Source: an uncultured Chromatiaceae bacterium (GTDB taxonomy: Bacteria; Pseudomonadota; Gammaproteobacteria; Tenderiales; Tenderiaceae). From it: DNA of 64,000 nt. How positions within the stretch are numbered: position 1 is the first letter of the stretch; the number at the start of each line of letters is the position of its first letter. The notes beneath the pieces were generated by a model. That model saw only the letters and a program-made list of their open reading frames with translations, did no database searches and was not told the DNA's origin. A program made the position numbers and the translations under genes. Positions 1-64,000 of the stretch are shown here, one piece after another. The stretch is taken from NCBI GenBank assembly GCA_945787785.1, contig CALZIO010000007.1, positions 14,946 to 78,945 of the forward strand, written 5' to 3'.

Positions 1-150
1 GCCAGCTGCACTACAGGCAGCGGTGGTGTTGATTGCGCCACTGTCGGCCGACCATTGGTCGTAATTGATTGGTGCTGCTGCGAAGGACACGCTTGGTAAT
101 ACAACTGCGGATAATCCCAATAACTTCAGGGCTTTGTACTTTGTTGTCAT
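1..150 (-). CDS. N-terminal part of a secreted protein (runs off the window start)
   Basis: Read by hand: GGAGG RBS, ATG at 150, then MTTKYKALKLLGLSAVVLPSVSFAAAPINYDQW... with a Sec-type signal peptide; frame open to position 1. Confidence 0.7.
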   Translation of the reverse strand, partial: MTTKYKALKLLGLSAVVLPSVSFAAAPINYDQWSADSGAINTTAACSAAG

Positions 151-232
151 TGTCTTCCTCCCAAACTACATTTATAAAGACTTTGTTCTAACAGATGATA
201 TAGCCAAAAGGTGGTATATGTCCAAAACTTTT

Positions 233-262
233 TGTTAGGCATTTGTTAGGCATTGTTTTGCA
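233..262. promoter_or_regulatory. Triple direct repeat TGTTAGGCA/TGTTAGGCA/TGTTTTGCA, candidate regulator binding site
   Basis: Units start at 233, 244 and 254 (11 and 10 bp apart) in an AT-rich divergent intergenic region. Confidence 0.45.
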
Positions 263-477
263 TTAGAATTTGCTAGTTAATGAATCGAAAGGTTTGAATA
301 AGAATTAAGCAAAAACTGTCCTATTGATGTGAGCATTAATAATGCTCGTAGGATATTCTCAAATATAAATTCAGCCAAAATGTTTTAATTTACTGTGTGT
401 GAATCTGGCCAAGCTAATTTGTGGTAGATTAAGATTAGATAATTTTAGAAGTGTTAGATTTTAAAGGGAGATTTGTA

Positions 478-1569
478 ATGTCTGAATTAACCAATTCGAC
501 AGTAGAGGGTGTTTTGAGTCAGGTTGTCGATCCCCATTCAGCGCTTGATTTGGTCGCCAGTAAATCAGTTAAGAGCATAGAGGTCGCTGACGACAAAGTT
601 TCAGTCAAAATTGTGTTGGGTTATCCCGCAGATGGTTACATTGCTGTATTACAGCAGGAAGTTGAAGAAAAGCTGCGGCAGCTCGGTGCTTCCATTGAGC
701 TGAGCCTTGATATCGGCTGGGAAGTCACTACCAGATCAGTCCAGCCCGGCGTGAAGGTTTTTGACACTATAAAAAATATAGTTGCGATCGCGTCTGGAAA
801 AGGTGGTGTAGGTAAGTCAACCACCACGGTCAATTTGGCCCTTGCACTGGTCAAAGAGGGTGCCAAGGTAGGTATTTTGGATGCCGACATCTATGGTCCC
901 AGTCAACCTCGTATGCTTGGCATAGATGCCCGGCCGGAGTCCACCGACGGCAAAACCATGGAGCCGCTCGAGGCCTACGGGGTAGAGGCCATGTCAATTG
1001 GTTTTCTGATCGATGAAGAGACACCGATGGTCTGGCGCGGTCCGATGGTGACCCAGGCGTTGGAACAATTGTTGCGCGATACGAACTGGCGCGACCTTGA
1101 TTACCTGCTTATCGATATGCCACCTGGCACCGGTGATGTACAGCTTACTCTGTCACAGAAAATTCCGGTCAGTGGTGCAGTGATTGTCACCACGCCTCAG
1201 GATATTGCCCTGCTTGATGCGCGTAAAGGCTTGAAAATGTTTGAGAAGGTTAATGTAAAGGTGCTGGGTATTGTGGAGAATATGAGCACTCACATCTGTA
1301 GTCAGTGCGGCCATGAAGAGCATATTTTCGGTGCCGGTGGCGGCGAGACAATGGCGCGGGACTACGATGTTGATTTACTTGGCTCCTTACCACTTGATAT
1401 CACGATCCGCGAGAATGCTGATGGCGGCAAACCCAGTGTTACGGCAGATCCAGAGGGTGCAATTGCCAAGGCTTATGGCGAGATCGCTCGCAAGGTAGCG
1501 GCCAAGTTGGCACTGCAGGCCAAGGATTTTAGTGGCAAGTTTCCCAATATTGTTATTCAAAACACCTAA
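478..1569 (+). CDS. apbC: Mrp/ApbC iron-sulfur cluster carrier ATPase
   Basis: ASGKGGVGKST P-loop, DADIYGPS, WRGPM, DMPPGTGD and CxxC; ATG 478 follows GGGAGA; lies next to dcd. Confidence 0.95.
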   Translation: MSELTNSTVEGVLSQVVDPHSALDLVASKSVKSIEVADDKVSVKIVLGYPADGYIAVLQQEVEEKLRQLGASIELSLDIGWEVTTRSVQPGVKVFDTIKNIVAIASGKGGVGKSTTTVNLALALVKEGAKVGILDADIYGPSQPRMLGIDARPESTDGKTMEPLEAYGVEAMSIGFLIDEETPMVWRGPMVTQALEQLLRDTNWRDLDYLLIDMPPGTGDVQLTLSQKIPVSGAVIVTTPQDIALLDARKGLKMFEKVNVKVLGIVENMSTHICSQCGHEEHIFGAGGGETMARDYDVDLLGSLPLDITIRENADGGKPSVTADPEGAIAKAYGEIARKVAAKLALQAKDFSGKFPNIVIQNT

Positions 1570-1646
1570 TCAGGTGACTGTTGCAGGTGATGTCTCTACA
1601 ATATGCCGCTTGATAAAACAATCAGAATTGTTAGGCGGGATTAGGA

Positions 1647-2213
1647 ATGAGTATTAAGTCGGATAAGTGGATTCGCCGCATGGTGGAGCAACAGGGAATG
1701 ATCGATCCGTTTGAACCAAGACAGGTGCGTGAATCGGATGGTGGGCGAATCATTTCATACGGAACCTCGAGTTATGGCTATGACATTCGCTGTTCTGACG
1801 AATTCAAGATTTTTACTAATATCAATTCTGCCATCGTCGATCCCAAAGATTTTGATGACAACAGTTTTGTCGATGTGAAATCAGATGTTTGTATCATTCC
1901 CCCGAATTCATTTGCCCTGGCGCGCACAGTCGAATACTTCCGTATCCCGCGCAGTGTCTTGACCATCTGTCTGGGCAAATCGACCTACGCCCGCTGCGGC
2001 ATTATCGTCAATGTGACGCCCTTGGAACCGGAATGGGAAGGGCATGTGACACTGGAGTTTTCCAACACCACGCCATTGCCGGCCAAGATTTACGCCAATG
2101 AAGGCGTCGCCCAGGTGTTGTTCCTTGAGTCTGACGAGATATGTGAAACCTCGTATGGGGATCGTGCTGGAAAATATCAGGGGCAAACAGGAGTCACTCT
2201 GCCGCGCGCTTGA
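1647..2213 (+). CDS. dcd: dCTP deaminase
   Basis: [10 protein letters not shown] start; [16 protein letters not shown] and PLEPEWEG motifs. Confidence 0.97.
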
Positions 2214-2230
2214 TAATCTCGGGATAGTGC

Positions 2231-3022
2231 CTAAAGATTCTTTTGGAGGGTTAGGCCGGTGAATGATTCCAGTTTCAGGTCAAGCTCTCTGCCATCTTCA
2301 ACCTGAACTATCCTGACGGGCAGATATCCCAATTCTTTGGCGTACCAGAGGGTGGTGTCGCGTTTGCCGGGAAGTAAAAGTTTGACGGTATTTAAATTGC
2401 CAAACTTTGTCTTGATTGTCTCTTCCCCCAGATTACTGAACTCATACGTTTTTAATGTGCCACCATCGGCAACCTTGTAAACCAGCGCTGATTTACCTTC
2501 CCTCAGATCGTACATCACCGCTAAGTGATAGAGCAGCTTGTCCAGTGTGCGCACAGGAATTTTCATGCTCCAGGAATCATTGTTGATCACATTGGTGACG
2601 CGCATTTTGTCCCAGTCAAACTTGAGTTTGACATGCCGTTCTTGCTTGCTGCTGGTACGATCGTAGCTGTAGTTGATGGGCCTCAGGTGTTGCTCATTAA
2701 ACACCCACTCACTTTTTTCCAGCAATTGGGAATCGGTAAACCAGCGTGCATAACCGGTGGCCTGTGAAAAAGACTCGTATATATAATTACCATCGCCATT
2801 CTTATAAAGTCTGCGGGTCGTTTCTCCCAGCGTCAACGGACCCATGGTCAGTTTATAGGTCACAGTAAACAATTCCGGCTGCATAGCTTCAGTCTCTGCC
2901 TGTGCAATATTGGTTAGCAACATGCAAAACATTAGCAAGCCAGTAAAAGTAACAATGATTCGTTGAGATTGCAGATTCCGCATCATGCTAATGTTTTTCA
3001 AGCTGTGGTACAGGTTCTCCAT
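2231..3022 (-). CDS. DUF3108-family exported protein (true start probably a little downstream)
   Basis: Signal-like hydrophobic N-terminus, beta-rich body, E.I.T.FG.L.T and LWYAKELGYLPVRI motifs; usual position after purN. Confidence 0.75.
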   Translation of the reverse strand: MENLYHSLKNISMMRNLQSQRIIVTFTGLLMFCMLLTNIAQAETEAMQPELFTVTYKLTMGPLTLGETTRRLYKNGDGNYIYESFSQATGYARWFTDSQLLEKSEWVFNEQHLRPINYSYDRTSSKQERHVKLKFDWDKMRVTNVINNDSWSMKIPVRTLDKLLYHLAVMYDLREGKSALVYKVADGGTLKTYEFSNLGEETIKTKFGNLNTVKLLLPGKRDTTLWYAKELGYLPVRIVQVEDGRELDLKLESFTGLTLQKNL

Positions 3023-3641
3023 CGAGCATTGCTAGATCATTGGCCAGCTTCAAACGACCCTCGGCAAACCAGCCAATCGCCTCAGGATAAATCCGATGTT
3101 CCTGCTGCAATACACGTTGCGCTAATAGTTCGGGTGTATCACCCGGCTCGATTGCTACAGTGGCACGATTGACCACGGGTCCGCCATCAAGCTCCGGTGT
3201 AACAAAATGAACACTCACGCCATGTTGATTCGAGCCTGACTCAATGGCACGTTTATGGGTATTCAAGCCTTGAAAATTGGGCAACAAGGAGGGATGAATG
3301 TTCAACATGCGCCCAAGATAATGATTTACAAATTCTTCGGTCAGTATGCGCATAAAACCGGCGAGCACTACCAGGCCAGGCTGGTAATGATCAATTTGTT
3401 GACTTAGGGCCTGGTCGAACGCTCGACGATCGCTAAACTGAGTGTGATCCAGCACGTGGGTTGGGATGCCGGCCTGTTCGGCCCGGTTCAGGCCAAAGGC
3501 GTCGGCACGGTTGCTGATAACTGCCTTGATGTCCGCATTAATCTGACCACTGGCGCAGGCATCAATTATCGCTTGCAGATTACTGCCGCTGCCGGAGATC
3601 AGCACCACCAATGCCAGGGGTGATTGCTGTGATTGCGCCAT
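2988..3641 (-). CDS. purN: Phosphoribosylglycinamide formyltransferase
   Basis: ISGSGSNLQA, LAGFMRIL, NIHPSLLP and HFVTPELDGGP motifs. Confidence 0.97.
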   Translation of the reverse strand: MAQSQQSPLALVVLISGSGSNLQAIIDACASGQINADIKAVISNRADAFGLNRAEQAGIPTHVLDHTQFSDRRAFDQALSQQIDHYQPGLVVLAGFMRILTEEFVNHYLGRMLNIHPSLLPNFQGLNTHKRAIESGSNQHGVSVHFVTPELDGGPVVNRATVAIEPGDTPELLAQRVLQQEHRIYPEAIGWFAEGRLKLANDLAMLDGEPVPQLEKH

Positions 3642-3644
3642 AGC

Positions 3645-4703
3645 TTACTTTTTTAGGACGACAGCTTCGTCAGCGGCGCTCGAGTTATGAATAGTGCCAA
3701 TATGCCAGGCGGTTTCGCCGTGGCTGCGCAGGCATTCGAGTGCGCTGTCCAAGTCTTCCGCAGCAACAATCACTGTCATGCCTACGCCACAGTTAAAGGT
3801 GCGATGCATCTCTTTTTCTTCAACATTGCCTTGTTGTTGCAGCCAGTCGAAAATGGCGGGACGCTGCCAGGATTGGATTGAAATCTGTGCCTGACATCCT
3901 TCAGTCATTACACGAGGCAGGTTTTCCAGCAGACCGCCACCTGTGATGTGGGCAAGGGCGTGGACGTCTACTTTACTGAACAAATCCAGTAGTGATTTGA
4001 TGTAAAGACGGGTCGGTGCCAATAGTGTTTCGCCCAGGGTGCTGTCTTCGAACGTGTCATCCAGTTTGGCGCCACTGACTTCGATTATTTTGCGGATCAG
4101 GGAATAACCATTCGAGTGGGGGCCGGATGATGCCAGGCCGACGATGACATCGCCTGCGTTGACCTTGCTGCCATCGATGATTTTGTCTTTTTCCACCACA
4201 CCAACACAGAATCCAGCCAGGTCGTAGTCTTCGCCATCGTACATACCGGGCATCTCAGCGGTTTCACCGCCGATCAGGGCGCAACCCGCCTGTTCGCAAC
4301 CAGCGCCGATGCCTGTTACGACAGCAGCAGCGGTGTCGATGCTTAGTTTTCCAGTGGCATAGTAGTCGAGAAAAAACAGTGGTTCAGCACCTTGCACGAT
4401 CAGATCGTTGGCGCACATGGCAACCAGGTCGATACCAATGGTGTCATGCTTGCCCATCTCCATGGCTAGTTTCAGCTTGGTGCCGACGCCATCGGTGCCT
4501 GAGACCAGAACCGGCTGTTTGTATTGCTCGGGAATTTCAAACATAGCGCCAAAGCCGCCAAGGCCGGCTATCACGCCGGGTCGGCGTGTCCGCGCTGCAA
4601 TTGGCTTGATGATATCTACCAGGTTGTTGCCTGCTTCAATATCCACTCCAGCATCGCGGTAGCTCAGGGAGTTTGGTTTTTGTGGGTCCTGGGAGTTACT
4701 CAT
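3645..4703 (-). CDS. purM: Phosphoribosylformylglycinamidine cyclo-ligase
   Basis: [31 protein letters not shown] and FNCGVGM motifs. Confidence 0.97.
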
Positions 4704-4840
4704 AGATGTGATTCGCTCTTTCAAAATATCCGATGGCGCCAAGAAAGTGTATTATTTTAAATGATCTTGTCAGGAACAGCGACATATAATCAGCGACTTA
4801 GATAATTACAACGAAACTGCTGCTAGAGTTGGGCGGTTAA

Positions 4841-5980
4841 GTGTTTTGGAGTTTACTTTTGACGAATTACTGGAAAACGCGGTTCATCGGGCTGATGCTT
4901 GTTATTCAAGCGCTATTTATTTTGCCCGAACTGAATGCCGCAGAGGTTAAAGGGCTGTATCAGGCCAAGGTGCCGGTAGCTAATCAAACCCGTGAACAGC
5001 GCCTGGAGGTTTATCCCGATGCGTTGGCTCAGGTGGTTGTAAAACTGACGGGTGATCAAGCTGTGGCTGATCTGGCTGAATTATCGGGTCTCATGAAGCG
5101 GGCGCGAACGCTGGTACAACAGTTTCATTACGAGGAGTTAGCGCCTGATAGTGAAGCTTTGATCGAGGAGGGTTTTACGCGCCTGCTGGTGGTTAGTTTT
5201 GATGATCAGGCAATTACCCAGGCATTAATTGAGGCAAATGTGCCGCTTTGGGGGCATACGCGCCCCGAAGTGTTGCTGTGGTTGGCGATTGAAGACCGGG
5301 AAACGCGCTATATTCTGGCTGCAAATGCCTCAGCTGAATTAGAGACTTATTTGGCAAATCACGCAAAGGTGCGTGGTCTGCCCCTCATTTTGCCCTTGGT
5401 GGATCTTGAGGATCAGGCGCAGCTGAGCTTTGCCGATGTCTGGGGAGATTTCCGCCCGAATCTTGTTCAGGCTTCTCAGCGTTATGGTGTTAAAGCGATT
5501 CTGGTCGGTCGTTTGATTCGTTCCAGTCGAGGGATGTGGCAGGCGCGTTGGAGTTTGCATTACAACAACGACGTTACCACGCCATCTGAATATTGGCATG
5601 CAGAGGTGAATTTGCAGCAGGAGGCACTGATTGTTGGTGTTGATGGTGCCGCCGACAGGATTGCGCAACGCTATGCTCAGCTCTACAGCATAGGTTCTGC
5701 CGACTCCGTTGGCATAAAGATTAAAGGCGTAAATGATCTGGCCAGCTATGCCCGTTCGATGAAATATCTTGAGTCACTGGACATTGTGACGGATGTCAAT
5801 GTAGTCACTGTCAGGGCAGATGAAGTACAGTTCTTGCTGGATATCCGCGGTGACAGTCGCGGCTTGGAACAGGCTATCGCACTGGGGGGCACGCTGGTTC
5901 AAATTGGTGATGAAGATGCACTGTTGATTGAGAATGGAACAGCCTCTACAAGGGCGTTTGTGTATCAGCTTTTACCATGA
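4841..5980 (+). CDS. DUF2066-family periplasmic protein
   Basis: Signal peptide; LY.A.VPV, PLWG..RP..LLWLA and RGLPL.LP..DLED motifs; divergent from purM as is typical. Confidence 0.8.
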   Translation: MFWSLLLTNYWKTRFIGLMLVIQALFILPELNAAEVKGLYQAKVPVANQTREQRLEVYPDALAQVVVKLTGDQAVADLAELSGLMKRARTLVQQFHYEELAPDSEALIEEGFTRLLVVSFDDQAITQALIEANVPLWGHTRPEVLLWLAIEDRETRYILAANASAELETYLANHAKVRGLPLILPLVDLEDQAQLSFADVWGDFRPNLVQASQRYGVKAILVGRLIRSSRGMWQARWSLHYNNDVTTPSEYWHAEVNLQQEALIVGVDGAADRIAQRYAQLYSIGSADSVGIKIKGVNDLASYARSMKYLESLDIVTDVNVVTVRADEVQFLLDIRGDSRGLEQAIALGGTLVQIGDEDALLIENGTASTRAFVYQLLP

Positions 5981-6540
5981 GTTTTGGCCTGAAAGATATC
6001 CCCAATCTGATTAGTATTGCCCGGATCCTGCTAAGTCTGCCGGTTGCCTATCTGTTACTGGAAGAGCGATTTAGCGAGGCGCTGTTACTTTTTTTCATTG
6101 CTGGCGTATCCGATGCACTTGATGGATTTCTGGCCAAGCGTTTTGGTTGGCACAGCAGATTAGGCTCGATTTTAGATCCCCTGGCCGACAAGATGTTGCT
6201 GGTGACATCTTACTTATGTTTGGCATGGGTAGAGGTGATCCCGCTCTGGCTACTCTTGATGGTGTTTGGCCGGGATCTGATTATTATTATAGGTGGCTTG
6301 GCGTTTCACTGGTTGATCGGCCGTTTTGAGATGGCGCCAACCTGGATCAGCAAGATTAATACGGCCCTGCAAATTGCTTTGGTACTGGCGCTGGTGTTAT
6401 CAAACGGTTTATATCCATTACCAGGAGGGCTGCTGACCTGGTTGGTTTATGGCGTTTCAGTGACCACCGTATTGAGTGGGCTGGATTATATCTGGACCTG
6501 GGGGCGCAAGGCCTATCTGATCCGAAAAAAGAATCGCTAA
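5977..6540 (+). CDS. CDP-alcohol phosphatidyltransferase family protein
   Basis: IPNLISIAR and DALDGFLAKR...GSILDPLADK signature. Confidence 0.93.
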   Translation: MSFGLKDIPNLISIARILLSLPVAYLLLEERFSEALLLFFIAGVSDALDGFLAKRFGWHSRLGSILDPLADKMLLVTSYLCLAWVEVIPLWLLLMVFGRDLIIIIGGLAFHWLIGRFEMAPTWISKINTALQIALVLALVLSNGLYPLPGGLLTWLVYGVSVTTVLSGLDYIWTWGRKAYLIRKKNR

Positions 6541-6553
6541 TGGAATTCGCATC

Positions 6554-7756
6554 ATGCTGTTGACTGATTCACAAAAATGGTTGTTATTGATCGGGGCTGC
6601 ATTAGTTTTGCTGCTGCTCTATCTGTTGGCACCGGTGTTGTTCCCATTTCTGGTGGCGGCAGCACTGGCCTATCTGGGGGATCCCTTAGTTGACAGGCTC
6701 GAAGCACGCAAACTTTCACGCAGTCTCTCAGTCGTGATTGTTTTCTGTGGGCTGTTGCTTGGCGTGTTTATTGTTTTTGCCTTTGTTGTGCCTGTTTTGC
6801 AACAAGAGTTGGTGGCGTTGATAAAAAAACTACCGGCATATATCGACTGGGTACAGAACACGGTGTTGCCCTGGTTACAGGCACAATTATCACTGGATAT
6901 GCCTGGCTGGAATCTGGACAACCTCAAGCAGGCCGTTATTAGTCACTGGAAATCTGTGGGTGATGTTGCCGCAGGTGTGGTGGGGTCGGTGTCACGATCA
7001 GGTTTGGCCTTGTTGGGTTGGTTCGCCAACTTGGTGTTGATTCCGGTGCTGACATTTTATCTGCTGCGAGACTGGGATCTGTTGGTGGCACGGGTACGTG
7101 AGCTGATTCCGCGTCGGTATGAACAGTCTGTCGTTCAAATTGCCAGAGAGTGTGATGAAATGCTAGGCGCGTTCATGAATGGACAGTTGATGGTTATGCT
7201 GTCACTTGGCACTGTCTATTCTGTTGGTTTATGGATGGTAGGTCTGGACATGGCCTTTCTGATTGGCATGCTGGCAGGCCTGGTTAGTTTTGTGCCTTAT
7301 CTTGGATTTATTCTGGGGATGTTAGTGGCAGGTATTGCCGCATTGGTGCAATTTCAGGATGCCATTCATCTGTTTTATGTTCTGCTGGTGTTTGGTGTAG
7401 GTCAAATGCTCGAATCGTTTCTGCTGACACCATACCTGTTGGGTGATCGCATTGGCTTGCATCCGGTGGCAGTGATTTTTGCCGTCATGGCAGGTGGTCA
7501 ATTGTTCGGCTTTGTTGGCATCCTGTTAGCTTTACCTGTAACAGCAGTGATTATGGTGTTGTTAAACCATGCCCACGATCAGTATGTGAATAGTCAGCTG
7601 TATGCTGCTGGTGACATGGTGGCGGTACCTGCACCGGATGATCCGGGAATAGAAGTGCCAGTAGAAGAAACCGCGATGTCAGACTTGGAGTCAATCGACG
7701 CGGCCGTGAGTGAAAATGTTGATGAGTCAGTTTCTGATTCGGACAAACCAGCGTAA
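6554..7756 (+). CDS. AI-2E family transporter
   Basis: Multi-pass membrane protein with FVPYLG and GLHPVAVIFAVMAGGQLFGFVGILLALP. Confidence 0.92.
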   Translation: MLLTDSQKWLLLIGAALVLLLLYLLAPVLFPFLVAAALAYLGDPLVDRLEARKLSRSLSVVIVFCGLLLGVFIVFAFVVPVLQQELVALIKKLPAYIDWVQNTVLPWLQAQLSLDMPGWNLDNLKQAVISHWKSVGDVAAGVVGSVSRSGLALLGWFANLVLIPVLTFYLLRDWDLLVARVRELIPRRYEQSVVQIARECDEMLGAFMNGQLMVMLSLGTVYSVGLWMVGLDMAFLIGMLAGLVSFVPYLGFILGMLVAGIAALVQFQDAIHLFYVLLVFGVGQMLESFLLTPYLLGDRIGLHPVAVIFAVMAGGQLFGFVGILLALPVTAVIMVLLNHAHDQYVNSQLYAAGDMVAVPAPDDPGIEVPVEETAMSDLESIDAAVSENVDESVSDSDKPA

Positions 7757-7771
7757 TGCTTGAATCGAGCC

Positions 7772-8503
7772 ATGTCAGCGAACACTAGTATTAAACAATT
7801 GCCATTAAGCATGTGGTTGCGCCAAGGCGCCACTTTTGACAGCTATGTAAGTGCAGCAAATCAGCAGCTGCTAGATAACATTCGCAACGTTGCTGCTCTT
7901 GGTGAGGAACATTTTATTTTTATCTGGGGTGCCGAAGGAGTCGGTAAGACCCATTTACTTCAGGCGGCTTGTCATGCTGCCACAAATGCCGGAAATAGCA
8001 GTGTCTATCTGCCTATGCAAGAAGCAGCTCAATTTGCCCCCGAGATGTTAGAAGACCTGGAGCAGATGACATTAGTTACGATAGACAATATTGATGCCGT
8101 TGCGGGTGATCAGGCGTGGGAGACAGCGTTATTTAATCTTTATAATCGCGTGCGTGATAACGGTGAATGCCGTTTGATCGTTTCTGCGCACCAGCCTCTA
8201 GCCAGTCTCGGACTGCGCTTGCCTGACTTGTTGTCACGGCTAAGCTGGGGCCTGGTTTACCAAGTGCAGGCGATGACGGACGAAGAGAAACTGCAGGCCC
8301 TTAAACAAGGTGCTGACAGTCGTGGTTTTGAATTGCCGGATGAAGTGGCCAATTATTTGTTGCGGCATTACCAGCGCCAAACGGCTGCGCTGTTTGATCT
8401 GTTGGAACGGCTTGATCAGCGCTCGCTGGCTGAGCAACGCCGCCTGACCATTCCATTCGTAAAACAAGTGATCGAGACCGATTTCAGATCCAGCAAAGAG
8501 TAG
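7772..8503 (+). CDS. hda: DnaA regulatory inactivator Hda
   Basis: QLPL clamp-binding motif, [17 protein letters not shown] and RRLTIPFVK. Confidence 0.95.
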
Positions 8504-8510
8504 AGCCCAA

Positions 8511-9338
8511 TTGGATATAGCAAATATAGTGACTGAAAATGTCCGCGCCGCCTTGGCCGAAGATATTGGCAGTGGTGATCTGACTGCCGCATTAATCCCG
8601 GTAGATGCAATGGCGCAGGCCACGGTGATCAGCCGGGAATCGGCGGTGATCTGTGGCCGCCCCTGGGTTGATGAAGTGTTTCAGCAACTCGATAGTCGCG
8701 TCGAGATCGAATGGCGAGTGGCAGAGGGTGAGCAGGTTGAATCAAATCAGGAGCTATTTCGTCTCCAAGGCAGTGCCCGTGCATTGCTAACCGGTGAACG
8801 CACTGCCCTGAATTTTTTACAAACTTTTTCCGGAACCGCGACTGAGGCGCGTCGCTATGCCGATGCAGTCGCTGGCCTCCAGGTTAAAATTCTCGATACG
8901 CGCAAGACTATTCCCGGTCTGCGCGCAGCACAAAAATATGCGGTGAAGTGTGGTGGTTGCCACAATCATCGTCACGGACTCTATGATGGGGTCCTGATCA
9001 AGGAAAACCACATTCTTGCTGCTGGTTCGATCACGGCGGCGGTTAATAATGTACGCCCCTATGCTCAGGGCAAACCGGTTGAGGTGGAGGTCGAGACCCT
9101 GGCGGAGCTACGTGAGGCTGTCGCAGCAGGGGCTGACATCGTCATGCTCGATAATTTCACTCTGGAGCAGATCAGCGAAGCTGTCGCAGTCAATCAGGGT
9201 CAGGCTAAGCTCGAGGTCTCGGGCAATGTGTCGCTGGGGGGATTGAGAGCCCTGGCCGAGACGGGGGTGGATTATATTTCGACAGGGGCCCTGACCAAGC
9301 ACTTGCGTGCCATAGATCTGTCCATGCGATTTCTTTAA
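8511..9338 (+). CDS. nadC: Nicotinate-nucleotide diphosphorylase (carboxylating)
   Basis: [35 protein letters not shown] and MLDNF motifs. Confidence 0.97.
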
Positions 9339-9498
9339 TGGCCTTTCATATTGAAGAAAGCAGGCTATATTTAAAAGGACGTTCTGAATTACCCAGGTCT
9401 ATCTTGTCGTTTTAAGTAGCATTTATAGTAACGAAGCGGAATTAAATTAGATTTTTCTTCGGTTTAATACTTGCTTGATTAAACGATGCCTATTATAT

Positions 9499-9528
9499 TG
9501 TTATACATATGTTAGACAATGTTATACA
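9499..9528. promoter_or_regulatory. Triple direct repeat TGTTATACA/TGTTAGACA/TGTTATACA, candidate regulator binding site
   Basis: Units start at 9499, 9510 and 9520, just upstream of the RBS of a small ORF. Confidence 0.5.
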
Positions 9529-9546
9529 AATAAAAAGGGGTGTCTC

Positions 9547-9711
9547 GTGGCTTGTGATCGGATGGAACGTAAAATTGCACGCGCACAAAATCAAATCTGT
9601 AGTCAACTCGGTTATCTAACTGACCGCGAGCTGGTGCAACATCTCCTGAAACTGGAAAGAGAGCGGGAAGCCGAGGCCAGGCGGGCACAATTTCATCTGG
9701 TTAAAGGCTGA
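9547..9711 (+). CDS. Small hypothetical protein (54 aa)
   Basis: AAGGGG RBS then GTG; charged, helical-looking sequence ending RRAQFHLVKG. Confidence 0.55.
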   Translation: MACDRMERKIARAQNQICSQLGYLTDRELVQHLLKLEREREAEARRAQFHLVKG

Positions 9712-10007
9712 GACAATCTGCTGTGATTCTCTGATTTGGGTGAACGTGTTCACACACGCTCATTGATCCTTCAGTCAGATCGAATTCAACACCCAGGTTA
9801 ATTAGCACAATCTTCATCGGTGGCGGTTCAGCGCTGGAAAGATGCATATAGCCACTCCTTCCCAAAGCTTCGTTTAAGAGTTTTTAATTAAGAGAAAGTT
9901 GTTTATTAACTGCGGCTTATTTGCCTAATTTAATTTTTTGTCTAAAATAGCCATTAGAGCAGGGCATTAGGAAGAGCATTGGGTCTAATAAACTAATAGG
10001 GAATGCT

Positions 10008-10193
10008 ATGTCTTGTGAAAGTTATGTGCGTAAAAGGGCTGTTTTTCACGTCAGGTTTGATAGAAATGAACACCATGACGAAGATCCGCTTATTTTTAAG
10101 GATGATCATGAGTTGCTTGCCTACTTGCTTCATCAAGAGCAGATAGCCGAGAACAGCGAGATTGTTTCATTCGAGTCTGTCACTAGCGACTAA
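10008..10193 (+). CDS. Small hypothetical protein (61 aa)
   Basis: AGGGA RBS and ATG after AT-rich promoter-like DNA; family not recognised. Confidence 0.45.
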   Translation: MSCESYVRKRAVFHVRFDRNEHHDEDPLIFKDDHELLAYLLHQEQIAENSEIVSFESVTSD

Positions 10194-10283
10194 CACTGGT
10201 TTAAGCTGTTTCGTCGTCAAGATTCGATGTTTTTTTCGGTCTTGAGAGGTCCAAATGCTATTCGCATCTAAAGACGTGGGGGG

Positions 10284-11097
10284 CTAATCTCCCCCACAAC
10301 CTCCACCGCAGCCATCTGAACCACCGAAACCATCAAAAAATCCACCATCACCGCCGCTGTCACTGGACAAGGCACCGGAGTCGCCGGCGCAGCCTGATGA
10401 ACAACCGATGTGCGAGGCGCAGTAACCACTGCCGTAGTTAGGAGAGTTAGAATTGCGGCAATCAGGCGCGTATCTAAATCCATTTTCAATATTCAGCTGG
10501 GCATCGATAGCAAACAACAGCGGCAAAATTATGGGTGCACGCGGATCGGTCTCATCTTTGGCGCAGGCTAGGCGCCAGGCGCGTTTAATCTCTGAGGGTG
10601 TAATTCCCCGTGGCTTGCCACGTGAGAACAATATTGTTGCGATGGGAATCGAAAGATTCCCGGGCAACTCCTTAGCAATACCCCGTCAGCTTGCTGCGGG
10701 GTAGTTTATTGCCTTCCTGGGCAATGGTGGGGGAGTCCATCGCTTCGGCCGGGGTGTGGTGTAGGTAGCGCCCCAAGGCCTTGTTGCAATACTGCTGATA
10801 GGCGCGGGTAAAGAGGATGAATTCATGCCAGGCGTCGTCCACCACTTGCGAAGGCATGGAAACCATTTTCCTGTTCGCCTGGTTACAGATATGAAAATAA
10901 TCGCGCAATCCATCGAAGACCAGATCCAATTGGCTATCATTTAATTGCGGATGCCTGGCCGCCACTTTTTTACGAATCGCCGGATGAAACTGGTAGTTGT
11001 CGATAAATGCCTGTTGTCTATTTTAGCCACCGCGGCGCATGACTTTGGTAATGATGGCGATGCTTATAATGGTAATGATGATGTATAACCAGGTCAT
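10284..11097 (-). pseudogene. Glycine-rich-domain membrane protein with a Gly/Cys/Asp tail, disrupted
   Basis: ATG 11097 and TM helix; in-frame TAA at 11023-11025; PS..VD.AWH.FIL.T..Y..YC....G..LHH.P core; 121-bp insertion at 10590-10710 splits ...AQEG|IKRAWRLAC...; ends GCGGGCGGD. Confidence 0.8.
10590..10710 (+). mobile_element. Non-autonomous 121-bp element with IS200/IS605-like hairpin ends (PATE-like)
   Basis: Hairpins CGTGGC-TT-GCCACG near the left end and TACCCCG-TCAGC-TT-GCTG-CGGGGTA near the right end; follows TTTAAT; no exact target duplication; removal rejoins the host frame. Confidence 0.7.
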
Positions 11098-11219
11098 GGA
11101 ATCCTTAAGCTTGTTTTTTCCTCCTAATGTGTCGGCAGCAGCGCGTGCTTCTTTCGGCTGGTATCAAGGCCTTTGCCCCGCTAGAATTGCCATTCTTTAA
11201 CTTCGAATAAGATTAAACT

Positions 11220-12929
11220 ATGCGCACATCCCAGTTTTTGTTGTCCACCCTGAGAGAAACCCCATCTGACGCCGAAGTGGTCAGCCATCAACTGATGCTG
11301 CGCGCCGGCATGATCCGCAAATTGGCGGCGGGTCTGTACACCTGGTTGCCGATGGGGCTGCGGGTATTACGCAAGGTAGAGGCCGTGGTGCGTGAGGAGA
11401 TGAACCGCGCCGGCGCCCAGGAGGTGCTGATGCCGGCAATCCAGCCCGCCGAGCTGTGGCAGGAATCAGGCCGCTGGGATCAGATGGGCGAAGAGATGCT
11501 GCGCCTGCAGGACCGGCATGAGCGTGATTTCTGTTTCGGCCCCACCCATGAAGAGGTGATTACCGACCTGATTCGTAACGAGATTCGCAGCTACAAACAG
11601 CTGCCGGCCAATTTTTACCAGATTCAGACCAAGTTTCGCGATGAGCGTCGGCCCCGCTTTGGTGTGATGCGGGCGCGTGAGTTTTTGATGAAAGATGCCT
11701 ATTCATTTCATGTCGACGATGCCAGTCTGCAACAAACCTATGAAGTGATGTATGACACTTATTCGCGGATATTCAGCCGCCTGGGGCTCGAGTTCCGTTC
11801 CGTGCTGGCCGACACTGGTGCGATTGGTGGCAGTGCCTCGCATGAATTTCATGTGTTGGCTGATTCAGGCGAAGATGCCATCGCTTTCAGCAGCGAGAGT
11901 GAATATGCCGCCAATGTTGAGTTGGCTGAGGCGCTGACGCCCGCAGGGGAACGCCCAGCGCCAACGGCCGAGATGACTAGCGTGGATACGCCCAATCAGC
12001 ACAGTATCGAAGAGGTGAGTGCTTTTTTACAGATCGACGCCAGTCAAACGGCCAAGACTTTGTTGGTTCAAGGTGTCGAAGAGGGTGGCGTGGTCGCCTT
12101 GGTATTGCGCGGCGACCATGAACTGAACGAGCTCAAGGCTGTGAAATTGGAGCAGGTGGCGTCGCCGTTTGCGTTTGCTACTGCAGAACAGGTGAAGTCA
12201 GCAGCGGGTTGTGAGCCCGGCTCGGTAGGCCCGGTTGGGCTGACTATTGCGGTGATTGTAGATCGCAGTGCCGCCCATCTGGCTGATTTTGTCTGCGGCG
12301 CCAATCAGGACGGTAAGCACCTCACTGGCGTGAATTGGGGGCGAGACCTGCCTGAGGGTGTCCTCGTCGATATCCGCAATGTGGTGGAGGGTGATCCAAG
12401 CCCCGACGGCAAAGGTACGCTACAGATCAAGCGCGGCATTGAGGTGGGGCATATTTTCCAGCTGGGGCGGAAATACAGCGATGCCATGAAGGCACTGGTA
12501 CAGGACGAAGGTGGCAAGGCGGTGGTGATGACCATGGGCTGTTACGGAATCGGTGTCTCACGCGTGGTGGCCTCTGCCATCGAGCAGAATCACGATGATC
12601 GCGGCATTATCTGGCCTGAGGCTATTGCGCCCTTCCAGATCGCTCTGTTGCCCCTGAATGCGCATAAATCACAGCGGTTACGTGAGGCGGCCGAGAAATT
12701 GTATGAAGAGTTGCAGGCAGCGGGTTTCGAGGTGTTGCTGGATGATCGCAAGGAGCGCCCGGGAGTGATGTTTGCCGATATGGAGTTGATTGGCATACCG
12801 CATCGGGTGGTTTTTAGTGAAAAAGGGCTGGACAAGGGGGAGGTTGAATACAAGGGGCGCCGTGACAGCGAAAATCAGTATATTCCGTTGGAACAGATCG
12901 TCACTTTCCTCAAGCAACAGTTCGATTAG
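11220..12929 (+). CDS. proS: Proline--tRNA ligase
   Basis: [28 protein letters not shown] editing domain, GIEVGHIF and GCYGIG motifs. Confidence 0.98.
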
Positions 12930-12967
12930 GCCGATTTATAATAGAGGGAGTTATTAAATATTAAGTC

Positions 12968-13534
12968 ATGCGCTGGATTTTCGTTTTATCTCTATTTTTG
13001 CTATTGATGCAGCCACTGCAGGCGGCGGTTCCAGAGCCGCCTGATGATAGGCTGCGTGAGTTATTGCGCGAAGCCGTAAACAGCAGTGACAGTTTTGCTG
13101 ATCGTTTTGAAGCTGAGGTCTGGCTATTGGATATGTCGCGGCGTTTGGAGAAAACGCTGCCGGATAATGGGCAACGGCTCAGTTTACTAAAAGAAATCCA
13201 TTACGAGGCAAGCCGGGCAGATCTGCCGCCTGAGTTGGTATTGGCAGTGATTCAGGTCGAAAGTTATTTTGACCGATGGGCTATCTCTGTCGCGGGTGCG
13301 CAGGGCTTAATGCAGATCATGCCATTTTGGTTGGATGAAATTGGCCTGCCTGAGGACAACCTGTTTCACGTCCAGACTAATCTGCGTATGGGTTGTACTA
13401 TTCTGAAATATTATCTCGATATGGAGCGCGGCGATCTTACCCGTGCACTTGGCCGTTATAACGGCAGTCTGGGCAAGTTTAAGTATCCTAATAAAGTGTA
13501 TGAAGCGTTAAGGACACGCTGGTACCGGCAGTAA
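12968..13534 (+). CDS. Lytic transglycosylase (SLT domain) protein
   Basis: Signal peptide; AVIQVES, GAQGLMQIMP and ALGRYNG motifs; usual neighbour of proS. Confidence 0.92.
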   Translation: MRWIFVLSLFLLLMQPLQAAVPEPPDDRLRELLREAVNSSDSFADRFEAEVWLLDMSRRLEKTLPDNGQRLSLLKEIHYEASRADLPPELVLAVIQVESYFDRWAISVAGAQGLMQIMPFWLDEIGLPEDNLFHVQTNLRMGCTILKYYLDMERGDLTRALGRYNGSLGKFKYPNKVYEALRTRWYRQ

Positions 13535-13702
13535 TCATTTCTATTGCTATCTGTTACAAGATAGAATTTATATAACAATTTCCCACCTTAAAAAAACTCA
13601 GCCATCGCTGATTTATTCATTTTCATTTCATCTTGCAGGGTTACTATTTTTTCCAGGCCAAGGAAGGCCGTTTATCTTTCACTAAATAGTAAGGAGACAG
13701 AA

Positions 13703-14095
13703 ATGAAATCTTTTATGCGTAAGTTAATAATGGTAGTAAGTTTAACTGCTTTAAGTTCAATGGCATTGGCTGATACGCCGCCATCGCTTGAAGTGCCTGA
13801 TACCCACTCGATAGAGTCAAAAGGTAAGGTCACGCTTTATCGTGTGCAGGTGCAGGGCCTTGAGTTTGGACGTTTGAATGAACGCGTCGATGCAGAGGTG
13901 TTAGTGACGCTTGATAGCAAACCGGATATGGTCTTCACTTTGCGGATGCATGAAGATTCACCGCCAGTCAACAAGATTATCGCTGATACTCTGCGTGAAG
14001 CCTATATTAATGATACGCCGATTACCCTTTATCACCAGATCGCACCGCTTAATCGCAAAAACGTGAAGATCCATATGGTGCAGTTTGACAGTTAA
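13703..14095 (+). CDS. Hypothetical secreted protein
   Basis: AAGGAG RBS; signal peptide ending ALA; hairpin downstream. Confidence 0.75.
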   Translation: MKSFMRKLIMVVSLTALSSMALADTPPSLEVPDTHSIESKGKVTLYRVQVQGLEFGRLNERVDAEVLVTLDSKPDMVFTLRMHEDSPPVNKIIADTLREAYINDTPITLYHQIAPLNRKNVKIHMVQFDS

Positions 14096-14102
14096 AAATG
14101 TA

Positions 14103-14137
14103 AAGGTGTCACGCCAGCAAGCTCGGCGTGACACCTT
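14103..14137. terminator. Stem-loop between convergent genes
   Basis: AAGGTGTCACGCC-N9-GGCGTGACACCTT, 13-bp stem. Confidence 0.65.
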
Positions 14138-14173
14138 ATATTTAAGTTATTTGGATTAGATTTTTTTATAAAA

Positions 14174-14509
14174 CTAGCTTTTTCCGTGATGGCCATAGCC
14201 ATCTTTCATGCGTTGCTGGGCATCTTCCCACATCTCTTCGTGCGTCTTCATCATCTCGTTTAGTTGTTTGATCATCTCATTCAGGCGTTCTTTTTCTTTG
14301 GCAGATGGCATGTGATTGAGATTGCTCAGAATGGTCATGGTCTCAGATAACATCTGCATCATATCCATATTCATCTGATGACGTTTCATATAATGCTCTT
14401 TGTAGTCTTTCTTTTTATCCTTCATATCGTTATGACTGCTGGCAAAGGCCGGCGTAATTATAAGCGCACCAACTAATGCAGAAGAGAGTAGAAGGCCGGT
14501 TTTTTTCAT
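14174..14509 (-). CDS. Periplasmic Met/His-rich helical protein, possibly metal-binding
   Basis: AAGGAG RBS; signal peptide ending AFA; very Met-rich mature part. Confidence 0.7.
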   Translation of the reverse strand: MKKTGLLLSSALVGALIITPAFASSHNDMKDKKKDYKEHYMKRHQMNMDMMQMLSETMTILSNLNHMPSAKEKERLNEMIKQLNEMMKTHEEMWEDAQQRMKDGYGHHGKS

Positions 14510-14539
14510 GGTAAAGCTCCTTATTGTTGTTTCCGTTTG

Positions 14540-14809
14540 TTAGGCAGTATCGAATGAGTTGAGTTCACGAAATTGAACTTCTTCAGTGATCACATCCGTA
14601 ACCTGAGCGTTGCCTGGGCCCTGCCACAACCAGGACTCTAAATCAGCAAGCTTGTCATCTGGACCGCAAGCAAGTACTTCGACACTACCATCAGGCCGGT
14701 TACGGGCGTAGCCACTTATTCCTAGTGCTTGTGCTTGTTGTTGCGTCGAGGCCCGGTACCAAACCCCTTGAACACGGCCTGAGATTATAAATTGTTTACA
14801 GATAGCCAT
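14540..14809 (-). CDS. acyP: Acylphosphatase
   Basis: GRVQGVWYR and GYARNRPDGSVEV motifs. Confidence 0.95.
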   Translation of the reverse strand: MAICKQFIISGRVQGVWYRASTQQQAQALGISGYARNRPDGSVEVLACGPDDKLADLESWLWQGPGNAQVTDVITEEVQFRELNSFDTA

Positions 14810-14951
14810 GCTATGCCCCCACTGTAAGATTTCTGATGATAAACCTTAGATGATTTCGCAACGGCTGCCAATCCATGGTGTTGTTTTGGTGAGTCACGCC
14901 GATGGTTTACACTGTAGGGATTTTATGAGTGTTAATTCGTGGAGGCATTTT

Positions 14952-16352
14952 GTGAGCGACAATAAACAGTTTCGGATTGAGAAGGATAGCCTGGGCGAGA
15001 TCCAGGTGCCAGCTGACGCCTGGTATGGTGCGCAGACTGCCAGGGCAATTATCAATTTTCCTATCAGTGGACGTCGTCCCGATCCCGATTTTGTTATGTC
15101 GCATGTGCGTATCAAACGCGCTGCTGCCGTGGCCAATAATCAGCCCGGCTGGTTGGACGATCAGCAGACAACAGCGATTATCGACGCCTGTGACAAGATT
15201 CTGGCTGGTGAGTTTCTGGACCAGTTTGTTGTTGACCGCTTTCAGGCCGGTGCTGGAACCAGTCACAATATGAATAGTAACGAGGTGGTTGCTAATCTGG
15301 CCAATGTATCGCTCGGTGGTGAAAAGGGTACCTATACACCGGTGAATCCCAATGATCACGTCAACATGGGCCAAAGCACTAATGACACGATTCCTACGGC
15401 AATTCGTTTGACGGCGCTGACCAAATTACCTCGTCTGATCGCGGCCATTAACACCATGGCCGATGAGTATGCCCGGATTGGTGATGCTGAAGAGGATACG
15501 GTCAAGAGTGGACGTACCCACTTGCAGGATGCGGTGCCCACCACCATAGGGCGTGAGTTTAATGGTTATGCCTGGACCCTGCGCCGTGCAGCCAAATCCT
15601 TAGAGGCATGTCGTGATCCATTGTGTCAGCTAGGCTTGGGCGGTAGTGCGGCCGGCACAGGATTAAACACGTCACCTGATTATGCGCAACGCGTTGCCGA
15701 TGAGTTAGCTCGATTGATGGGGGAAAATATTCGCCCCGCAGATGACCTGGCTGCGCAAATGCAATCCATGCATGATGTACAGCGACTCTCATCTGCCATT
15801 CGTGATGTGACTTTAGAGTTGACACGCATCAGTAATGATATGCGCCTACTAGCCTCCGGCCCTCGGACTGGTTTGGGCGAGATTCAGTTGCCACCAGTAC
15901 AACCTGGGTCAAGTATCATGCCGGGTAAGGTCAATCCAGTCATGTTTGAGATGCTGAATCAAACGTGTTATCAGGTGTTGGGTCAGGATGCCGCGATCGG
16001 TTTTATGACTCAGGCGGGCCAGTTGGAATTGAATGTCATGATGCCGGCAATGGGCTCCGCCCTGTTTGATGCTATGGAGTGGCTCACCAATGCCGTGAAT
16101 GCAGCGACTGAGCGTAATCTTAAAGGATTAAAGATTGATCGCGAACGTTGTAAAGAGTTCCTGCATGCCAGTGTGGGTCTGGCGACCTTGCTCAACACAG
16201 AGATCGGTTACACGGCGGCAGCCGAAGTGGCCAAAGAATCTGAGAAAAGTGGTCGTCCGGTGCGAGACATTGTCGAGGAGCGTGGTTTTATGAGTGGTGA
16301 TGCCTTTGATGCTTTGGTATTAAAGGCTGCGCGTGATGGTAAGATCGACTGA
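14952..16352 (+). CDS. Aspartate ammonia-lyase / class II fumarase family lyase
   Basis: R.EKDSLG, GAGTSHNMN, GQSTND, KSGRTHLQDA and GSSIMPGKVNP motifs; GTG 14952 follows GGAGG. Confidence 0.9.
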   Translation: MSDNKQFRIEKDSLGEIQVPADAWYGAQTARAIINFPISGRRPDPDFVMSHVRIKRAAAVANNQPGWLDDQQTTAIIDACDKILAGEFLDQFVVDRFQAGAGTSHNMNSNEVVANLANVSLGGEKGTYTPVNPNDHVNMGQSTNDTIPTAIRLTALTKLPRLIAAINTMADEYARIGDAEEDTVKSGRTHLQDAVPTTIGREFNGYAWTLRRAAKSLEACRDPLCQLGLGGSAAGTGLNTSPDYAQRVADELARLMGENIRPADDLAAQMQSMHDVQRLSSAIRDVTLELTRISNDMRLLASGPRTGLGEIQLPPVQPGSSIMPGKVNPVMFEMLNQTCYQVLGQDAAIGFMTQAGQLELNVMMPAMGSALFDAMEWLTNAVNAATERNLKGLKIDRERCKEFLHASVGLATLLNTEIGYTAAAEVAKESEKSGRPVRDIVEERGFMSGDAFDALVLKAARDGKID

Positions 16353-16397
16353 TTTAACTATTCAACTTGCTCGTAGCAAGGGCTAACAAAAAATTTG

Positions 16398-16420
16398 AAA
16401 CCACCTGACGGTGGTTTTTT
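16398..16420 (+). terminator. Rho-independent terminator
   Basis: AAACCACC-TGAC-GGTGGTTTTTT. Confidence 0.75.
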
Positions 16421-16432
16421 ATGGAATGCTAT

Positions 16433-16978
16433 CTAGTGTTTCTCCTTTCCATCTTCATGTTCTCCAGCATGAGATAAATACAATGCCAGCCCGATGAAGG
16501 CGATTCCAGCTGCTAAATATAACAGGTCAAGTGCGCTATGAAATTTCATTGCGATGGCGTATTCAAAAAATTTGACGATCAGTATCATTAAAATAACTTT
16601 TGCCAGCCTGCTTTTTAGGTCGTCGAGGCTTTCTATTAACAATACGTTTGATGATGTTTCAAATTCTTCCGCCATTTGGATCTTGCCGATAAAGAGTTCG
16701 TACAGACCTAAAGAAAAAATCAGCAAGATGGTAGCGAGCAGATAACCATCGACTATCTCAACAACATGAGTGACGGTGCTGGCGCGCAGCACGCTACGTG
16801 CTTCTTGACTAATATCTGTAGCGACATAATCACCCAGGTGGCTAATCATAAAATATGCATCTGCCGTGGCGACAAAAAACATGACCAGGCTGGAGAGTAA
16901 GCTGGTTATTACAGCGGCAATGACGATAAAGCGACTATTCCAGAGGAATGATTCAAAGGCGTGTGCAAGTGCTTTCAT
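16433..16978 (-). CDS. YqhA/UPF0114 family membrane protein
   Basis: SR.....AV, VD.YL.A..L.IF..GLYELFI and SLDDLK..LAKVI motifs. Confidence 0.88.
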   Translation of the reverse strand: MKALAHAFESFLWNSRFIVIAAVITSLLSSLVMFFVATADAYFMISHLGDYVATDISQEARSVLRASTVTHVVEIVDGYLLATILLIFSLGLYELFIGKIQMAEEFETSSNVLLIESLDDLKSRLAKVILMILIVKFFEYAIAMKFHSALDLLYLAAGIAFIGLALYLSHAGEHEDGKEKH

Positions 16979-17007
16979 CTCTTTAATTATCCCTGTTTTA
17001 CGCGAGA

Positions 17008-18318
17008 TTATAGCTCGATCGTTGGTTCGATGCGTCGTTTTTCTTCCGTTGTTCCAGGCTGAATTTCGCTTATGTTTTGTGGCGGGCTGGTTTTTTGTAA
17101 TGCATCTTGATAAATAGGTTGTAAGCGAATTGAATACGCCTCGTTGATATAGTTGTTAGAGTGGGACAAAGCCTTTGCTAAGGCATGTGCAAGGGGATCT
17201 TGATTGATTAAGTCAGGATCTAGTTCAGGTAGTGTGTTTGCCTGAGCACGATAGAGGTCAGCCAGGGTCAGCCTGGAGCTGTCTTTTGAGAGCGCCCATT
17301 GGCCATCAATTGTCTGGTGAATTAGTCCGCTTTCTTGTAAGCGTGATATCGCGGTGAGAATCTCAATTTTGCCCAATGAGTCGTCTTGAATCAGTTCCTC
17401 TTCGGATAACAATTTGTCCTTTAATTGTGCTTGCCACATCAAACCGATGAGTTTGAAGTCATTGAGTAAAATCTGCCCCGTGCTGAATTGGTTAGAAAGT
17501 TTGTCGCCTTGGCGATGGTGGAGGCAATAGCTGATTTGTGCGCCAAGTAAGACGACCATCCAGGACAAATAAAGCCAAACCAGAAATACCGGGATTGTTG
17601 CCAGGGCGCCATAAATTAATTGGTAGGTTGGGAAAGCAGTTATATAAAGGGCAAATCCCTTTTTCGCAAATTCAAATAGCACGGCCGCAATAACTGCGCC
17701 TACAAAGGCATGACGCACAGGCACATAAGTGTTAGGGACCACTGCGTAAAGCAGTGTACAAGCAAGCGTTGTTGAGAAAAAAGGTAACAAGCCAAGCAGA
17801 CTTGTTTTGATATCTACAATTAGGGCTGTTTCAGTAAAAAGCGGTAATGATGTTAGGTAAGAGCTAACCGCAAGACTGGCACCAACCAGGATCGGGCCGA
17901 GTGTTAACATTGCCCAGTAAACCATGAATTTTGAGAGGATTTTTCGGCCGTTGCTTAAATGCCAGATGTCATTTATAGCACCTTCAATCGTATTCATCAT
18001 CAACAGGGCGGATAAAATCAGAAATACCGTGCCGATAGCAGTTAGTCTTGTTGTTTTGGAGGAAAATTCTTCAAGGTATTGCTGGATTGCTTCGCCTGAT
18101 GTGGGGACAAAATTTTCAAAGACAAAGGTTTGTATTTGCACAGCAAATGTGTCAAACATCGGGAAAGCTGAAAATACAGAAAATATGACGGTTGAGAGTG
18201 GTACCAGTGATAATAGTGTCGTGTATGTCAGTGCGGCAGAGCTACGCAGGCAGCGATCAGCATAGAATGTATCAGCAACATATCGGATAAAAGAAAAGAG
18301 TTTCTTTAAACTATCCAT
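17008..18318 (-). CDS. YihY/BrkB family inner membrane protein with C-terminal extension
   Basis: SAALTYTTLLSLVP, YWAMLTLGP and YQLIYGALA.IP.FL.WLY.SW motifs. Confidence 0.92.
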   Translation of the reverse strand: MDSLKKLFSFIRYVADTFYADRCLRSSAALTYTTLLSLVPLSTVIFSVFSAFPMFDTFAVQIQTFVFENFVPTSGEAIQQYLEEFSSKTTRLTAIGTVFLILSALLMMNTIEGAINDIWHLSNGRKILSKFMVYWAMLTLGPILVGASLAVSSYLTSLPLFTETALIVDIKTSLLGLLPFFSTTLACTLLYAVVPNTYVPVRHAFVGAVIAAVLFEFAKKGFALYITAFPTYQLIYGALATIPVFLVWLYLSWMVVLLGAQISYCLHHRQGDKLSNQFSTGQILLNDFKLIGLMWQAQLKDKLLSEEELIQDDSLGKIEILTAISRLQESGLIHQTIDGQWALSKDSSRLTLADLYRAQANTLPELDPDLINQDPLAHALAKALSHSNNYINEAYSIRLQPIYQDALQKTSPPQNISEIQPGTTEEKRRIEPTIEL

Positions 18319-18356
18319 TATTGGCGCACGTGCAGGGCCAGATTGACATCGGGCAG

Positions 18357-19025
18357 CTAGCGTAGCCCGAATTGACGCAGATAGGAAGCGTCTTGTTCTT
18401 TACGTGTTGTTATGCCGCGAAATTTAGCATGTTGTCTGGCAGCATCTTTATCGCTATCTGAAGGGTTTGGTGTGATTGTTAGCACCATGTCTGGTTTGAT
18501 TAAATCTGCATCATGAATTAGTTCCGGATTAGCTTTTAAGATCAGTGGCCAGAGAAAAGGATCGCCATAAATTGATTCTTTGGCAGAGATTTGCCAGAGG
18601 GTATCTAATTTGTTCACTTTGTATACAGTCGGCTCGGGTTCCGCTGGTAGTGTAGGCACAAAAATAGGCGCATCAGGTTCTTCGACAACCACGATTTGTT
18701 CTGCTTCTGTCTCTTCGGTAACTTGTTTAGCTTGGGAGATAGCTACGGCCTGGTGTGCTGCTTCACGTGCTGCCAAGGCTTCTTTTTGTGCTTCTTCGTA
18801 ATCACCTGCCTGGAGATCGTCTTCAGCTTTCGAAAGTAGCATCTGTGCGCTATCAAGAGCAGCTGGTGCGTGTTTTTCAGCGCCAACACTTTCGGCGGCT
18901 TCTACGCTTTGGCGGGCATCACTCATTTCTTGTGTCGGAGGCGCGATGGCACAACCGCCAATCAGACCAGAGATGAAGAGAATGATCCCGTGTTTAATCA
19001 AGAAATGTGACACAGGGAGTTTCAC
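18357..19025 (-). CDS. Lipoprotein with DUF4398-like and LysM domains
   Basis: Lipobox LIGGC; PPTQEMSDARQ..A...GA; LysM YKV...DTLWQIS...YGDP.LWP.I..AN...I...DLI.P. Confidence 0.85.
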   Translation of the reverse strand: MKLPVSHFLIKHGIILFISGLIGGCAIAPPTQEMSDARQSVEAAESVGAEKHAPAALDSAQMLLSKAEDDLQAGDYEEAQKEALAAREAAHQAVAISQAKQVTEETEAEQIVVVEEPDAPIFVPTLPAEPEPTVYKVNKLDTLWQISAKESIYGDPFLWPLILKANPELIHDADLIKPDMVLTITPNPSDSDKDAARQHAKFRGITTRKEQDASYLRQFGLR

Positions 19026-19082
19026 AATAGTGGCTAGACCTTGTCTTTTTCACTCAATTGTAAGAATAGGCTTATACTTTAA

Positions 19083-21904
<2,822 letters not shown>

Positions 21905-21955
21905 GCCTAGCCTTTTATAATATTTGAGATGATACTGAAATCGAATTAACAATAA

Positions 21956-22007
21956 TGTTATACGAAATTAACGAAATGTTAAACATAATTGCTCAACATG
22001 TTATACA
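21956..22007. promoter_or_regulatory. Triple repeat TGTTATACG/TGTTAAACA/TGTTATACA, candidate regulator binding site
   Basis: Units start at 21956, 21977 and 21999 (21 and 22 bp apart), upstream of the surface-protein gene. Confidence 0.45.
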
Positions 22008-22589
22008 AATGCAGTTGCCCAAGTCAATATGACACTTACATATATATACATCGGCAGATTTGGTGAAAAATTCAGGGTAAAAACAAAATAGTGATGTTGA
22101 TTCAATGAGATACATAGAACTCACTGTTTGTGAATGCATGCTAAGTTAATTTAATTAATTTTTTGTGAATTCCGTCACAAATTTTGCGTGATATTGGGGT
22201 TGTGGTCAGTCTTTTAATGATTTTTCTGTCAATAATTTTCTGCGGCAATTTATATAAAACCTGCGTATCGTCCGGCTGCACCGAAGTTTTCAGGGTGGAA
22301 ATTAGACTATTGAGAGGTGTTCTTGACCACGATTTCTCGAGTGTTTACCAGAAACTGTGCGGCAGACCTACATTTTGGTGGCAGAGCATTCAGTAATCTC
22401 TTGCCCTAAACTTGACGCTGCTTTCTTAAAGCAATGTCTGGTCATGTTTTGGAATAGTAAGGTCACGTCACTACAGAAATTTGTTAAGTTGTCGAAAACT
22501 AAAACATTGATAATGTTATGTATCTTGTAACTTGATCCTAATTGAATCAATATTACAAAAATACTCACTTGGAAAAATGAGAGACCAAA

Positions 22590-23312
22590 TTGCTCAGTTA
22601 TCTCAAACCGTTATTTGACAGTTTTCGGGATTTGGCGCCAATCGTGGTCGTTATCGCTTTTTTTCAAATTTTTGTATTACAGCAACCCATTCCCAATTTA
22701 GTCGATATCCTGTTTGGCCTGCTCTTTGTTGTACTAGGTTTAACCCTGTTTATTAAGGGACTGGAAATGGGCTTGTTTCCGATTGGCGAAACTATGGCCT
22801 ACGCATTTGCACGCAAGGGTAGTGCTGTCTGGTTATTAGTATTTGCGTTTGCCTTGGGATTTGGCACCACAGTTGCTGAACCAGCCCTGATTGCAGTGGC
22901 AAGTGAAGCTGCCGCTGTGGCCGCAGGCGCGGGGGTGATTCAAGATGTGGTTGAGGCAAAGCAAAGCTATGCATTTGGCCTGCGTATGACGGTTGCGTTT
23001 TCTGTCGGTGTAGCGATTGTGGTGGGGGTGTTGCGAATAATTAAAGGCTGGCCGGTTCAATACCTGATCATCGGCGGTTATATCGGTGTCGTGATCATGA
23101 CCATGTTTGCGCCTAAAGAAATTATTGGTATAGCCTACGATTCCGGTGGTGTAACCACATCAACTATCACCGTGCCGTTAGTGACGGCTTTGGGTGTCGG
23201 TTTAGCCTCGAGTATTAAAGGCCGTAATCCCATGTTGGATGGATTCGGCCTGATCGCATTTGCATCGCTGACGCCCATGATTTTTGTCATGGCTTACGGG
23301 ATGACCTTCTGA
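22590..23312 (+). CDS. DUF1538 family membrane protein (copy 1)
   Basis: [27 protein letters not shown] and DGFGLIAFA motifs. Confidence 0.88.
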
Positions 23313-24112
23313 TGGATTGGTTACAACTTACATGGGACACCCTGCTGGCCACCATTAAGGATGTGTTGCCTATTGTCGCCATAATCTTCGGTTTTCAACT
23401 CTTCGTTATTCGCCGTCCTGTTCCCAACCTTAGTAAGGTACTGGTGGGTTTTGTATGTGTGCTGGTTGGGCTGGCGCTGTTCCTGGTCGGTCTTGAAACG
23501 GCCCTGTTTCCCTTAGGAAAATTGATGGCTGAACAACTTACTGCCCCGGAATTTATCGCTGGCATTACTCAGCATGCTGCGGCTGGCCTGCATTGGACGG
23601 ATTATTACTGGGTCTATATTTTTGCCGCTGCTATTGGCTTTTCCACAGCCATAGCCGAGCCAGCCCTGATTGCTGTCGCTATGAAGGCCAGTGAGGTGTC
23701 GGGTGGCGCGATTGGTGTCTGGGGCCTGCGTATAGCAGTCGCTATGGGTGTGGCGGTCGGTATTGCGCTGGGAACCTTTCGCATAGTGACCGGCCTGCCA
23801 TTACATTATTTTATAATTGCCGGTTATGTAATCGTCATTATTCAAACAGCTATAGCACCACGTATGATCATCCCGCTTGCTTATGATTCAGGTGGCGTTA
23901 GTACATCGACGGTTACGGTACCACTAGTGGCAGCATTAGGTTTAGGGCTGGCCGGAACAGTGCCAGGTCGTAGCGTGTTGTTGGATGGTTTTGGCTTAAT
24001 TGCCTTTGCCTGTCTGTTCCCCATTATCTCTGTGATGGGTTATGCCCAGTTGAGTGAGTGGCGTGCCCAAAGAAAGCGGGAAATTTCTGCTAATGAAAAA
24101 GAGCCAGAATAG
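23312..24112 (+). CDS. DUF1538 family membrane protein (copy 2)
   Basis: Same motif set as copy 1; TGATG stop/start overlap. Confidence 0.88.
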   Translation: MDWLQLTWDTLLATIKDVLPIVAIIFGFQLFVIRRPVPNLSKVLVGFVCVLVGLALFLVGLETALFPLGKLMAEQLTAPEFIAGITQHAAAGLHWTDYYWVYIFAAAIGFSTAIAEPALIAVAMKASEVSGGAIGVWGLRIAVAMGVAVGIALGTFRIVTGLPLHYFIIAGYVIVIIQTAIAPRMIIPLAYDSGGVSTSTVTVPLVAALGLGLAGTVPGRSVLLDGFGLIAFACLFPIISVMGYAQLSEWRAQRKREISANEKEPE

Positions 24113-24144
24113 ATGTTTGCAAATATCCTCAGAGGAGGTTTGAT

Positions 24145-24495
24145 ATGCATTTTAAATTGATAATTGCCCTGGTTGAAGACGATAAGACCGATGACGTAAT
24201 GAAGGCGGCGCGTGAGGCAGGCGCGACCGGGGCGACTGTGATCAATCATGCTCGCGGAGAAGGCTTGAAACAGAGTAAAACCTTCTTTGGCCTTTCTCTC
24301 GAAACCCAACGCGACATGTTGCTGTTTTTGGTGGAAGAGCATATGAGTCGCAAGATACTTGAAAATATTGCCCAAGTAGGAGAATTCGAAAGCAAACCGG
24401 GTACGGGTATAGCTTTTCAAATAGACATTGAAGATGCGGTAGGGGTCACCCATCAGGTTCAACAATTAACCGAAGCGGTGGAGGACGAAATATGA
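24145..24495 (+). CDS. P-II-like regulator
   Basis: GATGAT...ARGEG and PGTGIAFQIDIEDAVG motifs; GGAGG RBS. Confidence 0.88.
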   Translation: MHFKLIIALVEDDKTDDVMKAAREAGATGATVINHARGEGLKQSKTFFGLSLETQRDMLLFLVEEHMSRKILENIAQVGEFESKPGTGIAFQIDIEDAVGVTHQVQQLTEAVEDEI

Positions 24496-24896
24496 GCGAT
24501 CGAAAAGTTGTTCGCGTCAGGGATGTGATGAAATCAAATTACGATATTGTTGACGGCATGGCCACCGTCAAAGAAGCCTTGCAGGCAATGAATCACATCG
24601 ATACCAAGGCACTAATTATAGATAAACGCCATGAAGATGATGAATACGGAATCGTATTATTGTCGGATATCGCACGTCATGTGTTGGCAAAAGACAAATC
24701 ACCTGAACGAGTCAATGTCTATGAAATAATGGCTAAACCCGTAGTATGTGTAGACCCACAAATGGACATTCGCTACTGCGCACGTATGTTTGATCGCTTT
24801 GGTCTTTCACGTGCTCCGGTGGTGGATAAAGGTAAGGTGGTTGGTATGGTCAGTTATACCGACATGGTATTAAAAGGCTTGTTCCCGAATCTCTAA
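24492..24896 (+). CDS. Stand-alone CBS-pair protein
   Basis: VRDVM, YGIV..SDI, VYEIM.KP and PVV....VVGMVS..D; ATGA overlap with the PII gene. Confidence 0.9.
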   Translation: MSDRKVVRVRDVMKSNYDIVDGMATVKEALQAMNHIDTKALIIDKRHEDDEYGIVLLSDIARHVLAKDKSPERVNVYEIMAKPVVCVDPQMDIRYCARMFDRFGLSRAPVVDKGKVVGMVSYTDMVLKGLFPNL

Positions 24897-25043
24897 GGAC
24901 ACTTTGATTAATTCGTCGTTCCGGGCGAAGCGTAGCGTAGACCCGGAATCCAGCGATTCTAATTCAATGCCTTAGTGGATTCCGGCCCTTGTGCCCTTTG
25001 GATCTGTGCCGGAATGACGAGAAACGAGTGAATCAGAGCGTCC
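24897..25043. mobile_element. MITE with imperfect terminal inverted repeats enclosing an inverted REP-like pair
   Basis: GGACACTTTGATT ... AATCAGAGCGTCC flanked by CTAA on both sides; inside CGTCGTTCCGG...CCGGAATCCA ... TGGATTCCGG...CCGGAATGACG. Confidence 0.7.
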
Positions 25044-25504
25044 CTAAATTGTTGCTGCTTCGAAATATGCGCTGCCGATAAGGCAGCGCTTCTTTACCGA
25101 CTAACTCTATGTTCGGACGAGTCGAATCACGCCGTGATCATTGAGATGGATAACCAGTAATTGGGTTCTGTGCCAAAGCGCAAGCTCTCCGGGATGGACT
25201 TGAAAGTGTTTTGCCAGGGCGGCAAGCCCAACTTTAAACGAGATTGCGCTGTATTTGTGGCGTCGGTGGCGAAAAGCATTGTGCCTAGCCCAAAGCTCTG
25301 ACCACACCACCAGGATTGTGACAACAAATAAGAACTAAACTGGTTAATTTAATCGCCATCGTTTCCATATCTAACTGGCTCGGTGCGTGCAGTTGTATAC
25401 CAGCAGCGTTGGCTATGGGGATGAGTGCGGGTGATAGAAAATACAACCAAAGTGCCCAAAACATTAACGTGATGCTGCCTTGGCATCTTCACTGAAGATG
25501 ATTA

Positions 25505-25536
25505 CATGAGGCGCTACCAGATGGCAGCGCCTCATG
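25505..25536. terminator. Stem-loop downstream of the lipoprotein gene
   Basis: CATGAGGCGCT-N10-AGCGCCTCATG. Confidence 0.55.
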
Positions 25537-25552
25537 AGTTATAAAGGCAGAG

Positions 25553-26980
25553 TTAGGATAAGTCTGAGTCTAGATCGTCGTCTGAATCATCATCATCGTC
25601 GAAATCGAAATCGTCATTATCATCTGACTCGGCACTGCTGCCATTGCAGCCCCTTTCAATTTCGATTTTGTTAGCGGTCATGCTGGTGGCATCTGTCATA
25701 GGTCCCTTGGCTTCAATTATTGCACCCACGGTCAGGCAGCTGGCGTTACCGTGTTCTATCCAACTGATGCCGCTATCAACCGTAATGGAATCGCCAGAGT
25801 TAATGTTGCTGACATGTTCGTGTTCCTGTACAGCAATAGTTAACTGATTGCCGTCAACAGAACTTATTTGCCCCTCGATCTCAGCATAGTCATCGAGATA
25901 ATTGCTTGAATCATTACCATTGCGCGAGGCGCCTTCAACTTCAATAACTGCGGCAGTAAAGGTGTTGCCATCCCAGTTCCCTTTAATTTCTACTTTCTGC
26001 CCCGCATCTAACAGGCTCAAACTGCCATGACTAAAAACGGCATTGCTGATATTGGCAACGTTAACTTCATTGGTGGGGGGCGCGAAGTTGGCTTCTTTAA
26101 CATCCAGGCTCATACTAGAACCATCCCAGTCGACAACAATCCCTTCGATCTCATGGCTAATCGAAATAATAGTGCTGTTATCAATTTGTACATCTGAAGC
26201 AGTAATGGTTAGAGTGTTGGCATCATAGTTGCCGGAGACGCTGACATTCATGCCGGCTTGTAGGCCAGTTGTGTCAACTGAAATCACACCAGTAGCGGTA
26301 TTGGTGACGGTTGCGTTGTTATGCAGGTCAACAGTCATATTGGCGCCACCATTGGCGGGAGTGACGACTAGCTGCGTGGCGCCATTGATCGCTTGAACAT
26401 CACCTTGTGTAGTAGTAACGGTCTGATTTAACAGATTAGGATCTTTTTGCACAATTACCGGTGTGACGGTATTGCTGGTCACATCATAAGTAAATTGCGC
26501 TAGATCAAAGTCTAATGCCAGTGTTGTCGCTTGACCGGCATCAACAGTTAGCGTGCCTGTAACGTTGGTTGTAAAAATAGGGTTGCCGCTGTTATCAAAG
26601 GTGGCATTGATGACATTGCCATTCAGGTCAACTAACTTGATGTCATTTACCATCACTATATCGAAAGAGCTATATGTTCCAGCTGCGATGGCCTGGGCAT
26701 CAACTAATGCGCCGACATTGACCAGTTGGCTAAGGTTGTGAGTTTGACCTGTAGTGTTTTCATATAAGGTAACTGTTTGACCATTATTGTCTGTCGCAGT
26801 GATCGACTGAATATTGATCCATACTTCTGAATAATCGAGTGTCAGGTTGTCAGTCACAAGTACTGATACAGTGCCTGCGCTCAATGATGAATCACTCAGC
26901 GGTGTGGTCGAGGTGCCACTGCCGCCACATGCAGCAAGGCTGGCAATTAAGGGAACAAGGGGTAAAAGTTTAACGTTCAT
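25553..26980 (-). CDS. Lipoprotein with DUF4382-like and repeated DUF5666-like domains and an acidic tail
   Basis: Lipobox LAAC-GG; G.VSV.VTD and LDFDL..; repeated EG.I.....L..G..VE.KG......A..IE.E units. Confidence 0.8.
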   Translation of the reverse strand: MNVKLLPLVPLIASLAACGGSGTSTTPLSDSSLSAGTVSVLVTDNLTLDYSEVWINIQSITATDNNGQTVTLYENTTGQTHNLSQLVNVGALVDAQAIAAGTYSSFDIVMVNDIKLVDLNGNVINATFDNSGNPIFTTNVTGTLTVDAGQATTLALDFDLAQFTYDVTSNTVTPVIVQKDPNLLNQTVTTTQGDVQAINGATQLVVTPANGGANMTVDLHNNATVTNTATGVISVDTTGLQAGMNVSVSGNYDANTLTITASDVQIDNSTIISISHEIEGIVVDWDGSSMSLDVKEANFAPPTNEVNVANISNAVFSHGSLSLLDAGQKVEIKGNWDGNTFTAAVIEVEGASRNGNDSSNYLDDYAEIEGQISSVDGNQLTIAVQEHEHVSNINSGDSITVDSGISWIEHGNASCLTVGAIIEAKGPMTDATSMTANKIEIERGCNGSSAESDDNDDFDFDDDDDSDDDLDSDLS

Positions 26981-27018
26981 AATGTCATCTCCTGATTAGT
27001 TTGCTTACGTTTATCTAA

Positions 27019-27044
27019 AACGTTTATTTGGCTCGGTTGGTTCC
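27019..27044 (-). promoter_or_regulatory. Putative ECF sigma promoter for the lipoprotein gene
   Basis: Minus strand GGAACC-N16-CGTT, about 40 nt before the ATG. Confidence 0.45.
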
Positions 27045-27152
27045 GCTATACTTAAAAAATAGTTTTTAGGTTTCGCAACCATGGTGGCTAAGATATCGGT
27101 GTTTGCTGAAATCAAACTTAAATCCAGGTGCTAGATGTTTTTGATGATGGGG

Positions 27153-27180
27153 CTTGAAATTTCGAGAACTGGCCTTATTT
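27153..27180 (+). promoter_or_regulatory. Putative sigma-32 promoter of clpB
   Basis: CTTGAAA-N13-CCTTATTT (consensus CTTGAAA-N13/14-CCCCATNT). Confidence 0.65.
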
Positions 27181-27217
27181 ATTGAACAGAACTTTTAATG
27201 CTTCAGAGGAATCAAGC

Positions 27218-29821
27218 ATGAGAATGGATAAACTAACCAGTAAATTTCAGATGGCCCTGGCCGATGCCCAGAGTTTGGCGGTTGGGCGTGATCACCAGTT
27301 TATAGAACCGTTGCATGTCATGTTGGCGATGCTGGATCAAGATGGTGGTACGGTACGTCAGTTACTGACCATGGCCGATGTTAACGTGCATAGTCTACGT
27401 TCACAGCTGGGCGATGCCCTTGATCATCTGGCCCGGGTTGAGGGTACGGCTGGTGATATTCGCATTAGTAATGACTTGGCCCGTATTCTTAATGTAACTG
27501 ACAAACTGGCACAGCAGAGAAAAGATGAATACATCTCCAGCGAACTGTTTGTGTTGGCATGCGTGACAGAGAAAAGTCAGATCGGTGACATATTGCGCAA
27601 GGCGGGTGCCAGTAAGGGTGGTATTGAAAAAGCTATTGATGATATTCGTGGTGGACAGAATGTTAATGATCCTAATGCAGAAGAACAGCGTCAAGCTTTG
27701 GAAAAATACACCATTGATCTAACCGAACGCGCTGAGCAAGGTAAACTTGACCCGGTCATTGGGCGTGATGATGAGATACGCCGCACCATACAGGTATTAC
27801 AACGTCGTACTAAAAACAATCCGGTTTTGATTGGCGAACCTGGTGTCGGTAAAACTGCGATTGTTGAAGGTCTGGCACAGCGAATAATTAACAGCGAAGT
27901 ACCGGAAGGCTTGAAAGGCAAGCGTGTGCTGTCACTCGACATGGGTGCCCTGATCGCTGGGGCAAAGTTTCGTGGCGAGTTTGAAGAGCGTCTCAAGGCT
28001 GTATTGAAAGACCTGAGCAAACAGGAAGGTCAGATTATTCTCTTCATCGATGAAATTCACACCATGGTCGGTGCCGGTAAAGCAGAGGGGTCAATGGATG
28101 CTGGCAATATGCTCAAGCCAGCCCTGGCTAGAGGTGAATTGCACTGTGTTGGCGCAACCACTTTAAATGAATATCGCGAATACGTTGAAAAAGACGCTGC
28201 ACTGGAGCGCCGTTTTCAGAAGGTGGTGGTGGAAGAGCCAAGCGTGGAAGATACAATCGCAATATTACGTGGCTTGAAGCAGCGCTATGAAGTGCATCAT
28301 GGTGTTGATATTACCGATCCGGCAATCATCGCTGCGGTAACGCTGTCACATCGATACATTACTGATAGGCAGTTACCAGACAAGGCAATCGATCTGGTTG
28401 ATGAGGCGGCGAGTCGTATACGTATGGAGATCGATTCCATGCCGGAAGATATGGATCGTCTTGACCGGCGTCTGATCCAGCTCAAAATGGAAAGAGAAGC
28501 GCTTAATAAAGAGACAGACGAGGCGTCGAAAAAGCGGCTTCATGCTTTGCAAGATGAGATCAGCAAACTGGAACGCGAATACTCCGACCTGGAAGAGGTA
28601 TGGAAATCAGAAAAGTCTGCCCTGATGGGTACCCAGCACATTAAGGAGGAATTGGAACGCGCTCGCAACGAACTGGAAACTGCGCGCCGTGCTGGTGACC
28701 TGGCGCGCATGTCTGAAATCCAATATGGCCGTATTCCCGATTTGGAAAAATCTCTGCAGATGGCAACCGACGCAGAATTGCATAAGCCCACGCTCTTGCG
28801 TAATCATGTCACCGAAGAGGAGATTGCTGAGGTGGTGTCCAAATGGACCGGCATTCCTGTAGCCAAAATGCTCGAAGGTGAGCGTGAAAAACTGTTACGC
28901 ATGGAAGATGAATTACAGAAACGAGTTGTGGGCCAGAGTGAAGCGGTGAAAGCAGTGTCGGATGCGATTCGTCGATCACGCGCGGGCCTGGCTGATCCCA
29001 ATCGTCCCAATGGCTCCTTCCTGTTTCTCGGGCCGACCGGGGTGGGTAAAACCGAGCTGACCAAAGCCCTGGCTGATTTTCTGTTTGATACTGAAGACGC
29101 CATGGTACGTATCGATATGTCCGAGTTTATGGAAAAACACTCGGTGGCACGATTGATTGGCGCGCCACCAGGTTATGTGGGTTATGAAGAAGGTGGTTAT
29201 CTCACTGAACATGTGCGGCGTAAACCCTATTCCGTCATCTTGATGGATGAGGTGGAAAAGGCTCACCCGGATGTGTTCAATATTTTGCTGCAAGTGCTGG
29301 ATGATGGCCGTCTCACTGATGGTCATGGCCGTACGGTTGATTTTCGCAATACCGTCATTGTCATGACTTCAAACTTGGGCTCCCATGTGATTCAGGAATT
29401 GGCAGGGGAAGAAAACTATGACCAGATGAAAAGTTCGGTTATGGAAATTGTCGGTCAACACTTCCGTCCCGAGTTCATCAATCGTGTTGATGATGTGGTG
29501 GTGTTTCATCCCTTGCAACAAGCGCAGATACGCCGCATCGCTGATATTCAGATTGATTACCTGCGCAAGCGTCTTGCTGATCGCGAGCTTGGTTTGGAAT
29601 TAACAGATGCCGCCCTGGACAAACTGGGTGAGGCGGGGTTCGATCCGGTCTATGGTGCTCGGCCGTTGAAACGGGCTATTCAGCATATGATTGAAAATCC
29701 GTTGGCGCAGGAAATTCTGGCGGGTAAGTATCCACCCGGGGCTATGATTAAAGTGGATGCGGAGGGGGATCAACTGGTGTTTCGATCTGAGACAGTACCC
29801 AATGAAGTCAGTGTTGCCTAG
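27218..29821 (+). CDS. clpB: ATP-dependent chaperone ClpB
   Basis: MRMDKLT start; two AAA+ modules ([16 protein letters not shown]); coiled-coil middle domain. Confidence 0.98.
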
Positions 29822-29841
29822 GTCCAGATGGTAGATTAAAC

Positions 29842-29867
29842 AAGCCCCGCATAGCGGGGCTTTTTTT
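29842..29867 (+). terminator. Rho-independent terminator
   Basis: AAGCCCCGC-ATA-GCGGGGCTTTTTTT. Confidence 0.85.
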
Positions 29868-30053
29868 ATCCTGGCTAAAATACATTTTTAGTCAGGATTT
29901 CAACTGTTTATTCTGAGTGTGTAGTTTTTCAAACGTTTGAAGATCTGGGTTGGCGTTAATTAAACAACCTGCCTGTCGATAATAAATATTGATCAATACT
30001 TATATATGAAGCCAAAAACTAAATAACAACAAGCAAGCAGTCTGGAGCAGCAA

Positions 30054-31727
30054 ATGAAAATCAGCCTGAAAATGAATCTACTGTTGGTCATTAACGTGAT
30101 CATGATGGCCGCAGTAGTGGGCTACGGATTGACCAAGATGCAAATCATAGGAACTGAGCTGGCCGAAATTGCGCATGAGGACATCCCGTTGGTGGAGTCA
30201 TTGACGACTATTACCGTCGACCAGTTGGAGCAGGATATCGCCATGGAGCGGGCATTGAGGGCCGGTGGTGTGATGTCACACAATCAAGATGGGTTGAAAC
30301 TCGTCAAAGAGATGCATCAACGCTTTGAACAGTTGAATGAAGAAATCAACGCCTCTCTGTTGGAAGGTGAAGAGCTAGCTGAACATGGCATAAGCATTGC
30401 CCATACCGCCGAGTCCAAACAGGAGTTTGAGCATGTGTTGCAGCAACTCAAAACAATCGAGGAAGAGCACAAGGATTACGAGCGCCACGTGATGGAAATA
30501 TTCAAGCTGATTGAATCTGGTCGTGCCGCAGAAGCTGAAGCAACAGCACTCAAGGCAGAGCACGAGGCCGAACAACTTGAGCATGAACTTGAAGCGCTAC
30601 TGAAGCAAGTAGAGAAGTTTACCGAGCAGTCAATGTTGACAGTCGAGGCAGAAGAACATGACGCAATGATCGGCATGATCATCATCGCCATTGCCAGCTT
30701 GCTGATCGGTGGCAGTCTGGGAGTCTGGATTACCCTGGGTATAAAAAAATCCATTGCCAATACCAATAACGTGATCGGAGATATAGCCCAAAACAAGGAT
30801 CTAAACTTGCGTGTAGATGAAGGAACAGATGAGATTGGAGAAATGGGGGCACATTTCAATAGCATGCTCTCCAGTATCCAGATGGTGGTGCATCAGGTGG
30901 CTGCCGCTTCTTCACAATTGGCCGCAGCTGCTGAGGAGTTGTCAGCCGTGACCAACCAATCACAGTCTGCCGTGCATAATCAGAAAATAGAAACCGAACA
31001 GGTTTCCACTGCAATGAACGAGATGACTGCCTCCATGCATGAGGTGGCGAAGAACGCCGCCAATGCCGCCCAGGCTGTGCTTGAAGCAGACAAGGAAGCG
31101 ACAGATAGTCAGCATGTAGTCGCTAGCACCATCAATTCCATCAATGCCCTGGCGCAGGAGGTTGAAAAGGTATCAGGTGTTATTGAAACCCTTGCATCTG
31201 ATAGTGAGAGTATTGGAACAGTATTGGATGTTATTAAGGATATTGCGGAACAGACTAATTTATTGGCACTGAATGCAGCTATCGAAGCTGCCCGGGCAGG
31301 TGAGCAGGGACGTGGATTTGCAGTGGTGGCCGATGAGGTGCGCACCCTGGCGCAACGTACCCAGCAGTCCACCAATGAAATTCAGAATACTATCGAGAAA
31401 CTGCAAGGCCGTGCCCAACAAGCGGTGCAGGTGATGGGGCAGGGTCGTAGCCAGGCAGAAAGCAGTGTCGAGCAGGCAAGCAGGGCCAACACTTCGCTTG
31501 CGTCGATTGTTCAATCTGTCGAGACAATTAGCGATATGACTACCCAGATTGCGAGTGCCTCTGAGGAACAATGTGCGGTGTCGGAAGAAATCAATCGCAG
31601 TATTGTATCCATTAATGAGGTCGCAGCTGACGTTAGCGACGGTTCTGCGCAAACGGATCAGGCCAGTCATGACATCGCCAAGCTGGCGGTTAATCTACAA
31701 AGCATGGTGTCACAGTTCAGGGCTTAG
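30054..31727 (+). CDS. Methyl-accepting chemotaxis protein (helical periplasmic sensor, HAMP, signalling domain)
   Basis: Two TM segments, DEIGEM...FN HAMP and [34 protein letters not shown]. Confidence 0.95.
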
Positions 31728-31748
31728 CCGCTTTGCTATTAGTGTCAG

Positions 31749-31780
31749 AAAAAGCCCCGCCACAAAGGCGGGGCTTTTTT
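31749..31780 (+). terminator. Rho-independent terminator, probably bidirectional
   Basis: AAAAAGCCCCGCC-ACAAA-GGCGGGGCTTTTTT. Confidence 0.85.
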
Positions 31781-31838
31781 ATGTTCCGAATGTTCCCGCG
31801 ATGAGCCGAGCCTGAGCCAGCACAGTGTGATGAGAGAG

Positions 31839-32366
31839 TTAGTTTATAGGTGACGCTGTTTTTTCAGTCAACAACAAAACACCATAGGCGGCAACGGTAC
31901 CGAGAAAGATTGATGCCAGGTCAATTGGATCGTAGCGGCCATTTTGGAAATAGTTAACGGCGTGACTCAGTATGGGTAATTCGACAATATAGGGCGGAAG
32001 GTTTGATGCAATGTGAGAGCTGATGGTGCCATGCTGACCTAGTTCAAACAAAATATCTATCATTAACCAGATGCCACAAATGAATAAGTATGACGAACGT
32101 CTGGCCGAAGTTAATGCGGCAGTTATCAAAATGAATGCAAATACGTGGCTAAACGTAGGCAGGTGATTTCCAATCGTGCCAAAAAGTGGCGCAATCCTGT
32201 CGAACAGGCTTATTGAATCAGAAATGAGATAGGTTTTGTTTGCTGGGCGGTCTATCAAATAAACCAGTGAGCCTAGACTCAACGCAAAAATTCCGAGTAC
32301 TAGCCTCAGGAATTGCCGTCCTTCATTAACATTGTATGCGTATTTGATGTTGTTTTTATGGCTCAT
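31839..32366 (-). CDS. Hypothetical membrane protein
   Basis: About four hydrophobic segments; LP.F.H, FELGQ and G.YD..DL motifs; family not assigned. Confidence 0.7.
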   Translation of the reverse strand: MSHKNNIKYAYNVNEGRQFLRLVLGIFALSLGSLVYLIDRPANKTYLISDSISLFDRIAPLFGTIGNHLPTFSHVFAFILITAALTSARRSSYLFICGIWLMIDILFELGQHGTISSHIASNLPPYIVELPILSHAVNYFQNGRYDPIDLASIFLGTVAAYGVLLLTEKTASPIN

Positions 32367-32541
32367 ATTTGCAACTACGTGCGTTTTATAAAATCATTGT
32401 AATTATTAAGCTGGACCAACAAAAATATCATGCTAAATTGATAAGTGTGGGCTGTTGATATTACAAATATAAATCAACCACTGGCTCTGCCCATTAATTT
32501 AAAAATTGAAAGCTGTGGTTGGCTGACAGGGAGTAAGGGAG

Positions 32542-35500
32542 ATGACCAAGAATAACACGAGCATTCATTGGCTTCGTAAAGTTGGAATCACACTTGTATT
32601 TGTGTTTGGGCTGATTAGTATCATCGCGACAGGTGGGGGGGTGACTCAACGCCAGATAGCGGGCCGATTGGACCCCAGGCTCAAGATACCGTCACGATAA
32701 ATGGTTCCGTCACCGGCAGCGGTGGAATCGCTAATGTGCAAGTAAGTGCGGGTGGCCGCTCCGTGACCTCGGATCTGAATGGGTTCTACAACCTTAGCGA
32801 TGTTCCTGTCCCCAGTAGTGGCTTACTGGTTTTGACCTACGAGAAAGATGGTTACGCCACTTTTCAACGCACCATCCCGGTTGCAGCCAATGAAACCTAT
32901 TCGGTCACTGCTAAACTGCTTCAGTATCATTATTCAGAGCCAGTCGATGCGACCAACGAACAAAATCTTGTTGTAGGTGATCCGAACAATCCCGGCGGTA
33001 ATCCTTTGGCCCAACTCTCTTTCCCGGCGGGAAGCCTTGGCAGCGGCAATGTCACTGTTAATGTTGCAGTTGGTGATCCGACCACTGAGGAAGGTCGTCC
33101 GACCTTCCCCGGCGATTATATGGCGGCATCCACGCAAGGTGGTGATGCAGATACGCCACTGGAAAGTGTAGTATTTACCGAAATCACAATTAATGATGCC
33201 GCTGGCAATGAGATCACCCAGGTGAGTGAGGCGGTTAGTGTAACCCTGCGCTTGCCCGACAGCCTCCAGAGTGTCTACTCCGCCGGCGATACCATCGAGT
33301 GGTGGTCCTATGACGAAGTCAATGGCAGCTGGATTCGTGAAGATGCTGATCCCGCGACGCCGGATTTTGTCGATGACGCATTAGTTATCAATCAGGGCAG
33401 TGTGCTTTATGCTCAGGCCAAGGTAACTCACTTTACCTGGTGGAATGTCGACGCACCGATGGATCAACATGCCTGCGTGTGCACTATAGTAGTGGGTACG
33501 GATGACCTGCCGCTGGCGGGTGAGCAATTGATCGCGGAGGGAATTACCTACAATGGCCGCTCCCGTCCTGCCAGCACTGGTGCTGATGGTAGGGCTTGTG
33601 TCACCGTGAAACGGAGCAGCGATAGCGTTACTGAGCAGATTCGTTTGTTCGTTGAATCGGGCTCGGTGAAGTTTCATTACGATGTCATTGATTCTGCTGA
33701 GGGTGATGTAGGTAGCAATGCTATTTTTACGCCTACAATCGAGGGCAGCACGATCTTCAATACCGGTCAATGTGTGGATCTTGCCAATAATATTGCCTTG
33801 CGATACGACGGGCGCGTGACCGGTCAGGTTACTCTTAAAAGCACCGGTGCCCCCGTCGCCGGATATTTGATTAACTCCGATTTTGGTCCTGCCGCGACTA
33901 CCAACAATGATGGTAACTATGAATTGGAAGTGCCGTTGGGTGTGCCGGTTACACTCTTCGCCGTCGGTCAGGTGGCGCAGACCGTTACCGTCCAGGATGC
34001 GAACACGCCGCAGGTGGTGAACTTCACTATCGATAATCGCAATCCGGTGATCGACAGTGTTAACCGTGTTCCGGAAGGCAGCGTGACCAATAACCAGGCT
34101 GTGAATCTCACCGCCGCAGCCCATGACGATGATGGCGATGCCGTTACATTTAGCTGGAGCGCGGATCAGGGCAGTTTCAATACCACCAGCGGTTCATCCG
34201 TAACCTGGACAGCACCTGCGGCCGGTGCCGGGACGGCCACGCTAACCCTGACGGTAGCAGACGGCAACGGCGGCATAGCCACCCAGAACATTTCTATCGT
34301 CTATGCCGGTGGAGTACCCAGCGGCAATTCGCTGAGCTTTATCTTCAAAGATGACGTCAGAGGTGATCAGCCCGTCGCTGGTGTGGTGGTGGCGCTGTAC
34401 AATACCGATAATGTCACCATTGCCCAGACCAAGACCAGTGGCGTCAACGGCGTCGTGGATTTCGGTGATATTGGCCGCTCACGGGCCAGCTTTACAATTG
34501 TGTATGAATTGTCCACTACGTTTGGTTCTGCCGGCATGATCGATTCGTTTATGGATATGCCAGCTGCCGATAACATCGTCTACTACACTGAAGAGGATTT
34601 TGGTGAGGAGACGGGCACAAGCGTCGCAACAGTCAATTACGCTTTGAGCGCTGCGCCGGCCAATGCAGGTCTGACATCGATCGAGCCCGGATTAGCATGG
34701 TGGAGTTTTCCATTAAATGCCGGTCAGCTTACCAACCAGACCGTACTTGACGGCTATCTGCAAGACGATGGCAAACTAAGTTTATTAGCAATGGTCAACA
34801 GCGCCACTAATACTGATCAGTTGATTGGCTACGGTTATCTGTTGGATCAAACTGTCACCAATGGCGCGACATACGATATTGCGCTAGACACCGCGCCGGT
34901 AACGACTGGTTGGACTACCCAACCCGCCACTAACTTGAATATGATCGAAATCGAAGCGGCTCGTGGCGGTATTGATTACTACAGTGTCGGGGGGATAGCT
35001 GAGTTTTTTAGTGGTCTTGGCAGTTCAGGCAATATGCCAGTCGCCACCGAATTTCCAGCAGACTATTATTGGGTGTTTGGCGGAGCCGGGACAGAAGCGT
35101 CCGGATTCGAAAGCTCCAAACTTTACAACACCCTGCCGCAGTCGGTGGAATTACCCATCCCTGACTACAACTTCAGCAACGTTGTGTTTAATGATGCCTC
35201 TAACACCCTGAGTTGGAATCTTTCTGGTTCCACATCTCGTGATCTGGTTAATATCAATATTGAGGCTTTTGTTATAGGCGCAGGTGAGCAGTTTGTAAAT
35301 TGGTCTGTTGTGATGTCGCCGTTGGGTACGACCTGGCAAGTAATGCAGTTACCGGCGCCTGCCAACACCTGGATTGATACGGCAACAATGGATAATGTTG
35401 TCGCGGCGCAGATCATGGCAGTTGATTTCGACTTTCTCTCCGGCATGGACCAAACCTGGCAATTCTTCATCAGTGGTGGCTCTTTCGATAAAACTGCTAA

Positions 35501-35654
35501 TCAGATCTTAACAGGTTGGACTATGGTGCCAGACCAGGGCGTACCGGCTGCTCTGACACAAGCTGCAGCATCGCTACGCAAAACTGAGCCTAAAGCGTCA
35601 GTTGAGAAAAAACGTAATATGACACCAGGGTTGTCTAACCTGCGTAGACAGTAA
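32542..35654 (+). CDS. Large beta-sandwich surface protein (carboxypeptidase-regulatory-like and Ig-like domains), frameshifted at a G7 tract after the N-terminal leader
   Basis: ATG 32542 after AGGGAG gives MTKN...GLISIIATGGG; one extra G at 32635-32641 joins it to the 972-aa ORF; TSD.NG.Y and N.NP.I....D.DGD..TFSW motifs. Confidence 0.75.
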
Positions 35655-35661
35655 GTAATAG

Positions 35662-35689
35662 AGGGTGGGCATGATTTTATGCCCACCCT
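35662..35689. repeat. REP-like palindrome, same family as 54133-54206
   Basis: AGGGTGGGCAT-GATTTT-ATGCCCACCCT just after the stop codon. Confidence 0.6.
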
Positions 35690-35791
35690 TTAACCTGAAA
35701 TGCGGTTTTATTCCCAGCGTAAAATCAATTATTGCGATACAAATTAAATCTCCCTTAGTTCTTGGTTGCTCTTAATTCAAAGAGGAGGGAT

Positions 35792-35834
35792 AAAACAAAA
35801 AAGCCGCGCCATAAAGGCAGGGCTTTTTGTTTTT
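35792..35834 (-). terminator. Stem-loop terminator after the displaced acnB 3' fragment
   Basis: AAAACAAAAAAGCC...GGCTTTTTGTTTTT, imperfect stem with A/T tails on both sides. Confidence 0.55.
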
Positions 35835-35869
35835 CGAGTTATTTCCGGAGGAACTCGAGTCGGCGAGTA

Positions 35870-36163
35870 TTAGGCGGCGTAGATGGGAATCACCTTCTCT
35901 GCTTCCTTCTGATACTCCTCAATCTCATTGAAGTTGAGATAGCGGTAGATATCATCCGCCATAGTGTCGAGTATTTTCACTGCATCAATGTATTCTGCGA
36001 CACTGGGGTTTTTGCCCAGCTGGGCGCACACAGCTGCCAGCTCGACCGAGCCGAGATAAACGTTGGCGTCAATCCACAAGCAGTTAGAAAAGTTGCGTGT
36101 AGAGGTTGAGATCACAGTAATGCAGACAGTCAAGCAGTCGGTGAAACGAGTTTGGTTGCCCAA
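35870..36163 (-). pseudogene. acnB: Diverged duplicate of the acnB 3' end
   Basis: Translation aligns with the last ~93 aa of AcnB ([40 protein letters not shown]); 5' part decayed. Confidence 0.88.
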
Positions 36164-36187
36164 TCAGAAAGATCCGCGGTTACTTGG

Positions 36188-38140
36188 TCAGGCGACGCGC
36201 GCGAGTACCATAAGCTGGTAGGGTTCAATCACGAGTTCCTGAGTCGCGGTGATTACACGCCCAGCATAGAGATCAACCATAGTTTTACGCATGCCCATCT
36301 GCCGTAGGCGCCGGGCCTCGAGACGTTGCTCCAGTTCACTGAAGTTGGCCAGCACAAAGACCATGTGCTGCCCGTTACTTCTAAAGAAGCCGAACACCTG
36401 CTTATTGCCGGTCTGTACGAACTCCGTTTCGCCACGGGCGAAAGCCAAATTTTGGCCGCGGAGCTGAATGAGGCGCAGCAGCCCCTGATAGACGTGCCCG
36501 GCGGGTGATTCAAGTTCGCGGCGCTGTTCAGCCCGTTCCCAGTCGAATTGCGTGCGGTGCAGCCAACGTGAGTCGCCCACCTTGGCAGGATCCTTGTCAT
36601 AGCCATATTCATTGAGCGTAGCAATCTCGTCGCTGAGATAGATAAGAGGAATCCCCCCCATTGTGATTATTACGCCGTGGATGAGCAGGGTGCGCCTCAC
36701 TGCAAGCTCCAGCCCGGTGTCATCCTGCTCCGCGAGTGCCTTCTCGATGCCCGTGAGTGAGGAGCAGGTGCCAGAGACACGGGCTTGTCCAGTGCGGGGG
36801 TCTTCCTGGAAGGGTGCGCCATGGGCGAAGCTGCCATCGAAGTGTCCAGTGTAGAAATGCGTCAGGAAGCGGCGGTGCTCGTCTGGATCGAAACCGAAGG
36901 CCTGCACATCATCATTGGCAAATGTCCAGCCAATGTCATCGTGGCAACGTACATAATTCACCCAGCAGCAGCCTTCCGGAATGGTGTAGCGGTGCCCCAT
37001 GGCGTAATGAAGCACACGCGTGTCCCGGGTAGCAAGTGCCTCCCACAGCAAGGCCATTAGTTGTGGATTATAAGAGAGCTGGCATTCACCCATGTCGATA
37101 TATTTATTCACTTCGTCTGGGTGCACGATGGCCTCGGATTTAAACACCATTGCTGGTGCAGCGATACTAGCAATGGCGTTGAATGCCTGGATGATCCAGT
37201 GGGCCTCTGGCAGATTTTGCGAATTGGTTCCAAGCCGCTTCCAGATGAAGGCAACGGCGTCCAGGCGCAAAATCTCTACCCCTTGATTGGCGAGGAATAG
37301 CATCTCCTCCAGCATGCGGTTGAACACCTGCGGGTTCTCATAGTTAAGGTCCCACTGATAGGTGTGGAAGGTGGTCCATATCCATTTTTTAATGCGGGTT
37401 CGATAAGTGAACGCTCCGGGATGATCCTCGGTGAATACCTCCGGCATAGTGCGCTCGAATGCGTCAGGCATCTCCCGGTCGGGATACATGCGATAAAAGG
37501 CTTGGTACTCCTTGTCACCGGCCAGGGCCTGCTGTGCCCACTCGTGTTCATCCGAGGTGTGGTTGAAGATAAAATCAAGAACCAGGGAAATGCCGTGGTG
37601 ACGTAGTTCCGTGGCGAGCGCCGCCAGGTCTTCAGTAGTGCCCAGTCGTGGGTCTATCTCGCGGTAGCTGCTGACCGCATAACCGCCGTCGTTATCGCCG
37701 GCTGGGACTTTGAATGGCGGCATAAGGTGCAGATAGGTAATGCCGAGTTCAGTAAGTTAGGGTATGCGCTCACGCAGTCCCTTAAGGTTTGTTGCGAAAA
37801 GATCTACATAGCACATGGCTCCCACCATGCGATTCGAGTGATACCAGTTCGGATCTGCTTCTCTCAGAGCATCCAGCGCTTTTAGCTCGGCCGGGCGTTC
37901 CAGCCACATCTCGGTCGCGGAAGCCAGCATGCTCTCCAGATGATAGTAGAAGTCGTAGTGCGTGCCGTAGAGGCCATGAAGGCGCTCGAACAGACGCGGG
38001 AAGTGTCGTTTAATCCGTTGTGTATAGGCCTGCCATTCAACAGCATCCGTTCTGTCTTTAAAGCGGGTCTCTATCCGCGGCAAGAGTCGCTTAAGGGCTG
38101 TGGCGCTATGTTCTTGCAGCCAGTCTTGGCTATTGGCCAT
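36188..38140 (-). pseudogene. Amylosucrase-like GH13 enzyme with one in-frame nonsense codon
   Basis: AGGAGG RBS, ATG 38140; YVDLFA, DGGYAV, DFIFNHTS, RLDAVAF, KSEAIV and VRCHDDIGW motifs; TAA at 37757-37759 within RIP*LTELGITYLHLMP. Confidence 0.88.
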
Positions 38141-38378
38141 TGATCCTCCTGTTTGGGTTTTCATGATGCAGCATTGCGCGTGCATAGAGCAAGTTACGTG
38201 GTGTTAGGGTTGCTCGTGTTTCGGCCCACTGGCTAGGGATATGGCTAAAATGTGATTGGTGCGTTGCGCGTCGCGCAAATAATAATTGTTACTTATGTAT
38301 TTGGACTAAACCCACAGTGGGTGATATTTAACACCTCACCTTGCCCTCTCCTCTTCAAGAAGAAAGGGCATAAAGGCG

Positions 38379-40943
38379 CTAAGCCGCAACGATCGGAATT
38401 ACCTTCTCTGCCACTTTTTGATACGACTCAATCTCATTGAAGTTGAGATAGCGGTAGATATCATCGGCCATGGTGTCGAGCATTTTCACCGCATCCATGT
38501 ACTCAGCCACAGTGGGTATCTTGCCCATCTGGGCACAGACCGCGGCCAACTCGGCTGAGCCGAGATAAACGTTGGCATCTTTACCCAGACGATTGGGGAA
38601 GTTACGCGTCGAAGTGGACATGACAGTAGAACCATCTGCTACACGTGCCTGGTTGCCCATGCACAGCGAACAACCTGGCATTTCGGTACGGGCACCCGCT
38701 TTGCCGTAGATGCTGTAGTAGCCTTCTTCGGTGAGTTGATGGGTGTCCATTTTGGTCGGTGGGGCAATCCATAAACGTGTTGGCACGGAGCCACCAAAGG
38801 CTTCCAAGACTTTGCCTGCCGCACGGTAGTGACCGATGTTGGTCATGCAGCTGCCTATGAAGACTTCATCGATCTTGGTGTTGGCCACTTCAGACAACAA
38901 CTTCACATCGTCCGGATCATTGGGGCAGGCGACGATGGGTTCCTTGATGTCAGCCAGGTCGATCTCGATGATCTCGGCGTATTCGGCGTCGGCATCGGCT
39001 TCCAGCAATTCAGGCTTGGCCAACCAGGCTTCCATGGCCTCGATACGACGGCTAATCGTACGCTTGTCTTCATAGCCGTTGGCGATCATCCACTTCAGCA
39101 GAGTGATATTTGAATTCAGGAATTCAATGATGGGTTCTTTACTCAGCTTGACGGTGCAGCCGTTGGCGGAGCGTTCGGCCGAGGCGTCTGACAATTCAAA
39201 GGCCTGTTCGACCTTGAGATGTTCCAGCCCTTCGATCTCCAACACGCGACCTGAGAAGACGTTTTTCTTGCCCGCCTTTTCAACCGTCAACAGACCTTTC
39301 TGGATCGCGGCGTAAGGAATGGCGTTGACCAGATCACGCAGGGTGACGCCGGGCTGCATCTCGCCTTTAAAGCGCACCAGCACCGACTCAGGCATATCCA
39401 GCGGCATGACGCCCAGGGCGGCACCGAACGCCACCAGACCGGAACCGGCCGGAAAACTGATACCAATCGGGAAACGGGTGTGTGAGTCACCGCCAGTACC
39501 AACGGTATCAGGCATCACCATGCGATTGAGCCAGGAGTGAATCACGCCATCACCAGGACGCAGGCTGACGCCGCCGCGATTTTGGATGAATTCGGGCAGT
39601 TCGTGCTGCAGATTGATGTCTACCGGCTTAGGATAGGCGGCGGTATGACAGAAAGACTGCATCACCAGGTCCGCCGAGAAACCCAGGCAAGCCAGCTCTT
39701 TAAGTTCATCACGGGTCATGGCGCCAGTGGTGTCTTGTGAGCCGACCGTGGTCATGCGTGGTTCGCAATAGGTGCCGGGACGCACGCCCGCAATACCACA
39801 GGCCTTGCCGACCATCTTTTGTGCCAGGGTGAATCCCTTGCCGGTATCAGCGGGAACGTCGGGACGCATAAATGTTTCTGAAGGTTTCAGACCCAGGGCT
39901 TCGCGAGTTTTGTCGGTTAGTGAACGACCAATAATCAGCGGGATTCGGCCACCGGCGCGGATTTCGTCCGGCATGGTGGAGGGTTTCAGATCAAAGCTGG
40001 AAATCACTTCGCCGGCTTCATTTTCGATCACGCCATCATAAGGTTTGATCGTAATCACATCGCCCATATTGAGTTTGCTCACATCGCACTCAATGGGCAG
40101 GGCGCCGGAGTCTTCGGCAGTATTAAAAAAGATCGGGGCGATCTTGCCACCCAATATTACGCCACCCTGGTGTTTGTTGGGTACGTAAGGGATCTCGTGG
40201 CCCATGTGCCACAGCACGGAGTTAATAGCAGATTTACGCGAAGATCCGGTGCCGACCACATCGCCGACATAGGCCATTGGGTGGCCTTTCTGTTTCAGTT
40301 CTTCGATCTTGTTTAAACCATCAGGCATCTTACTGATCAGCATGGCCTTGGCGTGCAGAGGAATGTCGGGGCGGCTCCAAGCTTCAGAGGCAGGTGACAA
40401 GTCATCGGTATTGGTTTCACCCTCGACCTTGAAGACGGTGATCTTGATCTCTTGGGGCATCTCGGCTTTGTTTGTAAACCAGTCGGCATTGGCCCAGGCA
40501 TCAGCGACCTGTTTGGCGAACTCATTACCAGCCTTGGCTTTTTCGATGACATCGTTAAAGGCATCGAACATCAATAGGGTCTTGGACAGGGCCGTCACAG
40601 CAATGGGTGCCAGCTCGCCATCGTCGAGCAGTGAAATCAGTGGTTGGATGTTGTAGCCGCCCAGCATGGTGCCAAGCAGTTCAGCAGCCTGTTTTTTGTC
40701 GATTAGAGGCGAGTTAGCCTCGCCCTTGGTAATGGCAGCGAGAAAACCGGCTTTAACGTAGGCGGCCTGATCAACACCGGGTGGAACGCGATGTGTGAAC
40801 AGCTCGACAAGTGCTTCTTCTTCACCTGTAGGCGGGGTCTTGAGCAACTCAATTAAATCAGCAGTTTGCTGGGCATCCAGGGCGAGGGGCGGCAGCCCCT
40901 CATTGGCGCGTTCTTGTACGTGTTGGCGGTATGTTTCTAACAC
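38379..40943 (-). CDS. acnB: Aconitate hydratase B
   Basis: [47 protein letters not shown] and [10 protein letters not shown] motifs. Confidence 0.98.
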
Positions 40944-41135
40944 TTAAACACCTCTATTCTAAATATTTTTTAAATCGAGAATCGGGCGATTTTACCCTAT
41001 TTGTGAAGGAAGCACTAAATCGAGGGTATCTGTCTCGAAATGTGAGTATTTGTTAATTGCAGCTATTGAAGGGTTCGGTTTTCGTTGAGGTGTGTCGATA
41101 TCTCATGAGTTAACTATTAAGACAGGGAATTTCTC

Positions 41136-41528
41136 ATGGCAAAAGTGCGATTTATGGTGGTGGATGATCAGAAATCAATTCGCTTCTTATTGAGGTCAAT
41201 CATTGAAAGTCTCAGTGCTGAAGTGATAGATGAAGCGGAAGACGGCGAGCAGGCAGTTGCAAAGTATGCCGAGCATCGGCCTCATATCACCTTGATGGAT
41301 ATCAATATGCCAAAGAAAGATGGGGTGGCTGCGCTGAAAGAAATAATGGCAATCAATAAAGATGCGATGGTCATCATGTTGACATCCCAGAACTCCATGG
41401 AAGTAGTCAAAGAGTGTTTAAGCATAGGGGCGCGCAATTTTCTACTCAAGGACAATCCTCCAGAAGAACTACTCAAGGAGATCAAAAGCAGCTGGGAACA
41501 ATATAAGAACGAAATTTCTGCTGTTTAG
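41136..41528 (+). CDS. Stand-alone CheY-like response regulator
   Basis: VVDD, MDINMP..DG phospho-acceptor, MLTS and FLLK; no output domain. Confidence 0.92.
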   Translation: MAKVRFMVVDDQKSIRFLLRSIIESLSAEVIDEAEDGEQAVAKYAEHRPHITLMDINMPKKDGVAALKEIMAINKDAMVIMLTSQNSMEVVKECLSIGARNFLLKDNPPEELLKEIKSSWEQYKNEISAV

Positions 41529-41536
41529 GATCGAAT

Positions 41537-41854
41537 ATGGCCTGTAATCATAAAAATCCACCGGGAGTGGCGTTTTGTGTAGTTTGCGGGTGTTCCCGGC
41601 CTCACCAACGCTGTGACCGTTGTGGTGCCGTGTGTGATGAGCGTTTCCTTTATTGCGGTCAGTGTGGTTTTGCTCTTGCTGATCAAGTGCAGCCAACACA
41701 GCGTGCCCTTGTGTCCGGCAGCAATACCTACGACCTAGCTACTCTGATGGGCGCCGTGGGTAAGAAGGATGAAGTGGCCAAGATCGAGTCCAAGAGTAAG
41801 GCCAGTCAGGACGATATCAAGGCCCTGTTGGCTGCCAAGAAAAAAGGGAAATAA
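41537..41854 (+). CDS. Double zinc ribbon protein with a C-terminal SQDDIKALL peptide
   Basis: C.H.N.....FC..CG, C..CG and YC..CG pattern; AGGA RBS. Confidence 0.8.
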   Translation: MACNHKNPPGVAFCVVCGCSRPHQRCDRCGAVCDERFLYCGQCGFALADQVQPTQRALVSGSNTYDLATLMGAVGKKDEVAKIESKSKASQDDIKALLAAKKKGK

Positions 41855-41859
41855 ATACC

Positions 41860-43533
41860 ATGTTGCTTACGGACAAGCTGGTTGCTGATTTCCGCGAACG
41901 GGGTGGTCTGTGCGATGAGGATTTAGCTTCTGCCCGTTCCGAAGCAGGCCAGAATGCCTTTGATTTTGCTGTTTGCCTGATTCGCCAGGGAATGATGTCT
42001 CGCGATGAAGTTGGCATGGTCATGGGAGATTCACTTGGTTGTGCCTACATGAACCTGGAGAAGACCCTGTTTCAGCAAGATATAGTCAAAATGCTGCCGC
42101 ACCGGGATGCTGAACGCCTCGAGGCGATTCCAATATATAAACTTGGTGAGGCGATTACGCTCGCGACCGTACATCCTGAGGACATCATGGCAAGCAATGA
42201 AATCCGTGATCGCCTTGGCGAGGTGGATATACTTTTCACACTGCCCGATGAGTTGGCCGCGGCCATTTCAGTGCAATACGAATCCAGGAGCCATGTTGAT
42301 GGCCTGTTCAAGGGCTTGGATTTCTCGGTGTTGGAGAAAATGGAGGAAGGTGTCCGATCTGACCAGCAATCAGTGGTTCATGCCTCTGATGCCCTGATTA
42401 TGCTGGCGCTCAAGGAGGGTGTGTCAGATATTCATATTGAACCAAAGGCAAACCGGTGCGTGGTGCGTTTTCGTGTTGATGGTGCCCTGGCGGAGCGCAT
42501 GGTGCTGGACATCAATATCTCGCATACCCTGATTTCACGTTACAAAGTGCTGGCGCAGATGGATATATCAGAGCGGCGCAAGCCACAGGATGGGCGCATA
42601 AATTTCAAGACGCCAATTAAGCAGATTGATATTCGTGTAAATACCCTGCCGACAATTCATGGTGAAACCATGGTCATGCGTCTGCTTGGTTCCCTGTTTG
42701 GTGGTGTGGAACTGAATTTGGATGAAATGGGGATCTCTGCACAGGTGCTTGATCGCTTTAAAGCGGCGTTAAAGCGCCCCAATGGTTTGGTTCTGGTAAC
42801 TGGTCCTACTGGTTCTGGAAAGTCAACAACACTGTATGCAGGTCTGAATTATATTGATAAGCCTGATATCAAGATTATGACAATCGAAGACCCGGTAGAG
42901 TATGAAATGCCCAACTTCACCCAGTCGCAGGTGAACGTCAAGGTAGGTCGTACTTTTGAATCGGTGTTGCGCGCAGCCTTGCGCCAGGATCCGGATGTCT
43001 TATTGATAGGCGAAACTCGTGATGCTGAAACAGCCAGAATTGCTGCGGAGGCGGCGCTGACAGGACATTTGGTAATGAGCACGCTGCACACCAATAATGC
43101 ATTGCAGGCTTTGACGCGATTGTTAGACATGGGGGTGGAGTCCTATGTGATTGCGCCAGCGTTGGCCGGGGTGCTAGCGCAGCGTCTACCTCGAAAGATA
43201 TGTGAACACTGTAAAGCTGCTTATCAATCTACTGAAGATGAACTGAAGCTGTATTTTCACTGGGCTGAAGACGTCAATCTGCCAACACTTTATCGTGGCA
43301 AGGGTTGTGAAAAATGTGATGGCAGTGGTTACAAAGGGCGTATCGGAATTCACGAATTTGTTGAAATTGATCTGGGATTGCGTGAACTCATTATTCAGAA
43401 TGCCGGTTATGCAGAATTGCGTGATTATGCCTTTGGACATGGCTATCGGGAGATGCGTTACGACGGTTTCATCAAGGTATTACAGGGGTTGACGACAATC
43501 GAGGAAGTGGTCAGGGTAACCTCAACTGATTAG
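41860..43533 (+). CDS. GspE/PulE/PilB family secretion ATPase
   Basis: SDIHIEP, RFRVDG, PQDGRI, GPTGSGKST, TIEDPVE, LRQDPD..LIGE.RD, TGHLV.STLH and two CxxC. Confidence 0.95.
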   Translation: MLLTDKLVADFRERGGLCDEDLASARSEAGQNAFDFAVCLIRQGMMSRDEVGMVMGDSLGCAYMNLEKTLFQQDIVKMLPHRDAERLEAIPIYKLGEAITLATVHPEDIMASNEIRDRLGEVDILFTLPDELAAAISVQYESRSHVDGLFKGLDFSVLEKMEEGVRSDQQSVVHASDALIMLALKEGVSDIHIEPKANRCVVRFRVDGALAERMVLDINISHTLISRYKVLAQMDISERRKPQDGRINFKTPIKQIDIRVNTLPTIHGETMVMRLLGSLFGGVELNLDEMGISAQVLDRFKAALKRPNGLVLVTGPTGSGKSTTLYAGLNYIDKPDIKIMTIEDPVEYEMPNFTQSQVNVKVGRTFESVLRAALRQDPDVLLIGETRDAETARIAAEAALTGHLVMSTLHTNNALQALTRLLDMGVESYVIAPALAGVLAQRLPRKICEHCKAAYQSTEDELKLYFHWAEDVNLPTLYRGKGCEKCDGSGYKGRIGIHEFVEIDLGLRELIIQNAGYAELRDYAFGHGYREMRYDGFIKVLQGLTTIEEVVRVTSTD

Positions 43534-43538
43534 CGCTA

Positions 43539-44396
43539 CTATTTATTTTCTGCTGCGCTTGCTTTTAGCAGGATTTTATCCAATAAAGACGTTGGCAAAG
43601 ACCGCCGTAATACACTCGCAATATAGGTAGGCGTGGTAACGTAGTAACGCGTTTTGGGCCGCGGGGATTCCAATGCATGGATGACTTTTTTCAGAACTGC
43701 CTCGGGGGGCAGGGTGAAGGGCTGGGCATGGCCTTTTTTGCTGAGCCGTTTTTCCACGCCTGCATAATAATCACGGTGGGCGCTGTGTTCGCGGTCGATG
43801 TTTTGTTTGAACATGGCGAAGGCATTGGCACGAAATTGACTCTCGATCGGGCCTGGCTCTATCAGCGAGACATACACGCCGCTGTTGTTCAGCTCTAGCC
43901 GTAAGGTATCGGTTAATCCTTCCATGGCAAACTTGCTGGCGTTGTAGGCGCCCCGATAAGGCAATGCCACAAGTCCAAGAATGGAGCTGTTCTGAATAAT
44001 GCGGCCATAACCCTGGTTGCGCATCACTGGAATAACACGATTGGTGAGTTCATGCGTGCCGAACAGGTTGGTCTCAAACTGTTCTCTCAAAACATCACGG
44101 CTTAAATCCTCGACTGCACCAGGCTGGCCATAGGCGCCATTATTAAACAAGGAGAATAGTTCACCCTGAGTCTCGTATAAAACAGCATCTACCGCGATAT
44201 TGATTGAGTTTGAATCAGTCAGGTCGAGCTGGAAACTTTCCAATCCCTGGTTACTTAACTTTTCCACATCTTCAGATTTGCGGGCGGTGGCAAAAACGCG
44301 ATAGCCACGCTGTTTTAGCCCCAAGGCGGTACACAGGCCAATGCCGCTGGAGCAGCCGGTGATCAGGATCGGTTTTGATGCATTAATGTGGGGCAT
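43539..44396 (-). CDS. SDR family oxidoreductase (YbbO-like)
   Basis: ITGCSSGIG, LFNNGA, YNASK and IEPGPI motifs. Confidence 0.93.
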   Translation of the reverse strand: MPHINASKPILITGCSSGIGLCTALGLKQRGYRVFATARKSEDVEKLSNQGLESFQLDLTDSNSINIAVDAVLYETQGELFSLFNNGAYGQPGAVEDLSRDVLREQFETNLFGTHELTNRVIPVMRNQGYGRIIQNSSILGLVALPYRGAYNASKFAMEGLTDTLRLELNNSGVYVSLIEPGPIESQFRANAFAMFKQNIDREHSAHRDYYAGVEKRLSKKGHAQPFTLPPEAVLKKVIHALESPRPKTRYYVTTPTYIASVLRRSLPTSLLDKILLKASAAENK

Positions 44397-44404
44397 AAAC
44401 GTAC

Positions 44405-44431
44405 TAAAGCTGCTGTATTAAGCGTCGTTAA
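44405..44431 (+). promoter_or_regulatory. Putative sigma-28 promoter
   Basis: TAAA-N15-GTCGTTAA upstream of the PAS + MCP genes. Confidence 0.6.
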
Positions 44432-44519
44432 TATATTTGTCAGATACCTGGCAGATATGTGCCTGTAAATGATGTTGATTATTGTTAGATTCTAACAGGT
44501 GGGGGAATTAACTTGGACC

Positions 44520-45047
44520 ATGAAAGATAAATCTATCATCCCGACGGACCGGGAACGGGTCATGCGAGAAAACGATTTTATTGTCTCGAAAACTGATCTC
44601 ACGGGGAAAATCACCTACGCCAATCGCATATTTCAGGAATTTGCCGGTTATACAGAAAGCGAATTACTCGGAACGCAACACAATATTGTACGCCACCCTG
44701 ATATGCCAAGAGCGGCATTCAAATTGGTTTGGGACACCATCAAAGCGAAGCAGGAATTTTTCGGTTTTGTAAAGAATATGGCCAGTGACGGTTCTTACTA
44801 CTGGGTGTTTACCCATATCACACCGTCTTACAATCGTGAGGGTAAAGTCATTGGCTATCTTTCTGTCCGTAGAAAGCCTAGGGTTGAAGCGGTCAACACG
44901 ATTACGGGCTTGTATCAACAGATGCTAAGTATCGAGAAGCGGAATAGCCCTAATCAAGGGATGGATTCTTCGACAAAATTCTTATTGGATTTTCTGACTG
45001 AAAAAGGGGCTTCGTATGAAGAGCTTATTCTCGCTCTCCAGGGCTAG
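44520..45047 (+). CDS. Stand-alone Aer-type PAS protein (CetB-like)
   Basis: [23 protein letters not shown]...F...W, VKN...DG..YWV and GYLSVR motifs. Confidence 0.9.
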
Positions 45048-46476
45048 TGTCGTCATTGGCTTAACCATGCTCGCGGTGGCGATGGCTGCTTATGTCAGCT
45101 TTGTGTTTGGGCTGGATTGGTGGATTATGGGCATGGCCTTGGCTGCAGTGGTTTTTGCGCTGATGTTTGGTTTCTCAAATGATCAAAAAGATCATGAAGA
45201 GCTGCTCAACAAAGTTGACGAGGTCATCAAGCAGGTGGCCGCCGGCGAGGTAAATAATCGGGTTGTGAATATTCATGATGGCAAGCTGGGAGAAGTGGCG
45301 TGGCATCTTAATGACATGCTCGATCAGTTGGAAACTTTTTTTCATGAAGTCAAAACCTCTTTTGATCATGTGAGTCAAGGTAAATATTATCGCCGCCCAA
45401 TCTCGGCTGGTTTACATGGCGACTTTGAAACAGTCTTGGATCAGCTTGATGGTTCGCTGGGCCTTATTGTTGAAAGTAAAAAAGAGGGTGGCAAAAATCA
45501 GCTTTTGAGTCGTCTGGGTCAATTGAATACAGAAAACTTATTGGTCAATCTAAAGCATGCACAAACTGACCTGGCCGATGTGAACGGTCAGATGGAAAAT
45601 GTGCAGGGCATTGCCCAGAATACTGCGGAACGTGCCGGGCAAAGCAGTCGGCAAATCGGCAATGTACTCGGTAACCTCGGTGAGCTGAGTAAAATTATTA
45701 ATGCGACTGATGACACTGTGGCCGTGCTAAGTGAACGTACTGGAGAAATATCAAAAGTAATCAAAGTGATCACCGAAATCGCAGAACAGACCAACTTGTT
45801 GGCATTGAATGCAGCGATTGAAGCTGCCAGGGCGGGTGAACAAGGACGTGGTTTTGCTGTGGTGGCGGATGAAGTGCGCGCGCTGGCAAAAAATACCAAA
45901 AAGGCGACGCAGGAAATTAGTCCAGTGATTGAAGCCTTCACTGATGAGGCAGAGCTTATGTTGAAAAATGCCGCTGCGATGAAACAAATCGCTGAAGAAT
46001 CTTCGGGAGTGATTGGTGAATTCGAGGCGGATTTGACTGAGTTTGCCGCCTCAGCGCAGGAATCAGCTGTGCAGTTGACTCAAGCTCGTGATCGTAGTTT
46101 TGCCACACTGATCAAAATGGATCATGTCATCTATAAACAAAATACCTATCGCTCAATTGAAGCAGGGCTGGAATCGCCTGAAGGTCAGGCTGTGTCAGTC
46201 GATCATCATAACTGCCGCCTTGGCCGTTGGTATGAAGATGGTCATGGCCACGAGCAGTTTGGAAACATGCCCTCATACCAAAGATTGGAAGCGCCGCATG
46301 CACGTGTTCATGACCGTGCCCATGAAGTGCTCGATCTGATTAATACTGACTGGGCTAACAATAGAGATTCTATAAACACAATTGTGGTAGCGTTTGAAGA
46401 TATTGAATCCGCGAGCGGCGAGCTGATGGTGTTGATGCAGAACCTGGTAGAAGAGAAGGTTTCAGGACGCGGCTAA
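45016..46476 (+). CDS. Methyl-accepting chemotaxis protein with a C-terminal CZB domain (CetA-like)
   Basis: Two adjacent TM helices, HAMP-like region, MCP tip motif and DHV.YK...[11 protein letters not shown]...H..VH. Confidence 0.92.
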
Positions 46477-46494
46477 GCATTTTTGTTTGATTGC

Positions 46495-47157
46495 CTAAGC
46501 AAGAAGCACTGCAACTATTCCCGTTATAAAAATCCCATCAAATGTACCTGCACCTCCAATCGAGGCGATTGGGGTGCCCATCTTGCGGATGTCTTTCAAG
46601 CGCAACATATCCGCACCAATCAAAACGCCCAGTGTGCCGCAAATATAAGCGAGCGGTGCACTGAAGTTTGGATTAATCATCAAGGCGACAGCGGCCGCAA
46701 TCAGTGGTGCGAAAAGAAATGGCATACCAATGCCGACACCCGGAATCGGTCGGCTGGCGAAATAACTGGCCAGGGTGACAATTGATACGGCCAACAACAA
46801 ATCAAATACCGATAACGGATTGTGATAAATAAGATAGAGGCTGAAACAGACGGGAATGAGACAGCCGCCGACATTCATGGCAATGGTGGTGTAGCCAGTA
46901 AAGGGTGGCATTACTCGTTTCAGCAGACTAAGCATGTGTGGGGTGTCAACCGGATGTGGTGGTTGTTCCGCTTTGATCTTGAACAAAGGCATGTTAATAC
47001 CACTGCCTATTAATGAAATTAGTAGCAGTAATAATGCTGAATCGGGTGACAAGCCAAGTTTGGCAAAGCTGATGGTAAGAATGCCCAGCTGGATAAAAGC
47101 CAGTAACAGGCTCAACAGAAACAGCAGGGCCAGTAGAACTAGTGGTGAAAATGGCAT
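46495..47157 (-). CDS. DUF1614 family membrane protein
   Basis: GS.IN.P, IA.NVGG..IP, P.PGVGI, G.LIGAD and SIGGAGTFDGIF motifs. Confidence 0.88.
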   Translation of the reverse strand: MPFSPLVLLALLFLLSLLLAFIQLGILTISFAKLGLSPDSALLLLLISLIGSGINMPLFKIKAEQPPHPVDTPHMLSLLKRVMPPFTGYTTIAMNVGGCLIPVCFSLYLIYHNPLSVFDLLLAVSIVTLASYFASRPIPGVGIGMPFLFAPLIAAAVALMINPNFSAPLAYICGTLGVLIGADMLRLKDIRKMGTPIASIGGAGTFDGIFITGIVAVLLA

Positions 47158-47160
47158 ATT

Positions 47161-47389
47161 GGTACCTCTAAAAACCCACTAAAGGCGCGCTGGCAGCGGT
47201 TACCCTCAAGGGGTACCAAGGGAAAACAAGCTCAAAATGCTCATTTACTACCTGTAAACTCGGCAATTGCTCCCGGCATTGCCCTACCTCCTGCATCCAT
47301 GCAGTCGTCCGCTTTCTTGAGCCCGTTCTTTGGGTTTTCACTTGTTTTCGCCTTGCCATCATCACCTTGATTGGATTTTTTGAGGTACC
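47161..47389. mobile_element. MITE with terminal inverted repeats and a probable nested 48-bp repeat
   Basis: GGTACCTCTAAAAACCC ... GGATTTTTTGAGGTACC; fills the gap between two co-oriented genes; nested CGGCAATTGCTCC...GCAGTCGT at 47261-47308. Confidence 0.72.
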
Positions 47390-47392
47390 CAC

Positions 47393-48262
47393 TTAGTGTT
47401 TAATTGCGTCGGCGATTAACTGGTCTAGATGTATGACATTGGTGTTGTGACTGATGCTGTCACAACTCCATACATGTGAAATACAGGCATTAGCCAGAAC
47501 CTGTTCGGTGTCATCGGCAAATAGTGGGTGGGTTATCAGGCAATCAACGGTTTGGGCGCCGGCCTTTTTTAACTCCTTGGCGGCTTGGGCGATGGTACGG
47601 CCGGTGCTGGCGACATCATCGACAATGATAACAATCCTGTCACTAAAATCCTGTTCGGGTAACTTGATGTGAACGATATGATCACCAACACGCTCCTTCT
47701 TAGCTACCACCCATTCAAGCTCATTCTGCCTGGCGATCTTTTTGACCCATTGTTCCGATTCACTGTCTGGTCCCAACAGTAAAGGCGGGTGAGGCCGTTT
47801 GTTCAAAAACTCAGCCATCAAGCCGGTCGCAGAAAGGGTAATGGTTTCTGTGTTGAGGATGACCTGACCCAAATTATCGATACGGTGAAGATGTGGGTCG
47901 ACGGTGATAACAGTATCAAACAGCTCGCCTAGCCAATGGCCGATGATTCTTTGGCTCACTGCTTCGCCGGGATGGAAATCTGTGTCCTGACGCATATAGC
48001 AGAGATAGGGTGCAACCAGCGTGATATGTTTTACCCCTTGCTGCCGGGCCACATGGCAACTGAGAAAAAGCTCAATTAATTTGTTGTTGGGGTAATCAAG
48101 GCTGCGGCAAAATATGATGTCATCATCCAGCTCAGCCGGTAGCGTGACTTTACTCTCGCCATCGGGAAAGTGATGCACAGCCACTTCAGCATAATCAATG
48201 GCCAGTGCTTTGGCCAGGCGTTGTGCCTGGTCACGGTAATCGTGAAAACCCAGTAGTAACAT
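47393..48262 (-). CDS. Ribose-phosphate diphosphokinase-like protein
   Basis: FPDGES, APYL.YMRQD, VDPHLH, GPD.ES and IVDDVASTG.T motifs; divergent from housekeeping Prs. Confidence 0.88.
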   Translation of the reverse strand: MLLLGFHDYRDQAQRLAKALAIDYAEVAVHHFPDGESKVTLPAELDDDIIFCRSLDYPNNKLIELFLSCHVARQQGVKHITLVAPYLCYMRQDTDFHPGEAVSQRIIGHWLGELFDTVITVDPHLHRIDNLGQVILNTETITLSATGLMAEFLNKRPHPPLLLGPDSESEQWVKKIARQNELEWVVAKKERVGDHIVHIKLPEQDFSDRIVIIVDDVASTGRTIAQAAKELKKAGAQTVDCLITHPLFADDTEQVLANACISHVWSCDSISHNTNVIHLDQLIADAIKH

Positions 48263-48264
48263 GG

Positions 48265-49821
48265 TTAAAACTCCACATAGGCCTTGGGTAACTGGTCAGC
48301 GTCACCGGTGTTGTAACCACTGCCGTGTTGTGAGGTCAGGTTTTGGGCGAAATCATAATCACTCTTGAATTCGGCATGCACACGATAGAGAACATCGCCC
48401 TTTGTTACAGTATCTCCCAGCTTTTTCAGTAGCTCTACACCGGCACCTTTATCCATGGGGGCGCCTGCAAAACGGGCTAGCTTGGCCATATGATAGTTGT
48501 TAATTCCAATAACGCTACCATCTGTTTCGGTTTTAACCTCAAAATTCAGTTTTCCCAGGGTGGGTTGTTCTGCGCATCGTCCTTGGCTGTCGATGATGTT
48601 ATTCATCTTGGCCAGGGCGCGGCCCGATTCAAGAATGTCGCGGGCGATGGTGTAACCCTGGCCGCCACGCACATCCGGATCAAACTCCAGTACGCGTCCG
48701 GCTAACCTTAGTGATTTCTGACGCAGATCGTCAGGCGCGTCAGGATCGTTATTGAGAATCTGCATGACATCGCGTGCTTCCAGCACGGGGCCAATGCCAC
48801 GACCGATAGGTTGACGGCCATCAGTAATTACAACTTCAAGGTGAATGTTCAGGCGATCGCCGACAAATTCAAACAATTTGCGCAACGCCAAGGCCTCGCG
48901 CATGTGACGTACTTTGGCAGTGGGGCCAACCGGAATATCTATAAGTAAATGTGTTGACCCGGCGGAGAGCTTTTTCGACAAAATAGAAGCGACCATTTGC
49001 CCTTGTGAATCGATGCTTAGCGGGCGTTCCACCGAGATCAGCACGTCGTCAACTGGGGCGAGATTGGCGGTGCCGCCCCAACTGATACAGCCGCGGTCAT
49101 GCCGAATGATGTGATGCAGTTTGTCTGGCGATAACTCAACCTTGGCCAGTACTTCCATGGTGTCCGCAGTGCCGGCGGGTGAGGTGATGGCACGACTGGA
49201 AGTCTTGGGGATCAACATGCCGTGGGCAGCGACGATTGGCACCACCAGCATCGAGGTGCGATTTCCGGGAATGCCACCAATGCAGTGTTTGTCCACCACC
49301 AGCTGTTCATGCCAGTTCAGGCGGGTGCCGGTCTCGATCATGGCTTGAGTAAGATAAAGCACCTCGTCGCGATCCAGCCCGGTTTGGCCGGAGGCAACCA
49401 GAAAGGCGGCCAATTCCATTTTGGAAAAGCGATGCTGGGCTATGTCACGCGCAATCTCACGAAACTGGTCAGCTTCGAGCCGTTTGCCGGCAATCTTGCT
49501 GCGGATTGCCTCCATCGATGCAGGCGGCTCGGCGTGTGACACGCAAACTGCTGTGCCTTGTTCCAGGTTCATCTGGGCAAACGCCTGTTCCGACAGTCCG
49601 AGTTCGCCGGGTGCGACGATGTTATCGTCATCAACCACGTTCAACATGGCCAGGATGGTGTTGCCGTTAGCCTCGATCTCGATCTTGGAAAGCGCCTGGA
49701 ATCCCTCGGCACGATAGATTTCACATTCGCGATTAAGATAAGCAACATTTTCACGATAGGTATCAATCGCAACACGACGAAGTTTGAGTTGTCCGCGGAT
49801 TTTTTTCGCTGTTTTTGCCAT
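48265..49821 (-). CDS. Thymidine phosphorylase family protein, AMP-phosphorylase type
   Basis: N-terminal extension; [32 protein letters not shown] and [10 protein letters not shown] motifs. Confidence 0.92.
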
Positions 49822-49839
49822 GTTTATAAACCAGGATTA

Positions 49840-51645
49840 TTAAACTACTACGGCTTCGCTCTCATCCAGGTGTTGTTCCTGTTGTTGCAGTGCCCACATA
49901 TTGGCATAGACTTCACCTTTATCCAGCAGTTGTCGATGAGTGCCTTGTTCGATAATACGGCCCTGATCCATCACCAGAATCTGATCGGCATCGACAATCG
50001 TAGAAAGGCGATGGGCAATTACCAGGGTGGTGCGATTTTGCGCGACTTCTCTAAACTCTTTCAGTATCGCCTGTTCTGATTTTGAATCAAGCGCTGAGGT
50101 GGCTTCATCAAAAATCAGAATACTCGGATTTTTCAGCACGGTGCGGGCAATGGCTATGCGCTGTTTTTCACCGCCGGAAAGTTTCAGGCCGCGCTCTCCG
50201 ACGGTGGTCTCGTAGCCTTCAGGGAGTGACAAAATGAAATCGTGGATGTGCGCGGTCTGGGCGGCGCGAAAGATTTCATCTTCACTGGCGTCTGGACGGC
50301 CGTAAGAGATGTTGTAAATGATGCTGTCGTTGAACAGTACCGTGTCCTGCGGCACGATGCCAATGGCGGCGCGCAGGCTCTTTTGTGTGACCTCGCGGAT
50401 GTCCTGGTCATCGATCAGGATACGTCCACTGCTGATCTCATAAAAACGAAACAGCAATCGCGACAGGGTCGACTTGCCTGCACCGCTGTGGCCGACCACA
50501 GCGACTTTCTTGCCTGCCGGGATTTCAAAACTGACATCATGCAGAATCTGGCGATTGTCGTTATAACCAAAGTCGACATGTTCAAATCGCACTTCCGCTT
50601 TGTTTACGACTAAATCCTGAGCGCCGGGTTTGTCTTGCACGTCCGGATTATTGCGCAGCAGATTGAACATCTTCTCCATGTCGGCCAGTGAGTGTTTGAT
50701 TTCGCGATAAACAAAGCCAAGGAAGTTGAGTGGCATGAAGAGTTGCAGCAAGTAGGCGTTGATCAGTACCAGGTCACCAATCGTTAATTCACCTTTTACC
50801 ACACCATCACTGGCCAAAATTAACATCAGGGTGATGCCGATGGCGATGATGCTGCCCTGGCCAAAGTTGAGCAGACTCAGTGAGGTCTGATTTTTGATTG
50901 CGGCGTCTTGCCACTTTTCCAGATTGCTGTCGTACCGGCGTGCTTCAAACTCTTCGTTGCAGAAGTATTTGACCGTTTCGTAATTCAGCAGTGAGTCAAT
51001 GGCGCGGGTATTGGCTTTGGAGTCCAGTTCATTCATAGTGCGGCGAAAACGCATGCGCCATTCCGTCACGATCAGTGAGAAGGCAACATATAAGGTGACG
51101 CTGGCAAAGGTGATGATGGCGAACCAGGCGTCGTAGTTGATGAACAGGATAATGGTGACCAGGCCGATCTCAAACAGGGTCGGCAGGATATTGAACACCA
51201 TAAAATTGAGCAGGAAACTGATACCGCGGCTGCCGCGTTCGATATCGCGTGACACACCACCGGTCTGGCGTTCCAGATGAAACCGTAGCGACAGGCCGTG
51301 CAGGTGTTTGAATACTTGCAGGGCTACCCGTCGTATTGAGCTTTGCGTCACCTTAGCGAAGATGGCGTCACGCAGTTCGCCAAAGGCGGAGCTGGCCATG
51401 CGCAGCACGCCATAACCAATCAACAGGGTCAGCGGTAGCGTGAGAGCGATATCAGTGGCGGATAGGTGATCGACGATGTCTTTCAGAAACCAGGGCATGG
51501 CGACAATGGCGGCCTTCGCCAGGATCAGGCAGGCGAGTGCTAGCACGACTCTGGGTTTGTGTTCCCATAGGTAAGGCACCAGGGTGCGAATGGTTTGCCA
51601 ATCGTTGCGGGGTGTATCGGGTGCTTGTTCTGCGAGACTGCGCAT
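49840..51645 (-). CDS. Atm1/ABCB7-like ABC exporter (fused permease and ATPase)
   Basis: FHLERQTG, DSLLNYETVKYF, PLNFLG.VYREI, GHSGAGKST, LSGGE and FDEATS motifs. Confidence 0.95.
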   Translation of the reverse strand: MRSLAEQAPDTPRNDWQTIRTLVPYLWEHKPRVVLALACLILAKAAIVAMPWFLKDIVDHLSATDIALTLPLTLLIGYGVLRMASSAFGELRDAIFAKVTQSSIRRVALQVFKHLHGLSLRFHLERQTGGVSRDIERGSRGISFLLNFMVFNILPTLFEIGLVTIILFINYDAWFAIITFASVTLYVAFSLIVTEWRMRFRRTMNELDSKANTRAIDSLLNYETVKYFCNEEFEARRYDSNLEKWQDAAIKNQTSLSLLNFGQGSIIAIGITLMLILASDGVVKGELTIGDLVLINAYLLQLFMPLNFLGFVYREIKHSLADMEKMFNLLRNNPDVQDKPGAQDLVVNKAEVRFEHVDFGYNDNRQILHDVSFEIPAGKKVAVVGHSGAGKSTLSRLLFRFYEISSGRILIDDQDIREVTQKSLRAAIGIVPQDTVLFNDSIIYNISYGRPDASEDEIFRAAQTAHIHDFILSLPEGYETTVGERGLKLSGGEKQRIAIARTVLKNPSILIFDEATSALDSKSEQAILKEFREVAQNRTTLVIAHRLSTIVDADQILVMDQGRIIEQGTHRQLLDKGEVYANMWALQQQEQHLDESEAVVV

Positions 51646-51932
51646 AGAGTCCTTCCTGAAATGCTTCGCTAACGCTATCAGATTGCCGGCATCATGGGAA
51701 ATGATTCACTGTAAAATGTATTGAATAAACAATGAGGTGGGTTGTTCCTCCGTGCTTTTCCCGGACTTATGGGCCGCGATTACAATCCCTTTTAGGTGCC
51801 AAGAATCCGATTGTGTAGTCGTTGTCGTGGAAGTGCTTCTGGCAATCCACAGCTGTTAGTATTTCGCCCCTTATAGAAAGTGATATAATCCTCGGCCTTT
51901 CAATCGCTTGGCGATTACTTGGAGTGTGTTTA

Positions 51933-52172
51933 ATGCCTATCTACGAATATCAATGCCAATCATGCGGGCACGAAATGGAGGCATTGCAAAAGATGAATGA
52001 ACCAGCATTGAGTGAATGTCCGGAATGCAATCAGCCCGAATTGAAAAAATTGATATCTGCAGGCGGCTTTCAACTCAAAGCATCAGGCGGCTTTGAGTCT
52101 GGCTTCAAGTGCGGTGCTAATGAGCCCCCATCGCCCACGTGCGGCACCGGCGCCTGTCCGGCATGCGAGTAG
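51933..52172 (+). CDS. FmdB family zinc ribbon protein
   Basis: MPIYEYQC..CGH...CPEC...L.KLIS; usual neighbour of aspS. Confidence 0.9.
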   Translation: MPIYEYQCQSCGHEMEALQKMNEPALSECPECNQPELKKLISAGGFQLKASGGFESGFKCGANEPPSPTCGTGACPACE

Positions 52173-52344
52173 GTTGTAATTGATAAGACGACTAGATGAC
52201 GTAGGCAAAACCATATTCGCCACATTATTTACTGCGGAATCGGGGCATTATTTGCGCTAACAGCCCCAAAAAACGTACCATTGCCTGCTTTTACAGATTT
52301 TTCGTAAATCATTATCAAACCGTAGCTATAGGAACAGAATAAAA

Positions 52345-54129
52345 ATGCGTACCCACTATTGTGGACAAGTCACTGAGGCCCTGGTGGACCAGGAAGTAGA
52401 AGTATGTGGTTGGGTTCATCGCCGTCGCGACCATGGTGGTGTCATCTTTATCGATTTGCGTGACCGTGATGGCATCGTTCAGGTGGTTTATGATCCCGAC
52501 ACACCAAAGACCTTTGAGATCGCTGAACGCGTGCGCAATGAATATGTGTTGCGTTGCAAAGGCAAGGTACGCCTCCGCCCTGAAGGCACAGATAATCCCA
52601 ATATGGCCACCGGCAAGATTGAGATTCTGGGTCATGATCTGGAAATCATGAACCGTTCCGAGCCGCCACCGTTTCTGGTGGAAGATGAAACCGATGCATC
52701 AGAAGAGGTGCGCCTGAAGCATCGTTATCTTGATCTGCGCCGTCCCGAGATGCTGCGTCGCCTCAAAATTCGTGCTGACATTACCCGTCATCTACGTAAC
52801 TTCCTCGATCAACGCGGATTTCTGGAGATCGAAACACCTTTCCTGACCAAGGCCACACCGGAAGGTGCACGTGACTACGTGGTGCCGAGCCGTACACATC
52901 AAGGTAAGTTTTTTGCTTTGCCACAATCGCCGCAACTTTTTAAACAGTTGCTCATGGTCAGCGGCATGGACCGTTATTACCAAATCGCACGTTGTTTTCG
53001 TGATGAAGATCTGCGTGCCGATCGCCAGCCTGAATTTACCCAGCTCGATATCGAGGCCTCTTTCATTTCAGAAGATCAAATCACTCACCTGATGGAAGAT
53101 ATGTTCCGCGATATCTTCACCCATGTGCTGGAAGTGCCATTGCCGCATGAGTTTCCGCGCATGACCTATGCTGATGCCATCGAGCGGTTTGGCTCTGATA
53201 AGCCCGATCTGCGCATTCCGCTGGAACTTATCAGCATTACCGATCTGATGAAAGAAGTGGAATTCAAGGTGTTCTCAGGTCCGGCTAATGATCCCAAGGG
53301 CCGCATCGCTGCCATGCGCCTGCCCAAGGGGGGCGAGTTGACTCGCAAAGAGATCGACGACTACACCAAGTTTGTGAGCATCTATGGCGCCAAAGGCCTG
53401 GCCTATATTAAGGTCAATACTCTGGCCAAGGGCCGAGTTGGGCTGCAGTCGCCAATCTTAAAATTCCTGCCTGATGACGTCATCGACGGCATCATGAAGC
53501 GCACAGCTGCGGAAGATGGTGATCTGGTGTTCTTCGGTGCCGACAAGGCCAAGATCGTTAACGAATCTCTGGGTGCCCTGCGCGTTAAGTTGGGGCATGA
53601 TCGCGGTTTGTGTGAACACGGCTGGAAACCGCTGTGGGTTGTTGATTTCCCCATGTTCGAATTTGACGAAAAAGAGAATCGTTATATTGCCTTGCATCAC
53701 CCGTTCACTGCGCCGGTTGGAACGGTTGAAGATGTGGCCGCAAATCCTGAACAGGCATTGTCACGCGCTTATGATCTGGTGCTCAACGGTACCGAAGTGG
53801 GTGGCGGCTCTATCCGTATTCACAGTTCTGAAATGCAGGAGGAGGTCTTGAAACTGCTCGGCATTGATGAGGCTGAAGCCAAGGATAAGTTCGGTTTTCT
53901 GCTGGAAGCATTGAGCTTTGGTTGTCCGCCACATGGTGGTATCGCCTTCGGACTTGATCGTCTTGTCATGTTGATGACTGGCGCCCAGTCCATTCGTGAT
54001 GTGATGGCATTCCCCAAGACTCAGTCTGCCAGTTGTCCGCTGACGTCTGCGCCAACCGAGATCGGCGCGGCCCATCTGCTCGAACTGGGCCTGCGTCAAC
54101 GCCAACCTGCCAACAAAGAGGCTGAATAA
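52345..54129 (+). CDS. aspS: Aspartate--tRNA ligase (probably non-discriminating: RRDHGG)
   Basis: [36 protein letters not shown] and PPHGGIAFG motifs. Confidence 0.98.
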
Positions 54130-54132
54130 TTT

Positions 54133-54206
54133 GTAGGGTGGGCATGTTTTTTTGCCCACCTTTCTTCCAGCATTGCGCGTGGGCACAGAAAACATGCCCA
54201 CCCTAC
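54133..54206. repeat. REPIN-like inverted pair of GTAG-type REP palindromes
   Basis: GTAGGGTGGGCATGTTTT...TGCCCAC ... GTGGGCA...AAAACATGCCCACCCTAC. Confidence 0.8.
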
Positions 54207-54285
54207 ATTAGAACTATTATAAGATGGAACCTGTCGCCGCTGGGTGGGACTAAAGTGGCAAGGTGCAGTACAGGGTGGATACAAG

Positions 54286-55383
54286 ATGACAGCAGCAATC
54301 GCGATTCAACAAATTTCTCACGTGAGTGATGAAGATTGTCAGGCGCGCATCCAGGCCGCAAAAGAGGTGCTGGGCGATCGTCTGTTAATTCTCGGGCATC
54401 ACTATCAGCGCGAAGAGGTGTTTCAGCATGCCGATGCCTCGGGGGATTCGCTCAAGCTATCACGTGTCGCCGCCGCTTCCAGGGCGGAATACATTGTCTT
54501 TTGTGGTGTGCATTTCATGGCCGAGGTGGCTGACATTCTGTCACGCCCAGACCAGGTGGCTATTCTGCCCGATCTGGCAGCGGGATGTTCCATGGCGGAT
54601 ATGGCCAATCTGGCCAAGGTCGAGCGGGCCTGGCGTGAAATGTCTGAAGTGATTAATCCGGATGAATGCGTTACCCCCGTTACCTACATTAATTCTGCCG
54701 CCGATCTGAAATCATTTTGTGGTGAACATGGTGGTATCGTCTGCACCTCAACCAATGCCGGTCACGTGCTTGACTGGGCCTTCGAGCGTCGCGAAAAGAT
54801 TTTATTTTTTCCTGATCAACACCTGGGTCGTAATACTGCTTATAAAATGGGTATTCCTCTAGAGCAGATGGTGGTGTGGGATTTTGATCAACCCATGGGG
54901 GGATTGACGGAAGATCAGATCAAGAATGCCAGAATGATCTTGTGGAAAGGCTTTTGTTCTGTACATCAGATGTTCAAGCCAGAACACATCGACGCTTTCA
55001 AGGCCAAATTTCCCGATGGCAAGGTAATTTCGCATCCCGAGTCGTCGTTTGAAGTGTGTCAGAAATCTGATTACGTCGGTTCAACCGAATACATCATCAA
55101 TACCATCAATGAGTCTGAAGATGGCAGCCGCTGGTTGGTCGGTACCGAGCTGAATCTGGTTAAACGCCTGGCCGAGCACAACAAGCCGCGTGGAACGAAT
55201 GTCCACTTCATGTCGCCAACCATTTGCATGTGTTCCACCATGTTCCGCATCGATCCGCAGCGCCTGTTGTGGACGCTGGAAAATCTGATCGAGGGCAATG
55301 TGGTGAATCAGATCAAGGTGCCGCAAAAAACAGCCGAGCAGGCGAGGTTGGCTCTGCAACGAATGCTGGATCTGAATATTTAG
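54286..55383 (+). CDS. nadA: Quinolinate synthase
   Basis: GHHYQ, GDS, FCGVHFMAE, AGCSMA, TYINS, CSVH, HPE, GST, GTE and C..M motifs. Confidence 0.96.
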   Translation: MTAAIAIQQISHVSDEDCQARIQAAKEVLGDRLLILGHHYQREEVFQHADASGDSLKLSRVAAASRAEYIVFCGVHFMAEVADILSRPDQVAILPDLAAGCSMADMANLAKVERAWREMSEVINPDECVTPVTYINSAADLKSFCGEHGGIVCTSTNAGHVLDWAFERREKILFFPDQHLGRNTAYKMGIPLEQMVVWDFDQPMGGLTEDQIKNARMILWKGFCSVHQMFKPEHIDAFKAKFPDGKVISHPESSFEVCQKSDYVGSTEYIINTINESEDGSRWLVGTELNLVKRLAEHNKPRGTNVHFMSPTICMCSTMFRIDPQRLLWTLENLIEGNVVNQIKVPQKTAEQARLALQRMLDLNI

Positions 55384-55409
55384 ACAGGTCGGATATAAAC
55401 GAATCAATG

Positions 55410-55438
55410 AGCCGCTACCCAGCGGCTTTTTTGTTTTT
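55410..55438 (+). terminator. Rho-independent terminator
   Basis: AGCCGCT-ACCC-AGCGGCTTTTTTGTTTTT. Confidence 0.8.
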
Positions 55439-55515
55439 AGCTTTATCAGATTGAGTCGCTAGTATGTAGACGTGAATATTTTTAATTCTGTGACGCTTGT
55501 TTGTATAACAATTAA

Positions 55516-56319
55516 GTGAGGTTCAGTGTGAACAGTTGCTATGAAAAAGTCATTGTTGCGATGGTCGTGTTGTCATCCCTTGTTTTGAGTTCAGGTTGTT
55601 CCACAGCTCCCTCGGTTAAGCAGGGTCCTGCGCCAAGTGGCATAGAAACGAAGGCTGAATCAGTCGCCATGGATACAGAAGGATGGTGGCACCTGCGCTT
55701 CAAAATTTACTGGTCTGGTGCTGACAAGTCGGATGAGACCGAGACGGAGGATGAAACTCAGGATGAAGTGCCTGCCTGGAATATAGGGCCATTGATTGCT
55801 GATCGTATTATTGCGCCAGTCATAAAGGAGCAGGGTAAGGATATTTTTCTGTGGCGCTTCCATCGTCGTGCAGCCGATGATGAAACCGGGCATCAGTTTA
55901 GTTTTATTTTTTACTCCAAGCCCGAGGTGGCCGACAAGGTTGTTGAAGCCGTAAAAGCAAACCTACTGGTAGAAGATTTGATAGAGTCAGGTCATTTAGT
56001 TGCGGTGAAATATCCTGACACGAGCACAATTGATAAACCTTTCATCGCTGATACGGCCGATCAACGTTGGCCTGATGAGATTAAAAAAACATGGCCCATC
56101 TTCATCATGGGGGCGAGTGAAATGTGGTTAATGATGGTGGAGTCTCTGGCAGAGGCTAATCCAGGAAACAAGCAAGAGATGGATGTGGAAGCACTGGTCC
56201 AGCTTTATCTCGAAGTAGAGCAAGAGCTCGACGCACTTTGGCGTGAAGAGTCACGCCATGCTTATTTTCATCATCTCAATGCCCTGTTTGGCTACGAGTA
56301 TTTGTTAGTCAGGTTTTAG
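55516..56319 (+). CDS. Hypothetical lipoprotein
   Basis: Lipobox LSSGC; globular body with LWRFHRRA, GHQFSF.FY and HHLNALFGY. Confidence 0.75.
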   Translation: MRFSVNSCYEKVIVAMVVLSSLVLSSGCSTAPSVKQGPAPSGIETKAESVAMDTEGWWHLRFKIYWSGADKSDETETEDETQDEVPAWNIGPLIADRIIAPVIKEQGKDIFLWRFHRRAADDETGHQFSFIFYSKPEVADKVVEAVKANLLVEDLIESGHLVAVKYPDTSTIDKPFIADTADQRWPDEIKKTWPIFIMGASEMWLMMVESLAEANPGNKQEMDVEALVQLYLEVEQELDALWREESRHAYFHHLNALFGYEYLLVRF

Positions 56320-56366
56320 CAGACTGTTGAAATGTCGCTGAATTCTGGGAACAAAAATTAAGCCAC

Positions 56367-56651
56367 CTAAAACTGCACCCCAATCTCAAACGACTCCTGA
56401 TTATCGGTGTCTTTTCTCCAGCGCACTTTTGCAACTCTTGCGCCGGTATAACCTTCAATGCCTTCAAACCAGAGCTCTTCCTCGGGTTCGTGCGCGAAAT
56501 TAACCCTCAGGCCGAGGCCGCCCATGCTGATGTTGGTAATAGTGCCAAAGTAATGGACGCGGTCATTTTCCTGCTCGTGGCTGTCTTTGGAAAAATAGAT
56601 AGTTTCTTCCGACATGGGTGTGCGTGAAAATTGGCGCTGCTCAATAGACAT
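56367..56651 (-). CDS. Stand-alone PilZ domain protein
   Basis: EQRQFSR (RxxxR), NISMGG and IGVQF; GGGAG RBS. Confidence 0.88.
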   Translation of the reverse strand: MSIEQRQFSRTPMSEETIYFSKDSHEQENDRVHYFGTITNISMGGLGLRVNFAHEPEEELWFEGIEGYTGARVAKVRWRKDTDNQESFEIGVQF

Positions 56652-56747
56652 AACTCCCCCTCCCTGAAGGTTGATTAATCATGCCTGAGCATAACAAGGC
56701 TTGGCTTTGTTTCTCAAATTTTGGCTAAAGAAGATAGTGAAGGCTAT

Positions 56748-56794
56748 TTGACTTATCCTCGGGCTTGTCTATAATTCGAAATATGTCGAATTAT
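56748..56794 (+). promoter_or_regulatory. Sigma-70 promoter overlapped by a putative ArsR operator
   Basis: TTGACT-N16-TATAAT; inverted repeat ATAATTCGA-N6-TCGAATTAT at 56771-56794. Confidence 0.7.
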
Positions 56795-57094
56795 CATATT
56801 AATAATACCCCCTTGGATGAGATGTTCAAGGCTTTGAGCAATCCTCACCGCTTGGAGCTGTTCTATCGATTGATGAATTGTTGTAGCCCGGGGACTAAAT
56901 GTGGTGTAGAGGAAGAGCGGTTTTGTGTTGGTGAGTTGGGTGAAGGGATGAATATTGCGCCCTCTACCCTGTCTCACCATCTTAAAGAATTGCATCGCGC
57001 CGGCCTGATCCAGATGGAGCGGCGCGGAAAGAATGTGGAGTGCTGGTTGGAGCCAAGTGTTCTGACTGAATTGAGCGCCTTTTTTAAAGTTTGA
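56783..57094 (+). CDS. arsR: ArsR/SmtB family repressor
   Basis: FKALSNP.RL, CC....C, CVGELG and STLSHHLKEL..AGL motifs. Confidence 0.92.
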   Translation: MSNYHINNTPLDEMFKALSNPHRLELFYRLMNCCSPGTKCGVEEERFCVGELGEGMNIAPSTLSHHLKELHRAGLIQMERRGKNVECWLEPSVLTELSAFFKV

Positions 57095-57117
57095 ATGATT
57101 TTTGTAAGGAGTTAGCT

Positions 57118-57984
57118 ATGAGTTCTTGTTGCCCCCCCAAAACAAAAAAAACTGATCATGCAACACATGATAATCACAGACAGGATGTTCGTGATGCTTA
57201 TGCCAAGGTAGCGAATGCAGAAAATAATGGTGACAGCTGTGGCATTGAAAGCAGTTGCTGTGGTGTCTCAGATGATGTAGCTATTAATACCTTGATCTCA
57301 ACGCGATTGGGTTACAGCGAAGAAGACCTGGCCAAAGCGCCTAGCGGCGCAGACATGGGGCTGGGTTGTGGTAATCCACGTGCAATTGCTTCACTGAAAG
57401 CTGGTGAGGTTGTAATAGACCTGGGTGCTGGTGGTGGCTTCGATTGTTTTCTGGCCTCTCATGAAGTGGGTGAAACGGGCCATGTGATTGGTGTCGATAT
57501 GACCCCCGATATGCTGAGCAAGGCACGCAATAATGCTGCTAATGGTCAGTATAAAAATGTTGAATTTCGTTTGGGTGAAATCGAGCACCTGCCCGTTGCC
57601 GATGAAACTGCTGATGTGATTATTTCAAATTGCGTGATTAACCTGTCGCCTAACAAGCAGCAGGTATTCAATGATGCTTTTCGCAGCTTGAAACCTGGTG
57701 GTCGCCTGGCTATTTCCGATGTTGTGGCAACTGTGGAATTGCCAGAAGAGATGCGCAATGATGCAGCCCTGATTGCAGGTTGCATGGGGAATGCTTCATT
57801 GATTGAAGATCTAAATGAAATGATCAAGGCGGTTGGCTTTGTTGATGTGCGCATCGAACCCAAAGATGAATCAAAAGAGTTTATTCGTGATTGGGCGCCA
57901 GATCATAATGTGACTGACTATGTTGTGTCTGCAACGATTGAAGCTGTGAAACCGGGTTGTGTGCCTGGTGCAGGCTGTTGCTGA
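57118..57984 (+). CDS. arsM: Arsenite methyltransferase
   Basis: SCCG, GLGCGNP, DLGAGGGFD, GVDMT, ISNCVINL and GC; terminal CC; follows arsR. Confidence 0.92.
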   Translation: MSSCCPPKTKKTDHATHDNHRQDVRDAYAKVANAENNGDSCGIESSCCGVSDDVAINTLISTRLGYSEEDLAKAPSGADMGLGCGNPRAIASLKAGEVVIDLGAGGGFDCFLASHEVGETGHVIGVDMTPDMLSKARNNAANGQYKNVEFRLGEIEHLPVADETADVIISNCVINLSPNKQQVFNDAFRSLKPGGRLAISDVVATVELPEEMRNDAALIAGCMGNASLIEDLNEMIKAVGFVDVRIEPKDESKEFIRDWAPDHNVTDYVVSATIEAVKPGCVPGAGCC

Positions 57985-58112
57985 TTAACTCAGACTACGG
58001 GGCATACAAATGTTATTAAATCTCTCCCTCTGAAAGGGAGGGAGAGAGATAAAACCTATCTCAATCATAAATCTGATGCGAGATAGCTAAGATAGAAGAG
58101 CCGGTGAACTTT

Positions 58113-59135
58113 TTATAAAACGTCAATCGAAGTGACTGAAAACGGACTCCCGTACTGCACTAGATTGGTGAAATCAACGACGATTGTCGTTAGATTGTTA
58201 CTGTAGTCGCTAAGATAAGCGCTGACTTTAAATTCACCATCTGACGGAACTATAAGCTGGCCATTATTACTGAAAACAATTTCCAACGGGCCATCGATTG
58301 CCTTACCGTCAACAAAGAAATAAGCATGCCAGGTGTTCGCCAGAGGTGTGAGCACAAAGTAAATAGTCAAGGGTTTAGCTTCACCGTCCTCATTGTATAT
58401 GGGTACAGACAAGCTGAAATTATAAGTATATCCGTCTAACGAATTGAAGGAATGGTTTTGAGTGGGTGTGGATTGGGCATCAAGATTAGCTGAAATCCTG
58501 ATTAGATTTGTTGGCGCAATTTGGTCTGGTCCCAGAGCAATAGTTTCTTGGTGGCAACCGCGGTGTGCCTCTATGGCCAGACTCCAGTCATCCACTCTGA
58601 AAATGCTCTTGGTATTTGAGGTTCCCCAATGAGCCGCGACTTCAACTTCTCTAACTTCTCGATTGCTCTTGTTGTGCGAAGTGCGTGGAATGCAGATATG
58701 ACGCTGAAAACTTATTGGTAAATCACGGGTGTACCTAGGAATCGGCACGCTTGCCTTTGGTGTGGTCATGTTACCGTCTGCCAATATTTTAAATTCGCAA
58801 CCATCTAGATACCCCTGACCTTCGCACGTTACAAGGCCGGACCATTCGATGTCGAGTGTGATATCCGAGTTGCTGGGTAATTCGAGCAAGGACACAGCGC
58901 CATCTAATGGAATGAACTGGCCCGCCCGGTTCATTTGGGGGGTAATGCTGGTTATTCTGCGTTTGAAAATTAATCTGCGCGAATCGGTTTGCACGACTGA
59001 ATCGACTGTATCTGGTGTGTCATAAGTTGCCACATGCGGCCACTTATTGCCGTGACCTCGAGCAACAGTTGTTGTGCTAAAGAACGTTAGTAGGAGAATG
59101 AGAAATAGGATGTTTGTGGTGGATTTAAATTGCAT
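58113..59135 (-). CDS. Secreted protein with a C-terminal FlgE D2 (FlaE)-like domain
   Basis: GGAGG RBS and Sec-type signal; C-terminus ANLDA...F...D..TYN.S...IY...G....LT.YFV....NTW...F..NGQL...DFT...QYGS.F.V. Confidence 0.72.
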   Translation of the reverse strand: MQFKSTTNILFLILLLTFFSTTTVARGHGNKWPHVATYDTPDTVDSVVQTDSRRLIFKRRITSITPQMNRAGQFIPLDGAVSLLELPSNSDITLDIEWSGLVTCEGQGYLDGCEFKILADGNMTTPKASVPIPRYTRDLPISFQRHICIPRTSHNKSNREVREVEVAAHWGTSNTKSIFRVDDWSLAIEAHRGCHQETIALGPDQIAPTNLIRISANLDAQSTPTQNHSFNSLDGYTYNFSLSVPIYNEDGEAKPLTIYFVLTPLANTWHAYFFVDGKAIDGPLEIVFSNNGQLIVPSDGEFKVSAYLSDYSNNLTTIVVDFTNLVQYGSPFSVTSIDVL

Positions 59136-59244
59136 AAGCGTTAACCTCCAGAGTCTTATAGAAAATTACCAACACAGTCAGGTTACTCAAGCGCTGTAAC
59201 CGATTTGGGTGCCTCGGCCTTGAGCCAGCGGCGATTCACATTGA

Positions 59245-59260
59245 TACAAATACTGTGCCA
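59245..59260 (-). promoter_or_regulatory. Putative sigma-54 promoter
   Basis: Minus strand TGGCAC-AGTAT-TTGTA (one mismatch to TTGC), about 110 nt before the ATG at 59135. Confidence 0.4.
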
Positions 59261-59527
59261 GCAAAAATGGAAGCAAGAGAATCTGAAAGAAATAAAGGTA
59301 TAAAAATAGCGAAGTGCGTAGTATTAATTTAATCGTGAAGTTGGCTCTTGTATTTGGCGCGATCTACCAATTCCAGCTTATGGAGCTAAGTTTCCACGGT
59401 ATGCCATATGCGGTAGATACCAACCCAGTAAGCAGAGCCCTATCCCAATCAAACCTGCCGCGTTATTATAGTAAGCAACAAAGTGTCCTGACGAGCCCAT
59501 AGGCATTCACTAAAACGGAAAATAACA

Positions 59528-60079
59528 ATGCACGATGCCGACTACTTGCCCCTTTTTATAATTGCTATTGTTGTCCCGGTGATATGGGCGATTATTGTCT
59601 ATAATCGCTTCATTAAATACCAAAACATGATCGAAGAGTCCTGGAGTGGAATAGACGTAACATTGAAGCGCCGCTTTAATCTTATTCCGAATCTCATCGA
59701 AGCAGTGAAGCTTTATGGTAAACATGAGTCAGAAGTTCTGGAAAGCGTAACTCATCAAAGAGTGAGTTCTGAAGCTATGGTCGATCGTACCGAACATGAG
59801 AGTGCCATCTCACAATCATTGCAAAATCTTCTGGCAGTTGCCGAGGCGTATCCTGATTTAAAGGCCAACCAAAATTTTCTTATGTTGCAACACAGCCTGA
59901 ATGAGATTGAAAAGGAGGTTCAAACTGCCCGGCAACAATACAATGGCGCTGTGCGTAGGAAAAATACGTTGGTGCAATCCTTTCCCAGCAACTTAATCGC
60001 CCGTCTATTTAACTTTCGATCCACCGAATATTTTTCGCTGGAACTCGCCACTCAACGGGAGTTGCCTAAGGTGAGTTAG
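59528..60079 (+). CDS. LemA family protein
   Basis: N-terminal TM helix; YN, W..IDV.LKRR..LIPNL, AEAYPDLKAN.NF and FPSN.IA motifs. Confidence 0.93.
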   Translation: MHDADYLPLFIIAIVVPVIWAIIVYNRFIKYQNMIEESWSGIDVTLKRRFNLIPNLIEAVKLYGKHESEVLESVTHQRVSSEAMVDRTEHESAISQSLQNLLAVAEAYPDLKANQNFLMLQHSLNEIEKEVQTARQQYNGAVRRKNTLVQSFPSNLIARLFNFRSTEYFSLELATQRELPKVS

Positions 60080-60125
60080 TCAGTGAGTAGTAAGGCAGAA
60101 TAATTAAAAGGCATTATGCCGCATG

Positions 60126-60362
60126 CTACACGCCTACATGCCGCGCTTGCACACTCTTAACATTATCATCCTCAGCCATGTATGAAATGTGTGGATATGT
60201 CACACCTTTGAATGTCATGTTGTGACCACAAATCATACATTCGTGCGGATTCTCACCGGTTTCCTTGTTGGTGGGACCAGTTTGTTGCATCATACCGTAG
60301 CCACATTTGTCACAGACATAATTGACCTCTACGGGCATAACCTTACGTTTTATTTCTGGCAT
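60126..60362 (-). CDS. Small zinc-ribbon protein
   Basis: Y.CDKCG.G.M...H.C..CGH......YP; GGGGAG RBS. Confidence 0.7.
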   Translation of the reverse strand: MPEIKRKVMPVEVNYVCDKCGYGMMQQTGPTNKETGENPHECMICGHNMTFKGVTYPHISYMAEDDNVKSVQARHVGV

Positions 60363-60707
60363 CGCAACTCTCCCCGGTCTATTGCTATAACAAAGTATAG
60401 TCCAAGCTGGTCTGAATCTCTGTTGACAAGATGAAATCTCGAATTAATTGCCACACAGACAATAGTTTTTTGTTTCCATAGAGCTTCATAAGACAGTTAT
60501 ATAATTGTTGTTTATACCTTGATTTAGAAACATAAGTCGTTTGAAAAATTAGCAGCTGAACTGCTTGGTGCTTAAATCTCTAAATATCTCTTATGTTTCA
60601 TATTGTTTATTTTCCGTGAGCATTTTCTATACTTAGATCATTGGGAAGGGTAATCAATTGATGTGCGAAGGGCAGTAATTCGTGATTTGCGTTCAGGAAG
60701 GAATGCG

Positions 60708-61640
60708 ATGAAAAAGATTGCTATTGTTGGCCCTGGCCGTGTCGGCGAATCGGCCGCCCAGATCCTTGCTAAAGAAGAGTTATGCCATGAGCTGGTATTG
60801 ATTGGAGAGTATTCAGACAGCACCCAAGGTATCGCTCTGGATATCCAGGAGACTGCACCGCTGTTCGGTTTCGATACCCGGGTTTTTGGCGGGGCTGATC
60901 CAGAGGCTATGAGCGGGTCCGATTTGGTGATTGTTTGTGCCGGTTCACCAAGAAAGCCAGGCATGTCGCGTGATGCCCTTCTGGATGCTAACCTACCGAT
61001 CATTAGCTCAATTGTCGATAGTGTTATGCGCTTTGCGCCTGATGCTATGTTGCTCATGGTGACCAATCCTGTGGATGTATTGACCTATCAGGTTTGGCGC
61101 CATTCTGGCTGGGATCGAAGGCGGGTGTTTGGATTGTCCGGTGTTTTGGATAGCACACGCATGGCAAGTTTTATTGCTCTCGAAACAGGCTTCTCAGTTA
61201 AGGACATCACAGCTATGGTATTAGGTGGCCATGGTGATGCGATGGTTCCGTTACCACGGTACAGCAGCATCAACGGAGTCCCCATCGATAACTTTCTGAG
61301 TGCGGAGACCATTGCACGTCTAATCGAACATACCCGCAAAGGTGGTGCCGAAATTATTGCGCTGAAGAAAACCAGTAGCGCCTATGATTCACCAGCAGCA
61401 TCCATCGCAGCGATGGTTGATGCAGTTAGCCTCGACCGTCGGCGCATTTTGCCTTGTGTGGCGATCCTTGATGGTGAATACGGTGAACAGGATATTGCCA
61501 TGGGGGTGCCCGTAGTACTTGCGGCAAACGGTGTGGAGAAGGTGGTCGAGCTATCGTTGAGTGAAGACGAGCAAACCGCGCTGGCAAAGTCCGCGGCGCA
61601 ACTGCGTAGCATTATTGATAAGGCTGAAATCAATGTATAG
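60708..61640 (+). CDS. mdh: Malate dehydrogenase (LDH-like clade)
   Basis: [36 protein letters not shown] and LGGHGD motifs; next to gltA. Confidence 0.93.
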
Positions 61641-61651
61641 GAGTAATTGCA

Positions 61652-62953
61652 ATGCCAGATAGAGTGACGCTGACTGATAGCAGGAGCGGTAAGGTGATAG
61701 AGCTCCCTCTGCTGCACGGCACGCATGGTCCTCCTGTATTTGATATTGGTCGCTTGTATCGAGAGTTGGGCTATTTCACCTATGATCCCGGTTTTCTTTC
61801 TACCGCCAGCTGTCACAGTGCTGTTACTTTTATCGATGGTGAAGAGGGTGTGTTGCTTTACCGTGGTTACCCCATAGAGCAATTGGCAGAACACAGTAGC
61901 TTTTACGAGGTCGCTTATTTATTAATGAATGAGGAATTGCCAACACAAGGGCAACTCGATAATTTCACCACGCTTATCAGTCAACACACTATGATCAATG
62001 AGAGCCTGAAGAATTTCTATCGAGGTTTCAATCACGATGCCCACCCCATGGCAATTATGGTGGGTGTGGTTGGTTCTCTTTCGGCCTTTTATCACGACTC
62101 TACTGATATTCATAATCCAGCGCATCGTGAGATTGCCGCTCTGCGCATGATTGCCAAGATGCCCACTATCGCTGCCGCAAGTTATAAACATTCAATCGGC
62201 GAGCCTTTTGTCTACCCGCGCAATTCATATAGTTATGCCGGCAATTTGCTGCACATGATGTTCTCAGTACCCAGTGAAGAGTATGAGCTGGATCCGGTGG
62301 CAGAAAAGGCGCTCGATCTGATTTTTGTATTGCACGCCGATCATGAACAAAATGCCAGCACCTCCACCGTGCGTCTGGCCGGGAGCTCGGGAGCCAATCC
62401 TTTTGCCTGTATCGCCTCTGGCATTGCAGCCTTGTGGGGACCAGCGCATGGTGGTGCGAATGAGGCGGTGTTGCGCATGTTGGAAGAGATTGGTGATATC
62501 GCTAATATTCCTGCATACATTGCCAGAGCCAAGGATAAGGGCGATGGGTTCCGGCTAATGGGTTTTGGTCACCGAATCTATAAAAATTATGATCCGCGTG
62601 CTCGAATCATTCGCGAGATGTGTCATGAGGTATTGAGTAAGTTGGGGAATGAAAATGATCCACTTTTTGAGTTAGCGCTAAAACTGGAAGAAGTTGCACT
62701 CAATGATGATTACTTTGTGTCAAAAAAGCTCTATCCCAATGTTGATTTCTATTCGGGCCTTATTTACAGGGCCTTAGGCATACCTATCAATATGTTTACT
62801 GTGATGTTCGCAATCGCCCGTACGGTAGGTTGGGCCGCTCATTGGAAGGAAATGATTGGCGAACCTCAGCAACGTATAGGCAGACCGCGCCAGCTTTATG
62901 ATGGACCGGCACACCGTGATTACCTAGCCATTGAAAAGCGCTCATCACAATAG
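61652..62953 (+). CDS. gltA: Citrate synthase (type II)
   Basis: [32 protein letters not shown] and YPNVDFYSG motifs. Confidence 0.97.
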
Positions 62954-63119
62954 TTTCGTACTGCTGTATTTTCCTGCTCATGAAAGAGGCTGCGAAACAG
63001 CAATATCAATAGCTAAGAAAAATTAGTTTTAAAAGGCAATGTTCAATCATTGTGTCAATGCTTGCATAAGCTCAATAAGAGCAATAGCACTTCATTAGCA
63101 CAAAGACGATATTCGTAGC

Positions 63120-63500
63120 TTATTCGAAATCGTCCAGATATTTTCTTAGGGCCATGAATAACAAACAATTGTGATCCATATTTGTAGGATCAAACTCGAT
63201 CCCAATCTGGTAGGCGCCTGCATTGGTTGATTCAGGTGCAGGATCTTTGTTTTCTGTGCACCAGGCAACGCGTCCATTGATGGCTAATTTGAAATCAGGG
63301 GCACTATAATTCAGGCGGATGCTAGTGTCTGTTGCGACTTCCTGGGGGAAGCAAAGACCGATGCCTGAAATTGAAACATCTGTAACATTTACAATTGGAT
63401 AGCTTTTTCCATCAATCGTGATTTGAAATTCGCCATTGATCTCTCTGGCTATCGTCTTTCTTTCGTTCTGGCGTCTCTCATGTTCTGTAGTCATCGTCAT
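63120..63500 (-). CDS. Stand-alone PilZ domain protein
   Basis: ERRQNER, DVSISG, G.VAW and IGIEF motifs. Confidence 0.88.
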   Translation of the reverse strand: MTMTTEHERRQNERKTIAREINGEFQITIDGKSYPIVNVTDVSISGIGLCFPQEVATDTSIRLNYSAPDFKLAINGRVAWCTENKDPAPESTNAGAYQIGIEFDPTNMDHNCLLFMALRKYLDDFE

Positions 63501-63572
63501 ACCCTTATAGTTCTTAATTCACTATGTTTAATCTATATCGGACACGGTGCATGACTCTGTAGCTATTTGCGC

Positions 63573-63933
63573 CTAGATTTTAGTCGGCTTTCCATCCAGG
63601 CTGGTTTGATTTTTATCGCGCCAATACTGCTTTATTCCATCATCCCCTTTTTTCTCAGACCAGTTGATTAATGCATCCCGGTCACCAAGATAATCAAATA
63701 AGGGCACACCCATGCCGCAGGAGGTTTGCACCATGTCGATTTCAAGATCGAAGATCTGACGTGCCCCGGGTAGCGGAGTGAAGTGGGAGTAGAGTTCGGC
63801 CCACTGCGTATCGTTTGGGTGAACAACCCTGGCCTGGCCATACAGGCGTAGAATGACTGGACTACCTTCAAAGGCGCACATCATCACGGTCATGCGTGGA
63901 TTTTGTTGCCCATGAGCTGAGTCCTGTTAGGTT
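63573..63933 (-). pseudogene. C-terminal part of a pyridoxamine 5'-phosphate oxidase-family protein, 5' end disrupted
   Basis: SAH...NPRMT.M.CAFEG.P.ILRLYG, PGARQI, VQTSCG.GVP and N..SLDG.P motifs; upstream NLTG is out of frame. Confidence 0.75.
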
Positions 63934-64000
63934 TACACCCAAGTTTGCCGTCCGCCGGGGGGCTGGCAATTATATAAGGGTGCTCTGCGCAGGTATGATT

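Follow-up and report, generated by a model that had tools for sequence, protein, structure and literature searches.

A conserved operon of a CheY-like receiver, a double-zinc-ribbon protein and a PilB-like ATPase that probably places a motor ATPase under phosphorelay control

Introduction

How the motor ATPases of the PilB/GspE type are switched is an active question, and the answers known so far are c-di-GMP, acting through MshEN domains or through FimX and PilZ, and the direct binding of a handful of response regulators to PilB. The locus considered here lies in a window of 64,000 nucleotides (the whole stretch analyzed) from an uncultured Chromatiaceae bacterium, and it raises the question of what a stand-alone CheY-like receiver and a small zinc-ribbon protein might do directly upstream of an orphan PilB-like ATPase. 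The initial annotation proposed that the small protein captures the phosphorylated receiver through its C-terminal tail and couples it to an alternative pilus or secretion motor, replacing c-di-GMP control with phosphorelay control.

Results and Discussion

The operon and its genomic setting

The three genes (Table 1) are co-oriented and separated by gaps of 8 nt (41529-41536) and 5 nt (41855-41859), the ORF listing of the window placing them exactly where the initial annotation had put them. The genes on either side run the opposite way, on the minus strand, again as annotated; the 854-aa ORF is, we presume from its sequence, aconitase B. The reported absence of a kinase, a pilin, a PilC/GspF protein and a secretin nearby holds for the entire 79-kb contig containing the window (C7), on which we found no HATPase_c kinase, no prepilin N_methyl motif, no T2SSF platform protein and no secretin. 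Because a consensus scan for promoters and terminators gave no signal beyond the shuffled expectation, the promoter assigned to the upstream intergenic region is a presumed one. We considered the PAS and chemoreceptor genes at 44499-46476 as partners of the triad and set them aside, as they are not kept beside it in L157 or in other loci. A small share of words (0.08) was present in one DNA sequencing run, and no RNA run was listed.

Table 1. Positions in the window of the three genes, their proposed functional elements and the flanking genes
Feature	Position	Strand	Basis
854-aa ORF	38379-40943	-	flanks triad
Presumed operon promoter region	40944..41135	.	192 nt separating the receiver gene from the divergently oriented 854-aa gene
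Stand-alone CheY-like receiver, 130 aa	41136..41528	+	Pfam Response_reg 1.5e-27
Double-zinc-ribbon protein, 105 aa, proposed adaptor	41537..41854	+	Pfam DZR 6.3e-07
Double zinc ribbon, residues 2-44, four Cys pairs	41540..41668	+	DZR; Cys conservation
Middle 'YDL' helix, residues 64-79	41726..41773	+	L67 invariant; AF2 helix 67-79
C-terminal motif S90-Q-D-D-I-K-A-L-L98 plus basic end, proposed receiver-docking helix	41804..41851	+	conservation; AF2 helix 91-104
PilB/GspE-type hexameric-ATPase homologue, 557 aa	41860..43533	+	T2SSE 1.3e-127
ATPase N1 region, residues 1-140, MshEN-like without RLG c-di-GMP motifs	41860..42279	+	weak MshEN hit
Short-chain dehydrogenase	43539-44396	-	adh_short 7e-40

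Conservation of the triad

The synteny extends well beyond this genome, the triad being found at 36 further loci: two gammaproteobacterial genomes, seven metagenome contigs and 27 betaproteobacterial genomes. Receiver, zinc ribbon and ATPase stand together in loci L018 and L019, and the triad is complete in all seven full-length metagenome members, which were found via zinc-ribbon patterns only. It is likewise complete in 27 of 27 betaproteobacterial loci, where only the receiver and the ATPase count as independent because the loci were found via the tail motif. In these betaproteobacterial loci the zinc-ribbon match typically begins at 5001, ahead of the end of the receiver ORF at 5004 (locus coordinates), and thus the genes overlap. 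The outer neighbors vary by lineage. The triad is a conserved operon, and it is very unlikely, to the point of being negligible, that the three genes are merely neighbors without a common function: the arrangement and the close packing are repeated at 37 loci, in four or more lineages with differing outer neighbors, and their ATPases form a co-inherited clade.

The receiver and its possible kinases

The receiver has the acidic pocket D10/D11, the phospho-acceptor D55, T83, the aromatic F102 and K105. In an alignment of 22 orthologs D11, D55 and K105 are invariant, while two orthologs have Glu in place of D10, two have Ser in place of T83, and position 102 is occupied by Phe or Tyr. The closest solved relatives are CheY proteins (6er7, 1.1e-21; 1tmy, 1.8e-20), and against the CheY equivalog models the receiver stays under the cut-offs (85.8 vs 200; 46.9 vs 189). 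Orthologs with 46-74% identity occupy the equivalent position at the 36 other loci. The alpha4-beta5-alpha5 face is conserved in receivers for many reasons. The CheW genes of the window's genome are on contigs C13 and C52, not beside the triad, and a genomic link to CheA/CheW was therefore not seen.

A source of phosphoryl groups is apparent in the Betaproteobacteria, where a histidine kinase or phosphorelay gene adjoins the triad at 23 of 27 loci. At 23 of the 27 there is a same-strand histidine kinase, which lies directly 3' of the ATPase gene in 22. These kinases are either hybrids of the GAF-PAS-HisKA-HATPase-REC type or belong to sets of REC-kinase, REC and Hpt genes, and their adjacency supports a phosphorelay input to the triad. 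None of the 10 gammaproteobacterial and metagenome triads has an adjacent kinase. For the window's own genome, the region C13:29142-29867, which matches the core of one betaproteobacterial neighbor kinase with 51% identity, is a candidate kinase for the triad by this similarity, and we offer it as a lead only.

The zinc-ribbon protein

The middle protein scores 29.9 bits against DZR, above the cut-off of 27.3, and has four Cys pairs, so that the double zinc ribbon initially read from it stands. DZR and Zn_Ribbon_1 are its only Pfam domains; a PilZ-type adaptor was considered and rejected, as the protein has no PilZ domain. An exhaustive profile search recovered a family of 100-120-aa zinc-ribbon proteins with three conserved parts, namely the zinc ribbon (C3, C14, C17, C26, C29, C40 and C43 invariant or nearly so in the family alignment), the YDL helix, and a C-terminal helix of the form [ST]-Q-D-D-I-x-x-[LM]-L. 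The AF2 model, with a mean pLDDT of 77.7, has the ribbon at residues 1-48 and helices at 67-79 and 91-104. We regard the YDL helix as a candidate element for contact with the ATPase.

Beyond the zinc ribbon, structure searches with Foldseek and with profiles of PDB sequences gave no similarity to any solved structure: Foldseek returned no PDB match at E <= 0.001, and the profile search returned generic zinc ribbons only, the best being ArnA (E 0.006). Matches in the ESM Atlas were solely to clusters named 'double zinc ribbon'. Fusions of the ribbon to either putative partner were also sought, and neither T2SSE nor Response_reg is carried by any of the 10 long profile hits that we ran against Pfam (taken from about 100 such hits in a list of 150) or by any of 18 'longer' hits. 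The family is rare. When 400 genomes from this class were scored, a full-length match came from one, the window's own, and the remaining 20 hits in this sample are zinc ribbons within larger proteins or broken frames.

The C-terminal tail

The ORF translation ends in the tail quoted in the initial annotation, and the tail is conserved among homologues. The motif is found in 50 of 72 small family proteins; across 41 family members Q91 is invariant and I94 nearly so, and the strict motif is present in all 10 receiver-linked loci that were not found via the tail. The adaptor is the fastest evolving of the three proteins (33-55% identity, where receivers range over 55-74% and ATPases over 49-78%), and its tail core is nonetheless invariant. 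Within the last 35 residues, the strict motif occurs in just one of the genome's 2804 ORF products, the 105-aa protein itself, and a loose version in six. The tail motif exceeds chance.

In E. coli, CheY~P is bound by the N-terminal peptide of FliM, LSQAEIDALL, and by the C-terminal peptide of CheZ, ASQDQVDDLL. FliM, according to the accessible text of two papers, binds the alpha4-alpha5 groove of CheY~P via an 'EIDALL' helix (PMC9126983, PMC6946799). As far as these sources go, the tail resembles the two peptides in being a short terminal helix with a flexible linker, in having an acidic-Ile-x-x-Leu-Leu core after Ser/Thr-Gln, and in that the partner gene encodes a stand-alone CheY-like receiver. 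The AF2 model does predict a helix on a flexible linker, as expected of a docking peptide. Unlike the FliM peptide, which is part of a flagellar switch protein, the putative docking motif of the triad forms the C-terminal end of a zinc-ribbon protein. The core D-I-K-A-L-L is conserved and predicted to be helical, with K or R at the third position in most members where 'EIDALL' has Asp, and so the tail does not simply reproduce the peptide of FliM. No FliM, FlhA or CheZ was found in the window's genome, which is 83% complete. For a prediction of the complex of receiver and zinc-ribbon protein, the two alignments scored 0.21 and 0.20 respectively, below a mark of 0.32, and the prediction, run without folded controls, speaks neither for nor against binding.

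A third group of proteins (P0024-P0027) has the ending L-D-Q-E-E-I-D-[RK]-L-F; no member of this group was found in the genome contigs searched.

Loss of the receiver in the Methylococcales

Six loci from the Methylococcales have a flavin reductase at the receiver's position, and here the tail has decayed as well. The strict motif is found in none of the six and the loose motif in one, and several of these proteins stop before the motif; L100 retains a motif-like Q-E-D-V-K-Q-I-L. The zinc ribbon, the YDL helix (with R, Y, D and L invariant or nearly so) and the ATPase are all kept. Elsewhere in five receiver-less genomes, which are MAGs of unstated completeness, we found no receiver ortholog (best hit 33% identity, E 2e-18), while five of five control triad genomes contained one (51-56% identity). 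Rooting of the ATPase tree places the receiver-less clade within the receiver-bearing ones, as sister to the betaproteobacterial clade (83/90), which implies one loss; because there was a single event, the loci that make up this contrast between receiver and tail are not independent. Some of the receiver-less ATPases have degenerate Walker and His boxes (L101, L100), and therefore part of the decay of the tail could be relaxation of the whole module. The joint loss of tail and receiver, in effect an experiment of nature, is our principal comparative support for a link between the two.

This loss also bears on what the tail is for. It might be an amphipathic, basic targeting helix that places the ATPase at the membrane, at the cell pole or on nucleic acid, the link to the receiver being indirect. 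A terminal helix is indeed predicted, and a run of K and R follows the motif in the window's protein and in the betaproteobacterial loci. This basic run is not family-wide, however, several members ending in acidic or neutral residues right after the motif; it is the acidic-hydrophobic core Q-D-D-I-x-x-L-L that is conserved. Decay of a targeting helix upon loss of the receiver would not be expected, and we give this possibility little credence.

It is less improbable, although still unlikely, that the receiver acts directly on the ATPase, with the zinc-ribbon protein as a separate cofactor (an assembly factor or inhibitor) whose tail contacts the ATPase or a third partner. At the six loci the zinc-ribbon protein and the ATPase stay paired in the receiver's absence and thus function as a unit of their own, and precedents exist in the accessible portions of the literature: output-less receiver proteins control a PilB-type ATPase, among them EmvR (PMC11973254) and DrdR (PMC13507683), which are documented to bind PilB directly in Xanthomonas, and the cyanobacterial PATAN regulators (10.1101/2021.06.11.447907). 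As they are presented there, these regulators are encoded by orphan genes and, with no adaptor, act on a canonical PilB belonging to a known pilus, whereas the triad has a putative adaptor and its ATPase in the operon. Direct action leaves unexplained why the tail decays upon loss of the receiver while ribbon, YDL helix and ATPase stay, and why the tail resembles the motif by which CheY~P is docked, as far as the latter is described in the available part of PMC9126983.

The ATPase and its output

When aligned with the genome's own PilB and GspE, the ATPase has an intact Walker A, Asp box, Walker B and His box and the tetracysteine zinc site C-x-x-C ... C-x-x-C of the C-terminal domain, and so the annotation of its catalytic motifs and four-Cys site was accurate. 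It falls below the cut-offs of the NCBIfam equivalogs for both GspE (504.9 vs 630.25 bits) and PilB (502 vs 675.65). It is of the same ATPase family as MshE and the other MshEN ATPases, and like them it has an N-terminal match to Pfam MshEN, a weak one (residues 59-137, 3.8e-07). MshEN consists of two tandem 24-residue motifs, RLGxx(L/V/I)(L/V/I)xxG... (PMC5013675); the triad ATPase has K-L-V and D-F-A in place of the R/K-L-G seen in the MSHA-type ATPase and two orphan ATPases of the genome. A relaxed form of the 24-residue motif matches the genome's MSHA-type and 811-aa ATPases and the distant relatives L046 and L062. In contrast to MshE, both motifs are absent from all 18 triad-clade ATPases tested, even in the relaxed form. 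The lack of RLG signatures that had been noted in the MshEN-like region is therefore real, and we rejected gating by c-di-GMP through MshEN. The further claim that the triad replaces c-di-GMP control finds no support, as many PilB/GspE relatives likewise have no MshEN motif and GGDEF/EAL genes stand beside the triad at some betaproteobacterial loci.

In the rooted ATPase tree, the 22 ATPases that adjoin a zinc-ribbon gene form a single clade (support 100/100), separate from GspE, PilB, the MSHA-type ATPase and the remaining orphan ATPases of the genome, and the zinc-ribbon gene always precedes the ATPase in this clade. The clade is on a long stem, which measures 0.55 in one tree and, in another, 0.3 to either side of the root. 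The genome has seven long ATPases, four orphan PilB-like ATPases among its complement, and three platform genes, all three of which adjoin other ATPases.

That the ATPase is an alternative pilus or secretion motor, as first suggested, is a guess. The module may be unrelated to pili and secretion, this ATPase clade performing some other task in signaling or remodeling under the control of receiver and adaptor. The long stem and the excess of long ATPases over platform genes are in keeping with this, as is the finding of no platform protein, pilin or secretin on contig C7 or among the listed neighbors of the inspected loci, and PilB has been reported, in the accessible part of one paper, to be a signaling protein in Myxococcus (PMC5544727). 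On the other side, every motor motif is preserved, and so is the zinc site, as in working motors, and orphan ATPases are able to serve machines encoded elsewhere. On balance we consider this alternative rather unlikely. It touches only the output, and it is compatible with the input side of the mechanism that we favor.

A proposed mechanism and its relation to known systems

The reading that we prefer, and in which we have middling confidence, is that the triad is one signaling operon combining a phospho-switch with an adaptor and an ATPase as the output, the receiver docking on the tail. A kinase, encoded next door in the Betaproteobacteria and elsewhere in the window's genome, would phosphorylate the CheY-like receiver, and the active receiver would dock on the adaptor's C-terminal helix, whose motif is of one type with the FliM 'EIDALL' peptide. 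The zinc ribbon and the YDL helix would anchor the adaptor on its dedicated PilB-like ATPase, and with the adaptor so held, phosphorylation of the receiver would switch or relocate the ATPase. The operon thus probably puts a motor ATPase under phosphorelay control. Both protein contacts, the dependence on phosphorylation and the sign of the effect are what we infer; contact of the zinc ribbon with the N-domain of the ATPase is suggested by synteny. The ATPase may drive one of three machines, for pili or secretion, whose genes lie elsewhere in the genome, or some other process. The scheme originally put forward withstood two of the checks set for it, the triad being syntenic elsewhere and its tail conserved. 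Of that scheme, then, the link between tail and receiver and the phosphorelay input have gained support, from the joint loss and from the adjacent kinase and Hpt genes respectively, and the replacement of c-di-GMP has not.

A bolder version, which we advance tentatively and think more apt to be wrong than right, is that a stand-alone zinc-ribbon adaptor has taken over the CheY~P-docking helix of the flagellar switch and gates a clade of PilB-like ATPases dedicated to it. The triad would then be the bacterial analog of the CheY-CheF-archaellum system of archaea, with a modular, exchangeable input, in bacteria in which we found no flagellar genes. The archaellum ATPase belongs to the PilB/GspE/FlaI superfamily. 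The available text of PMC9126983 describes CheF as a PH-domain dimer that binds CheY~P via its C-terminal part and relays the signal to the archaellum, contacting CheY near the phosphorylation site and not in the alpha4-alpha5 groove. On that description the two systems share the logic of a receiver, an adaptor and a motor of the secretion superfamily, while differing in that the triad's adaptor is a zinc ribbon and its host is bacterial. In the modular adaptor, ribbon and YDL helix would grip the ATPase and the tail would grip the input protein; the input would therefore be exchangeable, as in the Methylococcales, where the flavin reductase has come in for the receiver and the tail has been discarded. 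The ATPase clade may drive a process not yet described.

A small adaptor between a signaling protein and an ATPase, as proposed here, has a further parallel in the FimX-PilZ-PilB system of Xanthomonas and Pseudomonas, in which, from what is accessible of PMC11656802 and PMC11973254, an adaptor of about 110 aa links a signaling protein to the pilus extension ATPase. That system, so described, takes its c-di-GMP input via FimX and uses a PilZ-fold adaptor, whereas the triad has a receiver input, a double zinc ribbon and its own ATPase clade.

No description of the arrangement was known to the initial annotation, and our literature search agrees: with subscription journals and supplementary tables (e.g., the MshEN architectures of PMC5013675) outside its coverage, it found no paper that describes a zinc-ribbon protein alongside both a receiver and a PilB-type ATPase and, again with subscription journals outside coverage, no 'EIDALL'-type motif outside flagellar proteins in a comparable context. 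To the known ways of switching PilB/GspE motors the triad suggests adding a third design, in which a small adaptor reads a receiver via a flagellar-type docking peptide. If this is true, recognition of CheY in the 'EIDALL' mode operates beyond the flagellar switch and its phosphatases. The triad also gives a handle on one of many orphan PilB-like ATPases, and the swap of receiver for flavin reductase is a rare natural exchange of input with a visible trace in the adaptor.

The gene triad in the window

The initial annotation had described three closely spaced genes on one strand, for a CheY-like receiver, a small double-zinc-ribbon protein and a PilB/GspE-type ATPase, and all three open reading frames were found where it had placed them, with gaps of 8 and 5 nt. 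Minus-strand genes bound the triad on either side, one encoding a short-chain dehydrogenase according to Pfam and the other an 854-aa ORF which, from its sequence, we take to be aconitase B. The receiver has D10, D11, D55, T83, F102 and K105, and the solved structures closest to it are CheY proteins. The ATPase falls between GspE and PilB in NCBIfam, under both equivalog cut-offs, and its Walker A, Asp box, Walker B, His box and four-Cys site are all intact. It has a weak Pfam match to the c-di-GMP-binding MshEN domain at residues 59-137; no match was found even to the relaxed MshEN motif (PMC5013675), and its N-terminus is without the Arg/Lys-Leu-Gly signatures seen at aligned positions in three further ATPases of the same genome.

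Just beyond the dehydrogenase gene, a gene for a PAS protein extends into the 5' end of another for a chemoreceptor, which has MCPsignal and C-terminal CZB zinc-binding domains (Pfam). This pair is not kept beside the triad in L157, the locus grouped with the window below. Elsewhere in the window, the match of an alpha-amylase-family ORF starts at profile position 46, and immediately upstream, also on the minus strand, is a second ORF without a Pfam match. The two may be a single gene interrupted by a frameshift or stop codon, or this may be a case of a miscalled start.

Coordinates of features in the window, on other contigs of the same genome (C) and at loci elsewhere (L)
Sequence	Feature	Position	Strand	Length (aa)	Pfam match
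Window	Receiver	41136-41528	+	130	Response_reg, 1.5e-27
Window	Zinc-ribbon protein	41537-41854	+	105	DZR, 6.3e-07, narrowly over cut-off
Window	ATPase	41860-43533	+	557	T2SSE, 1.3e-127
Window	PAS protein	44499-45047	+		
Window	Chemoreceptor	45016-46476	+		
Window	Alpha-amylase-family ORF	36188-37723	-		
Window	ORF upstream of it	37757-38185	-	142	
C39	Orphan ATPase	6553-8373		606	
C107	Orphan ATPase	637-2409		590	
C11	Orphan ATPase	50372-52807		811	
C13	Kinase core	29142-29867		682 (whole ORF)	
L020	Flavin reductase	3148-3645			
L020	Zinc-ribbon protein	3675-4004			
L020	ATPase	4001-5677			
L100	ATPase	5324-7000			
L101	ATPase	5324-7003			
L150	ATPase, broken frame	5318-7018			
L155	ATPase, broken frame	5001-7015			
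L161	Second receiver	6115-6483			

Conservation of the triad

An ATPase-seeded scan of one genome per species returned three orthologs (51-57% identity), two of them (L018 and L019) in the order receiver, zinc ribbon, ATPase seen in the window, and the third (L020) with a flavin reductase at the receiver position. A metagenome scan seeded on zinc-ribbon patterns only gave 52 loci. Full-length family members occur in seven of these, every one within a triad; the remaining 45 encode longer proteins sharing the zinc ribbon only (in two loci the check detected no such protein), and neither ATPase nor receiver is present in any of them. Finally, when a genome scan was seeded on the C-terminal tail motif of the zinc-ribbon protein, 27 loci of the family came from records titled as betaproteobacteria (Gallionellaceae, Rhodocyclaceae, Sterolibacterium, Sulfuritalea and Nitrosomonadales); one more match, a partial one, was left out. 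The receiver gene lies immediately upstream of the zinc-ribbon gene in all 27, mostly overlapping it, and the ATPase gene downstream, again in all 27.

The triad thus recurs outside the window, in a total of 37 loci with the window counted, although these are far from independent and represent about four lineages: the window with L157, L018 with L019, L158-L163, and the betaproteobacterial group. Upstream of the triad, L157 has an ORF that starts like the aconitase-like protein of the window, and L159-L161 have ORFs resembling tat genes, judged by their first residues, while in the betaproteobacteria kinases come after the triad. Because the genes beyond it vary among lineages, the conserved unit is the triad itself, which is a conserved operon. 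No description of the triad or of the small-protein family was found in the literature search, which covered the articles of open-access journals apart from their supplementary files.

A second stand-alone CheY-like receiver follows the ATPase in five of six loci (L158-L161 and L163); the contig of the sixth, L162, stops within the ATPase gene. L150 and L155 both have a broken ATPase frame, and L155 has a frameshift in the small gene as well; these interruptions may be assembly errors or pseudogenes.

Phosphorelay genes

A same-strand histidine kinase gene accompanies 23 of the 27 betaproteobacterial triads, immediately after the ATPase in 22 and upstream in L144. L154 has an Hpt protein only and no kinase, and L134 and L135 end too early to judge. 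The scanned neighbours include a GAF-PAS-PAS-HisKA-HATPase-REC hybrid kinase and a set of REC-kinase, REC and Hpt proteins; an Hpt-REC-GGDEF protein is encoded in L144 and a PAS-GGDEF-EAL protein upstream in L131. No kinase gene adjoins any of the ten triads from gammaproteobacterial genomes and metagenomes. In the genome carrying the window, a kinase core on contig C13 is 51% identical to that of the hybrid kinase after the triad in Gallionella L131, making it, as a lead only, a candidate partner for the window receiver on sequence grounds.

The zinc-ribbon family and its tail

An exhaustive profile search with the zinc-ribbon protein against 1.84 billion representatives gave many generic zinc-ribbon matches; among the best 150, some 50 proteins (83-141 aa) align along their full length. 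No fusion with a receiver or ATPase was found among the scanned matches. In a 41-member alignment Q91 is invariant and I94 nearly so, and the Cys residues and L67 are also conserved. AlphaFold2 (mean pLDDT 77.7) places the ribbon at residues 1-48 and, beyond a linker of low confidence, predicts a middle helix (the YDL helix) at 67-79 and a tail helix at 91-104.

A loose tail motif, Q-x-[DEQ]-[IV]-x-x-h-h within the last 35 residues, is present in 50 of 72 small proteins; the other 22 comprise 16 whose sequences place them in the group linked to the flavin reductase, four near misses and two proteins with no tail of this kind. Among 2804 ORF products of the window's own genome, six have the loose motif at the C-terminus, and a strict form of the motif occurs in one, the zinc-ribbon protein of the window. 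Across the family the acidic-hydrophobic core of the tail is conserved, and the basic run behind the motif is variable. The tail, [ST]-Q-D-D-I-x-x-[LM]-L in the family, has in common with EIDALL, the FliM N-terminal motif that docks in the alpha4-alpha5 groove of CheY~P (PMC9126983), an acidic-Ile-x-x-Leu-Leu core preceded by Ser/Thr-Gln, but Lys or Arg is usual where EIDALL carries Asp. A related double-zinc-ribbon group of metagenomic proteins (P0024-P0027, 109 aa), found in no genome of the species set, ends in L-D-Q-E-E-I-D-[RK]-L-F, nearer to EIDALL than the window's tail is.

Loss of the receiver and decay of the tail

Six Methylococcales loci (L098, which coincides with L020, together with L099-L103, of which L101 and L102 are nearly identical) combine a flavin reductase, the zinc-ribbon protein and the ATPase without a receiver. 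Their Flavin_Reduct-domain proteins are 163-193 aa long. In their small proteins the ribbon and the YDL helix persist, whereas the tail has degenerated or is absent: none of the six carries the strict motif and one (L100) the loose motif, the proteins of L099 and L103 stopping short of it. By comparison, the strict motif is present in ten of ten receiver-linked loci found by routes other than the tail. No receiver ortholog was found in the whole assemblies (MAGs) of five receiver-less genomes, the best match being 33% identical (E 2e-18), while all five control triad genomes gave one at 51-56% identity. Rooting the ATPase tree puts the clade without receivers inside the others, as sister to the betaproteobacterial clade (83/90), other receiver-bearing lineages having split off before this pair, so that a single receiver loss is the simplest reading; the contrast between tail and receiver amounts to one evolutionary event.

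Some general relaxation is possible in this clade, since catalytic boxes of two ATPases are altered (Walker A, Asp box, Walker B and His box in L101, and the first His of the His box, replaced by Arg, in L100); judged by these changes, both enzymes may be inactive or decaying. We consider the coupling of tail and receiver, like the conserved operon, to be real, and the interpretation given in the initial annotation to be partly supported. The flavin-reductase form of the module may have a redox input instead of a phospho input.

The ATPase and its possible output

The 22 ATPases encoded after a zinc-ribbon gene group as a single clade (100/100) in a rooted maximum-likelihood tree, with the other ATPases of the window's genome and the best distant matches outside it, and a quick tree agrees. 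The MshEN motif is found in none of 18 tested members; given this failed motif test, the window ATPase is not an MshEN-type c-di-GMP receptor. The suggestion that c-di-GMP control has been replaced found no support.

The genome assembly (3.06 Mb, 83% complete) encodes seven long ATPases of the PilB/GspE type, plus four that resemble PilT, with only three platform genes, in T2SS, pilBCD and MSHA-like clusters, which leaves four orphan ATPases, the window's among them. No platform gene adjoins the other three (on C39, C107 and C11), two of which bear R/K-L-G signatures; the one on C11 is extended at its N-terminus by about 270 residues, in which no Pfam domain is confidently assigned. The 79-kb contig around the window, C7, has no platform, kinase, secretin or prepilin gene. 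The window ATPase may serve a machine encoded elsewhere or have some other role, and the pilus or secretion output assigned to it in the initial annotation is unsupported. FliM, FlhA and CheZ were not found in the assembly, and CheW genes are located on two contigs other than C7; at this level of completeness, the organism may be without flagella.

A proposed mechanism and known systems

On the simplest and likeliest reading of the module, the receiver would be the input and the ATPase the output. Between them the zinc-ribbon protein would act as adaptor: the (phosphorylated) receiver would dock on its tail, while the ribbon and YDL helix would hold the ATPase. We infer the two contacts, a dependence on phosphorylation and which way the effect goes. 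Tail docking is a plausible binding mechanism, to which we would give about an even chance.

Such a module would resemble in its working the FimX-PilZ-PilB chain (PMC11656802, PMC11973254) and the archaeal link from CheY through CheF to the archaellum (PMC9126983), with no adaptor domain in common with either. EmvR and DrdR are reported to bind PilB directly, unlike the adaptor-mediated scheme proposed here (PMC11973254; PMC13507683).
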